Part shown: positions 1 through 64,000 of the stretch, in pieces | How the letters are laid out: every line of letters starts with the position of its first letter | How positions within the stretch are numbered: position 1 is the stretch's first letter | DNA from: Guillardia theta CCMP2712 | Taxonomy: Eukaryota; Protista; Cryptophyta | Assembly (NCBI RefSeq): GCF_000315625.1 | Contig: NW_005434636.1 | Coordinates: 514,424-578,423 of the forward strand | Direction: 5' to 3' | Length of the DNA: 64,000 bases | The notes under the pieces: model-generated | What the model saw: only the letters and a program-made list of their open reading frames with translations | Database searches by the model: none | What the model was told of the DNA's origin: nothing | Position numbers and translations under genes: made by a program

Positions 1-102
1 CTGGTGGGTGGTGGTGAAAATCGGGGTCAAAAGTATCCACAACGATACACAAATTGTTTCGTAAGAGTGCAAGCCCTCCGACAAGGGCCACGGGCGGGCG
101 AC

Positions 103-1085
103 ATGGCGAGGGTAACCAGGGAGGATGCGACGCAGGAGAGGAGCACGAGGAGCTACCGCAGGCGCTACGATGGCAGAGTACCCAACGCTCCCTCCTGCTC
201 CTCCAACCTTCGGTTCTACCGCAACGAGATCCCCTCCTCTCCCCATGGCGCCTTGATCGAAGTGATCCTGAACGAATGGAAGGACGACATGCGGCTGCTA
301 GAGACCCACCATGGTTACGTGCAGTGGTTGTTCCCCATCCACGAGGAGGGGATGAACGCCAACGCGCAGGTCCTGCAGGTGCACGAGGCAGAGAGGATGA
401 AGGCGGACCCTCAGATCCGAGAGAGGATGAAGCGCTCTTACGCCATGATGATGCGCTTCTACGGGGCTGATGTCGTGAACTTTGTGACCGGAGAGCTCAG
501 GAGGAGCGAGAACTTCAGAGAGCGATTGAACAACCTGAATCAGAGGGCTCACAACTGGCTGCGAGTCTCAAGAGTCCTCAAGTGGCTAGGAGAGGTAAGT
601 TGATGTCCATGCTGTCGTATCAACCCCTGACGAGAGCGGTGGGGGGGGAGCAGGTTGGCTTCGAGCACTACAAGCTGCCTCTTGTCTTCTTCCTAGCGTA
701 CGAGACGCTGGACTCCAAGCTCTTGTCAAGGTGCTCGGACTCCCTCGTCGACTTCTGGATCGGAACCCTGCGGCGAGACGGGGAGCTCGATGTCATTCTC
801 GCCTACATCAACCGCGAGCTGTCAGCCGATGACCTGCTGCAGCAGATCCGTTCTACCTCGCGGTGCCCAGCAGAAGAAGCATCTCCCTCACCCTCAAGCT
901 CCTCCCAGCCTCCACCTCCGAGCCCCCAACGTCCGGAAGCAGCGGCTGCAGTCGAGCAGCCCGACGAGAACCCTGGGCTGAGCAGCGCAGGCGACGACAC
1001 GGCGCACAATCTGCAGGCAGACAGCGAGAACGACGGGAATCCAGTGCAGCAGGACGAGGAGACAGCTGAAGACAAGGCGAAGTGA
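103..1085 (+). CDS. Opioid growth factor receptor (OGFr) conserved-domain protein, 2 exons
   Basis: Motifs NLRFYRNEI, LETHHGYVQWLFP, MMRFYG and HNWLRVSRVLKWLGE match the OGFr_N family; intron 595-653 (gtaagt...cag) joins the two ORFs; acidic low-complexity tail. Confidence 0.85.
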
Positions 1086-1239
1086 CCTGTCTCCACTTGT
1101 TCTCTTTTGCTCCTGTCGAACCTTCACATTCATTACTTGCAGATATTTCATTTTTTGGTCTCCAATGAACCCTTGTGTAAGGAGTACTAGAGCGACTCTC
1201 ATAGCAGGTCTATGGAGACTGCTGACGCACCCTCATGCT

Positions 1240-4200
1240 TTCTGTGCAGCTCTTCTCGAAGAGTTTCATCCACACATCTTGGCTCTTGCATCGTTGTAAC
1301 TTCCACTGCTCACTAGCATGACGTTGAGTTCCGCAAAGACAGCGGACAACTACCACCATCAGCAAGTTGAGAGGGGGAGTACTCCTTGTGACTGAGGAGG
1401 TTTGAGGAGCAGCCGCCGCTGAGCTAAGAGGATCTTGTTCAGTTTCTCACCCTCCAGCTGAGCTGGGGCATCAGCACATCATCCCTCGAATGCGATTCTC
1501 ACAGCATGCGACATGCGCTTGCTCGATCTAGAGCTGCCGCCACAGAGGCCGTCCGGTAGCATGAGAGCAGAGGGAATCAACATAACAATACCCACAGCAT
1601 GTACAGTAGTCAACCGAGGAGCGACTAAAGATATTGAGAGCTGGTTGCTGCTCGGCGGCATCATAGCATGGGTAAGTCCCTTTCACTAACAGCATCGTCA
1701 ACAAAGAGCTTGACGGCCCTGCTGCTCCCCCTCACATCGAGGAGCTCCCAACGTTGTCCATGCTCGGGCTCTGAGGAAGGCTTAGCTGCCTCGTGCGGGT
1801 CAGACCTTCTCTCCATGCTGCTCGTCTCCATCAGCCTGCAAGGTGTCAGAGGATGAGAGGGAGACGAGGGACAAGACAAGCCCAACATGTGCAGGAGAAG
1901 CAGCACTTGTGGTGCCTTGATGTGAGCTGCTGAGGAGGGACTGAACGATCTTGTTGTCATTGAAAATTCCTGCACAAGAATCGATGCTCGAATGTCAAAC
2001 GTGCTCCTCCATGACTCACCGACTTGTACGATGCCGTCAGGCTGGACCTCTGACCCCCTTCCTCTGCGCTTCCCCTGCTTGAACTCTCCTTGGAAGGACG
2101 AGGTTAGGGTCCCATCCTGCCTCCACTGCTCCTCTCGTCCTATCCCGTCTTGCAGTCCCTCGACCCATTCGCCGGCATACTTGTACCCGTCTGCGTAGAG
2201 TCAGCGCAGGACGGCCAGTGCGAAAACATGGTGGCACCAGCAGATTGGAAGATGCCGAAGCCATGATACCTCTGCTCCCTCCATGCTCCATCGTAGGAAG
2301 AGCCGTCGGAGTAGACCTGTTGGAAGCGTGTTGATCTATCACTCCATTGGTCGTCTCTCCTTCTACTCACCATCTTCCCTTTCCCTAGCTTGCTCTGATC
2401 AGAGGCCCACTCCCCGCTGTATTGTGCTACCCCATCTGCTTCAACCTCCGTCCCCTCCCCGTGTCGCAACCCTTCTTTCCACCTCCCGGTGTACTTCCTT
2501 CCGTCCTGCCTGATCATCGCCTCAGTCTCTGACTCTCAGTCTTCATCACCTTCACCTCAGCGCCATGCCGAGCCCATGAGCCTTCCCGTGCTCGTACTGC
2601 CCGTGGTAAGACGATCCATCCGCAAACACTTCCATCCCTTCTCCGCTCTTCTCGTTGGCCACCCACTCTCCCCTGTACGTGTGTCCGTTAGGATGCGAGT
2701 ACTCTCCATCTCCTTCCAGTCTTCCGTTGACGAAGACGCCCTTGAATTTCCCTCCATCCTTGTCTTGCAGGGTTCCTTCCCCATTCATCTCGTTCCCCTT
2801 CCACTCTCCCATGTACATGGCCCCGTCCTTGAACTCGCACTTGCCCCATCCATCACACTCGTCGTTTTCGAACAGCCCCTCATACACATTCCCGTTGGCA
2901 TACTCGAACTTCCCTATTCCACTTCGCTTCCCGTTCATCCAGTCCCCGTCGTACCTGCTGCCGTCCCTGTACAACATGACTCCTCGTCCCGCCTTGACGC
3001 CTCCCTCATTGTTCCCCTCGTACGACCTGCCGTCCTTCCAGGTGATCTTGGCTACCCCTCGCATCTTGTCTCTCTCGAAGGGCCCGATGTACGTCGCTGG
3101 TGCCCCATCCAACTCCTTGAACTCATAGGACCCTCTCGGTCCATGTCGCATCCCATGCACGAAGGGGCCGTTGTACTCGTCCCCGTTGCGGTAGGACATC
3201 ACTCCGTACCCCTCCATCTCGCCCCGCAGCCACTCCCCGTTGTAACGTCGATCGTCCTCAAAGATCATGATGCCGTTGCCATGTCGCAATCCCGCTGCGA
3301 ACTCTCCTTTGTACTCCTCTAGCTCCGAAAGGACCATATGCCCTTTCCCGGCGATCTCTCCGTTCCTGCGAGCAGACGTGAAGACAAGCGATAGGACAGC
3401 AACGTCTGCACCTGAACTCTCCGGTGTACGACAGAGGTCTATCTCGCAACGTTCCTATCCCGTGCATCTTCCCTCTCTTCCACCTGCCCTCGTACTCGTA
3501 CAAGGAGCCTCGGACCAGCTTCCCGTGGCCCTCTTTCATTCCTGCCTTCCATTCTCCGTGGTAGACTTCACCGGAGATTCTTGACTCCCTTCCTTGACCA
3601 GATCTTAACCCTCTCTGCCACTGTCCATCATACTCGTTTCCTGCGTCAACACGATCACTTGAGTTTCATTCATCTCCCTTCACCATATTTGTCTTCAAAC
3701 TTTCCCTCGCCGTGTCTCTTTCCATTCTTCCACTCTCCCTCGTATCGACCGAACGAGAGAATTTCCATCACTCCTCGCTGATGCGGAGCCCCTTCAAGCC
3801 ATTCGCCATCGTAGAAAGCCGTCTGCTGACTTTTCAAAGCAGATCCTGAGGTAAGGAGACGAGTCGTCGGTCAGGCAACTCTCACAAATCCAGCACAGCA
3901 CCTATGAAGTGATTTGCTTTCAAGTCGATGTCAACCGAAGCTTGGAATTGTATCAGCTTCCCAATGCCATGCCTTTTTCCGTCTTTCAGTTGTCCTTTAT
4001 ACCTTTGATGACTCAGCTAGTGCAACCTCTTTTCAAATAAGTTCATACAGAGCTTTTCTTTCATGTTTCTGATATATAAAAACATCGGGTTGAAGTTGAT
4101 CGAAGTCGGAATAATCCAAGAACCACATATCATGTTTCTCCGCGTTGGCTAAGAAGTCTTTTCCTGAAATGTCCTGCAAACAAATCTCAGGAACAGCCTG

Positions 4201-6174
4201 GCGCCCTCAGGGCTCGACGTACTATCAGGTCATCAAGGCTAGCAGCGTCTTGGGTCTCTTCGATTTCATTCTTCAACATCAAGTGGCTGATCAAGTTGTC
4301 ACTCACTGAGTAGCCCAGGAGAAGTCCAGCTGACCTGTTGTGCAGCTCCTCCAGCTGAGCCTCATACTCGGCGATGTCGCCTGACTGCTCGGAGACAACC
4401 GAAATGTTGAGGAGCTTCTTCACGGTCTCGAGGCTCCTCCGAGACTCTTCGCTGAGACGAGTTGATTCCGCGTTGGCTTCTTCGATCTTGATATCCAGGT
4501 CTTTCATCTGAGAACATTATGTCAGAGTGTCTTCTTAGGTTGTCAATCTGAGGAGACAATATCTGCTGTGTCTCGAATCATAGTCTCAGTCTCATTGATT
4601 TGCCTGTTACAATCGTCGTATTTTTCGTTCACTTTCTGGAGTGTTTTCTCCAGCATTAAGAACGTCTGCGCAAGTTTCAGACCCAGCAATCTAGGAGCAA
4701 TACTTGCTTGTTCTTTGTCTTGAAAATCCGTGTCCTTTTTGAAACTTTGCATTTTGATCTAGATGGCATCAATTCGACATGATTCAAGTAACTTCGTGCT
4801 TTGCAGTACCTGTGGAAGATGGGATTTACCAGCTTTGATCTTCGATGCCAAAGATTCTTTTCTTTCTTGAATTGCTGTCAGAGTGGAATTGAACATCTGG
4901 TGAAAGTCTGTATCATTCTCGTCTTGCTTTCCATGGAAAGCCTGTGAGTGCAGCTGTTCTTTAAAGAAGTCATAGTCCTGGTTGAGTTTCTTCAGATCCT
5001 CTGTATCCTTTCTGATGTTCTCCTGCACTTTTTCAAGGTTTTGACGCATCTCATTCATCGCAATCTCGCTGAGTTGCATATCTTCTTGTGCCTTGGAATG
5101 GTTTTGCCAAGCTGAAGTCTTCTCTTCAATGGACGCATTCAAGTTCTCGTTCAGACTCCTCAGTTTCGTTTCTAGGAGGTGCAAGGACTTGCTAGCAGCG
5201 TTCTTCTGCGCTTGAAGGGCCTTGACCTCCTTCATTCTCTCATGGGCCTCGCGTTCATATTCCTTGGCTCTCGAGATGGCGTTGCCGATCTTGTCATGGG
5301 CTGCCTTGTCGGATCGCTCCCTCTCTTGCGCCTGCTCGCCGATGGAAGCTAAGGAAGCGTGGCGGAGAAGAGAGTCGTTGGAGGCTCGAATGATTGCTTC
5401 TACCTTGTCGTCTGTCTCTGCTAACTCATCGAGAAGTGCTGACTTCGCTTCTGCCCAGACGGTTTGGAGTCTTTCACCGCCATCTCCTTCCATCGCAACC
5501 TGTTCCATAGAGACCATGAGGTTTTCGTGGAAGTTGGTGAAGATCTTCAGCAGATGGATAGCTTTAGTTCCGATCCTCTGCACTTCGATCCGAGTTTCGT
5601 GATGCCTCCGTGATTTAGCCGAGTATGGTTCTTCAATTTCATTCCCTTCCTCGTCGAAGAAAACAAATCTTTTCCTTCGAATCTCCAAGAAGTTATCGCT
5701 AACATCTTTATCGAGCTCTCCGATTATCGCACATTCTATCTTATCATTGGACCAGAGGCCTTCGATAGTTTCATACGTATTGCCGTCCTCTGAAAGTTGG
5801 TAGGAAACCCCATATCCGTCGAGGAGATTCTTGCTCCAGTTTGCCCGTACGAAGTTTCCGTTGATTTGGAATTGAGTTCCAACTCCCTGCCTCTGGTCTT
5901 GTTGGAATTCACCGACATACCGAGAGCCTTTTTGGGTCACCAGCCTTCCCAGCAAGTGAGCTTTCTCATCCTGAAAGAACCCGGTGTACCTCTCCTCGCT
6001 CCTCCTGCGGAGGCTTCCGTACTCTCCAGGAGCATCGTTGCACATCAACCCCCACCATTGCCCATGCTCCAGCTGAACTTCAGTCGGTTGCCACTTGAGC
6101 TGAGCCTCATCCTTGACGACCTGTCTTCCTCTGCTCTTGCTCGCGGGTCTGCTCTTGCTTGCGGCTCCGCCCAT
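1240..6174 (-). CDS. MORN-repeat and coiled-coil protein, multi-exon (3' end uncertain)
   Basis: Starts MGGAASK; N-terminal MORN repeats (YVGEFQQDQRQGVG), long coiled coil about 4200-5500, then many YxGxWxxGxxxGxG repeats about 2100-4000; exon phases near 4760-4810 join. Exons below about 2000 were not resolved. Confidence 0.75.
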
Positions 6175-6668
6175 GCGCGACTTGAGGTCCCACCACGCGA
6201 CCTGCAGCGATGGAGGCCGGCACGAGGATCACAGCGAGGACAGCAGACAAGAGAGAAGCTGCTGAGGAAGCATGACAAGCCGTGGCGAGGACAGCGAGCA
6301 AGGAGAGAGCGTGGCCAGGGTGGGCAAGTCGGGCAGGGCCTGGAGGGAATTGGTCTGGGAATCGGCCCGACAAAGGGGGGGACGAGACAGGGGCGATGTT
6401 TCTACTGGTCAGAAGCGATCGTAAACTCGCAACGAGTGAGACGACTTGCTAGCAGTTCAAGGTAGCGAGTCAGCAAAGCATGCAGTTGTGATGATAAGCT
6501 TCGTGCTTGAACAACCAATTCTATCTCGACAAAAGGAGGGAGAAAACAGGCAAATTTGTGCTTTTATGTTTTCCTACGGTCTAATCATATCTTAATTTGC
6601 AGCGATTCAACCATAAACCAAGCAAAGCCTTCAATCTTCTGAATCTCTTGCAGACAGATGTCACCTCT

Positions 6669-7240
6669 TCAACTGCGCCCCAACTTTCGAATGGACTCGT
6701 GGAGTTCTTGTGGTAGACTTTCCTTGATCAGGTTCGCGCAGTCAGCTGAGAATGGATTTTTGTCAGAATCGAATCGAATACAATGTAGCATGTTGCTCAC
6801 CACACAGCCTCTTAGTGTAGAAGATCGAGCTAAAATCGTACTTCAGTGCAAGAAACTCAATGAGGGTGGATTGCAACAACTCAATCCTTACCATGTGACA
6901 CAGACTGGTGACATGCATCCTGCACATTTTGATCCCAAGCACAATGGCCTGCATTTTTAATCAATGCCCATGAACTTGCTGATCTCAATCGAGCGGCTCA
7001 ACCGTTTCTCCGGTGCGAAGGGATCATAACAGATGAACGAATCTTCAAGAAATCTGTAAAGCAGTGAAGTTAGGCGCTGGCTAGTGACCGGAAGCGATCT
7101 TACATCAATTGCTTGGCAAATTTTGGCTGTTTACCAAAGTAGTGATAGGGAACCTCAATATGGCATTTCGTACACTTGAATATCCTCAGGGCTTTTGATT
7201 TGTCCTCCCCTTGCGTACTCCCCTTGTTGTTGGGGTTCAT
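6669..7240 (-). CDS. CDPF1: Cysteine-rich DPF motif protein (C6_DPF family), 5 short exons
   Basis: Manual splicing gives approximately MNPNNKGSTQGEDKSKALRIFKCTKCHIEVPYHYFGKQPKFAKQLI-FLEDSFICYDPFAPEKR-xIVLGSKCAGCMSPVCVTC-SIFYTKRLC-ADCANLIKESLPQELHESIRKLGRS*. This fits the CDPF1 pattern CxxC...DPF...LGSxCxxC...CSxFYxKRxC. Confidence 0.8.
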
Positions 7241-7993
7241 AGCATAGTTTACCAGATCTTATGGCGGACTATGGAGGAGGAAGGACGAGGTTTGAGGTGC
7301 TTGCAGCTTCTGAGAGGCGGGAAGGGAAGGAGGAGGTCAGCTCTACGGGAGGCACCGCCGACTTACATGGACATTGCTTGATCTTGCCCGGCAGCTTGCC
7401 TGAGTTGAGCTCTGACGAGGCGGGTCTGCTTTAATTCACATGAATTTTATAAGTACAGCTTATCATAATTAAAAATAATTATTATTTGTATCATGAATTA
7501 CTTTTACATGCATTACTGGTTCAGTTACACAATTCTCAGCAATAGAGAAGATATTTATAGAAATCATTACTATTTAAGAAGTTAAGAGAATATTTTGGTA
7601 CAGACATTCAGGTACAAACATAATATCTCAGTACTATTTAATAATGGGTGCTTGTACCAGTGTCCCGTCCTAGGGACAGCGGACTCGTGCTTGGCGCCTC
7701 TGCCGCCATTTTTTCGGCATAGGGGGAATATATCTATCGATTTTTCAATATAGTTGAAAATTACAACCAATATTTGAACTTTGAACTATTGAATTTATGA
7801 GATGAAATGATATTTCGTGGCAGCATACTACACTAGTTCCTCGGCCCTTCAAAAGCAGCGGCGAGGAGCGATGGGCGGGAAGAAGAGGGGAATGCGCGCT
7901 GTTGAATCCTGCTTGCTCGGTCAATGAGGTGATGGTTAGCAGGAAGGGAGGATAGCAGAAATAGGTGAGCCGCAACTGAAACTCAAGTCGAAC

Positions 7994-10900
7994 ATGGGCA
8001 CACCCGGCGACGAACCTCCTCTCAAGAAACATGCCAGCGAGGTGATGGTGAAGCAAGAGCCTGACATGGCTGCAAGCTCGGGATCCAATGACGTGCAGGG
8101 TCCTGTAAATCTACAGGTTGCACTCTCGTGGAAGAACAAGGTCAAGGAGGCATTGAACAAGCGGAAAAGGCTCCTCGAGGATGAGTTGCAGTATTTGAAC
8201 GGGGACGGGGCGCTGTTAGATTATTTTCATGTGTCTCAGAAGGCTGCAGCTGCTTCCTCTGCTCCAGCTGCTGCCACTCTTGGCCATGATGTACACAAAT
8301 CTTCCGAGAAGTCCCAGGGATTGTCTGATGAAGACAAACTTATTCTTGCTAAAGCCAAGGCAATTGAGCAGAAGTTGAAGTTTAAAGCCAAATGGCCGGA
8401 ACCTCCTCGTCGTAAAGTTCATCATGATTATCTTCTAGAGGAAATGACATGGCTAGCAACGGATTTCCGTCAAGAGCGGAAATGGAAGATGGCAGTTGCC
8501 AAGAAGGTTGCCTATGCTTGTGTCAAATATCATGCACAAAAACAACTACGTGCAGAGCGTGCAGATAAAGACAAGGAAAATGTTGCAAGAAAGAAAGCTG
8601 GAAAGATTGCAAAGGAAGTCAAAAAATTTTGGTCACAAATTCAAACACTGGCGCAGCACAAGCAACAAGTGCAAGTAGATGTTGAGAAGAAGAAAATGCT
8701 TGGGAAGCACCTTGATTTCTTAGTTGATCAAACGGAGAAATACTCAACTATGATTGCACAGGATCTTGCAGTCCCCCAAAAACAAAATCCTGTGCCGCAG
8801 CCGAAACCTACTGAAACTCAAGCAGTTAGTGCAAAAGGCCATGATGGAGCTAAATCGGGTGAAAATGAGCAGATCTTTGGAAACAGCACCGGAGCTCAGT
8901 CTGCAACAGACGATATGGAATATGCGGTTGAAGATGATGAAGACGATGATGAGGAGACCATGGAAGAGGCTGAGAAAGATGAGAACAAAGCTGATGTTGC
9001 TGAAGAAGTGAATGCCTTGCAAGCTGAGCAAGACATGCCATTGGAGGAGTTGCTTGCGAAATATGGATACAATAATGGGGGGGACTCAGTTGACGGCGAG
9101 GATGATGAAGAGGACGAGGATGATGAAGAGGATGATGAAGAGGACGAGGATGAGGCTGCAAGCACGGAGGCGAATCCAGAGGAGAATTCAAGCAAAGACA
9201 AGGAAACGCCTGCGACAGATGGAAAGGCCGCAAGTACTGCCAAAGATGAAAGTGAAGAGGCAAAGAATGAAATGTCAGTTGACAAACCTTCAGATCAGAG
9301 CGAAGTTCCCAAGCAGGATACTGAGGGTGAAGTTAAAGCAGAAGAACCTGGTGGAATATCTGCTGAGGCGAAAGACGTAGCAGACATGGCTCGTACTCTT
9401 GCTCCAACTGGACATACTCTCGCTACAACTCAAGTGAAGACAGAAGTTCCGTTCTTGCTCAGTGCCAACTTGAAGATGAGAGAGTATCAACACATTGCCC
9501 TTGATTGGATGGTTGCTCTTTATGACAAGGGACTTAACGGAATACTAGCGGATGAGATGGGACTTGGCAAGACCATCATGACGATATCTGTATTGGCATA
9601 CCTTGCATGCGAACGAGGAATATGGGGCCCTCATCTCATTGTTGTTCCCACCAGCCTTTTACTGAACTGGGAGATTGAAGTGAAGAGATGGTGTCCTTCC
9701 TTCAAGGTCTTAACATATTATGGAAGTCAGAAAGAAAGAAAGGCTAAGCGCCAGGGTTGGTCCAAGCCGAACTCTTTCCACATCTGCATTACCTCATACA
9801 AGATGGCTGTCCAGGATCAAAAGATGTTTCGAAGAAAGAAATGGAAGTACATGATCTTGGACGAAGCACATAACATTAAGAATTTCCAATCTCAACGATG
9901 GCAAGTACTCCTCAATTTTCGTTCCAAGAGGAGACTTCTTCTGACAGGCACCCCACTGCAAAATAATTTGATGGAACTGTGGTCACTGCTTCATTTTCTC
10001 ATGCCTCATATTTTCTCTTCGCACTCCGAATTCAAAGACTGGTTTGCCAATCCGCTCATGAGCATGGTTGAAGGCACGAGCGCGATGAATGATTCGTTGG
10101 TTCAGCGACTTCATTCAGTTCTCAGACCGTTCATTTTGAGGAGGCTGAAGAAGGATGTCGAAACACAATTGCCAAACAAACACGAGCACGTTGTAAATTG
10201 TCGTCTTTCCAAGAGGCAAAGATGTTTGTATGATGATTTCATGGCTGCTGGATCAACACAAGCAAAGCTGCAATCTGGCAATCTTTTGGAAGTCATCAAC
10301 GTTTTGATGCAATTAAGAAAGGTTTGCAACCATCCTGATTTATTCGAGGAAAGACCAATTGTCTCGCCTTTCGATTGTACGAATACTGTGATACATAGTT
10401 CGGCAGAATTTTCCAGCGTTAGTCGATGGAATCCGCTCTCAGATGTCGATCTCAAGGGCCTGAACTTTCTCTTTAGCGAGTTTGAAAACATTTCAAAGTT
10501 TGATGCCCAGCTTCTGGCAGATCGGCATGCTAGCCGGAAATTGATTGTGGAATTGGGAGAAAGTCTCACTTCGTATGAGGAATATTCCAATTTGCAGGCT
10601 GAAAAGAGGGAATGGAGTTCAGTGTCTGAGTACAAAGAGTACCTGATGAATAAGAGAAAGAAGATGAAGTCGTACCGATTCAGCCAAATGATGATGGTCA
10701 ACGAAAGGCGGTGCCAGGGAACCCCGATTTATGGAACCAGTTTGTGTCGTTTGATTGAATCTGTGAGAAGACCGGTCGATGAGGTAACACAAAACTCAAT
10801 TTATATCCGATTTGATGGATTTTCTCAGGTTGTTGCGCTTGCAAGTGACCCCAAGCGCTATTTCGAGTACACCGACACTTTGCGGAACCTTGTGTTGACA

Positions 10901-13900
10901 TCTCCTGAGAGAGTTTTTGGTAGAGGTGGCAAGGAAGGCTGCATTTCGACCAAGCTCTTGCACCCGATGTACGATTTAGATGACCGCGAAGTGGATAGCC
11001 TGTATCATATTTTGACCAACTTTGTATGTATCATTCCGAAGGCAAGGGCCTTGCCTCCGAGCGCGGTGTTGAGTCATCCAAACCTGAACGAGAATATTGT
11101 GAACGAAGATCGCGTGCTGGATTGCAGACATTGGTTTTCATCATTCAACGATGTCTGCAGACCTGCATATATTCGTCAACAATTGTACTTCCCAGACAAA
11201 AGGTTGTTGCAATACGACTGTGGCAAGCTACAAGTTTTGGATGGAATGTTACGCAAACTCAAGAGCGAAGGTCATCGTGTGTTGTTGTTCACGCAGATGT
11301 CGAAAGTTCTTGATATCTTGGAAACTTTTCTCAGCTTTCACGGACATGTGTACATCAGACTAGATGGCGCAACCAAAATTGAGATGCGTCAGAAGCTTGT
11401 TGAAAGGTTTAACCAGGATCCAAAGATTTTGGTTTTTATCTCGTCGACACGTGCAGGGGGAGTAGGGATAAATCTGACAGGGGCAGATACTGTCATATTT
11501 TACGATAGTGACTGGAATCCTGCTATGGATCGACAAGCGCAAGATCGTTGTCACAGGATTGGGCAGACGAGAGAAGTCAACATCTATCGACTGGTAAGCG
11601 AGAGTACCGTCGAAGAAAACATTCTCAAGAAGGCTCGACAAAAGTTACAACTGGAAAATCTTGCACTGAAAGATGGAGCTGCTAGCCTCTTCAACCCAGA
11701 CATGTTCAAAAAGATTGATGTAAGTACACGCTTACTGCTTTTTGTCTTTCACTTACATCATATGTTACTAACTCATGTTGTAGGTAAGAGAACTATTTGA
11801 GGAAGAGAAGGCCCCTGTAGAACAAGTAGAAACAAATCCCTTGGCACATCTTCAAGCGCAAGAAAGTGCCACTCCTGTCAAGGATTCCAAAGGTGACAAG
11901 GATTCACGAAAGAATGTTCTTAGCGACAAAGAGTGGGAGCTTGCGATTGCAAATGCTGAAGACGAGCAAGACGTTGAGGCCATGAAGATTGCGAAGCAAG
12001 AGGAACGTGAAGAGATGGCTGATTTTGAGGACGAGGCACCAGCTGATGCAGGCGATCGAGATGTTTCTGAAGCGGCGCAAGATGATTTTGGACTTGGCAA
12101 AGTTGAAGCCGTTGCGATGGCAATTGAGAGCGAGCTCATGCCAGTGCAACGATATGCGCTACAATACTTGGAGAACGAGTTCAAGCAGGCAGGAATTACC
12201 CTAGTTGCTGGCGTGAACTTTGACAAGGAGCAATGGGAGAGAGATCAGCTTCGCCGTATTCGTGATCAAGACGCCGATCGCATGTATGATGAAGATGAAA
12301 TCCTCTATTACGAGGTTTCTGGATGCTCACAACAGGTAAAATTATTGGCACTCGAAACTTCCTTACGTTACCGTGGTTTGTGTTTTTTCACACCATTCAC
12401 ATCTGTCATGTTCTGTTTGCTTTGTGATTGTGTCTTCATACGACGAAGGAGCACTCAAGCCTTTGTCCCCTGAGCCCATATTCTTCCAGGTTTATCGTGA
12501 ACTCGTAAATCGCTTGCAGTCAGGGTTTGAGAAATCGAACCTTGACTTCGGTGGTTTTTACGAGCCACCCAATCCCGATGATGACAAGTTCACTTATATC
12601 AACGAACCCATGTACCAGGATACAGGTACGTTTGCATCGCAAATTTGGGAAGCACGGGTTCTTTCGCTGGTGTTCGATGCAATATCTGCAACGGATTCGA
12701 ACTACCCGAATCACCTGTTGCGATGGTTTTCGTTTTCTTTGCACGTCCTGCGAATGAACCTGTGCTCCATTTGTTGCGATGGAAACGGACTGTATCCATG
12801 CATTTTACATGAATTGAATCGTGTGCTTGTTTCACAACACCATTCACACTGTCTTTTATGTTGCTGCTCGTGATATGTGGGCTTGCGTGTGCAGATATTG
12901 ACTGACCTTTGATCTTTGTAGGGGTGAGATCGCCTCAGGGAACCAAGGTAAAGGGTCAGAGACCTGGTCCACCGCAGAACAAAGGGCTCAAGATCAAGTT
13001 CACGATGCCTCAAGCGGTTCAGGCAAACGCACAAGCTTCGGCACGACCAGGGCAGGGCCTGCAGTCTCAACTGAACAAGAAGATGCCGCCAACTCAGCCA
13101 GGACAGCAAGTCAACAAGAACCGAAGAGCAGGCATCTCCGCTGGAGATGTTCCATGGACGAAAGAGGAAGAAGATGTCTTGAGAGAATCTGTCAACCGTT
13201 TTCAGGGTGGCTCTGGTACACTACCCATTCGTACTTGGCATCTGCATGCTTCAATTTTGAACTCCAGTATTCCTGCCAGGGGACGACTCCGCATGGGGAA
13301 GCATTGCATGGACTATTGGCATGCACGGTTATCGACTGCTCAGCAAGGTCAAGGAAATCCTGACGGTCAGCAAAAGCAGCCTTTGTATCCTCCGCGATCA
13401 CAATCGTCAGAACCGACAAGAGACTCGAATATTGCATCCATCATCCGTGCGATGTTGTCTAATACTAAGTCCACTCAGAGTGGCCCCACTTTGCCTGGTG
13501 GAGGAACTTTACCCATGAAGCAGCGGGATTCTCTCCAAGTTCTGCCAGCACACGACTCTCACAGAATGATTGCAAACCAGGCTGCGCAATCTGTCGGCCT
13601 CAACCTTGCAACAGTCTCGAGCAACCCTAGCGAGCTGATTCGACGCATACTAGCAAAGATGCCTCAGCCTGCGCCCTCGCAATCCCAAGTGCAGCAGCAG
13701 CCGTTACAGCAGCAGCAAGCATCTCAGGGGGCTCAACAGTCTTTGCCGGCTTCGCAGCAGCCGGTGCCACCGTCGATCTCACAACAACCTGGAAGCCACC
13801 TCGTCCGTGGTCAACCACAAACATCAGCTGGGCTGGGACAAGGACCTCCCGGGCAGATGCCTGGCAGACCAGGAGCTCATCCATCGCAGCAGGTGCCCGT

Positions 13901-14624
13901 CCGAATGGGTGCGCAGCCGCCTCATCGTCCTGGAGCTCCGGTCGTAAGTGCGTCTGCTGCCTCCAAGGTTGTGGGCGCCGCACATGCCTCGCATGCAGCA
14001 GCCATGCAGGCGTCAAGGCCCATCACGTCGAAGCCTGGCATGCCTCCTACCTCCGCAGGCCCGCCAGTGTCAAGCTCGGTGGTGCTGGGAGGTGTGGGGG
14101 CTCCTTCTCCAATGGCCCATCCGTCAGTGGTGGGGATGCAGCAGGGTGTACGACCAGGGCAACAGAGCCCGATCCCGACGTCAGCAGCTGCGAGGGCAGG
14201 TCAGGGGCCTCCGACAGCCGGACGAGGTCATCCTGTGCATGACCCGACACAGCAATCGAGGCTGCACACTCAGGCGACTCCGCAGCAGCAGCAGGTGGCT
14301 AGACAGGCGGCTCTTGCGCAGCATCAGGCGATCCGAGCCCAGCATACGCCAGTGCCGCACCAGCACCCGCAGCTGTCACAAGCGGATGCGTCGCAGGTGG
14401 GATCCGGTCCTGTGCCGACGGCTCATCATGGCGCGGTCGCGGGGAGGCCAGGAGGCTATCCTCAGCCTCTTCCCCCCTCAGGGTTGATGGGTCAGCATCC
14501 GCCGTCCTCGATGGCGCCGGGAATGCAGCAGCCGATGATGCCGCAACACCCTGCGACGATGGCTCAAAACCGACAGAGAAAGCCGAAGAACGCTCCTGGC
14601 TCGTCACCGCAGAGCAGAAGATGA
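7994..14624 (+). CDS. SWR1: SWR1/SRCAP/PIE1-like Snf2 chromatin remodeller (H2A.Z deposition)
   Basis: HSA domain (HHDYLLEEMTWLATDFRQERKWK), acidic tract, ILADEMGLGKT, DEAH, split ATPase with a long insertion, DSDWNPAMDRQAQDRCHRIGQTR, SANT-like WTKEEEDVLRESV and a Q/P-rich tail; introns 11720-11783, about 12336-12490 and about 12625-12921. Confidence 0.93.
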
Positions 14625-14703
14625 TGTTGATGTTGAACAAGCTTTATTCTTTCATGGTTGAATAAACTTCCTCTTAGACCTTCACGTCTTGACATACAAG
14701 TAT

Positions 14704-17700
14704 TCACACATCCAACAAGCTTCGCTCCATCTCCCACAGCAGCTTCTCGTTCCTCTCTATCAGCTTCTCGTTGGCCTCACACACCTGCTGTGTCCTTGCC
14801 AGCCGAGCCTCCGCCTCCTCCACCTCTTCCTCGAGCTCGTCGATCTCCTTGGCCAGTCTCGCTCCTTGCTCGAAGGCTGATTGAGCTGCAGAGCCGTCAG
14901 CTGCAGGGACTAGCAACCTGCGCGCGCACCTGCTGCGAGCATGATGCCGTCCATGTCTCCCGTGGGAATGCGATCCTCGTGGCTCCCTGCCACCACGTCA
15001 CTTCCTCTTCGTCACCCTCCTTCCTCCCTTCCCTCCCATCTTTCTCTCCCCCTCTCCTCCTCCCCTCCCTCTCTCCTCCCTCCCGTCCCTCTCTCCTCCC
15101 TCTTCTCTTCATCCCACCGAGGGCAAACGCCTGGTGAACATCCTGCGCCATGGGGCCCATGTGAAGCGCCGACTGCCCCTCATAGCGCCAGGTGAAAACA
15201 GGCACGCGCTCGACCAGAGTCTTGAGCACGCGATCCGTGCTGACCTGAGGTAGTAGGGATGAGAAGTGCAAGAGCACGGGAGAAAGACAAGGGAAGGGAG
15301 TGGAAAGACGAAGAGGAGAGGAAAAAAGGAGGAGCACAAGACTAGACCGAAGAACAACGAAGCAGCAATGGTGTGAACAGGAGCAGAACCGGGGAGCAGA
15401 TCGAGAAGAGGAGGAGCGGAGGAGGGGAGGAGGGGAGGAGGGGAGGACTGGCCGATCACCTGAGTTCGATTCCACTTGGACCGCGCGTCTGACAAGGTAG
15501 ACCAGCTGCTGCTCTTGGGGAACAGCTGAGCACCTATCTCCCATCCCGAGGAGCGAACATCACTGACCTGCGCCACTGTCAGTACTCCTCTCAAGCAGCT
15601 GGCGGCAGGGCTGACCATTCGAAACCCTCCGCGCGCTCTAGCCCAGAACGAATCCTGCTTCACGTTGGGGGAGGAGGCGCTGGGGCTGTCAAGGAAGACG
15701 AAGGAGCCGGAGGAGTTGGAGAGCGACGCCAGGTCCCCATCGGTGAAGCTCCCGAGCACAGCTGCCTCCTTCACGGAGACCCTGAGGCTGTGAGCATGCA
15801 CGTGGTACTGCCCGGTGTGGGGGACGAGGCAGTAGGACTGGATGTTGCCGGTGGTGATCACAGTGCCGGAGCTGTCGGGGAAGGAGATCACGTTGGGGTT
15901 GGAGCTGGGAATCATCTCGAAGGCAGTGGAGGGCCTCCCAGCAAGGCTCGACTGGCCCACCTGGTCGTCCGACCCTGAGAAGACGAGGGGGAAGCGGCCC
16001 GTGAGCTGCACGTTCTGGAAGAGAGCGAACTGAGGGTCGTCCCCTAGCTCGCTGTCCCCGAAGAGGATCCTCTCTCCTTGTAGGTTCGCGTCGTTGTGCA
16101 GCTTCAGATCGCCGAGGACCTTGAGGAAGGTCACAGTTTCCGGCAGGTTGCCCGTCGTCAAGATGGTGCCGCTGGTGTCGGGGAGCGTCAGGATGTTGTC
16201 GCTGCTGCTGTCGGAGACGTCGAAGATCAAGTTGAACTCGTCCATCTTGTCGCCTGTGAAGGCGATGGACTGCGCGCTCAGGATGGCGTTGAACTCAACG
16301 TTGACCGCGTTCTCGTCATCGCCGAAGTTGACGAACGCCATGGAGCTGTTGGCATCTCGGGTGAAGGAGGCATGCTCGAAAACGAGCGGCTCGGACGAGA
16401 ACACCTGCGAGTAGAAGGGAGGGAGCGAGCCGCTGCTGAGCACGGTGCCGTGGGCATCAGGCAGAGTCAGGGTGTTGTCCTCCACCGGGTTCACGACCCC
16501 CAGGGTGGTCGCGAAGGAGCCGACGCCTCGAGCTCCGAGCGTCACGGGATAGTCGCCGGAGATGTCGGAGACAAGAGTCACCCACGACTTGTTGGCAGCG
16601 GCAGGGCCGGGGGAGTCGAACATGCCGTAGAGCAGTTCGGGGCCCTCCGGCAGGCTGCCGACCTGCAAGGAGGACGACATGATGCTCGCACTTCCTTCCA
16701 GCGTCACCTGCCCCAGCACGACCCCACGAGGATCGTCCACGTTGATTGTGGGGGAGTCGCTGGTCATGAGGGCGCCGGAGCTGCGGGGGAGACGAAGAAG
16801 GTGGTCGGAGCTGAGCACGCTCTGCCTGACCTCCAGCTGGTGAAACACCCGCGAAGTCGCGGAGGTTTCGGGGAGAAACTTTAGCGGGGAGGAGGTGATG
16901 TCGCCGAGGAGGTCGACTACCGAGACCTCGCCCGCCTCTCCCAGCACAAGATCGCCGCTTACCTCCATGCCGTCGGTGACTTTGACGCTGCTTGCCTGTC
17001 CTGTCTGGTAGGATACGTCCTTGAGATTCCCGGTCGAGATGACCTTGCCGTTTCTCGAGATCAGAGAGATCTCGTTCACGTCGTTCCACTGGGTGACGGG
17101 GAGCCAACCCAAAGCTGCGCACTTGGAGATCATGGCGGACTCGTTGTTATGAGGTTGCCTTACGAGCTTGTCGTCCACGAAGAAGCTGTCCACTCCGTTC
17201 TTGTTCAAGTCGAAGGTCGTGCTGATCCTGCCCGTGTGAAACTCGATCTTGTCGAAAGAAGAGCAGGCGAGAGGGGACGAGCCCAGGACCAGGACCGCAT
17301 GGAAGGGCTGGTCAACGACCTCGAGGTTCGCCACCTCCGTCCAGCCGACCAAGTTGGCGTCGGAGATGACCGCAAGCTCGGTCAGGTTCGCTTGCATTGT
17401 GCCGTTAGACATGGAGAGGCCAAGAACCTTCGATCCCTCCAGAGCTGCGGCGAAGTTGACCCGGGGCAGGACTCGGATGTGCGAGATGGAGGTTGGCGCT
17501 GGCAGCTCAAGGCCCATGAAACAGAAACTCTCCTCTACCCACTTGCTGCTCTCGTTGACCTGAATCTCCATGAAGCGAGACCAAGCCTGTGACGCTGCTG
17601 TGGCAGACATGGACCCGTTCACGTCGAGAGGATTGAACATGGCGGAGACGAACTCGTCGATCGATGGGTCCTGTAGGAACCTGATGTGCATGTTTGACTC

Positions 17701-20700
17701 CACGACCGAACAATTGGAAATAGATCGAGAAAGAACAAGGCCCGACGGCACTGGGTTGCCCGGGATGAAGTCAGTGCAGATGGGGTTTGAGACATCCGCA
17801 ACTTCACTGACGGGAGCTCCTTTGATCGTGTTGAGGAGGTAGGAAGAGTTCAAGCTGCTGTGGTTCAAGTACTTCCAGAGAATCACTGTGCTGGAGGCTG
17901 CGGGGAGAGAAAATGATCCACTCGGACAGACAATCTGGGAGCCTCCTCGCACAGAGCATTGCTCATAGGGGAAGACTGCGAGGACGCTATAATTAGAGAT
18001 TCCCTTGGGAGGATTCAGCCTCATCGTCAGATCGCAAGTCGGACCGAAACTAGCGTGAAAGGTGCCGTTGAAGCCGCGCTGGAACCATCTTCCTTCGAAC
18101 GCGTCGGTGCTGGGCAGCGGCTGGAAGTCAGTCAGGTGCAAGTCAAGTCCCTGCAACCAGCCATCACTCGATCCCAAGTTCAGTTGAGCGCCTCCTTGCA
18201 GCCTCCACTGCCCAGGCACTTTACACTTGCGCATCTTCCTCAGCACTCCCCATGCCGGCGTAGCTTGCAACAGAGTCGGTCGGAGGAGTTGACGATCCTC
18301 CAGGTAGTTGCCCCACGTCTGGAGCCCCCAGGGCCTCCCGTCTCCTTGCATGTCGCACATCTGGAGCTGGGAGCACTGGAAGACAGGAGCGAAGCCGGCT
18401 TGCATGACGAGCTCGTTGCACTTGGAGATGCTGAGGGTTTCTGTTCCATTCAGCGGGTCTCGATACTCCAGCACTGTCGGGGCGTCCACATTGTTCTTCT
18501 CCTGCAGCACGTTGATGGGCAGGTCCTTGGCGCCTGCCGGGTCATTGAGGTAGTAGCGGATCGCCGCATCCTTGCTGTACGTTCGCGCTGGGGAGATGCG
18601 GAGATGATCTTGAGTCCTCTTGCGAATCGCGCACCTTCCCTGCACCGTCGGCGAGAGGGTCCACTTGCCGTAATCTTTCTGCTCCCACTCCTGTGCGAGA
18701 GGAAGGAGAGTGAGGGGGGGGGGAAAGCAAGCAGCAGGGCTCTCACCTCCCAAATCCCAGGGTCTTCTCCTGAGATCTGAGGTCCGGGAAACAGCAGGTC
18801 AGCATCGACGGGGCTCCAGGTCATGTGCCGCATCCTCAACTTGATCGGACGGTCCATCTTGGCGCTCTCGTTGAAGCCGATGCGGTAGCCGATGTACCTG
18901 AGGCCGGAGGTCACTAGAAGGAGAAACTGTGACTTGAACTCACCATCTGCCTTCGCTCGGGTTGTCCTTCGTGTCAAGCTTGTAGGAACTGTCGAGGATG
19001 TTGGCCTGGTAGAATATGTAGACAGGTTTCTCTCTGTGCTTGTACACAGGTTTCCTCGAGAACGTCGAGTGCAGGTCGAATTGCCCCATGAGCTCTGGGA
19101 AAAACACTGCTCCTTCGATGATGACAGACTCGCAGCCGCCGGACGTTCTGAGTACCATCCCAGCATCTCCATCCAGATACGCGTGCATGTGGATCTTTGA
19201 AACGAAGTCGTTGGGGTCCCCGAGCTGCAGGTCTCCTCCGAAGCCGACATGCCCACCTGCACCTAGTCAGACCAAAGGAGAGAGTGAGAGAGCTTACCAG
19301 CATACAACGATCCTGAAGGCAATGCCATCTTTGGGAGTTGGAGCAAGTTTCCAGTTGTTATGATGGTTCCAGAGCAGTCGGGGAAGAGGATGGTGTTGTT
19401 GTTCGTGATGGTCTCGTAGCCGATGGTCGTTGTAATGAGTCCCTGCTTGTCTTGACCAACAAGATCCTTGATGTTGACCCACTCGTCTTGCGGCTGAAAG
19501 AGCTCGAAGTCACAAGCAGCGACGCACTTCGTGTTGTAGAGCTGGAGATGAATGCCTGACGGCTGCTCCCTCCTGACACGATATCGTTCGATCCCATGGC
19601 ACCTGTGCTCACACTTCATGATCTGATCTGCTGGACAGCACCTCGCGTCCACGTCGCAAGGCTGCCCCATGTAAGGTCCTGTGAGACAGACGTAGGAGCT
19701 AACGCATTCTTGGTTGCTCGATGGACAAGACACGCCAGTGGGACAATCACTGATCAAGACATTCTGCATCCAAAGGGACTGGTTGCCTCCTCGGGTCTGC
19801 TTGTTGGAGACCCTGTCAATGATGACGCACATGGAGATTCGCTGAATCTCGTAGTCGATGATCCCAGTGATCTGACCGGAAGGCTTGATCGGGAGCTCGT
19901 AGGGGGACTGATACGCGGGCATCAAGCCAGTGGTCCCATCGTTCTTGGTTGAGTCACGGAAGTTGGACCCTGCGAGCATGTTCATGCTTCCGACGAACCT
20001 GAACTTGTCGCTCAATCTGATCTTGACGGATGACTTCGTCTGCAGCTGAGCAGGGGTCAGGGTGTCCTTGATACCCATGTAGATCATTCCATCCAGGTAC
20101 AGGTTCCGCAGTCTCATCTTCCTGAAAACGATGTCGTCGATGTTGCCGCTCGTGATTACGGTTCCCGTCGCGTCAGGGAATGTGATCCTCCGATTCATGA
20201 CGTCTGCTGGAGGAACATGCGCAAGCGTTTGCGTGTTCGGGAGGTAGTAGTCAGGAAGGCCGCCTTCCTGCACATACAGGCGGCAGCCGATGCAGCTGGT
20301 GACGGAGCATTTCGTGTCAACCGTGAAGGTGTAGTTACTCGCCTTGAACGGGTCCATGAGGTAATCAAGGCCTTGAATGAAGGTGCCAACGTTTGAGAAT
20401 TGAGCTCTGCACGTGTAACCTGATACGGTGAAGCCCAAGGCTGTCCAAAGGCTCGACCCGCTCGCCCAGTTGAAGTTGCTGAAGTCACAGTTGCTCGGTG
20501 GATAATTGGCGAAATGTTTCTTCATGCACCTGTTGAGGCCCGAGTCTTCGAGGCATCTGCTCAGGCTTCCATCGAGTGTCAAGCACTCGTAGGCAGACTG
20601 ATGATGAATCATGATGTCTCCGTTTGGAGCTACATTCTGTATTCCCGGAAACCCTTGAACATCCACAAGATTGCCAGACGTGATCACGGTACCTGATCGT

Positions 20701-23700
20701 TTCCCAGGCATCAGTTGAGAAACATTGGATGAGATATTCCCTATCCCAAAACTGATGCTGTAGTTTCGCAAGTAGAGCAACAGCGAGCTATCTAAGCTTG
20801 AGGGCTTTCCTTGCAGTCTACAGGCATCTGCAGGAGAATATGCTAGGATGCAGGAAACAGATCCATTCACATCCGTCACTCGATACGTCAGGATCCCGCA
20901 CTCCGGCTCCCTTTCGCACGCCTGCTTGCAGACTAGTAGAGACAGTGCTTGCATCCTAACGATCTTGACTGAAGCTTCTCGAACAGTTCCTTTCCTGCGG
21001 ATGACGTTGGGATAGGAGGGGTCAAACTGAACGCTCATGGTGTTGGAAATAACACTGCCAGGCAGGTAACAAATTGAATTCGAGTGATCGCTCCAGGTCA
21101 AGGGAAGACCCGGGCGAAACATGTCCGGGACGTTTCTATAGGTGAGCGAGTCAGGAACAGATCCTTGAAGCAGCACAGGCTTCATGCCACAGAGTCCACC
21201 CGAGGAGCAGTCGAGAGAAGTCACCGTCGCTGCCTCCCACTGGCTGTTGTACGTCGACCACTTGGAGCCGTCTGCTTGACCGTAAACCCCAGGGGGGGGC
21301 CTGTACACGTTGGCGAACGGCGCCATGTTGAGCCCCCCCCCGACAAGAACTTCACCGAAGAGACGGGTCTCACTGCTCACGTTGACAACCTGCCCCGTGA
21401 AGTTCTTGACGTCACGAATGTTGCCGGTGGTGATGATGGTGCTGTTGCATGCGAAGGGCATACTGCCGTCGCACGGGTGGAGGGAGTAAGACCTCCCTGT
21501 GATGTTGCTGTAGGTGTGCGATATGTTGTAACTCTGAGTTCCCCAAACCATCGGGAATTCGATCTGTGCGACCGATCCAGCGCGGGTCAGGAAGGAGACC
21601 CGGGAATCACTGTCGGAAGTGTTGAACAGCATGCCTCGAGGCAATGAGCTCTCTCCGGGCCCAGTCCGCGTGTCGAACATGGTGAACCAAGGGCCGTTGT
21701 TCCACAGCCACTTGGAACCTCCCTCACTCTTCCCCAAGGATGTTCCCTGTGACCACCAAGAGTCTTGAACGTTTTCATCCAGCAGGCTCGAGTAACTTGT
21801 CGAGGGCTCAAGATACCCGACAGTCAAGCCTCGCCTGAAGTAGGAGAGCTGGCTTACACTCAAGCTGTGAAGTGGTCCTGACTCTGCCGTGATGTCTTGC
21901 AGGTTGCCGGTTGTAATGATGATGCCGTTGGTTGAAGGGAAAAGCACATTGTTTTCTGACTGTTTGGAGTCAGACTTGGCAAGAGCTTCAAACTGCAAGA
22001 TTGTCTTATTGCCATCTGTTCCCGACGACAACAAGAACGTGAGATCAGATTTGTGGGAAGCGAAGATGTAAGAGTCCGTGTCTCTGCTATAATTCGCTCC
22101 ACACATCTGAAAATTCACCCGATACGGCGATGACCGCACTCGCGAGCATTCCAAGTCTGTATCAAACCCGAAGTCAAAGACCTGCTGCGCTAGGATCCTG
22201 CTTTGAGTCTGGTTGACCACGTAGAGCTGGTTGTCGGAGAAGGCAAGAAAGGGCTTCTGCCTGCACTTGACCTGCACATTCATCCATAAAGTCTTGGAAG
22301 GACAAGTCTTCCACAGGTTTGAGTCCAGCGAGTACAGGGCTCGTCTGGCAGAGATGGAGCACGAGGTCTTGCCAATGCAGGAGATGAAATTCCCGTCCGT
22401 CGTCTTGCGCGTCCCAGCCAGCCATGGGGCAAGATCAACATCGCACGGGTGAGCAGTATACTCGCCGCAGAGGCCTCCAGTCTGTAAGAAGAGATGTCAG
22501 CGGTCAAGAACAGAGGCACTTCAGCAATTCATGATGACAACAAGGAAAGCAGTCGGATCGAGTGCACATTCGGCCTCAGAAAGTGTATGGATAACAGGAT
22601 GTGACTTACATTGCCCATCCTTGCGTATGAAAATTCTGTAATTTCTCCTCCAACTCCGCAAGACAGTGTTTTTGTTTCATTTTCATGTAGCTCTGCGCAA
22701 ACTCCCTGGTGCTGAAGGGAAAATCCATTCACCGATGCCGATTCTGATTTTGCAATGGACCACAAGTGTGGGTTCACGTCGTATACATTGGGACTACCAT
22801 AAGCAAAGGTGTTCAAGTTTGCCAAGCTCCTCACCTCAAGGGACTGGTTTGTGTAGTTGGAGCAATCAGCAGTGGTTAAGTTGGCGTTGCAATTCACATC
22901 GATCAAGATTTGCAAAGCATCAAGCTGCTTCTGATACATTTCAAGGATAAGTGGAATAAGATCAGGCCCCCCCGCAAGATAATTCCTTTGACCATAACTC
23001 TGAAAGAATGCTAGACAGCCGGGTAGCAGAGTGCCATTCAGGTGAGAATCTCGACTGTCACTTACTGAACATCCCGTCCTGAACATTTTCCATCTGTTGA
23101 AGTGAAGCGATCCGTCAGAGGGAGGCAGAGCTTGAGAGGTGGAATATGAAGGAATCAAGAAGCCGCCGCTCGACAACGAAACCAGGTTGAAACGAGAAGC
23201 CCAGATCAAGGAACAGCTCTGATCCTTGCATGATCGAAAGCACTGGGACAAATTGGAGACCGTCAAGTTCAAGCAAAAAGTTCCGAAGTCGGACTTGTAG
23301 CACTTGGAGTCAAGACTTGTGAGGTTCAAGTTCTGCAGAGACTGGAGTGGCTCTGTGATGAGGTTGGAGCACTGCGATTTTAAGCTTGTGTTCCATCCCA
23401 GGAGGAAGTCGTTGGACCTCAACTGGAATCCAGAGTTGAGCAAGTGGTCTTTATCGTTGCAATCCGTCCAATTGCATTCCCCCGCGTGCGAGCCTGATCC
23501 GAACTGAAGCCACCCGTAAACCTGTAGGTTGCTGTTGACTTGCAGTCCGGTAGCCTGTCCATACTCCAGCAAGACGTCCTCCAGGTTCCCTGTCGTCAGA
23601 AGGATACCATCCTGCACCGGCACACGCAGCGAGTTCCTGAGCTTCGGAGGAGTAGGCGTGCCCTTCCTTGGGGAGAGGTCAGCGCGTACTTGAGGGGAGT

Positions 23701-26700
23701 CCCACAGCGAGCCGTTCAGGGCCTGGATGTCCGGGGAGCAGTGACAGCCCAAGAGCATCTCAGGGGTGTTGACATTGACATTGTTGTCGGCTGAGCAACC
23801 TATGCTCAAACAGACGTCGTGACTTGGAGGCCAGAGGCTCGGATGATTCTTGCCAAACTTGAGGTGCACGACTGTTTCCTTGGTTCCTCGGTTCAGGCGC
23901 GAGTAACCCAGCAAAGGAGCTCCCTGAATACCTGGAGAGAATAGTAAAAAGCATGTTTTATCCACAACGATCATATCCAATCTCACCAATAGCTGTTATG
24001 TCTTCCAGATTGCCGGTCGTGATAACCTTCCCAGAAGCAGCGGGATACTGAAGGTACCGATCTGCTTGCGGAGTATCGAACACGATTCTCATCGAGGCAT
24101 TTCGCTTTGACAGCAACGTTTTGTTGTAGCAAATGTACGAGCCAGACTGTGTGTTGTAGGTATCTGTGTAGTCGCAGGCCTTTGATGGGTCTGTGTCTGA
24201 AGGGAGAGCCAGCGAAGGCACCACGTTGCACACGTCTGCACCATTCTTACAACAACATCTGAAACATCTCTCTGCATCCGTTACTGGCCCCAATTGGAAT
24301 CGGTTTTCGAAGTCGTTTGCTGTTGCGAGCAATTCTCGCTGATCTACATGCACACCCATCATGTTCATCCACAACAAGGCGAACTCCGTCTGTGTGACGT
24401 TGGACGGGACGTCCTGAATGATGATGTCATGATTTAGGTTGTATCCGACAGGAAAGTCCTCCGACCATTCTTCCCATGCTGTATCGATATCGTTGGGGAC
24501 AAGGGCATCTGAAATTGTTTTCAGATTGATGTTGTACGAATTCATGCTCGAGCCAACCGCCCAGTACAGCACGGACGAGTATGCTTCCTTGTTATAGTAC
24601 AGAAAATTTGGGCCATTCTGTTGCCGAAAGACAGGTCTTCCGTGCATTTGCATCTCTGTCATGTGGTAAAAGCCGCTTGCATTGGAAGTTTTCGCTCCCG
24701 TCAACAATTTGAGGGTGCCCATGGAAGTGTTCTGGTAGAACCTCCTCCATCCGATGGCCTTTCTGACTCTTTCTGCCGAATCAACAGCCTCCTGCATTTG
24801 GCTGGTCAAGGGGGCCGACAAGTTGATTGAATCACTACTGTATGTTTCAATCAGAGTGACATATCCGATTCCTGTCAGATCGACAATCGTTGGAAGCTCC
24901 CTTCTGACGTAAAGCATCTCAATCAGGTCTGCTTGCCGTAGGACCATGTCTTCCCAACCAGATACATCATAATAAATTCTGAAATAATCGAAAAAGTTGC
25001 TGGAGAAGTTGAAAATAGTGCAGTCTGATGGTACACCATTGACAAGAACATTGGATCCAACAATGTAAGAGAAGAGATTAGAAGCATTTTTCAAGACATG
25101 CACATCTTTTTGATTTAGGACGAGAGTTTCGTTTTCTAACATTACAGTGATGATACGATTGTTGGCAAATATGATGGACGTGACAATACCGGTCTTGTTG
25201 CTGTATTGTGGAAAGCCAACCGAGGGATCGATGATAACCTGAGCCCCCACTTCTAGCTCCAGGTTGTTGTTCGTGTATCCTGAAAGATTCTGCGGGACCA
25301 GAGACGATGCCATGGAGCCATCTAACCTGAGAAGAGGACCATTCCACCAGGAGGGCACATTCACAGAGTCCTTCAAGAGAGGCATGGACGTGCCTGAAGC
25401 TGCACTCCATTGGTGCCGGTATTCAGAGCAGTTGAAGGAGCAAGTCAAAGTTCCATTGTTGTCTCTACAACAAGTCACTCTTGCTGGTGTAAAGAAAAAT
25501 CCAAGCGGCATGGTAAAGTTCAAACTTGATTCTGAGAAGCAACAAATAGTTAGTTGAAATTACAGCAACAGGATTTGGGACTTACTGTAGATGAAAGCTG
25601 ATTCTGATTTGAGTCCAGGCAATGAAGCCAAATCTTGTAGATTCCCGCTTGTTATGATGACTCCTGATAGCGTAGGCTGCCATGAGACATTCTGAAAGCT
25701 CTTGGATCTAGACCATGCTTGGTTTCCTTGCCTGTCGGGCAATAATGTTTCGAAGTGAGTGCCATAGGCTACTTGTCTTGAAGGACTGGTGAGAGGATCG
25801 GGAATGGCGTTTGGAAGTGAAATTTCATGATTTCTAGTTGGAGAGTCCAGGCAAACTCTTACAAAGTTGCCGACAGAGTGCTTTGTCAGGTTTGTTTGTG
25901 TATCCAAGTCACGAGGTCGACCGGCATTGAACAAGAACGGACATTCGCGGTATCCCCATTCTGATTCTGAATGTTGCTCAACCAGCCTGAATCCATTCCA
26001 GACGACCTGGTGAGGCTGGGTCGAGTATTCTCCGCCCACAAACAAGCGTTCGTTCACTTGGACTCCCGTGGGTCCATTGCTCGATTCAAAGATCCCCTCG
26101 CGCTGAGTTTGCGCAACATTCTGTTCGTTCAAGTATTGTTTTGCTGCATTGTAGTATGCATCAAATGAATCCTGATTTAAAAACTAGATCAATTACCCGA
26201 CACAAGACACTGTCTCACTTACGGATTTTTGTTGTATGTACATGAGTTCTGCGTCGTCATCTTGAGTATGGGAGCCTTGCTCTCTTGGCATCCAGCCGAC
26301 ATGAGAGTTGCCTACGATTCCATCAATGAATATATGGGTGGCTTGCGACAGGTTTGAAAAGGGAGTTCCATCTCCACCATGTCCAACTTGCACATAGCCA
26401 CCCGTAAGCTCGCTTTGCATGCTGATTTGGACTAGGTGTGAGATGTTTGTGTCTGGAGCGGTGATGTCGACGCCCTCCGTTCCTGTTTCATTCAAGTATC
26501 TGATTCTCACGAAATGTTCCGTTCCATTTTGCGTCGCATCGTCATAAAGATGTGCGATTTGGAGAGCAGGATCACTTTCAGCAGTGTCCAACGAGTCGCT
26601 CAATGCCCCAACACTGAACCTGTACGATGTCCGCATACTCGTCGCGCCCTCGAGGGACTTGATGGTCATGGCTCCAACCTACCAAGGGACAACAGTCATC

Positions 26701-27466
26701 GAGACATACGCAGCACAGATGGAGAAGCAGCTCGAGCAAGTGAGTTGGTCGGCTACTCACCGTGGTGGCATCTTGAGATCGTTGGCAGCTCATTTGACCC
26801 GACATCCCGCAAGGGTTACCACACTGATCCATCACAGGATGATTGCACTGAGTAGTAGCGACATTGAGGATGCACTGCCTGACATTGAGACCCTGTCCTG
26901 TCTGGTGACAAGACCTGAGCAAAGAGGGGCAGAGGGTCAGCAAGTCTCGAGCAAGGTCATCAAGGGTTACCTGTCGCATCGGTTCAGTACTGGGATTCCA
27001 CACCTGTCGGATGACTCAGCACAGCTCTAGGCAGGGATCGCGGCTGCTCACGGGACACTGTCGAGGTTCAGATTGCATCCCAGGTCGCAGAAGATCAGGG
27101 GCCTCCAGTCGTTCACCCCGTCGCAGGCCTCGAAGGCAGGCTGCTGGCCTGATACCGGCGGGGTTCCCCAGCGAATGGCTCCCTTACGAGAGGGGTTGCA
27201 TCTGAGTGATCCAACGGGTGTGCTCACAGCAAGACCTGAAGTTGGTCTCCGTCAGATCCAGGAACAACAAGCCGATGGCGCTCACCATAAATCTCGAAGT
27301 TCTTTTCTATGCGGACACCAGCTTGAGCCAGAAATTCTTCCTCGATGGAATACCCCTCTCTGCTCAACGTAACGTATGGAGCAGAGGGGAAGACGGATGA
27401 CAGTAGGAAAAGAAGTAGCAAGGAATCATGAGAAGAGAGCTTATGACGGCTCGAGAAGAACATCAT
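14704..27466 (-). CDS. Giant (about 3,900 aa) fibre-like protein: tail-fibre-like repeats, SUEL lectin, PAN-like and discoidin-like modules, C-terminal peptidase S74 chaperone
   Basis: ORF segments 27224-27532, 26578-27003, 26193-26669, 25560-26132, 23958-25523, 22529-23989, 19263-22283, 18940-19188, 15109-18753, 14897-15544 and 14704-14916 join in frame through canonical GT-AG introns checked by hand. The PDxSGTIITTGN motif recurs throughout; the C-terminus reads WSTLSDARSK...WRY...HMGPMAQDVHQAFAL...DMDGIMLAA. Start codon is tentative. Confidence 0.8.
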
Positions 27467-28131
27467 GGTAGAAATATGGTACATGTGGGAAAACTCATGC
27501 GAAAAGATGAGCTGCAGGCAGACTGTACACAAGGAAGGTGGAAGACATGCAGGATCCCCTCATGTCACGGGGAGACGTGCAGGAGGACGTCTGAGTGCGC
27601 GCCATGACGTCTGAGAGAGGTGCTTTCCTGCCCTCCCTTCATTTCACCCTCACGTCTCCGCGCCCCTCCATTCTGAACGACACTTCAGATTCGACCCCTA
27701 CCCCCAATTTACCCTCCCTGAATCTGGATTGTTAATGGTGGGTAGGTACCCCTACCCTATCGTTTTACTTCAGATCACCCCACCTACCCCGAGCTCTCAA
27801 GAATGACAAGCACATGACAAGCATGGGAATAGAGCGGAGCGAGTGATGTAAACAAACAGGAAAGAAACACATCGAACAAGCAGAAAACACATGACAAAGA
27901 AACAAGCATGTCCCCTACACTTCTATGATAACTGTCATCTGATCTTTTAAAACCCTGTGAGAGCAACACTTTCTTAACAACTCTAGAACGGAATCCAACC
28001 CCAAAAAGATGAAGCTTCGAAGACAAGGCAGATTGTTTTTAAGTATCATGAGCAAATGAATAAAAACTCATTGCATATTCCGCATGCACAAGGGAATCTG
28101 GTCCTGGAATGAGTAAACAGCGAGTATCCCT

Positions 28132-29972
28132 TCACCAAGGTAGGCCATTCAAGTCATTTCTGCCAGGTTTGTCTTTGAATTCGCCAAGCTGCAAGCAGGT
28201 ATCAACTTCACAACCTTGGCAGACAACAGAGCGAACCAATTCGTATCCTTGATTGTTGAGCTTAAATACCCTGTAGGGTTGGCCGAGATTCTTCAGAATT
28301 GCTCCCCTGGGTGAATTTATCACGAGTATGAAAGGTACGAGGAAAATCGGGACCTCTCCGAGGGTATCAAACTTGGCCGTTGAATCAGAAAAAGACCCCT
28401 AGGAGTCAAGTTAATGCAGCCCAAGAATGGAGAAAGATGTTGCCTGTAGAGATAAACGATTTCGAATTGTGAAAGGAAAGAACGCCGACGGTCAGTTTCT
28501 CGAATGCCTGCATTGCACATACTCCCATCACAACTCTTGGTTGTCGAAAGCGACAACTACCGAAGGTGTATCCACCGACTGTGTCTTCTAGAATCGGATT
28601 CAACTGGCTCCGCTTGAGTGGGTCAACAACAACTTTGAAACTCTCACCAGGACCCAAGTTGCCCCCGGCAGTTTCTGGACAGCCTGCTCTTGTCCATCAG
28701 TATCAGGATGAGAGTACCTCGCACTTCACCTGCTCCACCGCCAATATCACAGAATCTCCCCGGTTGTCCTTGGGTCGCACCACCTTGTCGCTGATGGTGA
28801 GATGGATGGAAACTTCTACCACAAGTACCATGTAGATATCGCAAAGATCGTCTGCCCTGACCTCCGGTGTCATGTCGTCGCCTTGCTGATTCACTCGGTC
28901 CCTGATGACACGAGCAGAGCTGAATGTTCCGAAGCTCAGCGTGGGAGGAAGCTCCTTCCCAATACTTCGCATGTAGTACTCCTTCATACTCACTCAGCGA
29001 TTCTCCCAACTTGGAGAGAGGATACCTTGGCACTAGCGGCAGTCCCAGCAGACTCGAACAGCAGCTTCACCTGGAAGGAAGGGTAAGAGACCAGGAGCTG
29101 TCTTGAGACACGTCACCTTCATTGGAGTAACAAAAGTTGCAAGACGAAAAGCGATATCAAACATGGTGGATTCATCATAAGGAAAACGGTTCTCAATCAC
29201 TTCGTTGAGTCCAGGAACAAGCACGTCACATCTGATCCGTTTCATATCCAACGACACTGCAGTTGCGAAGTTGATTTGTGCCTGGGATACCACCATCTCA
29301 ATGTTTGTTGGCACTCTGTCACAGATGTTCTCTTCTTCTTGGGAATCTGAATCGGATTGACCCATCTGGCGTTCCAGTTCTAATCTCTTCCTCTCTTGCT
29401 CCTGTCTCCTCAATCGCAAGGGATCGAGTGCACCTTTCAAGAAACCTGGCAATTCCTTGGAGGCATCGACGCTCCTTTGATACTCCCGGCGGAGAGTTTC
29501 TGTCTCTTTCCGGTAGAGACTTTCATATTCAGAAGAATTCTGCAGCTTGTTCTCCCCTGAGGATGATGATGACTTGAGCGACACATGCCTATGACATGTT
29601 GCTCTCCCCAGCGAGGAGCTGCCATGGAAAGAGATGCCCGTTGCGGCTGACCATGAATGAACGGGTCTGAGAGAAAGACACACCAGGCCTGACACATTCG
29701 TAAGGAAGAGGGAGTGAAAAATGCCGACGAACACAACAAGGTTGAGCTCAAAGCTGAGTGGAGAGGAGGGGAGGAGGATGAGGAAGGTGTGGGGTTAATG
29801 GGAGGAGAAATAGGAAGATCAGGGGCAGGGGCAGGGGCAGGGACGCGCAAAGGAGATGAAGAGCAAAGGAGATGAAGAGCAAAGGAGATGAAGAGCAAAG
29901 GAGATGAAGAGCAAAGGAGATGAAGAGCATAGCACCGAGCAGGTAGAAGGGAACCGCACGCGTTGCAGCCAT
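28132..29972 (-). CDS. DUF1995 (LPA3-like) protein, probably plastid-targeted, multi-exon
   Basis: Segments SQAQINFATAVSLDMKRIRCDVLVPGL, LLFESAGTAASA, NPILED, RRRSFLSQFEIVYLYR and GAILKNLGQPYRVF...GEFKDKP follow the DUF1995 pattern. The putative spliced N-terminus MAATRAVPFYLLALSSTLLCSSA-FF resembles a bipartite signal with Phe at +1. Confidence 0.65.
29847..29929. repeat. 16-nt tandem repeat (gcaaaggagatgaaga) x5, in the probable first intron
   Basis: Exact repeats read directly from the sequence. Confidence 0.9.
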
Positions 29973-30184
29973 GGAGCTACAATCTCTGACATCAAATAAT
30001 TTTAGTTAATTAAAGTCTCTTAGTTAGAGCGACAACGTGAAATTTAACGGCCCGCCTCGGCATTTGTCGTATATAATCAGAAGGACAGCAGATGCCTCTA
30101 CTCGGCGACTAGCACAAAGAAAGCATCTTTCCAAGACCTCTCGATTTTTCAACGCCGGACCTATCGGAAAGCGGGTGAGAGAGA

Positions 30185-32877
30185 ATGCGGGGCAAGAAGG
30201 AGGGGATGGAGCTGGAGGAGAAGGGCAACAAGGGAAAGCTGCTGGAGTTCAGAGTATCAGGTGTGCTTGTTTCTATGGCGTCTCCCTCCCTTACCTCCTC
30301 ATCTCGATGCAGATCCCTCCTTGTTCTCCGTACCTTCGAAAGTTCACCCTGAACCAGCGGGGGAAGAGCGGGCGTTGATTGCGAGGAAGAAGAGCAAGGT
30401 AGGATGCTGCTTGCCCTTGTCCTTGCTGTCGCTCACTCCCAACTTCCAGCGGAACGCAATCAGATTTGTCAGAGAGCTGATCGTGTTTGTGCTGTGGGTG
30501 ACATGCTTCTCTGCAACAATTACTTTAACGAGGGACAACACCCTGAGCTATCAGTTCGGCTTCTTGTTCAAGAACTGGCTCATCACAAACCCAGGCTGGG
30601 GGCAGGAGCTGACAACAGTGGGAGACTTCTACTCCTTCTTGCAGGAAGTGCTGGTGAAGATACTTGCTGATGACGTTCTTCCACTTGGCACCTACTCGCC
30701 GTCTCTGTCGGCAAAGAGCTTCCTTTACGGGAACAAGAGGATCGGACCTCTCAGAATCCGACAAGTGCGCGTCCCCTATACGACCTGCCGCAACCAATAC
30801 CTGACAAGAATCCTCGGAATCGACTCTGCTGTTTCCAACATCCACTGCTACCCGCCCTTCAGCCTCTCCACGAACTTGGACAGCAAGTTCATCAATGATC
30901 TCGGAGAAACTCCCAAGTTCAACCCAACAACAGAACCTTGGTTCACTTTCTATACCGCGAAACAACTCTCCGAGATGGCGTACTTCCAGGCCGGCTTCGC
31001 AAGTTACCCCGGGTCAGGTTATGTCCTTGACGTCGACAAAACGTAACTAGACAAGTATCTGTATGCTCGAGAGTGATGCTTTCTTTGCAGTTTCTCTATC
31101 ACAAATGATCTTGTGATGGAGTTGATTCCCATCGATTCAACGCAGAATGTCAACACAAGTCTCAAAACCATTCAAGACTCAGGATGGATAGATCTCATGA
31201 CAAGAGCCATCTTCGTTGATTTCTCCTTCTGTGTGTCCTATACCCGAGCATCTCGTCTTCTCCTGACGTTTCACCTCAGTTAATCCCAATCTCAACCTCT
31301 TCTTGGTTACAAGGCTTGTGATCGAGTTCCTGTAATCTTGCAGATTTGACTTGTTCGAATGTCTGTAATGTTTGAACTAGGCCATCGGGAACAGTAACGA
31401 TGTATCCAACATTTCGAATCGTAGACCCGTTTCGATTCTCGACGGGAACAACAAAGGACTTGCTTGTCATCGCTGCATTCTCAGCTGTGGTGCTCATCAC
31501 TTTGTACTATTTCCTTGCCGACATGCTAGACATAGCGAAAGGTCCTTTCAGATTCGTCAAGTCGTTTTGGCAGGTAACTACTTTTAGCAAGCAGAAGCAA
31601 GGCATACGATCTGTGACGAATTTTGCCCGCAGATCTTTTCATTCTTGAATGTCCTTATGATGTTGGCACTGGTTGGTCTGACGGTCTGGGATGAGATGGC
31701 TGCTCGAGCGTTGTTTTCAAGCCAGCAGGGTTCGATCAAGCAAGGAGATCTGCAAGCGACAGGGTACATGTTGGATCAAGAGAAGAACCTGGCTGGGATC
31801 ATCTTGATTTTCATGTGGATCAAACTTTACAAATACTTCTCCATGTCACGAAAGCTTTCAACACTCACGCGAACCATTGCCAAGGCAGCATCGAACGTCA
31901 TATTCATTCTGATCGTGCTAATTATCCCTACCATTGGCTTTGCCATGGGATGTACATTGATCTTTGGATCTGACGACTTTTACTTCTCGAATTTCAAAAC
32001 CTCTCTTTACACGCTTCTTCGAGCAGCTTACGGAGATTTCAATTTCCAAGATTGGTCGTCAAACCGATACCTCGGTCCCATCCTGCTGCTCTTTTGGGTG
32101 TTCTTTTCAAACTTCCTTCTTCTCAACATCATCATCGCTATACTGTGTGACTCGTTTGCGGTTGTGATGGCTGAGAACGAGGAGCTAAGAGCGAGGGGAG
32201 TCAAGAGTGTCTTGGACATCTTCTTGGAATCAGGAGTCTTCGGAAAGAGGATCACCAACATCATCGAGAAGCAGAGGCAAGTCGAGGACATCGAAGCTGC
32301 TCTTGAGAAGATGGATGCAGATGGTGATGGCAAGACAGACATGCAGGAGCTTGAGTCTTGGCTGTCCTCTACAGGTGCCGACGTCGTGCTGGGAATGAAC
32401 GCAGAGGACATCATGGAGAAGTACGACAAGGATGGGAGCGGGCTGTTGGACGCGGAGGAGATGGAGCAGATCAAAAGGTGGGTGGCCTCTGAGAGAAAGA
32501 AGATCGAGGAGGAGAGACGGATGGACTCGGACGCGATGCTTGACACCGACTACCTGGAAGAAAAGCGGACGAAACCGAGCTTCGACAGCTCCACTGCCAT
32601 GGCGTTGATGCAAGGTGGTGGAGGAGGTCTGTCAACTGCTTCTGAGGAGAGGATCTTGAGCATTGAAAACAACGTGAAGGAGATCAAAGAGAAGGTTGAA
32701 GAGATTCTCAACAAACTGAACAACCTACCTCGACTCGAACTGAACCAATCCTCGTCGCAGCAAGGTAAGAGTGACAGTGACCGGGTCAGATCGACGGTCA
32801 GGGGCAGCTCTACCTTGGGCAAACCCAAAGTTGAAAACAAGTTCATGGCAGAGAAGTCCATTGTGAGCGAAGACTAG
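30185..32877 (+). CDS. PKD2: Polycystin-2 (TRPP) cation channel with EF-hands
   Basis: S1 helix, TOP domain (NKRIGPLRIRQVRV, YPGSGYVLD, GWIDLMTRAIFVDF), WIKLYKY, pore TLLRAAYGDF, LLNIIIAILCDSF, two EF-hands (DADGDGKTD, DKDGSGLLD) and a coiled coil. Confidence 0.9.
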
Positions 32878-33401
32878 ATGTATTTGTAAAACCTTGTTGT
32901 AATTATGAGCATTGAACGTGTATTGGTGGGTTCGACTGGTCCCATTCAGATCTCTGAGATTAGCTATTTCTCATGCGATTTCTCAAGGACAGCAACTTCT
33001 GATCTCTCGCTGCTCTGACTACTCATACCCTTGATCCTTTTTATTCCCTTTTCCTATCGCTCCCCTTCCAAGAGATAACTCAGACTCTCATGGAGGATTT
33101 ATCGGTAAGCAGTTTTGTTTTAGTAACGAGGAACATCTGATAGCCTACATCCAAGCATTGATACTCTGCAAGCTAAGGAATCAGTTTCACATTCGATTAG
33201 CGGCTTATCAATACTTCAGTCTTTCTCAGCTCAACATTCTTTGTTCCTCCCTCTCTTTCCCTCTCAGTCAGTTTCTGTCTTTTGCCATTTCTCTTCTCCG
33301 TTTGTCCACGTCTCATTCAGTGCAGACATGGTCGATTTCGACTATCTGCCAGTCGTTCAATGGTGTATCTGGTCACAACATGAGGGAAAGAGACGTGAAG
33401 A

Positions 33402-33730
33402 TGATTCAAGTGGTGATTCTTTCAACAACTTTAGTGATTCAAGTAGTGATTCTTTCAACAACTTTAGTGATTCAAGTAGTGATTCTTTCAACAACTTTAG
33501 TGATTCAAGTAGTGATTCTTTCAACAACTTTAGTGATTCAAGTAGTGATTCTTTCAACAACTTTAGTGATTCAAGTAGTGATTCTTTCAACAACTTTAGT
33601 GATTCAAGTAGTGATTCTTTCAACAACTTTAGTGATTCAAGTAGTGATTCTTTCAACAACTTTAGTGATTCAAGTAGTGATTCTTTCAACAACTTTAGTG
33701 ATTCAAGTAGTGATTCTTTCAACAACTTTA
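33402..33730. repeat. 33-nt minisatellite, about 10 copies (gattctttcaacaactttagtgattcaagtagt)
   Basis: Near-perfect tandem array read directly; followed by a 32-nt duplication at 33732-33795. Confidence 0.95.
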
Positions 33731-33825
33731 GAGCTAAGGGTTCGCCTCGTTGAACGACCACCCAGCTAAGGGTTCGCCTCGTTGAACGACCACCCCTGTT
33801 GGCTGGCCTTGCGCTTACTGGTTCT

Positions 33826-34765
33826 TCATGCTCCTTCATGAGCAGCCGGGATCCGCGTCAAGAAGGACTGCAAATGATCTTCATTTACATGGACGATGAA
33901 ACCCTCGCCCAGGCCGTTGTAACGATCCATGACGAAGAGATTCTTGCGGGTCCCGGAGGTCAAGCAAGTCACCGCGTGTAAGACGGACCTCGGATGACAG
34001 CAGATCGAGCCAGCTGGACGTTGCAAGAGGACGAGCTCGTCCTGCGAGGCGTCTTGTTTGAGGTTGAAGAAGCAAAGCTGTCCTCTTTCGTATTCCGTGG
34101 TCTCGTTGAGCGCGATTTGTACGGTGCGGGTGGCGTTGATTCCGTCACAATGAAATTCGATACACGCGTTGGTCGGGCCGCGAGTCATGCGCAGGGCTAT
34201 CTTGAATCCGCCTTGACCGTCTTCGTTGAACAACTGACCGAGCTGCTTCAAAGTCTCCCTGCCCTTGGCTGGCCTGAGCCTCTCCTTCCCTCCTCCTGCC
34301 TCCATCAGTCGCGCAAACAGCTCGTCAGGCACAGCAACGCGCATGTCAAGAAGCTGCCTAGCCGTGGCGTCTGAGGTCTCCCACAGGAAGTCAAGAAACC
34401 TGGCTAGGAGGCTGCGAGTCGGAGGATCAAGAACAGGGTCCTCCCCGGGAAGCTTCAAGGTGAAGCTCGCGCCTTCCGTCGCGTGCTCTCTCTTCGCTTT
34501 GATCCGGAGCTGCGCCATCGGCTTCATGGCCCTCGCACGATCATCGTTGGAGAGCATCAGGTAAGCGACCAGAGGATCTGAGAAGTCGCTGGAGGTGAAT
34601 GCGGTAATACTACCTCTTAAGCGTAGTATCAAATTAATCGTTGATTCTCCGTGAATATTGTAGTCAGCAAGAGTTCGTTCATCTTCGAGCTGCCGGCCCG
34701 CTAATATAAACCTCTGATCATCGGCAAGAATGCCTTCCTTGTCGTTAATCTTCGACTTCACACTG
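33826..34765 (-). pseudogene. 5'-truncated ubiquitin-like domain fused to a 2OG-Fe(II) oxygenase; 3' part of the disrupted U-box/kinase gene
   Basis: [50 protein letters not shown] corresponds to ubiquitin residues about 26-75; FHCD...LHAVT...TRKNL gives the HxD/H/R signature; out of frame with the upstream kinase. Confidence 0.75.
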
Positions 34766-36655
34766 GAGCTCCGCCTGCTTCCTCTTGTTCCGTTGCTCTC
34801 TGATTCTCCGCAGCGCAGCCACAAGTTCGGAAAAACTCGGCCGGTCCTTGGCCGACGAAGCCCAGCAGCGCATCACGAGGGCCCACAAGGAGTCCGGGCA
34901 CTCTCCTGCGATGACGTGCCTGGGCAGTCTACCTCCCTGAAGCACATGCTCGAGCACAGCACGGTCATCGGACAGATCGTAGTAGGGGATGCTCCCTGAC
35001 GTCAGAACCTCCCACATCGTCACGGCAAAGGACCAAACGTCGCTGCTCTCCGAGAATCGCCCCTTCTGTAGCGCCTCGGGCGGCATGTAGCGTCTCGGTA
35101 GGTTTTCAGACCCCACGATGACGTGGCTGCGGTCGGAGGAGCTAACGGCCAGCCCGTAGCCGCTGACCTTGACTTTCGTCCTTTCGACCTCCCGCTCGTC
35201 ATAGGCGAACAGCAGGACGTTGCGGGCTGCCAGGCCTCGATGGATGACACCCTTGGAAGTGAGGAACTCCATTCCTTCTGCGATCTGCTGCATCATCAAG
35301 AGCTGGTGCGGCAGGGTGATGGTCTCCTCTATCTCCTCGAATGCAGCGGACAGAGACCCCTTCTCCGCAAACTCCGTGATGAGAAAGTTTTGACCCTCGT
35401 GCGTGTACTGACCCATGAAACGAACAAGTTGCGGATGACGACCCAGCTTCAGAAAGATGCTTGCTTCCATGGCAGATTCTCCCTGTCGTAGCTGCAATAC
35501 AGCCACTGATGCTTTCTTGCCATCCTGACCTCGCACTCGTAACTTTCCTTGGAAGACAGTCTTGGAAGACCCAAGAGCCAAAGGCTCGGGCTCCACCTCG
35601 ACATCAGCCTTTGTAAGATGCATCGCGCAAGCGTCTTCCCAGTCCTCGATGACCTGGCGCAGCGACAAGTTTGAGACGAGAGTCTTGCACGGGACGGCGG
35701 CGGGGATGGGGGCGGCGACCCTGCGCATCGGCTTCTTGCCCTGGGAGGGCTGGGAGGAGGGGGAGGCGACGTTCTCGATGGTCCTCTTGTTGGTGCTGTG
35801 GCGGATGCTGTTGTGGACGTTGAGCTGCAGCGGCACTCCCGTGCTCTTGCTGATGGCCTCGTCGGACAGCGCCGTGTTCAGGTAGGAGGAGAGGAAGCCG
35901 ACGACCTGAGGGTTGAGCTTCTTGTCGCTGAGCTGGGTGATGAATGTCTTGGCGTGCTTGTTGAATTCCATCTGCCTCACCATGAAGGTTTTGGCGAGAA
36001 CGTTGATGATCGATACCCCCGCCTTGCACTGCATGTAGACCTGGGAGCACCCCCAGAAGATGGATGGGATGAGGCTGTGGATGTACTTCGCGTCCTCCTT
36101 CGCGGGCCCATCTTCCATGGCCTTGATCTCGGTGTCAGCGTCCCAGCCCTGCCCCACATCGAAGACCGTGCCCTGGAGCGTGAGGACGAAGGGCCGGATC
36201 GTCTGGTTCGGGTGGGTGATGGCGAAGACGACGCTGGAGCTGACGGGGTCGACGACGCGGCTCTCGGGGGAGTCGCACTGGCTGACAAAATCCGAGAGGC
36301 TCGAGATGATCTCCGGGATCTTATTCTGCTTGAGGATCTCGTCCACGGCCTCCTGCGAGAGCACGTTGGAGTGGTTGTTCATGGAGATGTAGGTGCATTC
36401 CCTCTTCTTGCACATGTGCACGATGCCGTACTCGGAGGTGAAGACGTTGTCCTTGGCAAATTTGAAGGGGAAGGTGATGCCGTTCAGCTTGGCGCTCCCG
36501 AGCTTCGCGACCGCGTCCGCTGCATCGTGGGTCACGGTGAAGATGGTGCGGTTCTTGAAGGTCTGGATCCTCACTCGGGCGTCCGGGGAGGTGACGTGTT
36601 GCGGAGATCCGGAATACTTGTTCAGGAAGACCGTGGGCATGGCGGTGGAAGACAT
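34745..36655 (-). CDS. Chimeric ORF: unknown insertion-derived N-terminus, U-box C-terminal half, degenerate Tyr-kinase-like domain
   Basis: 636-aa ORF; [18 protein letters not shown] is the end of a U-box; kinase motifs [39 protein letters not shown] and CW...RPSF, with the catalytic Asp residues replaced. Confidence 0.75.
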
Positions 36656-36664
36656 GTCCGATGG

Positions 36665-36818
36665 GTCCGTAAAAATTGGGTGATGGATGGGGTGGTCCGT
36701 AAATTCAATGGGTGGGTGGGGTGGTCCGTAAATTCAATGGGTGGGTGGGGTGGTCCGTAAATTCAATGGGTGGGTGGGGTGGTCCGTAAATTCAATGGGT
36801 GGGTGGGGTGGTCCGTAA
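36665..36818. repeat. 29-nt G-rich tandem repeat (gtccgtaaattcaatgggtgggtggggtg): 4 exact copies, 1 degenerate, 1 partial
   Basis: Read directly; lies just upstream of the ATG at 36655. Confidence 0.95.
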
Positions 36819-37033
36819 GCGTGGCAAGTGTGGCGCGGGAGAGAATTTCTGAGCTGGAGTCCCCGCTGGCGGTTTTTATAGATTACAACAGGGGACGGTT
36901 GCAAAAAGCCGTTAAATTCCGGTACAAATCAAACTATATGTTTTTAACTCGACTTTCTCTAAAAATGGATTTTTAAAATCACTTTTATTCACGTTTCCTC
37001 TTGTTTGTGGCTTTATTGGAACATTGCTGGGGC

Positions 37034-37993
37034 TTAAGAATGTCCTCTATCGAGTCCAGGAGCACCTCCCGGGCTATGCAGTTCAGTACTGCCGCCCTGT
37101 AGGACCTCCTGAACCTCGCCGGGCGCGGCGCTGTCCAGCGGGATCTGTATGAAGTCCCGGAAGTGCTGGATGAACTCCCCCCGGTCGGCCGAGAGGCGGT
37201 TTATGATGGTGGAGATGAGGGTCACCAGCCCGTACACGTCGGAGACCGCAAAGTCGCGGAGGATGAAGGCGTCATGGTTCCTTATGATCGGGTACTCGCC
37301 GCGGTTGTCCGTGAGCTTCATGATCTTGTTGAGCACGGACCTCGGCACGAGCCTTGGGCATGGCAGGTGGTTGTATCAAGGTGCTATCGCGGTTCATGTA
37401 ATCGTCGATGATCTTCTCGACGAAGGCGTTCCCCCAATCGATGAGGAACGCGCGACCCTCGCTGTCTATGGTGAGGTTGTCCTGCTTCAGGTCCGTGTGG
37501 AAGACGCCGTGCGCATGCAGCATCGGCAGGTAGGAGGCGATGCTCTTGAAGGAGTCCACGATGCTCTGCAGCCTGTTGCTCCCCACCGACGCGATCAGCT
37601 TCTCCGCGTCGGCCATGGACAGCCCCCGGTACTTCAGTATCGCATACATACGTCGTTGCCCTTGGAGTTGAACTGGCCGTATCCCCTCCAGAGGGAGACG
37701 TGCATGTTGTACTCGTTCCTCCTCTTCATCAGCCCCCATATGTATTCGTTGTTGTCCCTCTCGAACTCGAAGAGGTCGTTGTTCTTGAACAGCTTCACCG
37801 CCAGCCTCTCGCTGTTCGCATCCCCCCTCCTCACCGTGAGGCTGTGTTGGAGGATCTTCTCGATCAGCTCACAGAGCTCTGGATCGTCGGTGATGAGGGT
37901 GAATTGGTTGTCCTCCGTATCGTTACCGCTGTCAACGATCATATGGTACTGCTTGGAAATCCACAATTCTTTCGTACGTCCGTAAATTGGCAT
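37034..37993 (-). pseudogene. Frameshifted intronless Ser/Thr protein kinase inside the insertion
   Basis: LAVKLF (ORF 37634-38128), HTDLKQDN and LIDWG (37272-37739), and SDVYGL (37034-37348) lie in three frames; frameshifts near 37650 and 37350. Confidence 0.75.
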
Positions 37994-39253
37994 GGGATGG
38001 GAGGGAGTGTCGGGCGTTGCGCGTGCTTCGATTTTATAGAAGATTCTCTGCCTCCCCCTCCATTGAACACCCCGTGCAGGTTGCACAGCTCGACGATCCT
38101 CACCTGAGTCCTGCAGCGGAGCCGCCACAGGTCCACGGTCGTGCGCTGGTCCGCGATCTGCTGGGAGACGGATATGTCCGGGGCGATATCCCCCACGTAG
38201 AGCAGGGCCTTCAGCCTCGCCAGCTCGATGATGAACCGGGAGCAGAAGGCCGGGGGCTGCGAAGTGTGCACCAACCTCATCACCGGCATCAGGTGGTTGC
38301 GGAAGTACTGCGAGACGTCATCCAGGCTCACGATGTAGCTCTTGAAGCCGTTCAAGCTGTGATCGGACACCGAGTCGTCGATGCAGTCCTCGATGGCCAC
38401 GGATGTGTCGGTGTCGGGGTTGTAGATCCGATGCCTCCGCTGGGACGGGTTGAGGACGGTGTGGTAGTTGGAGAAGAGCCACTCGCCGTTGGACAGGCGG
38501 ACCCCCCGACGGACCCTCGTACAGGAAGTCGCCCCAGTTGTAGTTGTAGGTGATCCCCGACCTTGAATCGAGCCCCCCGAACCACCGGTCGATCTGCTCG
38601 CTGTTCACCACCCCCCACACGTCGGAGAGGGCCATGTCCGGGCACTTCCAGTCGGCATTCCAGACCACCTCCATCACGCGGTAGACCGTCACCCAGTCGT
38701 CGAAGCTGACGTAGGACCCCGCCGTGCAGATGTGGCATCCACCATGCACCTCTGATTGTTGGTCGTGGCCCACCCTCAGCAGCAGCGCTTGATGTGGCCC
38801 GAGACGTTCTGCCCGAAGGGCCCGTAGTAGGCCATGTTGATGGCAGCCATTCCATCCCTCACGGTGTAGTAGTAGCTGTTGCCGATCTCGATCCTCGCCC
38901 CGCTCTTCGACGCCATGGTGGAAGAGGGCGCCGGGATGGCGGTGGACCTCCTCTCCCTGCATCTCACGCTGCTGGAGGGCATGTATCTCACCTCCCCGCC
39001 CCGGAAGCCCCTGTAGAAGGGGGAGAGCTGCTTCGCCGTGCCCAGGATCTTCTCCACGGCCTCCTCGATGGCGTGGGTCTGCGAGAGCATGTTGACACAG
39101 ACATCCCAGAGCGTCCCGTTCTTTGCCGGCTGGATCGTCTCCTCGGTGCTGTAGTGCAGGATCCTGCCGGAGGGGTCGAACATCGCCTCGTCCCTCGCGA
39201 GCGTCATCATCGCGTCCGTCATGGGGAGGGCCCAGGCATCGTACAGCGTCTGG
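37939..39253 (-). pseudogene. 5'-truncated, frameshifted gene of unknown function inside the insertion
   Basis: Protein-like, GC3-rich reading continues across frames (QTLYDAWALPMTDAMM..., CHICTAGSYVSFDDW..., AIEDCIDDSV...); no family recognised. Confidence 0.5.
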
Positions 39254-39400
39254 TGGGCTTGTGTCGTGATTCTTCAACCAGGTCTCGATGGCCTCGCGCT
39301 CGTACGTCTTTCCGTCGGAGGTGCACACAGGGTCTCGCATGATCTCGTTGGTGACGGGGCAGAAGAAGGCTGGCAGAGCCTTGCCGTTGTTCGCCATCAT
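39254..39400 (-). pseudogene. N-terminal half of the U-box domain of the disrupted gene
   Basis: MMANNGKALPAFFCPVTNEIMRDPVCTSDGKTYEREAIETWLKNHDTSP is a canonical U-box start. Confidence 0.9.
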
Positions 39401-39853
39401 CGGACGTTTCGAAGCTAGCACCGCCTCTCTCTTCCCGTTCCCTTTCCTGTACCACTTCCATTATCCCTACTGGGATCGTTACGGCTACTCATTGCCGCTA
39501 TGATGGTTTGCTGAGAAAAGGCTTGGAAAATGATGGTAGAGAGAGAGCCTTCGTGTCGCGGTACAAAGTGAGCAGTCGATAACGAGCAATGTAGCTGGTG
39601 CCATACGTTTTGAAGGTTGCTCCTTCTCCCCGAGTGAGATGAAGGGAGGGTTCATATTTCTGTTGTAACATTCGATGATATTCAACCCAAAGTTCCGTCA
39701 CTAAGTTTCTCTCTAGTTCTCCGGGTTGTGATTTCGCATTGAGGTCCGTTTCAGGATTGAAACAGGTGGCAAGTTGAAGATCATCAAGTTTTAGGTACAC
39801 GCTAACTGTCCCAACTAAGAGATTTTAAAATGTAGATGGCGCAAGCGTCCTTT

Positions 39854-42800
39854 TCATGAATCTGCGGTGGCAGCACGGAGCACTTTGAGCAGACCTGGAG
39901 GTGCGGAAAGGGTCATGAATGTTCCATGGTAGCTTCCGATGCTACTGAGTAGCCAGGAAGTCCCAGTCTCGGCAATCGCTGCAGTGGAAGTTGGCCAGAT
40001 GCCTCGCCCCGGCCCGAATCGTCTGCGAGATCGTCTGCTCCATTCACGTCGCTGTGCTCCGCTTGCCCTCCCGTTCCTCCCCTTGACCAACGTATCTTCA
40101 AGTCTAGAGCCTCCGATTCCCTTGAGGCTTCGGGAGCCGCCTCCAGCTCCTGGGCCTCGACCGCTGTCCGTCATTACTGATCCTCCTCCTAACAAGCCCG
40201 GTTCTCAACTGTCCACACGAGAGATAGTCGCCGTGGGAGGGATGTAGAGCTGGTTGTTGACCTTGGAGGTGAGATATTGGTTCCTGCGGCAGCTCGTCAA
40301 CGCTGGGGAACGAGGAGGAGGCGAGGAGGACGCACAGCAGCATCTTGAGCTCCTTGTTCTGCTGCACGAGCGTGTTGACCTCCTCGATCAGGTTGGCTCT
40401 CTCCTGCGCCAGAGGTCACTCATGATCAGGCTAGGAGGAGGGTCACCTGGAGAATGACGTTGTACTGCTTCTGAAACCGCTCGAGCTGCTTCCACACCAC
40501 GATCGTGTCGGGGGAGATCACCTGCCCCCTCGTCATACGTCGCTTCTCCTACCCGCCATCAGATGCGACCTTTTTGCACAGCTCCCACACGCTCTTGTGC
40601 TCTCCTGCAGGCAGGTGGTTGGACGAGAAGCCCGTCCTGGTCTCGCGGGGTTTCTCTCCCAGTTGCCGCTCGCTGTCTCTTTCTTCGAGATGCTTGCTGC
40701 TGTCTCCTGAGACCTCCTCGAGCGCTCCTCCTCCCTTCTGCGTGCGCAGGCCGAAGGTGGAGTGGGTCCCCGTCAGCTCCATCTTGAGCTCCCCTCGGTA
40801 GTGGACGAAACGCTTGAGCGCGTCGATGACTTGATCGTCGCTGATGAGGTCAACCTCGTGGCTCGAGGCAGGAGAGGTATTCCTGTGCGACTCTGACCCG
40901 CCCTCGTCGCTGTCCAAGCGGAAGAAGGAGAGCAGGAGCTGGACGTCCTCGACCTTTGAGATTCCAAGGGCCTTCAAGACAGTCTGCAACTTCAGCGTGA
41001 GGAGGATGGAAAGGATGAGCAAAGGGCCGCACTTTGATCTGGTAGAGCTTTCCTTTGTCTCTCTGCAGCTTTTTCAGCATGTCCTTGACCTGCAAGTCAA
41101 GTAGGAAGCCTGTCTTGTCGCAGATCATCTGGCACATGTCCTCGATGGCCTGAGAGCAGGAGACTCAGACAAGTTCAAAAGTAGCGTCAAGGCAACCGGC
41201 GACTCGAGCAACTGAGACTTGAGAACAGTATCCCATGACATGTCCTCAGACTGGTTGAAGCCGTCTCTCCCAGCCTCCTTCCTCATCCTCGTCATCACTT
41301 TCTCAAACTCCTTGAACATCGAAACGTCATCGGAGACCAAGACAGGACCGCACATCTTCTCACCCTTTCACGGAACTTGGTGAACACTCGGTTCAGCTCT
41401 TCTTCGTTCGGCGGAAACCACAGGAGGCCGAGCTGCTGTTCATGGATGATCTGCACCAAGAATACAGAAAGTGAGGAAGAGAACGAGCAAAGAGAAGCAC
41501 AAACTTTATCAGCCTGCAAGCTCTTCAGCAACTTAGCTTTGATCATCTGCTCATGCATATTCCAGACATCAAAGTAGCGTTTGGAATCTGATTTCTGGAA
41601 GTGAAACAACTTTTCTTTGAGGTCCATGAAGAATTGGGTGTATCTTTGGTACGATTCTGAGAGCTCGTTGTTCTCTGCCTTGTACTTGTTATCAAGAGTA
41701 GTGTATTTCGCCATCAGGTTCGAAAGGTTGTCTTGTAGCCTTGCAAGCTTGCGCTTGTTTGCGTTGATCGTGTTCTGGTTCTCTTCGTTCCGCTCGTGGA
41801 GGACCCTGAAGTTGTACTCGAGCTTCTCAGTGTTGAGCTGGTAAGTCGCCCTCATGTCCTCCAGCTGCTGCTCCAAGTTCTGAACTTCTGTCTCCAGCCG
41901 CACCTTGAGAGTATGAAAATCTTCTGTGTCGTGTCGATGAACGATCTGTGAACAAAACTCAAAGAGTCGTCAAGACAAGATGACTGTCTCGAACCACAAG
42001 CTTCTCTTGATTGAGATCCACACGCTTCTCTCTTTCCCCTTTCTGACGGAGCCTTGCACCAGGTTGTCAAAGGCATCACTGACTGGAAGAATTTTCTTAC
42101 TGTTGCTGCAAACTCTTGTCAAAGAGCTTGTCCCACTCTTTCCTGCACTGTTCGATCAACTCTTTCCTCTCCGCCTCGAAATTGCTTTCTAGGCTGAGCA
42201 GCTCTTGTTCGTAGAGCATTTGTTGTCGGGATGCATTTCTTGCCATGGAGTCCTGGAGGTTGTCGAGGTCTTGCACCCCTTGACGCAAAGCTTTCACATA
42301 CTGCTCATCTTTGTTCTTCAGTTCTACTTGAACTGTTGCAGAGTCAGTTTCGACAGATGATGAGGTCAAGAAAGGTGGAACGCATGACAGTCGGGTCAAC
42401 AGCTGCTGACATACACGGCCAACAGAGAGAAAGCGATGGGACATCTTCGTATGACCAAGATCAAGGGGTCTTGCACTTACAATCGCGAATCAGGTTGTCC
42501 TTGGCCTCGATGATTCGCCAGCAAGCTGTCTGTTGTGCTTCCATGTCATGGTGCAAGTCCATCGGAACGTCGATCTCAAAGAGAGAAGACCACTTCATAG
42601 CAACTGTTGGCACTCAAGAGTGAGGTAGTGTCACCATATCATCGCTTACTTACTTGCTGCATTCCGCCTTGCGCTGCTTTCTGCCTCAAAGAGAAGCTTG
42701 TGCCTTCTGTCAACTCTCAACGCTTCTTCGTTCGTCCTTCTTTGCGCTTCTCTATCATCAGCTTGTACTCTGATGTCCGTGACTTCTTCATCCCTCTGAC

Positions 42801-43023
42801 TTGCAAACTTGGAAAGCCTCGCCCTCGCTTTCTTTACTTCGCTCAGCCCCTTTTGTGGTAGCAGCGCATCGGCTTCCTGCTTCCGCTTGAGCTCAGCCTG
42901 GGCCTGCAGGTCTATCCCTGTCTTCTGCGCTGCGATCTTCTCGGCGATCCTCTCTCGTCGGGCTCGGATTCGCTCCTCCCTCTCCTTCTCCAGCATCGCC
43001 TTCGACGGTCCCTCGCCCTCCAT
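39854..43023 (-). CDS. DRC1: Dynein regulatory complex subunit 1 (CCDC164), multi-exon
   Basis: REERIRARRERI, ELKNKDEQYVKAL, LETEVQNLEQQLEDMRATYQLNTEKLEYNFRVL, ADK-IIHEQQLGLLW, ICDKTGFLLD and QQNKELKMLL; exact 3' end uncertain. Confidence 0.9.
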
Positions 43024-43556
43024 GTTCCAACGCCAGTCAAACTACCCACCCTCAAACCCACCCTCGTTCCTCTCATATGACCCCCTCCCCGGCATCTCAA
43101 CTGCAATAATTCACTGTTGGTCAGAGCTTCAGTCACTGCCGACTCGGAGTCACCGGACCGGGCCGCCCCGGCCCAGTGCCGGTGGTACTACCGCGCAGTT
43201 AAGTGAAGGTATCAGTTAAGTCGACTAGACTGACTCCGAGTTTTGCTGCCTCATCCCTCCTCTGACCCAGGGGGCTTCAACGGCCCTACATTCAGAGCTT
43301 CTATGCCGCTGTCTGGGTTAGCATGGCGTCGCATCGCAGTGACCGGGGGGGCATGGCGGGTAATGTTGAGAGCTCGTCGATGAAAGTTGCGCAGAAGAAG
43401 ATTGCTGCTGTAGTTTGATAGCCTCAGCTGGGTTGTCCTCTCCCGGCTCAGCTTGCTCTTCCTATCGTCCTTCTCAGGCTCTGCCGTTTGCTGGGGCATG
43501 CTGGCAAGGTCGCTGGCTTACAGTAGCAGTCAAGTCATGCAAGGAAGACGAAGATA

Positions 43557-46500
43557 ATGGGGCTGAGAGAATCGGAGAACATCCGCGTCATCGTGCGGGT
43601 TCGACCGCTTGATGAAAGAGAGCTGAGAAGAGGTGAAGACGAGAACATCTCTTGCGTGAGGGCAAACACGGTCCAGGTCAGCTTGTGGGAGCAGGAGAGT
43701 GGCTGGCTAACTTGTTCACGACGCAGGTTGCCGAGCAGAACGGGAAGGGGAAGGGACAAAAGTCAGTGGCGTACCAGTTTGATAGATGCTTCGGACCCGA
43801 ATGCACACAAGAGTTGCTGTTCGAAGAGTGTGGGGTGCTTCCGTTGCTCGATCACGTGCTCGAGGGATATTCATCGACCATCTTCGCGTAATCTTCTCTT
43901 TTTTGTCCAATCTGTTCTGTTCTGCTCTATTTTGATCTTCTCCCTACTCCCTTCTCTTCTGTTTCTGTTTCTGTTTCTGTTTCTGTTTCTCTTCTCCTCT
44001 CTTCTCTTCTCCTCTCTTGTCTTCCCTTCTCTGCTCTGCTCTGCTCTGCTCTGCTCTGCTCTGCTCTGCTCTGCTCTGCTCTCCTCTCCTCTTTGCTTCT
44101 CTCCGAGAATCACATCCTTGCATTCAACTCATTTTCATTGCCAGTTATGGGCCGACGGGCTCCGGCAAGACGTACACCATCACAGGTAGGGGAGGGAGAG
44201 GGGCTGCAGTGGTTGAGGTGAGGTACAGGTAGCGTTGACCGGATCCTCCGAAACGGCAGCGGAGATGTGTCCGACGGGATCGTTATCCGCAGCGTCGAGG
44301 CGCTGTTCTCCAAGGTAGCCTCCCGCTCTCCCTTGACCTCCTCGATGACGTCATCATTGCAGATCCGCTCGTTGCAGAGAGACGGGTTACAGTTCAAGGC
44401 ACTTCCCCTGCCTCCCCCCCCTGTTGTTCTCACCCTCGCCTCTAGATCCGCGCGAGCTGTGTGGAGATATACAACGAGTCAGTCCTCGACTTGTTCAAGT
44501 ATCGTAAAGGGTAGCGATGAGCGTCGGCGACTGAAAGGCTCTTGATGCTTGTCACAGATCAAGGGACAAGCAGCACCTGCCGGTGAAGTTCGACACCATG
44601 AGAGGATGCTTCTTCGTGCAAGACCTCTCGTACGGGAAGTGCGCGTCCGAGGAGGTGAGGGGAGGGAGGACGATGCTGCCTAGTGAGACCAAGGCAGGAA
44701 ATTCTCAAGCTCTACATGAAAGCTCTCAAGAACAGAAGCGTCGCAGGGCATGAGCTCAATCGAGACTCGTCTCGCAGCCATGCCCTCCTCACGCTCTACG
44801 TCGACTCCATGGAGAAGCAGGAGGACGGGATAGTGACGAGGCACGGCAAGATCTCCTTTGTCGACCTGGTAGCCTGGAGCTGCGCTTCCAGCTCTCCCCC
44901 GCCTCATCCAGCTGTTCTTGGCAGGCTGGGAGCGAGCGACTGGAGTATTCAAAGTCGGAGGGATCGACGTTGAAGGAGACGGGAGCAATCAACAAGTCCA
45001 TCTTCACCCTCGGGAAAGTGATCTCCTCCCTCTGCGACCGCAAGCGGACCAAGGTGACGTCGAGACTCGACGGCAGCGCCGCCTGACCGTGCGGCAGGTT
45101 CCTTATCGGGACTCGAAGCTGACGCAGCTGCTGATGGACAGCCTTGGAGGGACGAGCCTGACGGTCTGCCGTGAAGCCGCTGATCCTCATCGCGATGACT
45201 CGCCCGGCAGATCATGCTGGCATGCATCTCACCCTCCAACACCAACCTGAGCGAAAGCGTCCGAACTCTAGAGTATGCGAGCCGAGCTAAGAACATCAAG
45301 AACAAGCCTGGTCCTGCTCGGGTTGCGATGACGTGCACCGGTCGACTGACGATGAGACAGTCGTTCTCTTGGATCAGCAGCAGAGCATGGTCAAGGAGTT
45401 ACAGAAAGAGATCGAAGCGCTGCGGGCGGAGAATCGAGCCCTGAAGCAAGCTCTGCTCAGCAAGTCGAACGGGGATGTGAGCGTGCTCAGGTTCTGCCCC
45501 TTAGACCCTGCGAGTCAATCTCACGGTCCTGCACAGGGAGGGAACGTCTATGAGTGCTCCCGAGCATGAGAAGGAGGTCTCGGCGCATGGCTCGGGGAGC
45601 AGCAGGAGCATGCGAGTCTTGTCGAACCTCTTGAGCTCGCTAGTGACTGCGCGCAGGCGTCACTCCATGACCGACTTCCCCGAGATTGACTTGCACCGGC
45701 ATGGTGGCCCGCACGCTCTCCTTGCGGCTCATCCCTTCCCCTACAGGTCTGAGAGCGTGATTTCGTTTCCGAGCCCCAAGCGCAAGCAGTTCCTTGCGAG
45801 CCCCAAGGTGAAGAGAGTTGAAGCTCGCGAAGAATGACGAGGCGAGCAGGCAGCACAGGAGGCTCATCCCATCTCATTCAACTCCTCCAAGACTGTCCGT
45901 CGCATCTGCATGCTCGCTCGCGCTGAGCTCTTGATCAGGCCCGCCACGAGGATAGCTGGATGCCTTCCATCCACAAGGAGAGCCTCCCTACCACTGACCA
46001 CCTCTCCTCCCGAGAGGACAAGTACGCCCGCGAACGCGCCATCATGAAGGACCTCGACGACATGGCCAAGTTCTCCTACTTCGACGACCGCACCCCCAAG
46101 TACGGCAGCAAGGTGCGTCATCGCCACCGGCTGCCGCAAGCAAGCTGACGTCAGTCGGAAAGCGGCGTGACAGCAGCGAGGGAGGAGCGTACGGCCTGAG
46201 GTCGCAAGCAGATTCATCCCGCGGGACGAAGGATGTGCATCAAAGAAGGGTGCTGCAGGTCGGGAGGGGCAAGAAGAGCACGAGGGTGAGAGGAGGCCGA
46301 GGAAGAGAGCAGGAGCGGAGGGCTAACGACTTGAGTCGCCAGTTTGAGAAGGAAAGCAGCAGAGCTCGACGCCCTCTGGAGTTTGAGAGTGAGAGAAACA
46401 TCTCGAGAACATCCGCAGCTGATGCCCAGCAGGAGAGGGCCTCAGCAGACTGGAGGACGCGGGCAAGCTGAACTACTTCAGTGACGATGTGATGCTCGCC

Positions 46501-47757
46501 CGACTCGAGAGGCTTCTCACTCCCTGCAGATGAAACCCTCCCGCTCCTCCAGCGTCGCCAGCACCCCAGGCTTCTCCCGCTCCTCGTCCACTGTAGACTC
46601 GCGACCGACCTCAGACCTGCTCCATCAGCATCTCTTCCCTCGCTCTGTGCCGCATGCCCAGCCGGCGGCAGGAGACGAAGCCCCAAGCTGGTTCAGTGAG
46701 AGCAGGAGGTTCTCCAACAGCTCGATGAGCTCAGAGCGAGGAGCCGCTACCTCGTTCGAGCCTGCGAGCCCCAAGTCTGTCATGACTGGACACGCGTCCG
46801 CTCTCAGGTTGTCCCCCAAGGTGACGCTGCCATCTGCCGAGCAAGACTCGTCGCCCAAGTCCATCAGGAGCCAAGTGAACTGGACCCGGTCAGTCTCGCT
46901 CGCGCCATGCTCGCTCTGACCTCGTCCCTCCAGGCCTCAGTCGCCCGACAGAGAGCAGAGGTGAGAGTGAGACGCGAGAGATGGTCGTAGTCAGAGGCTC
47001 TTCAGGTTGTTGGACGAGGCCCTGGATGAAGTCTTGTCGCATGCTCGCGGAGCTTCTCGCCACCCCCCAGCTCCTCAGCCGGAGCCGCAGACTCGCAGCC
47101 ACGGGCAAGCAGAGGAATGGATCAAGCTTCTGAACCCCCTCGCAGCGCTTGACTTTGACAAGGGCAGCAGCAGCTGGGAGACAGAGCTGAACCAGATGAT
47201 GCAAACGATCAGCACAAGGGACAGCTCCTCCTCGCTCAGCCACCTCCCGGCTGCTCCTGCCGATCGAGTCAGGTAAGCCCCAAGACGTCAACCGCAGCAG
47301 GTTGACATGTGGGCTAGGCCGCTGTCAGGAAAGAAACCTCCGCTTGTGCCGAGACAGGAGCCTCCCGTGGAGTCTTCAATATCAGAAGCTTCCAGGACGT
47401 TCGATCAGTACAGGGAACGAGCTCGTCGGCTCGAGGACGTCAGCAGCAGGCATGCTCATGCTGCCGGCAAGAGCTACGCGCCCCCTGAGAGGATCAGAGA
47501 GAGTCTGAGGAACGAGAGTGACAGAGGGGAGGTGACGTGGACGTCGAGAAGGTGCGAGAGGTTGACCATGTCTGACGCTGATGCCTCGACTAGCAGCGAT
47601 GAGAACTCCACCTTCGACGCTCTGATGCGAAACCTCGAGCAAAGCCGTGCCAAGGTTAGCTTCTCCTTACTCCTCCTTGCCTGACCTCAAACAGGCCCAG
47701 CAAGCTCGAAAGAGCATCTTGGAGAAGAAGGCGCAGTGGGAGAACAAGATCGTGTGA
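43557..47757 (+). CDS. Kinesin, kinesin-16/KIF12-like, many small exons
   Basis: IRVIVRVRPL, YGPTGSGKT, EIYNE, NRDSSRSH, FVDL-AGSER, VPYRDSKLTQLL and TLEYASRAKNIKN, then a coiled coil and low-complexity tail; subfamily and tail exons are tentative. Confidence 0.85.
43958..44090. repeat. Intronic microsatellites (ctgttt)n and (ctgct)n
   Basis: Read directly in a kinesin intron. Confidence 0.9.
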
Positions 47758-48055
47758 ATTAGCTTGAGGGAGCAGACATCGGTGATCCAGGAGGCGTCTG
47801 AATGTACGTTTGTGTGTACAGTAGAGCTTGTACAAGTGAAGCATCAAAACACGTGCCGTCTCGTCGCTCATGACATGGAGGGGGGGGAGGCTGCACGTGC
47901 AGCAAAGGAGTCTGAGGGCTGGAAAATGCCAACAGACCTCCGAGCGGGTCACACGTGAAGTGAAGCCCCAGGGACCAGCATCCACCTCTCACGCACGTTC
48001 AAAACTCCCAACCCCCACCCTCCTACGTGCTGCTGGTCCGCACCTAGCGATCCCT

Positions 48056-50049
48056 TCACAGGTCAGTCTTGGTCAGGTCCTTGATCCCTCCTCGCTCGGC
48101 CAAAGCACGGACGGCAAGGGATGCATGCAGCGCAGCGCCTGAGGTCAAGGAGGAGTGAGTTGCAGGTTATAGAGGAGGACGAGGACGGACCGAGAGGAAG
48201 AGCACTCTCATCGACCTTGAAGTTGGGGCTGCTGATGGGATCAGAAACACTGGGATGTCTGTCGCCAGCCCTGACCTATGCAATCCTGCTGTCGTGCGCT
48301 TGGTCTCGTTGCCAATGCCGATGTAGATGAACGCGGACGGAATCCTGAGGAAGAGGAGCATTTCAGATCAGGCCAGGAGGAAGGCAAAAGTGTACTTCTC
48401 CGCAAAGTATGCGAAGTCTTCGCCTCCCATGGTTGCCTTCGCCTCCAGCACTCGGTCTTGCTCTACCACAGTCTTGGCCACGTCCTGTGGGTGGGTATCA
48501 GGATGCGGGTACAGCATCTCCATGCAGACCCGAGCAAGCTCGACAGCTCCCTCGTCGTTGACGACCTGCAGCAGCATAAGCCACTGCCAGGTGACGTCGA
48601 AGTCACCGGGGGATAAGTGCAGCCCGAGGCAAATGCGGCCGGCAGTCTGGGGAGAGAAGGAGATGAGGGACGAGACGAGACGAGATGAAAGAGTGAAAGG
48701 AAGTCAAGGAGGGAGAGCGGAGAAGAAGAGAGAAGAGAATAGATAAAACGAGAAGAGACAGGCATATTAGAGTGATAGGAGAAGAAGAGAGGATGTCAGA
48801 CCCCTTGGTTGTCAAACAATCATCGGCGAAGCTTGTGAAGTGCAATGTTACACTACAGCCTGTCAAAAGATTGTCACCTTTTCGATGCTGAACAAGAATT
48901 CTACCATGAGCTTTTGCAGTGAGCTCGATGATTTCCTTGGCTCGTCTCTCAATCAGATTATACACATCACGAGAAAATGCACTGTTGCCAAGAACGAAAA
49001 CAAATGTAACACATGCAGAAAATTCAAGAATATCAAAATCACCGAAGAGTCCCACCGATCACGACTTCATTTGGAATGACGTTATACGCGTCTCCTCCAT
49101 TTATCTTCGTCACTGACACAATCGCTTGCTCGTTTGGGTGCACTTCGCGAGACACGATGCTCTAAAGGCTTGTCAGTTCTGGTGCCCTCCCTCAACGAGA
49201 TTAACCTGAAGCTGTGTCACGATTGCAGCCGAAGCAACGACGGGATCCACGACATCAACGCCGATGCCAGCAGCCGCATGTCCTCCTTTACCTCTCACTG
49301 CAACCTCAAACGTCCCGGCTGCTGCAAACATCCGTCCTTCCTTCATCGCAAAAGTCCCTGAGGGAATCCAAGGCCAGAGGTGCATGCCAAACATCATCGC
49401 AACGGGATGAGGCTTCTCCAGCACTCCATCCAGAGCCATCGCAAGCCCTCCAGCTCCTCCCTCTTCTGCTGGTTGAAACACAAGCTTGACTGTTCCTACC
49501 AACAAACTTTCCCGCTCCTTCAACAGCTTGGCTGCAGCTAAAAGCATGGACATGTGCCCATCGTGCCCGCAAGCGTGCATTCTTCCTGCGGTGAGCGAGG
49601 CAAAGCCACGCGTATCTTCATCGGGATTCTCATGCACGGGTAAGGCGTCCATGTCTGATCTCAGAGCAACGACAGGTGCAAGCCCGCTTCCAACCTGCCC
49701 CACGATCCCAGACTTACCGACAGGAAACTCGTAAGGGATTCCTGCATCATCCTCGTCAGCAACCATGACCTGGCAGAAGAAGAACGTGACCGATCTCATC
49801 TAGTAGTCGCTTCACGATGGTCGTCGTGACGTTGAGGTCGTACATGAGCTCGGGATGCTGATGTAGCTCCCGCCTCACCTTCACAACCCACTCGCTCATC
49901 TCCTGCGCTGCCTTCAGTAGGTCGACACCTGCAAGACCAGCTCTCTCCAGTGTTCGCATGCTTTCGGTCTTGCCATGGGCTCCTGACAACGAGGCAGCAG
50001 CACACGCTGCCAGGAAGCCAACCACCAAGAGCGCTCGCGTCCCTGCCAT
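48056..50049 (-). CDS. IAA-amino acid hydrolase ILR1-like M20D amidohydrolase with signal peptide
   Basis: VRRELHQHPEL, VALRSDMDALP, MHACGHDGH, FQPAEEGGAG, GKGGHAA, MGGEDFAYF, GLH-SPNFKVDESALPLG-AALHASLA; ends TKTDL*. Confidence 0.9.
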
Positions 50050-51200
50050 GCCAGTCCCTTGCACTGCCCCTTTCACGTAAAAAGAACCAAACAAACCCGC
50101 CCCAGAGACAGGACGAACAGATTCGTTCGCTATCTCCAGGCAACGCCGAGCCTATGCTAGTACCCTGACTCAGAGCAGTAGTGCACTACTGCCTGGCAGT
50201 AGTGACTCAAGACTGGCCCGGCCCGATAGCCCGGCCGGCTGAGCCATCCGTCCGTCCGAGCCGAAGGGACGCGGTCTTGAGGCCTCTGAGGGCTGGTCAA
50301 ATCGCATCTGCTGCCTTCAAGTGTTACTTAATTATACAATATTACTATAAGGTACATTACTACCAAGAACTCTTGCTTGGTACAGATAATTGTTACTAAA
50401 ACTGTATTTTTCCAATTAAACAATCATCGTTTCTAAAAGCAGAGTCGACTCGGAGTCTCGGAGCCCGAGGGTTGTAATTCTGAAGAATGACAGGAAACGT
50501 TGTGTTTTTATGGTCATACCGATGATCAACGATTCCGAAAGTAGGTCTTTCCAAGTTCTTCGCCCTCCTGTTGTAAAGAAGCAGCTGGTTGGAGTTTCTG
50601 GATTGACACAGGGTACTGCCCACCCCTTCTTAAAGAGTGCAATACAGGGGTAACCGAGTAAAGCCTGTTGACTCCTCACACACAAGGGGTAGGGTCTGTG
50701 ATGAGTATGCCGCGCGACAACCCTTCACCCGTAGCTTCCGACACTACCCCACCAACAACTACCGATACCCACCCCGTGCATCGTATCCAACTTTTTGTTA
50801 CCAAGGACGTACTCGTACCCCCGTTACTAATAAAAGGTACCCCTCTTTGTCTCCGACTTTTAGACCTGTGAATTCGGTATGACAATAGTACCCCTGCAAA
50901 ACAGTCGCTCCCCTTGGTCTTTACTGCGTACATTTTACCACCCCTTCATTAACCCTTATCCCTCCCGGTAGTAGGGCCTAATGGTAGTACACTGCTGATT
51001 GTTTCCTTCCCACTTGTTCCTCGCACTGTGATTAGCCCATACCCCGCAACATACTTCCTTCTGACCGTCACTTTCCCTTCTCATCAGCTGTTACCTTCCT
51101 CTCCGTACCGTTTCCAAGAACTTTCTCAAGAAGCTTTGATTGTTTTGCAGAGAACTCCAGCCATTTCTGATAGCTCTCGAAATCATTGAATACTTGTTCG

Positions 51201-51810
51201 ATGGAAGATACTACACTTTGCTCATCGAGGCATGACGACATCAAGAAGGTGGAGCCTTTGAATAATTCAGAAAAGGTTGCACGGATCGTACCAAGGCGAA
51301 AGCATGGAAAGTCAGTACATCCTCTGAAGCGGACTGCTGTTACACTAACACGTCAAGACATCATCTCTTTATTTCATTTGAGGCAAGGAGATGCTGCTGG
51401 ATATCTGGTATGGTCTGAGAAAAAAATCGAAGCAAGTTTTCTGATGCGTTGTTTATTTGTTTCAGGGCATTTCTTTGACGGCACTGAAAACTGCTTGCCG
51501 GCAGCTCGGGTTGCAGAAATGGCCGTCTGGAAAATGGCTACCATCAGACTTCGATGAACAAGTCGTATCATCCAATTCTCCAACAGAGAGAACAGTAGAT
51601 ACTTCTGCTAATGATCACGAATGCCCATCTACTGCAGGTCTGTCGCGACCTACAGCAAGCAATTTTGGCAACGTTTTTGAGGAGAAGAACAGCACTTGGT
51701 CGTCTGGCGAACGTAAAGTGTTTGGACTTTCTACCGCTTTGTTACTCGACGAGGCTTTGTGCCACGTACAATCTAGCTTTCCCATCCAAGCTAAGTCTGC
51801 TCTTTCATGA
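51201..51810 (+). CDS. RWP-RK domain transcription factor, 2 exons
   Basis: VTLTRQDIISLFHLRQGDAAGYL-GISLTALKTACRQLGLQKWP across an intron at about 51408-51465. Confidence 0.85.
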
Positions 51811-53279
51811 GGACTTTGTCGGTAACGCCGATTGTGAAATTGTTTCCGACAACAGTTTGATGTGAATTTTGTTTTCTTTCGCGTTGATTTTGTACAACTC
51901 TTCTTTGAGCACACTTCGATTCTCATCGGATTTTGGACCTGCTCGTGCTCCGATTTCTTCTTTTATCGCATGAAGTCATTTGATGACTATTCGAGAAGTG
52001 AAATGTAGCACACACTGTAGCCTGTAAACGATGAACAATCCTATAGACAACTATGTCCTGCGTTGCATTTTATAACGAAATTTGTCTCTACACCCATGTT
52101 TGGGTGTGTCTTTCTTTCGTTATCTTGCTCGGATAAACAATTCATCAGCCATCATGCATCACGACTCCTACTGAAATTTACGCAAACGGAACATTACAAG
52201 CGTGACCGCTTTGCATTCTAAGACCTGTTGGGTATATAGTCAATATGAGATATCTTTCAGGGTATATAGTCAATCAACAATAAGGCATCTTCCATATAGT
52301 CAAGCTAGGGTAAGATATAGTCAATATTCAGCGACATAGTCAAGATTCAGTCTTGACAGCACGACTCTTTCATCAGCAACCGGACATGTCTGATACGACC
52401 GCCTACCCCACCCCCCAACCCTTTACCCCTCCGACCGCCTACCCTACCCTAGATCGACCACTTCATCGAAGGTAAAGTACCGGTGTGGTAGTCGGTCAAA
52501 ATGGAGACATTTGGCATGGGGGGTAGATGGTCGCAGGGGTAGTTGGTTTCGGTCACATGGAGACTGGTTCGCAGCAACGTATCATGAGCTGACATGGGTG
52601 GCGGAATGAAGATTCTGGTGGGGTACTGGACAGCCTTGGAAGTAGACGAACCAGGGGGTGGGTGGTCATGAGCCAAGGTCAGCCTGCACCTGTCGTCTTT
52701 GGGATATCAAGGATTAAAAGTGTTTTAGAAGATAATTCAAAAAGCATTTTTTATTCCCCCCTTCAAGATGAAAACATTTTATCCGAACGGATCCGTTAGG
52801 CTTCACTCAACTTCCTGGGACCACGGCCGGGCTGTGCCGGCGGCTATTCCCGAGATCTGATGAGTCACTTTTAACTTTGAGCAGTAAAGGAGCGCTCCGA
52901 GGCGTGCTCCCGGCGGAAATGGTTGGCAGTAGTAAGTAAAGGTATGTATCTGTAATATAACGGTCCGTCACGGACCAAAACTGGGCATGTGCGGGCTGTA
53001 TGAGGGGCTTGCAAACCGTAGAGCCCGACGGAATCCATCAAATTCGTTTTTTTCATTTGTATATAGCTACTTATGTACATATCAAACAATAGGACCCAGG
53101 TAGTAGCAAAAGGAAATTAAAAAAAGCAAACACGTGAATAAGATGGATTCATAGTAGTACCCCTCTTTTGAACAGAATTCTGGGGTGGGGGGTATTACGT
53201 CCTTCAGCGGCACCAAGCTTTTAACTACGGAAGCATAGGTCTGTCTGGCGCAGAGGGAAGTGTCTTACGCAGTGCTGAA

Positions 53280-53989
53280 GTGGAAGTGACGGCGGAAGAG
53301 GATCGGGGGGACTCCGGGGATGAGGAGGAGGTAATGGAAGAGGTTCATGACAGTGATTCAACGGGGCCAGAGGTAGGAGGGGAACAGGCTGTTCCAGCTT
53401 TTGCTGTGGAAGGAGACGAAAACGTCTTGCAACCTGAAGCCCCATTGGATCAATCGCCGGTGCAGCCTTGGGCACGGCGAGGTTGCAAGCGTCCTCAATC
53501 CACAGCTGCTGTGTTATGTGTGCAACAGCGGAGAGAATTCGAGGAAAGACGTACACGCATTCAGCAGAACAATGTATCGGAGAAGACCAGAGAGATGTAT
53601 ATGAACTACATGATACGCTTCATAGAATGGTTGTACGCGAATGACGAGTATTATGCTCTCATAACTGATGAATTCAAAACGAACATGCGTGAAGAACGTG
53701 ACAAATTCTTGAACGGATCAGATCAGGTGACAGAGCCGGCGACGACGGACGAGAGTTTACCAACTACAACTTACATGAAGAGAGTATAATGTTACAGAAG
53801 CAAATTAATCCCATCCATTTTGAAAAATTCACGCCAGTGATGTTTCTTGACTGGGTGACCCATAAAGTTCAACAAAATCCAGAACTAACATTCCAAACAT
53901 GCTCGTCGTACAAGAGGATCTTCCCTCGCTTGACATATCACAGGAATTTACTTCTGCTTAGGAAGAGCGGGCGAGGGCGAAGGATGTAG
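53280..53989 (+). pseudogene. Possible tyrosine-recombinase (Crypton-like) N-terminal remnant
   Basis: VSEKTREMYMNYMIRFIEWL and FLDWVTHK...TFQTCSSYK resemble core-binding-domain helices; frame break at 53789; no catalytic domain seen. Confidence 0.3.
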
Positions 53990-54413
53990 AGATGTTTTGG
54001 TGTAGTTACTAGTGTAATACATTTATGTGCAATACAGAAGAGCATAGTACCTGTCGGAGATGTCTACAAACATGCAAGTGCAATACCAGATAACTGGGGA
54101 TGGGGGTGAAGGAGTATGCGCAGGTTTGACAGGATCAGGTACAGACACATTGGGAAGTTGGATGCTATCCTGCATGCAACAACGATTACACCTTGTCACT
54201 TCTATAATGTTCATGGGGATGGGATCATGGGACAAGTGCGGGGTAAGGGGAGCTTGAAGATGCTTTTGTGATTAGGGTGTGGATGATCGTGCAGTGTACA
54301 AAGGAAACAAGCGTGATATGGTTGCTCAAGGGACTTGCATATTGGAGACAGTTGGGGATGGACGACATCATGATAATGACAACTTGGGAATCTCAACAAG
54401 ACAAGTATGATTC

Positions 54414-54578
54414 TTCAGACCATGTTCTTCTCTAACATGAAGGTTTTCTATCCTTATCATGATTGAAAGATGTGTAGAAGTAATGCGCAACTATTTTTCA
54501 GACCATGTTCTTCTCTAACATGAAAGGTTTTCTATCCTTATCATGATTGAAAGATGTGTAAAAGTAATGCACAACTAT
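54414..54578. repeat. Tandem duplication of about 83 nt
   Basis: ttcagaccatgttcttctctaacatg...caactat occurs twice with few differences. Confidence 0.9.
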
Positions 54579-54867
54579 GCCTAGAATGATCCTAAGACGT
54601 GATCGGATGTAGAACACCATCATCCTTGCTCTAGGGCGGCGTCGATGCTCTTCATTGTGCTTCCTGCATTGTCAACGTTACTTAACTAAGAAAGTTTACT
54701 CAACTTTAAGTAAAAGAAAGGGCTCCATATAGAATCCGTGCTATTCTTTCTATACATATGTATCCGATTTTCGGGTTTAGGTCATAAAACAAACCTTTTT
54801 TTTAGGGGCGGAAAAGAAAATGGGCAATCTGATGGACAACCGAGCCTGATGAGAAGAGGAGGAAGGT

Positions 54868-56600
54868 ATGCTTGAAATCAGGATGAGAGGGGTACTTGAG
54901 ACACAAAAGATGCATGTCTGGTTGATTCTTTTCATGATGAGCATAACGATGAGTTTAACGGGTGGCGTATCAGACATACTGAGTGATATTGCGAGCATAC
55001 AAATCTCACGACCAAAGCAAGGCGAGCTCATAGAAGAAGGAAGCTTGATGGTTGAGTGGAAGCTGAAAGGGCTGCAGGAAGATACAGACCAGGGCCTACA
55101 GGTGGTGATCATGGTCAACGGCTTGGTTGTGCACGTTTCACGGCCGGAAGATGGCCGCGTGTCAATGCAGGATGTTCGAGCTGGAATTTTCCTTCACGTG
55201 CATGCCTTCCTAGCAAAGTATGAAGAAGAGGAGGGAATAACTAACGTTTCTTCGTCATCGAGTATAGAATGCAAGATAGTCTCGAAAGAAGCCATGGAAC
55301 GGCTGAGCAATGCACAAGCACACGGCCAAAGAGGAAACGTAGGACCTTCCATGTACACTCCATACATTCCAGCGAACAAAAGCGGAGAGCAGCCGGGAAG
55401 AGAACCAGTGATCATCTTTACTTTTCATTGCAACAGACCAGACCTTGTGCTCTTGCAGCATACAGCGCTGAGCCACTTCATGCTGGATGAATTCAAGCTG
55501 ATCGTGATCAATGACGCTCAAGCACATGATACTAGAAAAGAGATCGAACGTGCCAGCCTTTCAGTAGGAGCAGATCATTTCATCACACCGGATTATTTCG
55601 ATCACAGCGATCCTTCTTATATTGTCGGCAAAGTTGTAACGTGGGCAGTTCAAGAGATTGCACTCATCAAGTACAACGACTCTGTAATGTGAGTTAGTTT
55701 CTTTCAGTCATTGCAATGCTCAGAGGGATTGAGTGCTTTTCATGCAGTTTCCTTCTAGAAGGCGATATGTTTCCTATTGCCAAGTTTTCTCCATTACACT
55801 TTATCAAAGGTTACAATCTAGCTGGAACACACCAAGGCCGACGACATCACAAAACTGGTTTTCTGTTGAGGTTAGCTGAATTGCCGTGCTTGTTCATTGA
55901 ACTCTAAAGAGTTCTCCTCACACACTTCTGAATTCCTAGGTACCTCTGGGTCGGGTTGCTATTTCTTGATCTTCGGGATCTACCGAACAAAAACTTGTTG
56001 AATATGATCCCGGCTGTTGTTGGAGACGTTGGTGGAGATACTGCCTCGTCATTGCATCTTTTTCTTGATGCTTCGCCTAACGTGAGATTTCACACCAATC
56101 AAATTCTTGACTGTGTAATGTCATACTTGAAGTCTTGCCTTGTAAACACCATGAACCGAATGAAAAGCACAATGTCCTTCTTGTCATGTCTGACTTGCTT
56201 TCATCCAACAGAAGATTGCTTCTTGTCGTGTCTGACTTGCTTTTATCCAACCGAAGATTGCGATTTACAAATTTGTAGGTTAAAGTACGAAGAGCATTGC
56301 ACACTTCGCACATCCATGAAGACTTTAACAACAAGTATATACTTCCAAAACAAGCTCTGGACAAGTATCAAGATTCCTTCAGAATTGAGGTAACCCAAGC
56401 TTGTTTCATGCTCGCCCAGCTCATTTCATTCACTTATAGATTTATGAGAGATCCTTTCTCCACTACGGATCAGCAAGGTGACAAGCTGCTGCATCTGCCT
56501 TTCACATCCTCGATTCCGAGGTTTCTGCTGCTGTGCTGACTCCTTTCGAACTGGTTCAATCAGCAATTGGAAGATTGGGCGTTCCTTCGAATACTTTAAC
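54868..56600 (+). CDS. Secreted or type-II membrane glycosyltransferase-like protein, multi-exon
   Basis: Hydrophobic N-terminus, Ig-like segment, then IFTFHCNRPDLVLLQ...LIVINDA...LEGDMFPI...YLWVGLLFLD...GDVGG (GT-A-like with an ExD motif); end approximate. Confidence 0.55.
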
Positions 56601-57009
56601 TCAGGTTTCATGATCGCTCGGATATGATTTTTGATCAAGCAAGAGTAATCTTCAGTGCAGCCGAAGATTTTCTGCCATCCAAAACCAAATTTGTGTTCTG
56701 GTTTGTTCAAAGTGCTGTAAACGGGAGCTTGAAGGTTAGTTGGAGTGTGGAGTAATTATTTGTTATTTCGAGATACTCTGTGATTATGTGCAATGATTTC
56801 TTCATTGCCAGCTTGACGACTTCGATTTCGTCTATGAGCATGGCACGTGGGAAAATGCAATCGGACCCATCTCGGAAGCCTTGCCGCAAGAACAAGACAG
56901 ATCTGAGCTTTGAGAGGCCAACCGCCCCAGCTCAGCGGCTGAGGAGACTCGCCGCTCGAATGAAGCTAAATTACACTGAGTCATTTGCAAGTTTAGACGG
57001 AGGCTCGTC

Positions 57010-57535
57010 ACACTCGCCGCCGGACTCCGGAGCCTCGGAGGCGCCGACCCGCCAGTCCGACCGTCGGACCCGAGGCGCCCCGGCACTGAGTCACTCAGGC
57101 TCCGAGGCTCGGACTCTCAGTCGTGAGGCCGGCGGGGACTCCGGGAGCGGGGACTCGGTCGGAGGGGGGTGGTGGGGGGGGCCAACTTGTGATGATCCGC
57201 TCATGGCATCAGCTCCGACAGTGCACGCCGATCGGACTCGATAGAATTTGGACGACGGTAGTACCGCCGGGATCGAGTCCCCCGGGCCGGGCCGGGCCCG
57301 GGTGGCAACGGCGTGCAGCGGCCCATCATGATGCGGCCCGCGGCCGGGCGGCTGATTGCGACCCGGCGAGTTTCCCGGCCGGGCCGGGGCCCGCCCCCGC
57401 GCTGGACCCGGGCCGTCCGAGTCGCCCGGCCCGGGAGCCTCCGGGAGCCTCCGGGCCCGATCATCGGATAGTGCGGTCCCGAGTCCGACGGCCCTCAGTC
57501 CTGGAGTGCCGCCGCCGACCGTCCGATCTTTACTC
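57010..57535. repeat. GC-rich intergenic region with dense CCGG/CCCGGG/GACTC palindromic motifs
   Basis: Very high GC; similar shorter patches at 43137-43240, 50205-50260 and 52825-52845. Confidence 0.6.
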
Positions 57536-58285
57536 AAAGTTAAGTTAAGTCAGTACGAGGATAATGAGTAAAGTAATTCAGTCGGTGGTGACGGTCGGCT
57601 TGGCAAAATTCTATTTCCGGCATAATATTTTGCATTCCCTTTACCACCCCCACCCTCAGTGTATCCCTAATTTCTTGTTGGTCAAGGTGTATCATCTACC
57701 CCTCTGTTAGATCCCCACCCTAGTCCAGTTATCACCCTACCCACCCATGCTAGCCTTACAGTACCTCTACTACCCTCCTTAAAAAATCTTTCCCTGCAGG
57801 GGTAAGTACCCACCCTTCTGCCTGACCTTCAGGTGGCATCACAAAACTTTTTTTCCTGTGTGGATCCGCAATGGCGGGTGTGTGAGAGTGGAACGGTAGA
57901 GCCGCGAGTCGATGGCTTGTCCTGTAGCGCTTATGCTCTTCCTGCACCCTCTCACAATCGTCCAGCCCCTATTTCCTCTGATGCATCACTCCCCTCTCAC
58001 TCCACATCTCTCATCACTGACTGTTCACACCCCTCACGTGCTTGATGCTTTTCCACGTCAGCATTGAGGTTGAGTGGCAGACAAGCGCACCATAATGCAC
58101 AAGGAGAACTGTGTCTTTATACCAAAGACGACATGCAAGCAGATCAATGAAATTAAGACTAACTTAAGGTCTATTTGACCCCTTGTAGGAAATGCTAGAT
58201 GCTTTCTTCTGTGTGCTTCTTGTTCTTTCTAATTTCAAGTACAGGTTGGATTGAACGGACAGGTTGAAAATACAGGCCAGGAAAA

Positions 58286-61200
58286 ATGGCTGATGTTGAT
58301 GTTGATGTTGGTGAGGGCAATGAGCCCACGCTTGATGTCGATCTCCTGTCCGACGATGAGGATGAGGAGGAGGAGGAGGAGCATGAGATCACCGAGGTTG
58401 ATGACGACACTCCCGAATACGATGAGAACCTCCCCCCTGAAGATCAGCTGATGGATTTCAGCTATGCTGCCATCAAGATTATCCGTTGTGACTTCCTCGG
58501 AGAGTTCGGAGCGGCTGAGAAATGCTTGATTGATGGAGATGCGCTGGTGGCCAAAGCTCTTTCAGAGTCGCATCTTGATTGGTCTGCTGGAGGTCAGAGT
58601 CTTCCCATCGTGCACACCTTTGAGAAGATTCTACATGACCTGAGCATCCGAGGAGCAAACTTCTCTTTGTTCTTCTTCAAGTCAAACTCGTGCTTGTGGA
58701 AACGCCTGGCCCCTTCCGCCCACGCGATGCGCGAGATAATTATCCAGCACCTCCTTGTAGTTAACAAGCTGCAGCAGATACAGTCGAAACCGCCTGCTGT
58801 TGAATTGTTCATGCTAGAAGGCGCATGGTGGGGTGATAAGCAGGACTGGAACGACATGATCGACCACGCCAGCCCCGCATACATTATGACTGACTTTGGC
58901 TGGAAAGGGATCCAAGATCGTGTAGTGCTTGCCATCACCAGAGGCTTTGTCCACTTCGTCCACGGGTCTCATCACCAAGTCGTCACACTCGCTGACTTCG
59001 AAGTGGAGGGATCTCGTACTATGAGCAACAACATGCAGCCTCCAAGACTTCCATACTCCCGCGAGAAGATCTCAAAAGCGCTTACTAAGCTTATTGCGAA
59101 GGAGAGCGAAGCGTTGAAAGCAGTCTCAACATCCGATCAGGTATGTTTGAATTCACTAGCATGTTCTCTGGTGAATCTTATGCTGTTGTTAGGATATCGG
59201 TGCGATCGAAATCGTAGAACAAAGTCTTCGAGACACTCTTGCCATCGCTGCTCTCAAGGCAGCTGCAAAGAAGGAGGTGGGAGGCGACCAGACGAAAGAC
59301 ATGATTGTCACTTTCTGCTTGACTCTAGCCATGTGCAAATATTCCTCTCTTAAGGAGCGTTCTCTTTCGTTTTCTTCTGATATGATTGAGAAATGGCGCA
59401 GTGAGAGTGACGGCTGGGGAACAACAGCAAACTCTTTCCTTGAAGCGATGTTCAGAACGATTGCTTGTTGCCTGGAAGATCCACAGACCGCTGGCAAAAC
59501 AGGAAAACTTCTTGCAGCAGTTTCGAAGGAAAGTGACAATCGCTTGGCGGACATCGTTGACGGGCGTATGTTTCATGCGCTCCTTGCGCGCACAATGGCT
59601 GAAGGCAATTTGAAGTTGAATGCTAACGTGTCATCGTACGCTCAGAAGCTGATTGACTTGATCTATCCTGGAGGTCAGATTCAGTGCGGAAAGATGGTCA
59701 GCTCTGTTTCAGGGCAGGCTGCCAATGCAAGCAAAGAGTTCATTTTGGCGATGGTCGCAGCTGTTTCAGCTCGTAGCCAATCGTGTTCAAACACTCTCTT
59801 GCCGTTAGATGGAAAGCATCTTGTCAACATCGTGCAAGGAGATCTTGCATCTGTTATGTCGGATCTAGAGAACAAGAACTTTGACCACAGCAAACACGTG
59901 CTGGGCAAGTTCCGTGATCGTCGATACAAGGACGTGGAGCCATTAGGGGATGAACCAGATCCCTACACCTACAGGACTTCTGAGGAAGAAATTGTGATTA
60001 AGAAAGTGAACAAATGGAACAACGCTGCTCGACAAGCTCAGCTCAGCGCTCGCTTCTCATCAGGATACATAGATTCTTTGTTGCTTGGTACTCCGTTGAA
60101 GCGGCAAGTGATCGCGCAGCCACTGACTAGTGAGGAGTTTGAACGCCGTAAAACTACTGCGAAAGAGAGGCTGGTGAAAGATGCTGAGATGGAAAGACGA
60201 ATGGCAAAGACAGGAAAGGATCCCTCCGAGAAAGCTGACAGTGCCAAACCTGGAAAGGAGAAGAAAGAGAAGAAGGGCGGCAAGGGCCAGCAGTCGTCTG
60301 GCAAGGCTGAGGCGATCAAGGCTGAGGCTGAGAAGAAGAGGCTGGAGAAAGTGGAAGCCAACAAGCGGGCTAACTTGGACCACGTGATCAAGCATGCGCC
60401 TAAAGACCTCAAAACAGACAATGAGGCGCTTCTGAAGCATCTTGAGGAACTCAGAGTTTGCGCTCAGCAGTGTATCAATGACAGCGCCCCGTCGATAGCG
60501 ATTGAGGCCGAAATGACAGCTCTTGGGCATGTGCTTGAGGCCATCAAACGCGACAAGAAGGAAGACCTGCTCGTCAAGCGGCACATCAAAAACGCTTTCG
60601 TCATATTGCAGCGCATCTTGGTCACTTGCAGATCAAACGTTACCGGCGAGAAAGCCGACGATCTTGTCGAAGCAGCAATCTCCCTAGGATTTGATGATCT
60701 TGCCAAGGCTATTGAGGACATTGGCAAGGGAGATGGGGAAGGCGGAGGTGATGGGAAAGAGAAGAAAGACAAGAAAGATAAGAAGGTAAGTCCCTCGTAT
60801 TGTTGATGCTTTGATGGTGTTTTGCCTGTGATGTGTTTCCTTGCGTGACTGACGTATTGCCAAGGATAAGAAGGACAAGAAAAAAGACAAGGACGATGAC
60901 GACAAGAAGTCGAGCAAGCTTCCGAAGAAGCTCGTCCAGCTGCCTGAGCAGTCTGCGATCCGATATCAGGTTGCCGTTGCTCCTGAGCACTTGAGAAGGC
61001 CAGCTGGAGTAGAAGGAGACGAACGCGTGCCTTTCAAGCCTGACGACTGGCAGCGAAAGCTGTTAGACATCATTGACTCGGGCAACTCAGCCCTCGTGGT
61101 GGCCCCGACAGCATCTGGCAAGACTTTCATTGCCTACTATGTGATGGAGATGTGCCTTCGAGCAAACGATACGGATGTTGTAGTCTATGTCGCTCCGACA

Positions 61201-64000
61201 TCAGCGCTGGTCGATCAGGTTTATCATGAGATTCAAGCTCGCTTCACCAAGCGCTATAACGGCGACATGCATCTTACGGGAATATTCAACACTTCTTATC
61301 GGAAGGAGCATCTCAAGTGTCAGGTGAACCTCTTGCCTGCTTTCTTCTTTCCATCTCACCAATTGTTCCCTTCTTCGCTTTCTTTCCGCATGCTCACGTT
61401 GGTTTCATCATTTGTTGTCCCTTCTTTGCACCCCCTTCCATGTCCTCTTATGAGTTTTCTCATTTTCGCCCAAAGATTCTGGTCGCTGAGCCGGAGTGCT
61501 TGGAAATTATGCTGCTGGATCCTGCCAACTCTGAGTGGGCCAAGGGGATACGCCACATCATCTTCGATGAAGTTCACTCGGTCGGAATGGTGGGGGGAGA
61601 GATTTGGGAGCGTATGCTCCTTTACACCTCCGCCCCCTTCATCGGCCTCTCCGCTACCCTTGGAGACATCGGGCGGTTTCGAGACTGGCTGTCGGATGTG
61701 GAGAAGAAGCGAGGGCGGGAGCTACACTTCGTACATCACAACGAGAGGTACAACGACCTGGCCCCCTTCATCTGGACCAACAGGTATGTCTTGCTGCTTC
61801 GATCGCAACTAAATCTCTGCTGCACAGAGAGAAGCTTGAGGACCAGATCGTCATGCTGCATCCTCTATGGGCGATCAACCGGCTGCTGACTGAGAGCAAG
61901 AGGTTTGAGTTCCCGTCAGACATGAAGCTGCTTCCCGAGCACTGTGCTCAGTTGTATGATGCCATGGCAAAAGCGGATGACAGTAAGGAGCTCAAGGACC
62001 TGTCGCCACAAAAGTACTTCCAGAAGCTATCTGATCCCTGCTTCAATATCAGCATGAGGGACGCAAGGGGCTGGGAGCTTGAGCTCAAGAAGTACTTCTG
62101 CTCCATGACCTACACCACGCAGAAGAAAGTATTGCAGGATATCATTCAAGCTACAGAAAACGCATGCAGCCACATCGAGACTCAGCTAACGAACAAGTCG
62201 GAGAGCAACTACCTCACTGAGTCCATCCTGCCCATGGCGAGATCTCTCCAGAAGGCTGACATGCTTCCTTGCATCGTCTTCCACATGATCCGTGACAACT
62301 GCGTGAGATTTGCCACGGCCCTAGAGAGCCAGCTGCGCAAGGAAGAGGAGCAAGCGCACCTGGCAGATGGACATGCCGAGAAGGTGGCGAAGCAAGAGAA
62401 GAAGGTTGAGTCGTTGATGAAGCAGCTGGAGAAGGAAGGGTGGAGCAAGGACAAGGACTCGAGCGAGGAGATGACTGATGAGCAGAAAGAGCTCATGCAG
62501 GACCTCGGGCTTGCCGAAGCGAAGCTGGCGAAGCTCAAGGCTGTGGATCCTCGCTTTGCTCTGATTCCTCCTGGTCAGGTTCAGGTGACGCCGGATGAAG
62601 TGGACGAGATGGTCGCCACCGGGTTCCGTAGGAAGTACTTCAACCCTAAGGATCCACTGCATCTCGCGCTGCTGCGAGGCATCGGAGTGCATCATGCCGG
62701 ACTTTCGAAGAAGTACAGGAGGGCAGTCGAGAGACTCTTCCGCATGAAGCGCCTGGCCATTGTCGTATCGACCGAGACGCTCGCCATGGGTATCAACATG
62801 CCAACCAAGACTTCGGTCTTCGCCGGCGACTCCCTGTTTCTCAATGCCATGACCTTCCGTCAAATGGCTGGTCGTTCGGGTCGTCGTGGCTTCGATCTCC
62901 GAGGTAACGTGGTGTTCATGGGCTTGAGACGCGAGAAGATCCAGCGGCTGCTGAACTCGGAGCTGCCGTGCCTCTCGGGCAACATGCTCTTGACCGCTAC
63001 CTACGTGCTGCGCATGCTCGTCAAACACGCCAGCATCCGCACGATTCAGGAGGCTGAGATCATCGCGCAGCGGAAGAAGGGTGAGGGCTTCATCGACCAG
63101 GTGGAGGATCAGGTCAAAGTGCTGCTGGACGAGTGGAGATCCACCAAGAGTATCACTGTCTCCGAGGAGGAGCAGAACAGACTCGCCAAGATGAGCGACA
63201 AGGAAAGGGCGGCCTACATAGAGCAGCAGAAGAATTCAGCTTTGACTCACATCAACTCACGCGATCTTGTACGTGCGCTCCTCGAAACGCCGGAGTCGAA
63301 GCTCGATGGGATTTTGCAGTCACTCGTCGACGACAGATCGCCGAAGCAGAAGCAGCTCAAGGAGTCAGCCCTCGAGACCCTCCGCTTTGCGTCCGCAGCT
63401 GCGAAGAAGCTGCAGGAGCTCATGGTAGCGGCAGAAAAGTCGCAGGCAGCTGACGTTGAAAGGGCTCGAGTGGATGCCGTGAGGAACCACAACGCTGAGG
63501 CCGTCGCGCGCATGGTCAACATGCCTCTCTTCTCCCCCAACGGCGCTCTCATGGCCAAGCAATACGCCTTCGCCTTCAGGTTTGCCGCTGAGTACCTCCA
63601 GCTTGAAGGCTTGCTGGACAGTTCTGCCTCGCCGCGTGACGTGGCGTGCATCATGGCGGGTAAGCAACTGAGAGCGGGGGAAGAGGGAGGGGTAAAGGAA
63701 GAAACGCTAACGTGGGGGAGAAAAACAGCGCGAATGACTTGACGGACAGGTCTCTTCAACGCTGAGCCCGCCAACTTTGCTGTGGTGAACTTCCTCCGCT
63801 CTCGACTGGTTGAGGAGATCTGCAAGAGATACATCGAAAACTCGGATGGATCCCAAGAGCCTCTGCCCGACAAGACTGAGCAGTCAGTGCTCGAACAGCT
63901 CGTCGCTGTCTTCTGCCACCTTTTCTCTGTGGTCAAGATTCCTCAATGGCATGTCGACTACCTCACGCAGAACCCTGCAAAGAAGGGGCCATGCCAGGTA
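58286..64000 (+). CDS. DDX60: DDX60-like Ski2-family DExH RNA helicase (runs past the window end)
   Basis: CLIDGDAL N-terminal domain, DIVDGRMF, FKPDDWQRKLLD, APTASGKT, IFDEVH, GLSAT, GIGVHHAG, TLAMGINMP, VFAGDSLFL and QMAGRSGRRGFDLRGNV. Confidence 0.88.

What the first reader, a model, noticed from the sequence alone, without database searches (positions are those of the whole stretch)
14704..27466. Giant algal fibre protein built like a phage tail fibre
Seen: about a dozen GT-AG introns join 11 separate ORF-track entries into one frame of about 3,900 aa. It has a hydrophobic N-terminus (SLLLLFLLSSVFPSA), many N-x-S/T sequons, about 13 dispersed shaft-like repeats and a C-terminal S74-like domain. 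Known: peptidase S74 (ICA) domains trimerise phage tail fibres and tailspikes and then cleave themselves off; MYRF is the main characterised eukaryotic case. Inference: a domesticated, secreted homotrimeric filament carrying glycan-binding modules, such as a flagellar hair filament, periplast fibril or prey/substrate adhesin. I know of no description of such a system in algae. This is the best candidate in the window.
Basis: partly seen in the sequence, partly recalled or inferred. Interest (0 to 1): 0.92.

Follow-up and report, generated by a model that had tools for sequence, protein, structure and literature searches.

The report
Giant algal self-cleaving trimeric fibre gene
A normal, intron-containing nuclear gene of this alga encodes a secreted protein of about 3,885 residues built like a phage tail fibre, with a self-cleaving trimerising end piece; it belongs to an undescribed family of giant protist proteins and is almost silent in the available cultures.

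Summary
On the minus strand, 14704-27466 is one gene of 16 exons and 15 short GT-AG introns, encoding 3,885 aa. It has:
- an N-terminal signal-like peptide
- 13 shaft motifs (PDxSGTxxTxGNL)
- 63 N-glycosylation sequons and 99 cysteines
- one CBM32/62-like beta-sandwich
- a C-terminal Peptidase_S74 (ICA) domain with the Ser-x4-Lys dyad (S3754/K3759), followed by a coiled coil

There is no transcript proof in this genome: RNA reads were almost absent. However, every splice junction is bridged by uninterrupted reading frames of paralogues or orthologues. A 5,000-aa relative is carried on a polyadenylated 15.4-kb mRNA contig.

The family has about 100 clusters, many of 3,000-5,800 aa, and three copies in this genome. 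The gene lies between ordinary host genes, not inside a viral element.

A homotrimer model of a 40%-identical relative scored 0.85, against 0.00 for the best control.

Best reading: a secreted, glycosylated homotrimeric fibre, zipped up and then released by its own ICA domain, and used as a conditionally expressed extracellular adhesion or recognition filament.

This is a new variant of a known kind. The scan had noted the same stretch before (S74, repeats, modules); I tested those notes here.

The parts
14704..27466 (-). Whole gene: 16 exons, 15 introns, CDS 11,658 nt, 3,885 aa
   Evidence: Model built. All junctions are bridged by homologous uninterrupted frames. Giant relatives are colinear with it in tblastn.
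27286..27466 (-). Exon 1 (aa 1-60), including the signal-like peptide aa 1-28 (27383-27466)
   Evidence: It holds the only hydrophobic segment of the protein. The N-terminus aligns with that of P0129 and of the C61 paralogue, each with its own signal-like peptide.
27052..27235 (-). Exon 2 (aa 61-122), conserved N-terminal module (GSLRCNP..AIRWG..CDGVNDWRPL)
   Evidence: P0129 residues 73-115 match 27215-27066. Junctions J1 and J2 are gap-free against the C61 paralogue.
26971..27003 (-). Exon 3, a 33-nt micro-exon (CGIPVLNRCD)
   Evidence: Found from the family motif PCG..VNN.CG. Coordinates. Gap-free against C61 and C51.
26761..26914 (-). Exon 4, a Cys-rich motif conserved across the family (GLNVRQC...CN.PV.D.C.N.CG)
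   Evidence: About 50% identical to P0150, P0012, P0143 and P0008. Alignment.
26223..26678 (-). Exon 5 (aa 185-336)
25586..26171 (-). Exon 6 (aa 337-531), holding shaft repeat 1
23987..25531 (-). Exon 7 (aa 532-1046), sequon-rich modules and repeat 2
22610..23931 (-). Exon 8 (aa 1047-1487), repeat 3 and Cys-rich modules
   Evidence: The only RNA-type contig seen, 196 nt at 22972-23167, lies here.
19298..22481 (-). Exon 9 (aa 1488-2548), repeats 4-8. It has a weak PAN/apple-like match at 20835-20966.
   Evidence: PAN_1 scored E 0.018 and 15.3 bits, below the 21.4-bit cut-off, so this is a lead only.
18944..19256 (-). Exon 10 (aa 2549-2652)
   Evidence: Aligned with P0001, P0005 and P0014..
18747..18897 (-). 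Exon 11 (aa 2653-2703)
   Evidence: 49% identical to P0001 residues 208-258..
15616..18690 (-). Exon 12 (aa 2704-3728): globular modules, repeats 9-13 and the conserved pre-ICA region
   Evidence: An HMMER search with this exon found 104 relatives. Family profile.
17224..17541 (-). Galactose-binding-domain-like beta-sandwich (about aa 3087-3192)
   Evidence: AF2 pLDDT is about 80-94 in this part only. Structural matches: Z 11.9 to CBM62 2yb7, and Z 8-9.6 to CBM32, F-lectin and discoidin folds.
15841..25664 (-). 13 shaft motifs '(F/L)PDxSG(T/K)V(I/L)(T/S)(T/S)GN(L/I)'. Each motif begins at 25664, 24032, 23608, 21926, 21443, 20693, 20165, 19370, 17049, 16779, 16449, 16170, 15867 (27 nt each, reading downwards).
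   Evidence: The family profile re-finds them as partial matches.
15460..15567 (-). Exon 13 (aa 3729-3764), start of the ICA domain. Predicted nucleophile Ser3754 = 15490-15492; Lys3759 = 15475-15477 (SDARSK).
   Evidence: Sequence read. S and D are invariant and K is at least 90% conserved in the family alignment. The dyad spacing equals that of MYRF S578/K583 (PMC3742443).
15118..15244 (-). Exon 14 (aa 3765-3806), core of Peptidase_S74
   Evidence: PF13884 scored 22.6 bits against a cut-off of 22, and 24.8 bits.
14930..14986 (-). Exon 15 (aa 3807-3825), ICA 'DxDG' segment
14704..14885 (-). Exon 16 (aa 3826-3885 plus the stop codon), C-terminal coiled coil
   Evidence: Heptad-rich sequence. 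It aligns with the family's coiled coil. The trimer model shows heptad-spaced contacts here.

Best explanation
This is one resident nuclear gene for a 3,885-aa secretory protein that works like a phage tail fibre made by the cell itself.

Shown by sequence or by models:
- A signal-like peptide at the N-terminus.
- A conserved N-terminal module.
- A long, variable, Cys- and sequon-rich middle that holds globular modules, at least one of them a CBM32/62-like beta-sandwich. These are spaced by 13 phage-like shaft motifs.
- A conserved C-terminal shaft.
- A Peptidase_S74 (ICA) domain with Ser3754 and Lys3759, followed by a coiled coil.

Inferred mechanism, from what is established for K1F endosialidase, other phage fibres and MYRF:
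1. The chain enters the ER.
2. The C-terminal coiled coil and ICA domain bring three chains into register.
3. They template folding of an intertwined trimeric shaft from the C-terminus towards the N-terminus.
4. The Ser-Lys dyad, which becomes active only in the folded trimer, cuts before Ser3754 and releases a 132-aa fragment.
5. The glycosylated, disulphide-bonded trimer of about 3 x 3,725 aa is exported.

Most likely use (inference): an extracellular adhesion or recognition filament that displays several lectin-like modules. It would be made only under particular conditions or life stages, because it is almost silent in ordinary cultures.
For: - One gene: 15 junctions are bridged by homologous uninterrupted frames. 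An orthologue on a metagenome contig is colinear over aa 174-3885. Giants of 3,354-5,478 aa are colinear from 27215 to 15107. A 5,000-aa relative lies on a polyadenylated 15.4-kb mRNA contig that starts at about the same 5' position in several runs.
- Resident host gene: 15 spliceosomal introns with branch-point motifs. The flanking genes are a SNF2/HSA remodeler, a polycystin channel and a kinase. There are two paralogues in the same genome. By contrast, a viral-type S74 fibre gene elsewhere in the genome is AT-rich and has no introns.
- ICA domain: Pfam hits. Family profile match at 266 bits. S and D invariant, K nearly so. 37% identity to phage virion proteins over the ICA part.
- Trimer: ipSAE 0.85 against 0.00 for the best of 3 controls. 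The runs share at least 94% of contacts and the partner pLDDT is at least 78. The test was run on a relative, P0017:24-355, which is 40% identical. The mark was reached by 21 of 30 known homo-oligomers and 0 of 23 single chains in the tool's calibration, which used two copies, not three.
- Secretion: the only hydrophobic segment is the N-terminal one, and there are 63 sequons and 99 Cys. Signal-like peptides are conserved in P0129 and in the C61 paralogue.
- Lectin-type module: Z 11.9 to CBM62.
Against: - There is no transcript evidence in this organism. The search found 2 RNA reads in 19.8 million records and no splice joints, so expression, splicing and even function in this strain are unproven.
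- Only 6 kb (21601-27600) could be laid against reads. The 3' half was not tested.
- The trimer test was run on a relative, not on this protein. It may partly reflect the model's memory of solved ICA trimers.
- The monomer AF2 models of the shaft and of the N-terminal module were of low confidence.
- The shaft repeat resembles phage repeats at motif level only. tblastn with two repeats found nothing in 50,697 phage records.
- No anchor (TM or GPI-like) was found, so it is open where the fibre ends up.
- No SignalP-type predictor was available.
- Sugar binding by the CBM-like fold was not tested.
Confidence: 0.62

Rival explanations
1. It is a constitutive structural part of the flagellate cell: a flagellar hair (mastigoneme) filament or a periplast surface fibril.
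For: It is a secreted, glycosylated, fibrous design. The next gene upstream is a polycystin-type channel. From my own knowledge, PKD2 anchors mastigonemes in Chlamydomonas.
Against: It is almost silent in RNA data from cultures of this flagellate. A part needed at every division should be well expressed. The polycystin neighbour is not conserved next to the paralogues or orthologues.
Confidence: 0.12
2. It is an endogenised viral fibre gene (polinton-like virus or giant virus) that sits in the genome without any host function.
For: S74-ended modular fibre proteins of up to 3.9 k aa are typical of cryptophyte PLVs (PMC12220804). This genome holds a viral-type S74 fibre gene on C94. Expression is almost nil.
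Against: It has 15 spliceosomal introns and host-like GC of 46-61%. No capsid, ATPase or integrase genes flank it; the neighbours are host genes. An 11.7-kb frame is intact. Paralogues and a full-length colinear orthologue at about 30-35% identity imply long purifying selection. The neighbours of the relatives look eukaryotic (NPHP4-like, EF-hand). A search of 2.9 million viral contigs found only two motif-level matches.
Confidence: 0.1
3. It is a decaying or never-expressed gene (pseudogene) in this strain.
For: Near-zero RNA coverage.
Against: No stop or frameshift occurs in 3,885 codons across 16 exons. All splice sites are canonical. The catalytic Ser and Lys are retained.
Confidence: 0.06
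4. It is a MYRF-like membrane-tethered factor that is released by ICA cleavage.
For: It shares the ICA domain followed by a coiled coil.
Against: It has no Ndt80-type DNA-binding domain and no other Pfam hit. There is no hydrophobic segment after the ICA domain. The topology is N-terminal signal peptide, not type II.
Confidence: 0.02

Closest known systems
Phage tail fibres and tailspikes with a C-terminal intramolecular chaperone (K1F endosialidase, T5 L-shaped fibre pb1, GA-1 neck appendage; Peptidase_S74, PF13884)
   Same: The ICA domain sits at the C-terminus with an S-x4-K dyad. It follows a repetitive shaft that is predicted to form an intertwined trimer. The ICA part is about 37% identical to phage virion proteins. 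The shaft motif 'F.G...ETTL...DN.ITLPD.SGTV.T.G' is also seen in a marine phage structural protein.
   Different: This gene is encoded by a eukaryotic nucleus. It has 15 spliceosomal introns, an ER signal peptide, many sequons and cysteines, and is 4-10 times longer. It is not next to virion genes. No PHROG or NCBIfam fibre family matches the shaft.
Fibre proteins of polinton-like viruses of cryptophytes and other protists (PMC12220804)
   Same: Large modular proteins, up to 3.9 k aa, that end in Peptidase_S74 and occur in the same algal group. They are thought to be trimeric attachment fibres.
   Different: Those lie inside 14-40-kb viral elements and carry Laminin_G_3, collagen, adenovirus-fibre or PTR domains. 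This gene has introns and host neighbours, and none of those Pfam domains. The viral-type copy in this genome (C94) is AT-rich and has no introns.
MYRF / MrfA membrane-bound transcription factors
   Same: They are the only well-studied eukaryotic use of the ICA domain. The logic is the same: trimerise, then self-cleave at a Ser-Lys dyad. A coiled coil follows the ICA domain.
   Different: MYRF has an Ndt80 DNA-binding domain and a TM helix, and it acts in the nucleus. This protein is a secreted fibre with neither.
Giant fibrous surface glycoproteins of algae (Chlamydomonas sexual agglutinins SAG1/SAD1, mastigoneme protein MST1). Comparison from my own knowledge, by analogy only.
   Same: Size class of 2,000-3,900 aa, secreted, heavily glycosylated and fibrous. 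The agglutinins are made only in gametes, which would fit the silence in vegetative cultures.
   Different: No sequence relationship was tested or expected. Those proteins are hydroxyproline-rich and have no ICA domain.

Membership tests
Peptidase_S74 / ICA domain (PF13884) | Profile match at or above the curated cut-off | tested here: met
   22.6 bits (cut-off 22) on exon 14 alone, covering profile positions 20-53. 24.8 bits. Relatives with an unsplit domain score 23.4-36.4 bits over positions 1-53.
Peptidase_S74 / ICA domain (PF13884) | Catalytic Ser and Lys five residues apart (SDxxxK) | tested here: met
   SDARSK, with Ser3754 and Lys3759. S and D are invariant and K is at least 90% conserved in 18 relatives. 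The spacing is the same as MYRF S578/K583.
Peptidase_S74 / ICA domain (PF13884) | Drives homotrimerisation of the upstream stalk | tested here: inconclusive
   In silico only, and on the relative P0017:24-355: ipSAE 0.85 against 0.00 for the best control, with an interface along the whole chain. It was not run on this protein because its domain is split by introns.
Peptidase_S74 / ICA domain (PF13884) | Autoproteolytic release of the domain | not testable with these tools
   Needs expression of the C-terminal fragment and S3754A / K3759A controls.
Phage or viral virion fibre (structural gene of a virus) | Encoded within a viral genome or element next to capsid or tail genes | tested here: not met
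   The flanks are a SNF2/HSA remodeler, a polycystin channel, a ubiquitin-like gene and a kinase. The gene has 15 introns.
Polinton-like-virus fibre proteins (PMC12220804) | Laminin_G_3, collagen, adenovirus-fibre, PTR or BppL_N modules upstream of S74 | tested here: not met
   Pfam found none of these at E <= 0.1 on any exon.
MYRF family | Ndt80-type DNA-binding domain before the ICA domain and a TM helix after it | tested here: not met
   No such Pfam hit. No hydrophobic segment apart from the N-terminal one.
Galactose-binding-domain-like modules (CBM32/CBM62/F5_8_type_C/F-lectin fold) | Beta-sandwich fold match that covers the domain | tested here: met
   Z 11.9, rmsd 3.4 A, 96 residues aligned to 2yb7 (CBM62). 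About ten further CBM32 / F-lectin chains score Z 8-9.6. Model pLDDT is about 80-94 in this part.
Galactose-binding-domain-like modules (CBM32/CBM62/F5_8_type_C/F-lectin fold) | Sugar-binding site and actual glycan binding | not tested
   Sequence identity is only 4-19% and there is no Pfam hit. The ligand is unknown.
The new giant-fibre family itself (about 104 clusters) | Signal peptide, conserved N-terminal and Cys-rich module, shaft repeats, conserved pre-ICA region, ICA domain, coiled coil, in that order | tested here: met

The most novel reading that the evidence does not exclude
Protists have taken over the full phage-fibre assembly logic (shaft repeat plus self-cleaving ICA chaperone) as a cellular gene family. 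They use it to build very long, multi-lectin extracellular filaments that are switched on only in special situations. Possible uses are gamete or cell-cell agglutinins, or decoy and trap fibres against the fibre-bearing viruses that infect them. This alga keeps three such genes silent in vegetative culture.
Probability: 0.2. Interest if true: 0.8.

Novelty: new variant of a known kind. Interest (0 to 1): 0.62.

Why it matters
Outside viruses, the ICA (S74) domain has one well-studied eukaryotic use: the transcription factor MYRF. In this gene the same trimerise-then-cleave device is kept in its original fibre-building role, but in a host-encoded, intron-bearing, secreted protein. That protein belongs to a family of 3,000-5,800-aa proteins seen in aquatic metagenomes and transcriptomes.

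If confirmed, this would:
- document gene flow between phages or protist viruses and their hosts that produced a working cell-surface structure
- give a molecular handle on fibrous surface structures of cryptophytes, for which I know of no identified genes
- provide a eukaryotic system for studying chaperone-templated folding of very long trimeric fibres

Tried and rejected
- Word-indexed protein search with the 1,112-aa exon: no hit. This was an effect of the length filter; the exhaustive HMMER search then found 104 relatives.
- RNA evidence: both run searches listed no RNA holder. The single read-laying run, on 21601-27600, gave 2 raw RNA reads, one 196-nt contig and no joints. Runs X2 and X4 proved to be DNA, colinear with the genome including the introns.
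- Protein atlas: only weak leads, or none.
- PDB sequence search with the family profile: nothing significant; MYRF at E 0.78.
- PHROGs and NCBIfam on the shaft: nothing apart from one weak PHROG hit.
- tblastn of two shaft repeats against 50,697 phage records: no match.
- AF2 monomer of the fibre region: low confidence except for the CBM-like domain. AF2 of the N-terminal module, taken from the C61 paralogue: mean pLDDT 45.7, so not used for fold search.
- First version of junction 2 (62-nt intron): replaced by a 33-nt micro-exon with two introns, after the family motif showed the missing 'PCG..N..C'.
- Polycystin neighbour as a functional partner: no conserved synteny.
- Search for the SRA run ids of the 5,000-aa relative in papers: none found, so the organism remains unknown.
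- P0143 was too long for the contig look-up.
Full report
**Setting.** The window is contig C38:514424-578423 of an 87.1-Mb assembly in 669 contigs. From memory, that size and contig count fit the cryptophyte Guillardia theta. This is my inference, not a tool result. The finding lies on the minus strand.

**Checking the observation: the gene model.**
- Six-frame ORFs and stop-free segments show a chain of long open segments on the minus strand from about 27.5 kb down to 14.7 kb.
- Joining them needs short GT-AG introns with good signals: GTAAGT or GTGAG donors, a CTGAC-like branch point and a YAG acceptor.
- Three refinements came from homology:
  - a 48-nt in-frame intron at 15615-15568, which restores the family's 'GG.k.vtG....G.e.G..L' spacing
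  - a 44-nt intron at 14929-14886
  - a 33-nt micro-exon at 27003-26971, which restores the family motif 'PCG..VNN.C'
- The final model has 16 exons, 15 introns (41-215 nt), a CDS of 11,658 nt and 3,885 aa, from ATG 27466 to TGA 14706-14704.
- Each of the 15 junctions is crossed, with 0-2 gap characters within +/-12 residues, by an alignment to an uninterrupted reading frame of a paralogue (C61, C51) or an orthologue (L005, L003).

**Checking the observation: the other features.**
- The strict shaft motif occurs 11 times in the six-frame translation of the whole 64-kb window. All copies lie in this gene's coding frames. Shuffles of the protein give 0.002 on average. Two looser copies bring the total to 13.
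- There are 63 sequons (about 37 expected) and 99 cysteines. Almost all cysteines lie before aa 3,250.
- The only strongly hydrophobic stretch is the N-terminal LLLLFLLSSVFPSA.
- Pfam Peptidase_S74 scores 22.6 bits (cut-off 22) on exon 14 alone. The catalytic 'SDARSK' lies in the exon before it.
The exception is transcript evidence.

**Transcripts.**
- No run on record as RNA holds the stretch.
Two 2011 runs proved to be genomic DNA.
- The gene is thus nearly silent in the cultures sampled, and single-transcript status in this organism is unproven.
- Indirect support comes from a relative. P0129 (5,000 aa) has a homologous signal-peptide N-terminus and an S74 C-terminus. It lies on contigs from five runs that all begin 237-270 nt upstream of its ATG. 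One of them (L023) ends in a poly(A) tail 136 nt after the stop. A family member is therefore made as one 15.4-kb mRNA.

**The family.**
- An exhaustive HMMER search of 1.84 billion representatives with exon 12 gave 104 hits: 35 at E <= 1e-10, best identity 35%.
- Many hits are uninterrupted ORFs of 3,000-5,800 aa from metagenomes or run assemblies, with S74 at the very end.
- tblastn of these giants against the window is colinear from 27215 to 15107.
- One metagenome contig (L005) carries an orthologue colinear with aa 174-3885 at 30-35% identity. It is itself split into several frames, which suggests introns. It groups with this gene in a tree at 98/99 support.
- Its neighbours look eukaryotic: an NPHP4-like gene and EF-hand genes.
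- This genome has two paralogues. One is on C61 (about 116.7-108.7 kb, minus strand), with the N-terminal 1,723 aa in one exon and its own signal-like peptide. The other is on C51 (about 432.1-445.4 kb).
- The N-terminal 320 aa and the C-terminal 700-800 aa are conserved. The middle varies.

**Host gene or viral element.**
- The flanks are ordinary cellular genes. A SNF2/HSA chromatin remodeler is convergent with this gene, and its stop lies 80 nt from this gene's stop. Also nearby are a polycystin-type channel with EF hands, a ubiquitin-like protein and a protein kinase.
- GC is 46-61%.
- By contrast, the other S74 hit in the genome (C94) is a 990-aa ORF without introns, in 30-45% GC DNA. It has Gly_rich_2 plus a strong S74 match (64-68 bits) and PHROG tail-fibre hits. 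It is probably one of the few polinton-like virus insertions reported for this alga (PMC12220804).
- A scan of 2.9 million viral contigs with the family's C-terminal alignment found only two motif-level matches.
- The gene is therefore a resident cellular gene, not a provirus relic.

**How phage-like it is.**
- The ICA part of a relative is 37% identical to virion proteins or 'chaperone of endosialidase' of Agrobacterium, Ochrobactrum and Pseudomonas phages.
- The family alignment shows the pre-cleavage pattern 'N.F.V.A.GG....TG....G...G..L.....W..LSD...K'. S and D are invariant and K is nearly so.
- A profile built from 18 relatives, without this gene, aligns end to end with spliced aa 3565-3892 of the interim 3,899-aa model (model2). 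That range equals aa 3551-3878 of the final model. The score is 266 bits (E 1.9e-83), with no gaps at the four junctions.
- The shaft unit, '..F.G......L......N.(I/L)TLPD.SGT..T.GNL', has a counterpart in a marine phage structural protein: 'MKFEGATANAFETTLRVDDPSQDNIITLPDISGTVITSGD' (L025). That protein in turn matches pelagiphage and cyanophage proteins.
- This is motif-level resemblance only. A direct tblastn with two of this gene's repeats found nothing in cultured phages, and no curated family covers the repeat.

**Structure.**
- Three copies of relative P0017:24-355 (40% identical to this protein over the aligned part) gave ipSAE 0.85, 0.84 and 0.85. The best of 3 controls gave 0.00. The runs share at least 94% of contacts and the partner pLDDT is at least 78.
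- Contacts run along nearly the whole chain and become heptad-spaced in the last 55 residues. In the tool's calibration the mark was reached by 21 of 30 known homo-oligomers and by 0 of 23 single chains. That calibration used two copies, and solved ICA trimers may be remembered by the model.
- This supports an intertwined trimer capped by the ICA domain and a coiled coil. It does not prove it.
- A monomer AF2 model of aa 3068-3779 of the final model (window 15463-17598) was of low confidence, as expected for a fibre. The exception is a beta-sandwich at about aa 3087-3192. That domain matches CBM62 at Z 11.9 and many CBM32, F-lectin and discoidin modules at Z 8-9.6.
- The N-terminal module could not be modelled.

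**Mechanism and function.**
- By analogy with endosialidase and other phage fibres, and with MYRF (PMC3742443), the C-terminal coiled coil and ICA domain should register three chains in the ER. They would then template shaft folding and cut before Ser3754, releasing 132 residues.
- The mature product would be a glycosylated, disulphide-rich trimer of about 3,725 residues per chain, studded with globular modules.
- No TM or other anchor is present. The conserved N-terminal module is the obvious candidate for attachment, but this is inference.
It points to conditional use, for example a life stage, stress or an encounter with another organism.
- The polycystin neighbour is suggestive, because PKD2 anchors mastigonemes in Chlamydomonas (my own knowledge). 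However, it is not syntenic at other family loci.

**Comparison and novelty.**
- The closest known systems are phage ICA-ended fibres, PLV fibres of cryptophytes (S74-ended, up to 3.9 k aa; PMC12220804) and MYRF.
- This gene shares the ICA logic with all three.
- It fails the defining context of the viral ones: it has introns, host neighbours and none of their Pfam modules.
- It lacks the DNA-binding and TM domains of MYRF.
- Literature searches found no description of a cellular giant-fibre family of this type in algae.
- I rate it a new variant of a known kind, with interest 0.62.

Noticed in passing
G000:C94:203087-206059 (L019:3087-6059, minus strand; also L001): An AT-rich (30-45% GC) 990-aa ORF without introns. 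It has Gly_rich_2 plus a strong Peptidase_S74 match (64-68 bits) and PHROG tail-fibre hits. It looks like the fibre gene of a viral (polinton-like?) insertion and makes a useful contrast to the intron-rich host-type fibre gene. No capsid gene was looked for.
   Followed up: partly
window 30261-32877 (+): A polycystin-type cation channel (Polycystin_dom, PKD_channel, EF hands) is the next recognisable gene upstream of the fibre gene, in divergent orientation. The adjacency is not conserved at the paralogous or orthologous loci.
   Followed up: partly
window 7994-14624 (+): A SNF2/HSA/Helicase_C chromatin remodeler, followed by a Q/P-rich open frame of 571 aa. It is convergent with the fibre gene. 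The two stop codons are only about 80 nt apart, so the 3' UTRs must overlap or be very short.
   Followed up: no
G000:C61:~108700-116657 (-) and G000:C51:~432100-445400 (+): Two paralogues of the fibre gene, with the same conserved N- and C-terminal regions. In the C61 copy the first 1,723 aa lie in a single exon, so the intron positions differ between paralogues.
   Followed up: partly
L023 (Logan contig of SRR15274671), 1-15413: A polyadenylated 15.4-kb mRNA contig that encodes a 5,000-aa family member (P0129). The same transcript occurs in four more runs of the same series. The organism is unknown.
   Followed up: partly
L025:7476-8777 (+) (IMG/VR contig of 109.6 kb): A marine phage structural protein carries the motif 'FEGATANAFETTLRVDDPSQDNIITLPDISGTVITSG', nearly the same as the algal shaft unit. 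It matches pelagiphage and cyanophage proteins. No curated family covers this repeat.
   Followed up: partly
window 14000-26000: GC content rises steadily along the gene, from about 0.46 in the 5' third (24-26 kb) to about 0.61 at the 3' end (14-16 kb). The introns follow the same trend, from 0.36 to 0.68. This is unexplained.
   Followed up: no
L012:3072-18460 (+): On this metagenome contig the family gene is called as two adjacent ORFs (2,095 and 2,819 aa) on one strand. A 5,118-aa single-ORF version sits in the same 90% cluster, so one of the assemblies has a frameshift or an intron.
   Followed up: no

Follow-up and report, generated by a model that had tools for sequence, protein, structure and literature searches.

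The minus strand at positions 14704-15720 of the window (the whole 64,000-nucleotide stretch of Guillardia theta DNA that was analysed) appears to encode the C-terminus (~190 residues) of a giant fibre protein that is probably secreted. The gene to which it belongs probably ends in a bacterial-type self-cleaving trimerisation chaperone and has been transferred, duplicated and intronised. The encoded module begins with a pre-ICA block (GSFVF.DS...RARGG), continues with a Peptidase_S74/ICA domain and closes with a coiled coil. We infer the secretion, the trimerisation and the self-cleavage of the product, as well as the direction and the age of the transfer, whereas the membership of the gene in a family of paralogues was observed directly.

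Exon-intron structure of the 3′ module

Direct translation of the minus strand reproduced the spliced reading proposed in the earlier note, in which 14704-15720 is the end of a ~12.7-kb gene and comprises five exon pieces. The first piece (15616-15720) is the end of a long exon. It carries the pre-ICA block from GSFVFLDS to FWARARGGFRM, with its 3′ end at 15616 (...ARGGFRM), and matches in the alignment the block GSFV(F/W).D ... N.F.VRA.GG, which is conserved in eukaryote-type and bacterial homologues. Exon 2 (15460-15567, minus strand) completes the pre-ICA block and opens the ICA domain; translated directly, it ends ...STLSDARSKWNRTQ / ...WSTLSDARSKWNRTQ. Exon 3 (15118-15244, minus strand) holds the Peptidase_S74 core (VSTDRV...W.Y...HMGPMAQDVHQAFAL) and ends with ...GPMAQDVHQAFAL, followed by one base that opens a Gly codon. 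Exon 4 (14930-14986, minus strand; SHEDRIPTGDMDGIMLAA) provides the D..G....AA portion of the ICA domain and matches the conserved stretch D.DGVALAA in the alignment with homologues. The last exon (14707-14885, minus strand) encodes a coiled-coil helix of ~59 residues and is followed by a stop codon at 14704-14706. Pfam gave only weak coiled-coil matches for this exon; it aligns with the terminal long helix of the homologues and finishes at the identical column.

The four predicted introns between these pieces all have GT...CAG boundaries on the minus strand. Intron 1 (15568-15615; 48 nt, GTCAGC...GCGCAG) is in phase 0, in frame and free of stop codons. Intron 2 (15245-15459; 215 nt, GTGATC...CCTCAG) is CT-rich simple sequence and causes a frame shift. 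Set against uninterrupted homologues, the two exons on either side of it meet without a gap, and paralogue L005 has no intron at this site. Intron 3 (14987-15117; 131 nt, GTGGGA...TGGCAG, phase 1) is GA-rich simple sequence; it is required because FALG must connect to SHEDRIP, and both paralogues are uninterrupted at its site. If intron 4 (14886-14929; 44 nt, GTGCGC...CTGCAG, phase 1) is left unspliced, a stop codon is reached six codons beyond ...MLAA. An alternative acceptor at 14901 would give a 29-nt form that throws a conserved Q out of register, whereas the 44-nt form sets this Q, that of AA.QG, in register.

When the five exon pieces were entered as separate rows against 37 uninterrupted homologues, they abutted column by column, with neither gap nor overlap. 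Exons were scored and aligned piecewise throughout, and the Pfam score given below is exon-wise rather than that of a joined model. From the exon register against homologues we infer the splicing of four introns, in agreement with the number originally proposed. Their sizes (48, 215, 131, and 44 nt) fit the host, because intron lengths in the G. theta genome have a mode of 47 nt and a mean of 106 nt (PMC6260743). Paralogue L004 has stronger donor sites (GTGAG) than the GTCAGC, GTGATC, GTGGGA, and GTGCGC of this gene. An introner origin of introns 2 and 3 was considered and rejected: the two have many matches in the genome, but these consist of CT/GA simple sequence, are partial and never extend over the full length.

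The number of introns would fall to three if the 48 nt of intron 1 were a translated loop insertion of 16 residues. Its open frame and weak donor are compatible with such an insertion, and bacterial homologues such as P0019 have one in that same loop. We nevertheless regard this reading as unlikely, because the boundaries are exactly GT...CAG, the length is close to that of the modal intron of the genome, and the 16 codons are missing from the two paralogues and from every eukaryote-type homologue of the alignment, whose exact length is restored by excision.

The non-consensus donors, together with introns made of simple-sequence tracts, could also mean that the gene is silent or in decay, and that its exons do not undergo the modelled splicing or expression. 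We consider this very unlikely: ~12.7 kb of coding sequence remains open, in long exons; all exons of the module match the register of the homologues; the catalytic and near-invariant residues are kept; all acceptors are CAG; and the introns have lengths usual for this genome.

Identity of the C-terminal domain

Exon 3 alone matches the Pfam family PF13884 at 26.9 bits (E 5.9e-6, profile positions 19-53), above the curated cut-off of 22 bits. Its S74 region scored 24.8 bits in a scan of its own genome, and complete homologues score 23-36 bits against Pfam S74. The putative catalytic motif, S-D-A-R-S-K, was read from the sequence at 15475-15492 on the minus strand, just where the earlier note had placed the catalytic residues; the Ser codon occupies 15490-15492 and the Lys codon 15475-15477. 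In an alignment of 37 rows (A7), every row has the Lys, the W ahead of the SD motif, a second W, a His, and the GP of GP.AQ, and the Ser, Asp, Tyr, and AQ are kept in at least 90% of the rows. The columns W..LSD...K are near-invariant both in this alignment and in alignment A5. The spacing of Ser and Lys equals that in SDLRAK of MYRF (seen as an ADLRAK construct in 7dc3). The ICA domain is the last module of the fibrous protein and is followed by a helical/coiled-coil tail. With Ser and Lys kept, the PF13884 cut-off exceeded and the coiled coil present, the S74/ICA domain can be called intact, as had been claimed. Judged by its sequence, it is a bacterial-type ICA domain with an intact Ser-Lys dyad, for which homology predicts self-cleavage. 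The pieces of the window had no match in a PDB sequence search, where paralogue L005 and exon 3 likewise gave nothing meaningful, nor in PHROG or NCBIfam.

Fold and trimer predictions refer to the homologue P0006, which is ~40-60% identical to the window protein, and not to the window protein itself. The AF2 model of P0006 has a pLDDT of 93.5 and a terminal helix at residues 133-200. Its top Foldseek matches are the ICA domains 7dc3, 3gw6, and 3gud, at E 0.02-0.4; of these, 7dc3 comes closest to the model (prob 1.0, TM 0.56). VIA aligned the model with 7dc3 over 108 residues (rmsd 3.2 Å) at Z 5.9, a value tied with those of plain long-helix matches, and a wide VIA search with the model was dominated by long-helix matches. 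An in silico trimer model of three copies of P0006 residues 155-355 scored 0.86, compared with 0.21 for the best control; among proteins of solved structure, that mark was attained by 21 of 30 same-chain pairs and by none of 23 single chains. The trimer runs had a contact agreement of at least 93% and a pLDDT of at least 84. Both the fold and the trimer results for P0006 may stem from model memory of solved ICA trimers.

Sequence comparison places the domain among bacterial proteins. A eukaryote-type homologue and a metagenome protein of bacterial architecture are 44% identical over 180 residues in a pairwise comparison (E 4e-46). In a genome search with the subtype, at least 427 bacterial/archaeal loci were found that are 46-62% identical to the ICA domain of a eukaryote-type homologue, and the bacterial loci reached E 1e-25 to 1e-30. 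A module profile that combined the window sequence with the paralogues matched 1721 proteins at E<=1e-3, hundreds of them at E 1e-20 to 1e-9. About 25 of the 1721 have the fibre architecture, and the others, such as MFO7740887.1 from an Anaerolineae MAG, match the pre-ICA and ICA part only. A Protein Atlas search returned bacterial S74 clusters only. In contrast, MYRF was barely detected by the subtype profile (E 0.21). These values favour the bacterial/phage type over the MYRF type, and on this point too the original assignment holds. Vertical inheritance of the ICA domain from a MYRF-type, membrane-bound transcription factor would fit the fact that MYRF is the solved structure nearest to the homologue model. 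We give this idea almost no credence, given that neither NDT80 nor any other Pfam domain was found upstream, that no TM segment follows the ICA domain in a protein that ends in a coiled coil at 14707, and that the pre-ICA block is absent from MYRF.

The bacterial loci encode 'tail fiber domain-containing proteins' and belong to Chloroflexota, Planctomycetota, Acidobacteriota, Verrucomicrobiota, Proteobacteria, and others. At 44-62% identity, they have in common with the G. theta module the GSFV(W/F).DS...N.F.VRA.GG block, S-D-x-x-x-K, W.Y, RHMGPMAQDF, D.DGVALAAIQGL, and the terminal coiled coil. The resemblance of the upstream GSFV.DS/RARGG block to these proteins, as pointed out in the earlier note, is thereby substantiated. 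They differ from the G. theta gene in having N-terminal YadA/UspA-like head repeats, which the latter lacks; it has instead a shaft of ~4000 residues with PD.SGT..T.GN repeats, behind a predicted signal peptide, and spliceosomal introns.

The fibre gene, its family and its origin

Upstream of the module, the same open frame continues into the shaft (15721-18753, minus strand) as a 1214-residue ORF with repeats ending (F/L)PD.SGT..T.GN. The upstream 1098 residues in the window contain these repeats and have no Pfam match. The shaft is 28% identical to the metagenome relative P0001 over 659 residues. It also matches, repeat for repeat in the same register, an ORF for a tail fibre of a marine phage (pairwise BLASTP, E 2e-12). 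The probable gene start lies at 27377-27466 on the minus strand and encodes a signal-peptide-like N-terminus. The homologues P0022 and P0186 begin with the same kind of hydrophobic leader, after which comes '..L(S/T)K.GY'. Seven homologues were examined for TM segments, and none was seen. The gene probably spans from ~27466 to 14704. Its DNA is 59-62% GC, as is typical of the host, and it is situated among eukaryote-like gene neighbours on a large scaffold.

The genome contains two diverged paralogues (C51 and C61) with an equal module and with introns at other positions, and one metagenome relative has an intron of its own. The gene is a member of a family of at least three paralogues and not a lone acquisition. 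Uninterrupted giant relatives were found in metagenomes, and further relatives occur on eukaryote-like contigs. The uninterrupted giant relatives are presumed to be eukaryotic in origin; their contigs showed no poly(A) at the ends, and their neighbour genes gave only EF-hand and lectin matches. In the phylogenetic tree, 23 rows of the eukaryote type group together in a clade, whose monophyly rests on an SH-aLRT of 88. The tree is poorly resolved, with 84 of 165 branches open, and the fibre-type, long-branch row P0022 falls outside the clade.

The strong resemblance of the module to bacterial proteins might also arise from bacterial contamination or misassembly in the algal assembly. The chance of this is minute: GT...CAG introns break up the domain, the flanking genes are eukaryote-like and lie on a large scaffold, and the three paralogues are dispersed, with introns in each. 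We propose that a module of the bacterial subtype entered the eukaryotic lineage by horizontal transfer. It would then have been duplicated into at least three paralogues, taken on the GC content of the host and gained spliceosomal introns at paralogue-specific positions. An old acquisition, since intronised, had been suggested before. Three diverged paralogues, differing intron positions, host-like GC content and intron sizes, and relatives on eukaryote-like contigs speak for this part of the suggestion; that the acquisition stands alone does not agree with the existence of a gene family. Because the dyad is intact, the identity to bacterial proteins is up to ~60%, and each paralogue has its own introns, the gene would offer a clean, datable case of prokaryote-to-eukaryote transfer and intron gain. 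The immediate donor may have been a bacterium, a phage or another eukaryote.

Viruses of eukaryotes are a further candidate source. Polinton-like and giant virus fibres from protist-associated elements are also very long, modular and S74-ended, and in the cryptophyte polinton-like viruses, modular fibre proteins can reach 3.9k residues and end in an S74 domain (PMC12220804). Such an element is present at C94 of the same genome, where a polinton-like-virus-type element encodes a 990-residue fibre with Gly_rich_2 and S74. The donor might therefore have been a eukaryotic virus (a polinton-like virus, virophage or giant virus) with an S74-ended fibre gene that was later domesticated, but we consider this improbable. 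The viral S74 fibre genes lie in AT-rich, intronless islands; that of C94 is 30-45% GC and encodes Prim-Pol/D5 helicase, unlike the intron-bearing gene in its host-like DNA. The C94 copy is of a different S74 subtype, which is nearer to MYRF (6e-6) and has no similarity to a eukaryote-type homologue (E 1.7), whereas bacterial proteins share 44-62% identity with the host type. In IMG/VR, the full pre-ICA and ICA module was found on one contig only (L094), where it is accompanied by an integrase of the phage type; portal and terminase genes are present on the second-ranking contig (L095).

Proposed function and comparison with other S74/ICA systems

The ICA mechanism is established in phage tailspike and tail-fibre proteins and is assumed here for the G. 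theta protein. By homology with these phage proteins, three chains would join via the ICA domain and the coiled coil, and their association would nucleate the folding of the trimeric shaft that precedes them. Next, the Ser, activated by the Lys, would cut at S-D-A-R-S-K, freeing a chaperone fragment of ~132 residues.

A broader and much more tentative idea is that cryptophytes, and probably other planktonic eukaryotes, have domesticated a whole fibre assembly line in the style of prokaryotic viruses, using a phage-type shaft repeat and a bacterial-type pre-ICA/ICA chaperone for a secreted structural fibre of their own. We think of this as possible, though the balance is against it. If true, the fibre could serve, for example, as surface fibrils, flagellar hairs or a virus decoy, and the gene would represent a second eukaryotic recruitment of ICA, independent of MYRF, in which the ancestral role in fibre folding is retained. 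In the gene and its relatives, ICA would be seen in the nuclear DNA of a eukaryote but in its original setting, as the last part of a giant fibre with predicted secretion, and they point to a so far unknown extracellular fibre of cryptophytes. The ICA domain family was already known, and the working model of ICA domains is unchanged by the G. theta gene.

The phage ICA domains of the endosialidase endoNF (CTD, 3gw6) and of the GA-1 neck appendage (3gud) are likewise situated at the C-terminus of a trimeric fibre and have a Ser-Lys dyad. They are among the top Foldseek matches of the homologue model, at the E values given above, but show no detectable pairwise sequence similarity and lack the pre-ICA block. 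Tail fibres of marine tailed phages (IMG/VR L176-L196 and PHROG tail-fibre families) have the shaft repeat FEG...T.L...P....I.(F/L)PD.(S/T)GT.ITTGN in common with the G. theta shaft, although the latter by itself had no PHROG match; the ORFs inspected (L176, L180, L185, and others) have other C-terminal domains and no ICA module of the G. theta type.

MYRF is, to our knowledge, the only characterised ICA protein of cellular eukaryotes. MYRF/MrfA (7dc3) resembles the G. theta protein in being encoded by a eukaryotic nuclear gene and in having an ICA domain with S-D-x-R-x-K. Its ICA domain has been re-purposed and frees a transcription factor. MYRF is a membrane-anchored transcription factor, with NDT80 before the ICA domain, a TM segment after it and no pre-ICA block, whereas the G. 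theta protein is predicted to be a secreted fibre and ends at its coiled coil.

Gene structure of the fibre 3' end

The C-terminal module of the giant fibre gene (14704-15720, minus strand) is entered by a 1214-residue open frame (18753-15109, minus strand) and continues in shorter open pieces in other frames. When exon pieces are delimited by GT...AG boundaries on the minus strand, the long exon ends at 15616 and is followed by exon 2 (15567-15460), exon 3 (15244-15118), exon 4 (14986-14930) and a last exon (14885-14707) closed by the stop codon at 14706-14704. The intervening introns 1 (15615-15568, 48 nt, in frame), 2 (15459-15245, 215 nt), 3 (15117-14987, 131 nt, phase 1) and 4 (14929-14886, 44 nt, phase 1, with a 29-nt alternative) all have CAG as acceptor. 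The published Guillardia theta assembly comprises 87.1 Mb in 669 scaffolds with a GC content of 52.9% (PMC6260743), and these intron sizes are ordinary for the species because its introns have a mode of 47 nt and a mean of 106 nt (PMC6260743). The frame is kept only when introns 2, 3 and 4 are removed, and retention of intron 4 leads to a stop six codons past ...MLAA. Thus, three of the four introns proposed in the earlier note are needed for the frame, and the first, being in frame itself, is uncertain. Neither paralogue has the 16 codons of intron 1, nor does any eukaryote-type homologue in the alignment; the loop that holds this position carries an insertion in some bacterial relatives, so a translated insertion, although unlikely, is an alternative to an intron here. 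Judged from the genomic DNA, the 3' end of the gene is probably spliced as modelled.

Introns 2 and 3 consist of CT-/GA-rich simple sequence of the GGAGG/CCTCC type. Dozens of partial matches to them occur genome-wide and no full-length copy was found elsewhere in the genome; since the matches are partial and of simple sequence, a discrete introner family was ruled out. A 571-residue Gln/Pro-rich ORF (12909-14624, plus strand) runs towards the fibre gene, and 80 nt separate its end from the stop codon of that gene.

The genome contains at least two paralogous fibre genes whose 3' ends encode this module, pre-ICA block (the conserved GSFV(F/W).DS...RA.GG stretch) and ICA domain included: L005 (G000:C51:442862-446494) and L004 (G000:C61:107825-111385). 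L005 has a single open frame from GSFLFVDS through GPMAQ, with one intron immediately past GPMAQ and another about eight residues beyond the position of intron 4 in the window. L004 is interrupted before WSVLSD, after ...RLVLQ, before VRHMGPMAQ and after ...VDIDG, all with canonical GTGAG donors and CAG acceptors. Because none of the four window introns is common to either paralogue, the comparison suggests that introns were gained, or else lost many times, once the genes had duplicated. In the metagenome relative P0001 (contig L010, GC 58%), the module lies downstream and is interrupted by an intron of its own. Another family member, with an EF-hand inserted in the fibre (P0017/P0200; L011, L012), comes from a metagenome contig that is poor in introns and has a further giant EF-hand protein as its neighbour.

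Identity and kinship of the S74 domain

On its own, exon 3 hits Pfam PF13884 with 26.9 bits (cut-off 22), a match recovered by a six-frame scan of the genome, and complete homologues also pass this cut-off. The searches drew on single exons, paralogues and homologues. In an alignment in which the window exons stand as separate rows beside uninterrupted homologues, the end of exon 2 and the start of exon 3 occupy adjacent columns; the long exon's final part, exon 4 and the last exon take up the other parts in order, and the protein terminates in the column where its relatives do. In a 37-row alignment, the invariant positions are the lysine, two tryptophans, a histidine and the Gly-Pro of GP.AQ, and the serine, aspartate, tyrosine and Ala-Gln of GP.AQ show conservation in 90% of rows or more. 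The S-D-A-R-S-K motif reads as the earlier note had placed it, with Ser at 15492-15490 and Lys at 15477-15475. These results confirm the S74 domain seen in the window.

A profile built from the window, the paralogues and their exon pieces was scored against 1.84 billion representatives and retrieved 1721 proteins at E<=1e-3. Some 25 of these align over the full profile and have the fibre architecture; they include metagenome ORFs that run without interruption for 2819 to 5233 residues. The others match only from position ~45 on, that is, over the pre-ICA block and ICA domain, and carry YadA/UspA-like head repeats upstream; one, from an Anaerolineae MAG, is named 'tail fiber domain-containing protein', which bears out the proposed resemblance of the upstream block to such bacterial proteins. 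When prokaryotic genomes were scanned, one for each species, at least 427 loci were confirmed with 46-62% identity to the eukaryote-type ICA, in Chloroflexota, Planctomycetota, Acidobacteriota, Verrucomicrobiota, Proteobacteria, Myxococcota, Nitrospinota, cyanobacteria and a few archaea. Eukaryote-type P0006 and P0061, a metagenome protein of bacterial architecture, share 44% identity over 180 residues (E 4e-46). In IMG/VR the ICA subtype is found on 84 contigs, and the full module on one only (L094), which has a phage-type integrase; on L095 there are genes for portal, terminase and head protease. Many phage proteins on further IMG/VR contigs (L096-L149) have the same HIGPMAQDF-type ICA, preceded by low-complexity sequence rich in Gln and Gly, and lack the pre-ICA block; in virion proteins the subtype may be put to another use.

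Grouping with MYRF, which would have counted against the reading in the earlier note, was not seen, since the subtype profile reaches MYRF at E 0.21 only. A maximum-likelihood tree built on 168 module sequences unites the 23 eukaryote-type rows, including both window pieces and both paralogues, in one clade (SH-aLRT 88); one long-branch fibre-type row falls outside it, and the tree is otherwise poorly resolved. Horizontal acquisition followed by intronisation is supported as the interpretation, for a gene family rather than a single gene; the immediate donor may have been a bacterium, a phage or another eukaryote.

Shaft and predicted assembly

The fibre gene continues upstream to ~27466, where the frame opens with a signal-peptide-like leader resembling the N-termini of complete homologues; no TM segment was found in the seven homologues checked. 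The shaft is composed of units ending in (F/L)PD.SGT..T.GN, seen over 15721-22496 (minus strand). When it was compared with IMG/VR contigs L176-L196, marine tailed-phage tail-fibre ORFs showed this unit in the same register (BLASTP E 2e-12, L185:1150-3552). These ORFs match PHROG tail-fibre families, and the window shaft itself has no PHROG match. The shaft, as well as the chaperone, looks phage-derived. Because the shaft unit is common with marine phage fibres and the module with bacterial proteins, both halves look prokaryotic-viral or bacterial in origin, and none of the inspected phage or bacterial ORFs carries the two together.

An AlphaFold model of P0006:155-355 (pLDDT 93.5) has as its best Foldseek matches the three solved ICA domains, MYRF 7dc3, endoNF 3gw6 and GA-1 3gud, at weak E values of 0.02-0.4. 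A second structural aligner gave Z 5.9 against 7dc3 (rmsd 3.2 Å, 108 residues), which is not above plain-helix matches, and therefore the fold comparison is no more than suggestive. Modelled in three copies, this region scored 0.86 against 0.21 for the best control, possibly reflecting memory of solved ICA trimers; contact agreement was at least 93% and pLDDT at least 84 across runs. Among proteins solved as pairs of one chain, 21 of 30 attained this score mark, against 0 of 23 among those solved as single chains.

Going by its homology to the ICA domains of endosialidase and tail fibres, the C-terminal module would gather three chains and template folding of the shaft. The ICA domain would then cut itself off at the conserved serine, using the lysine five residues on, and release ~132 residues; what is left would be a secreted, stable trimer of fibre chains. 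For the window fibre, secretion, trimerisation and cleavage are predicted steps.

Comparison with a virus-like island

In the papers searched, S74-capped fibres were found for polinton-like viruses of cryptophytes only and none for host genes. An island of ~23 kb in the same genome (G000:C94:190000-213000; L197, L199, L198, L001), with 30-45% GC against 53% in the host, resembles an integrated polinton-like virus or virophage. The ORFs are intronless, and one encodes a Prim-Pol/PriCT/D5-type primase-helicase. The island's fibre protein, 990 residues long, combines Gly_rich_2 with a full Peptidase_S74 (64 bits) and has a coiled coil after it. P0006 has no similarity to this S74 (E 1.7), which resembles MYRF (6e-6). 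The island S74 belongs to the MYRF/phage type, and the host fibre genes are unrelated to it in sequence.
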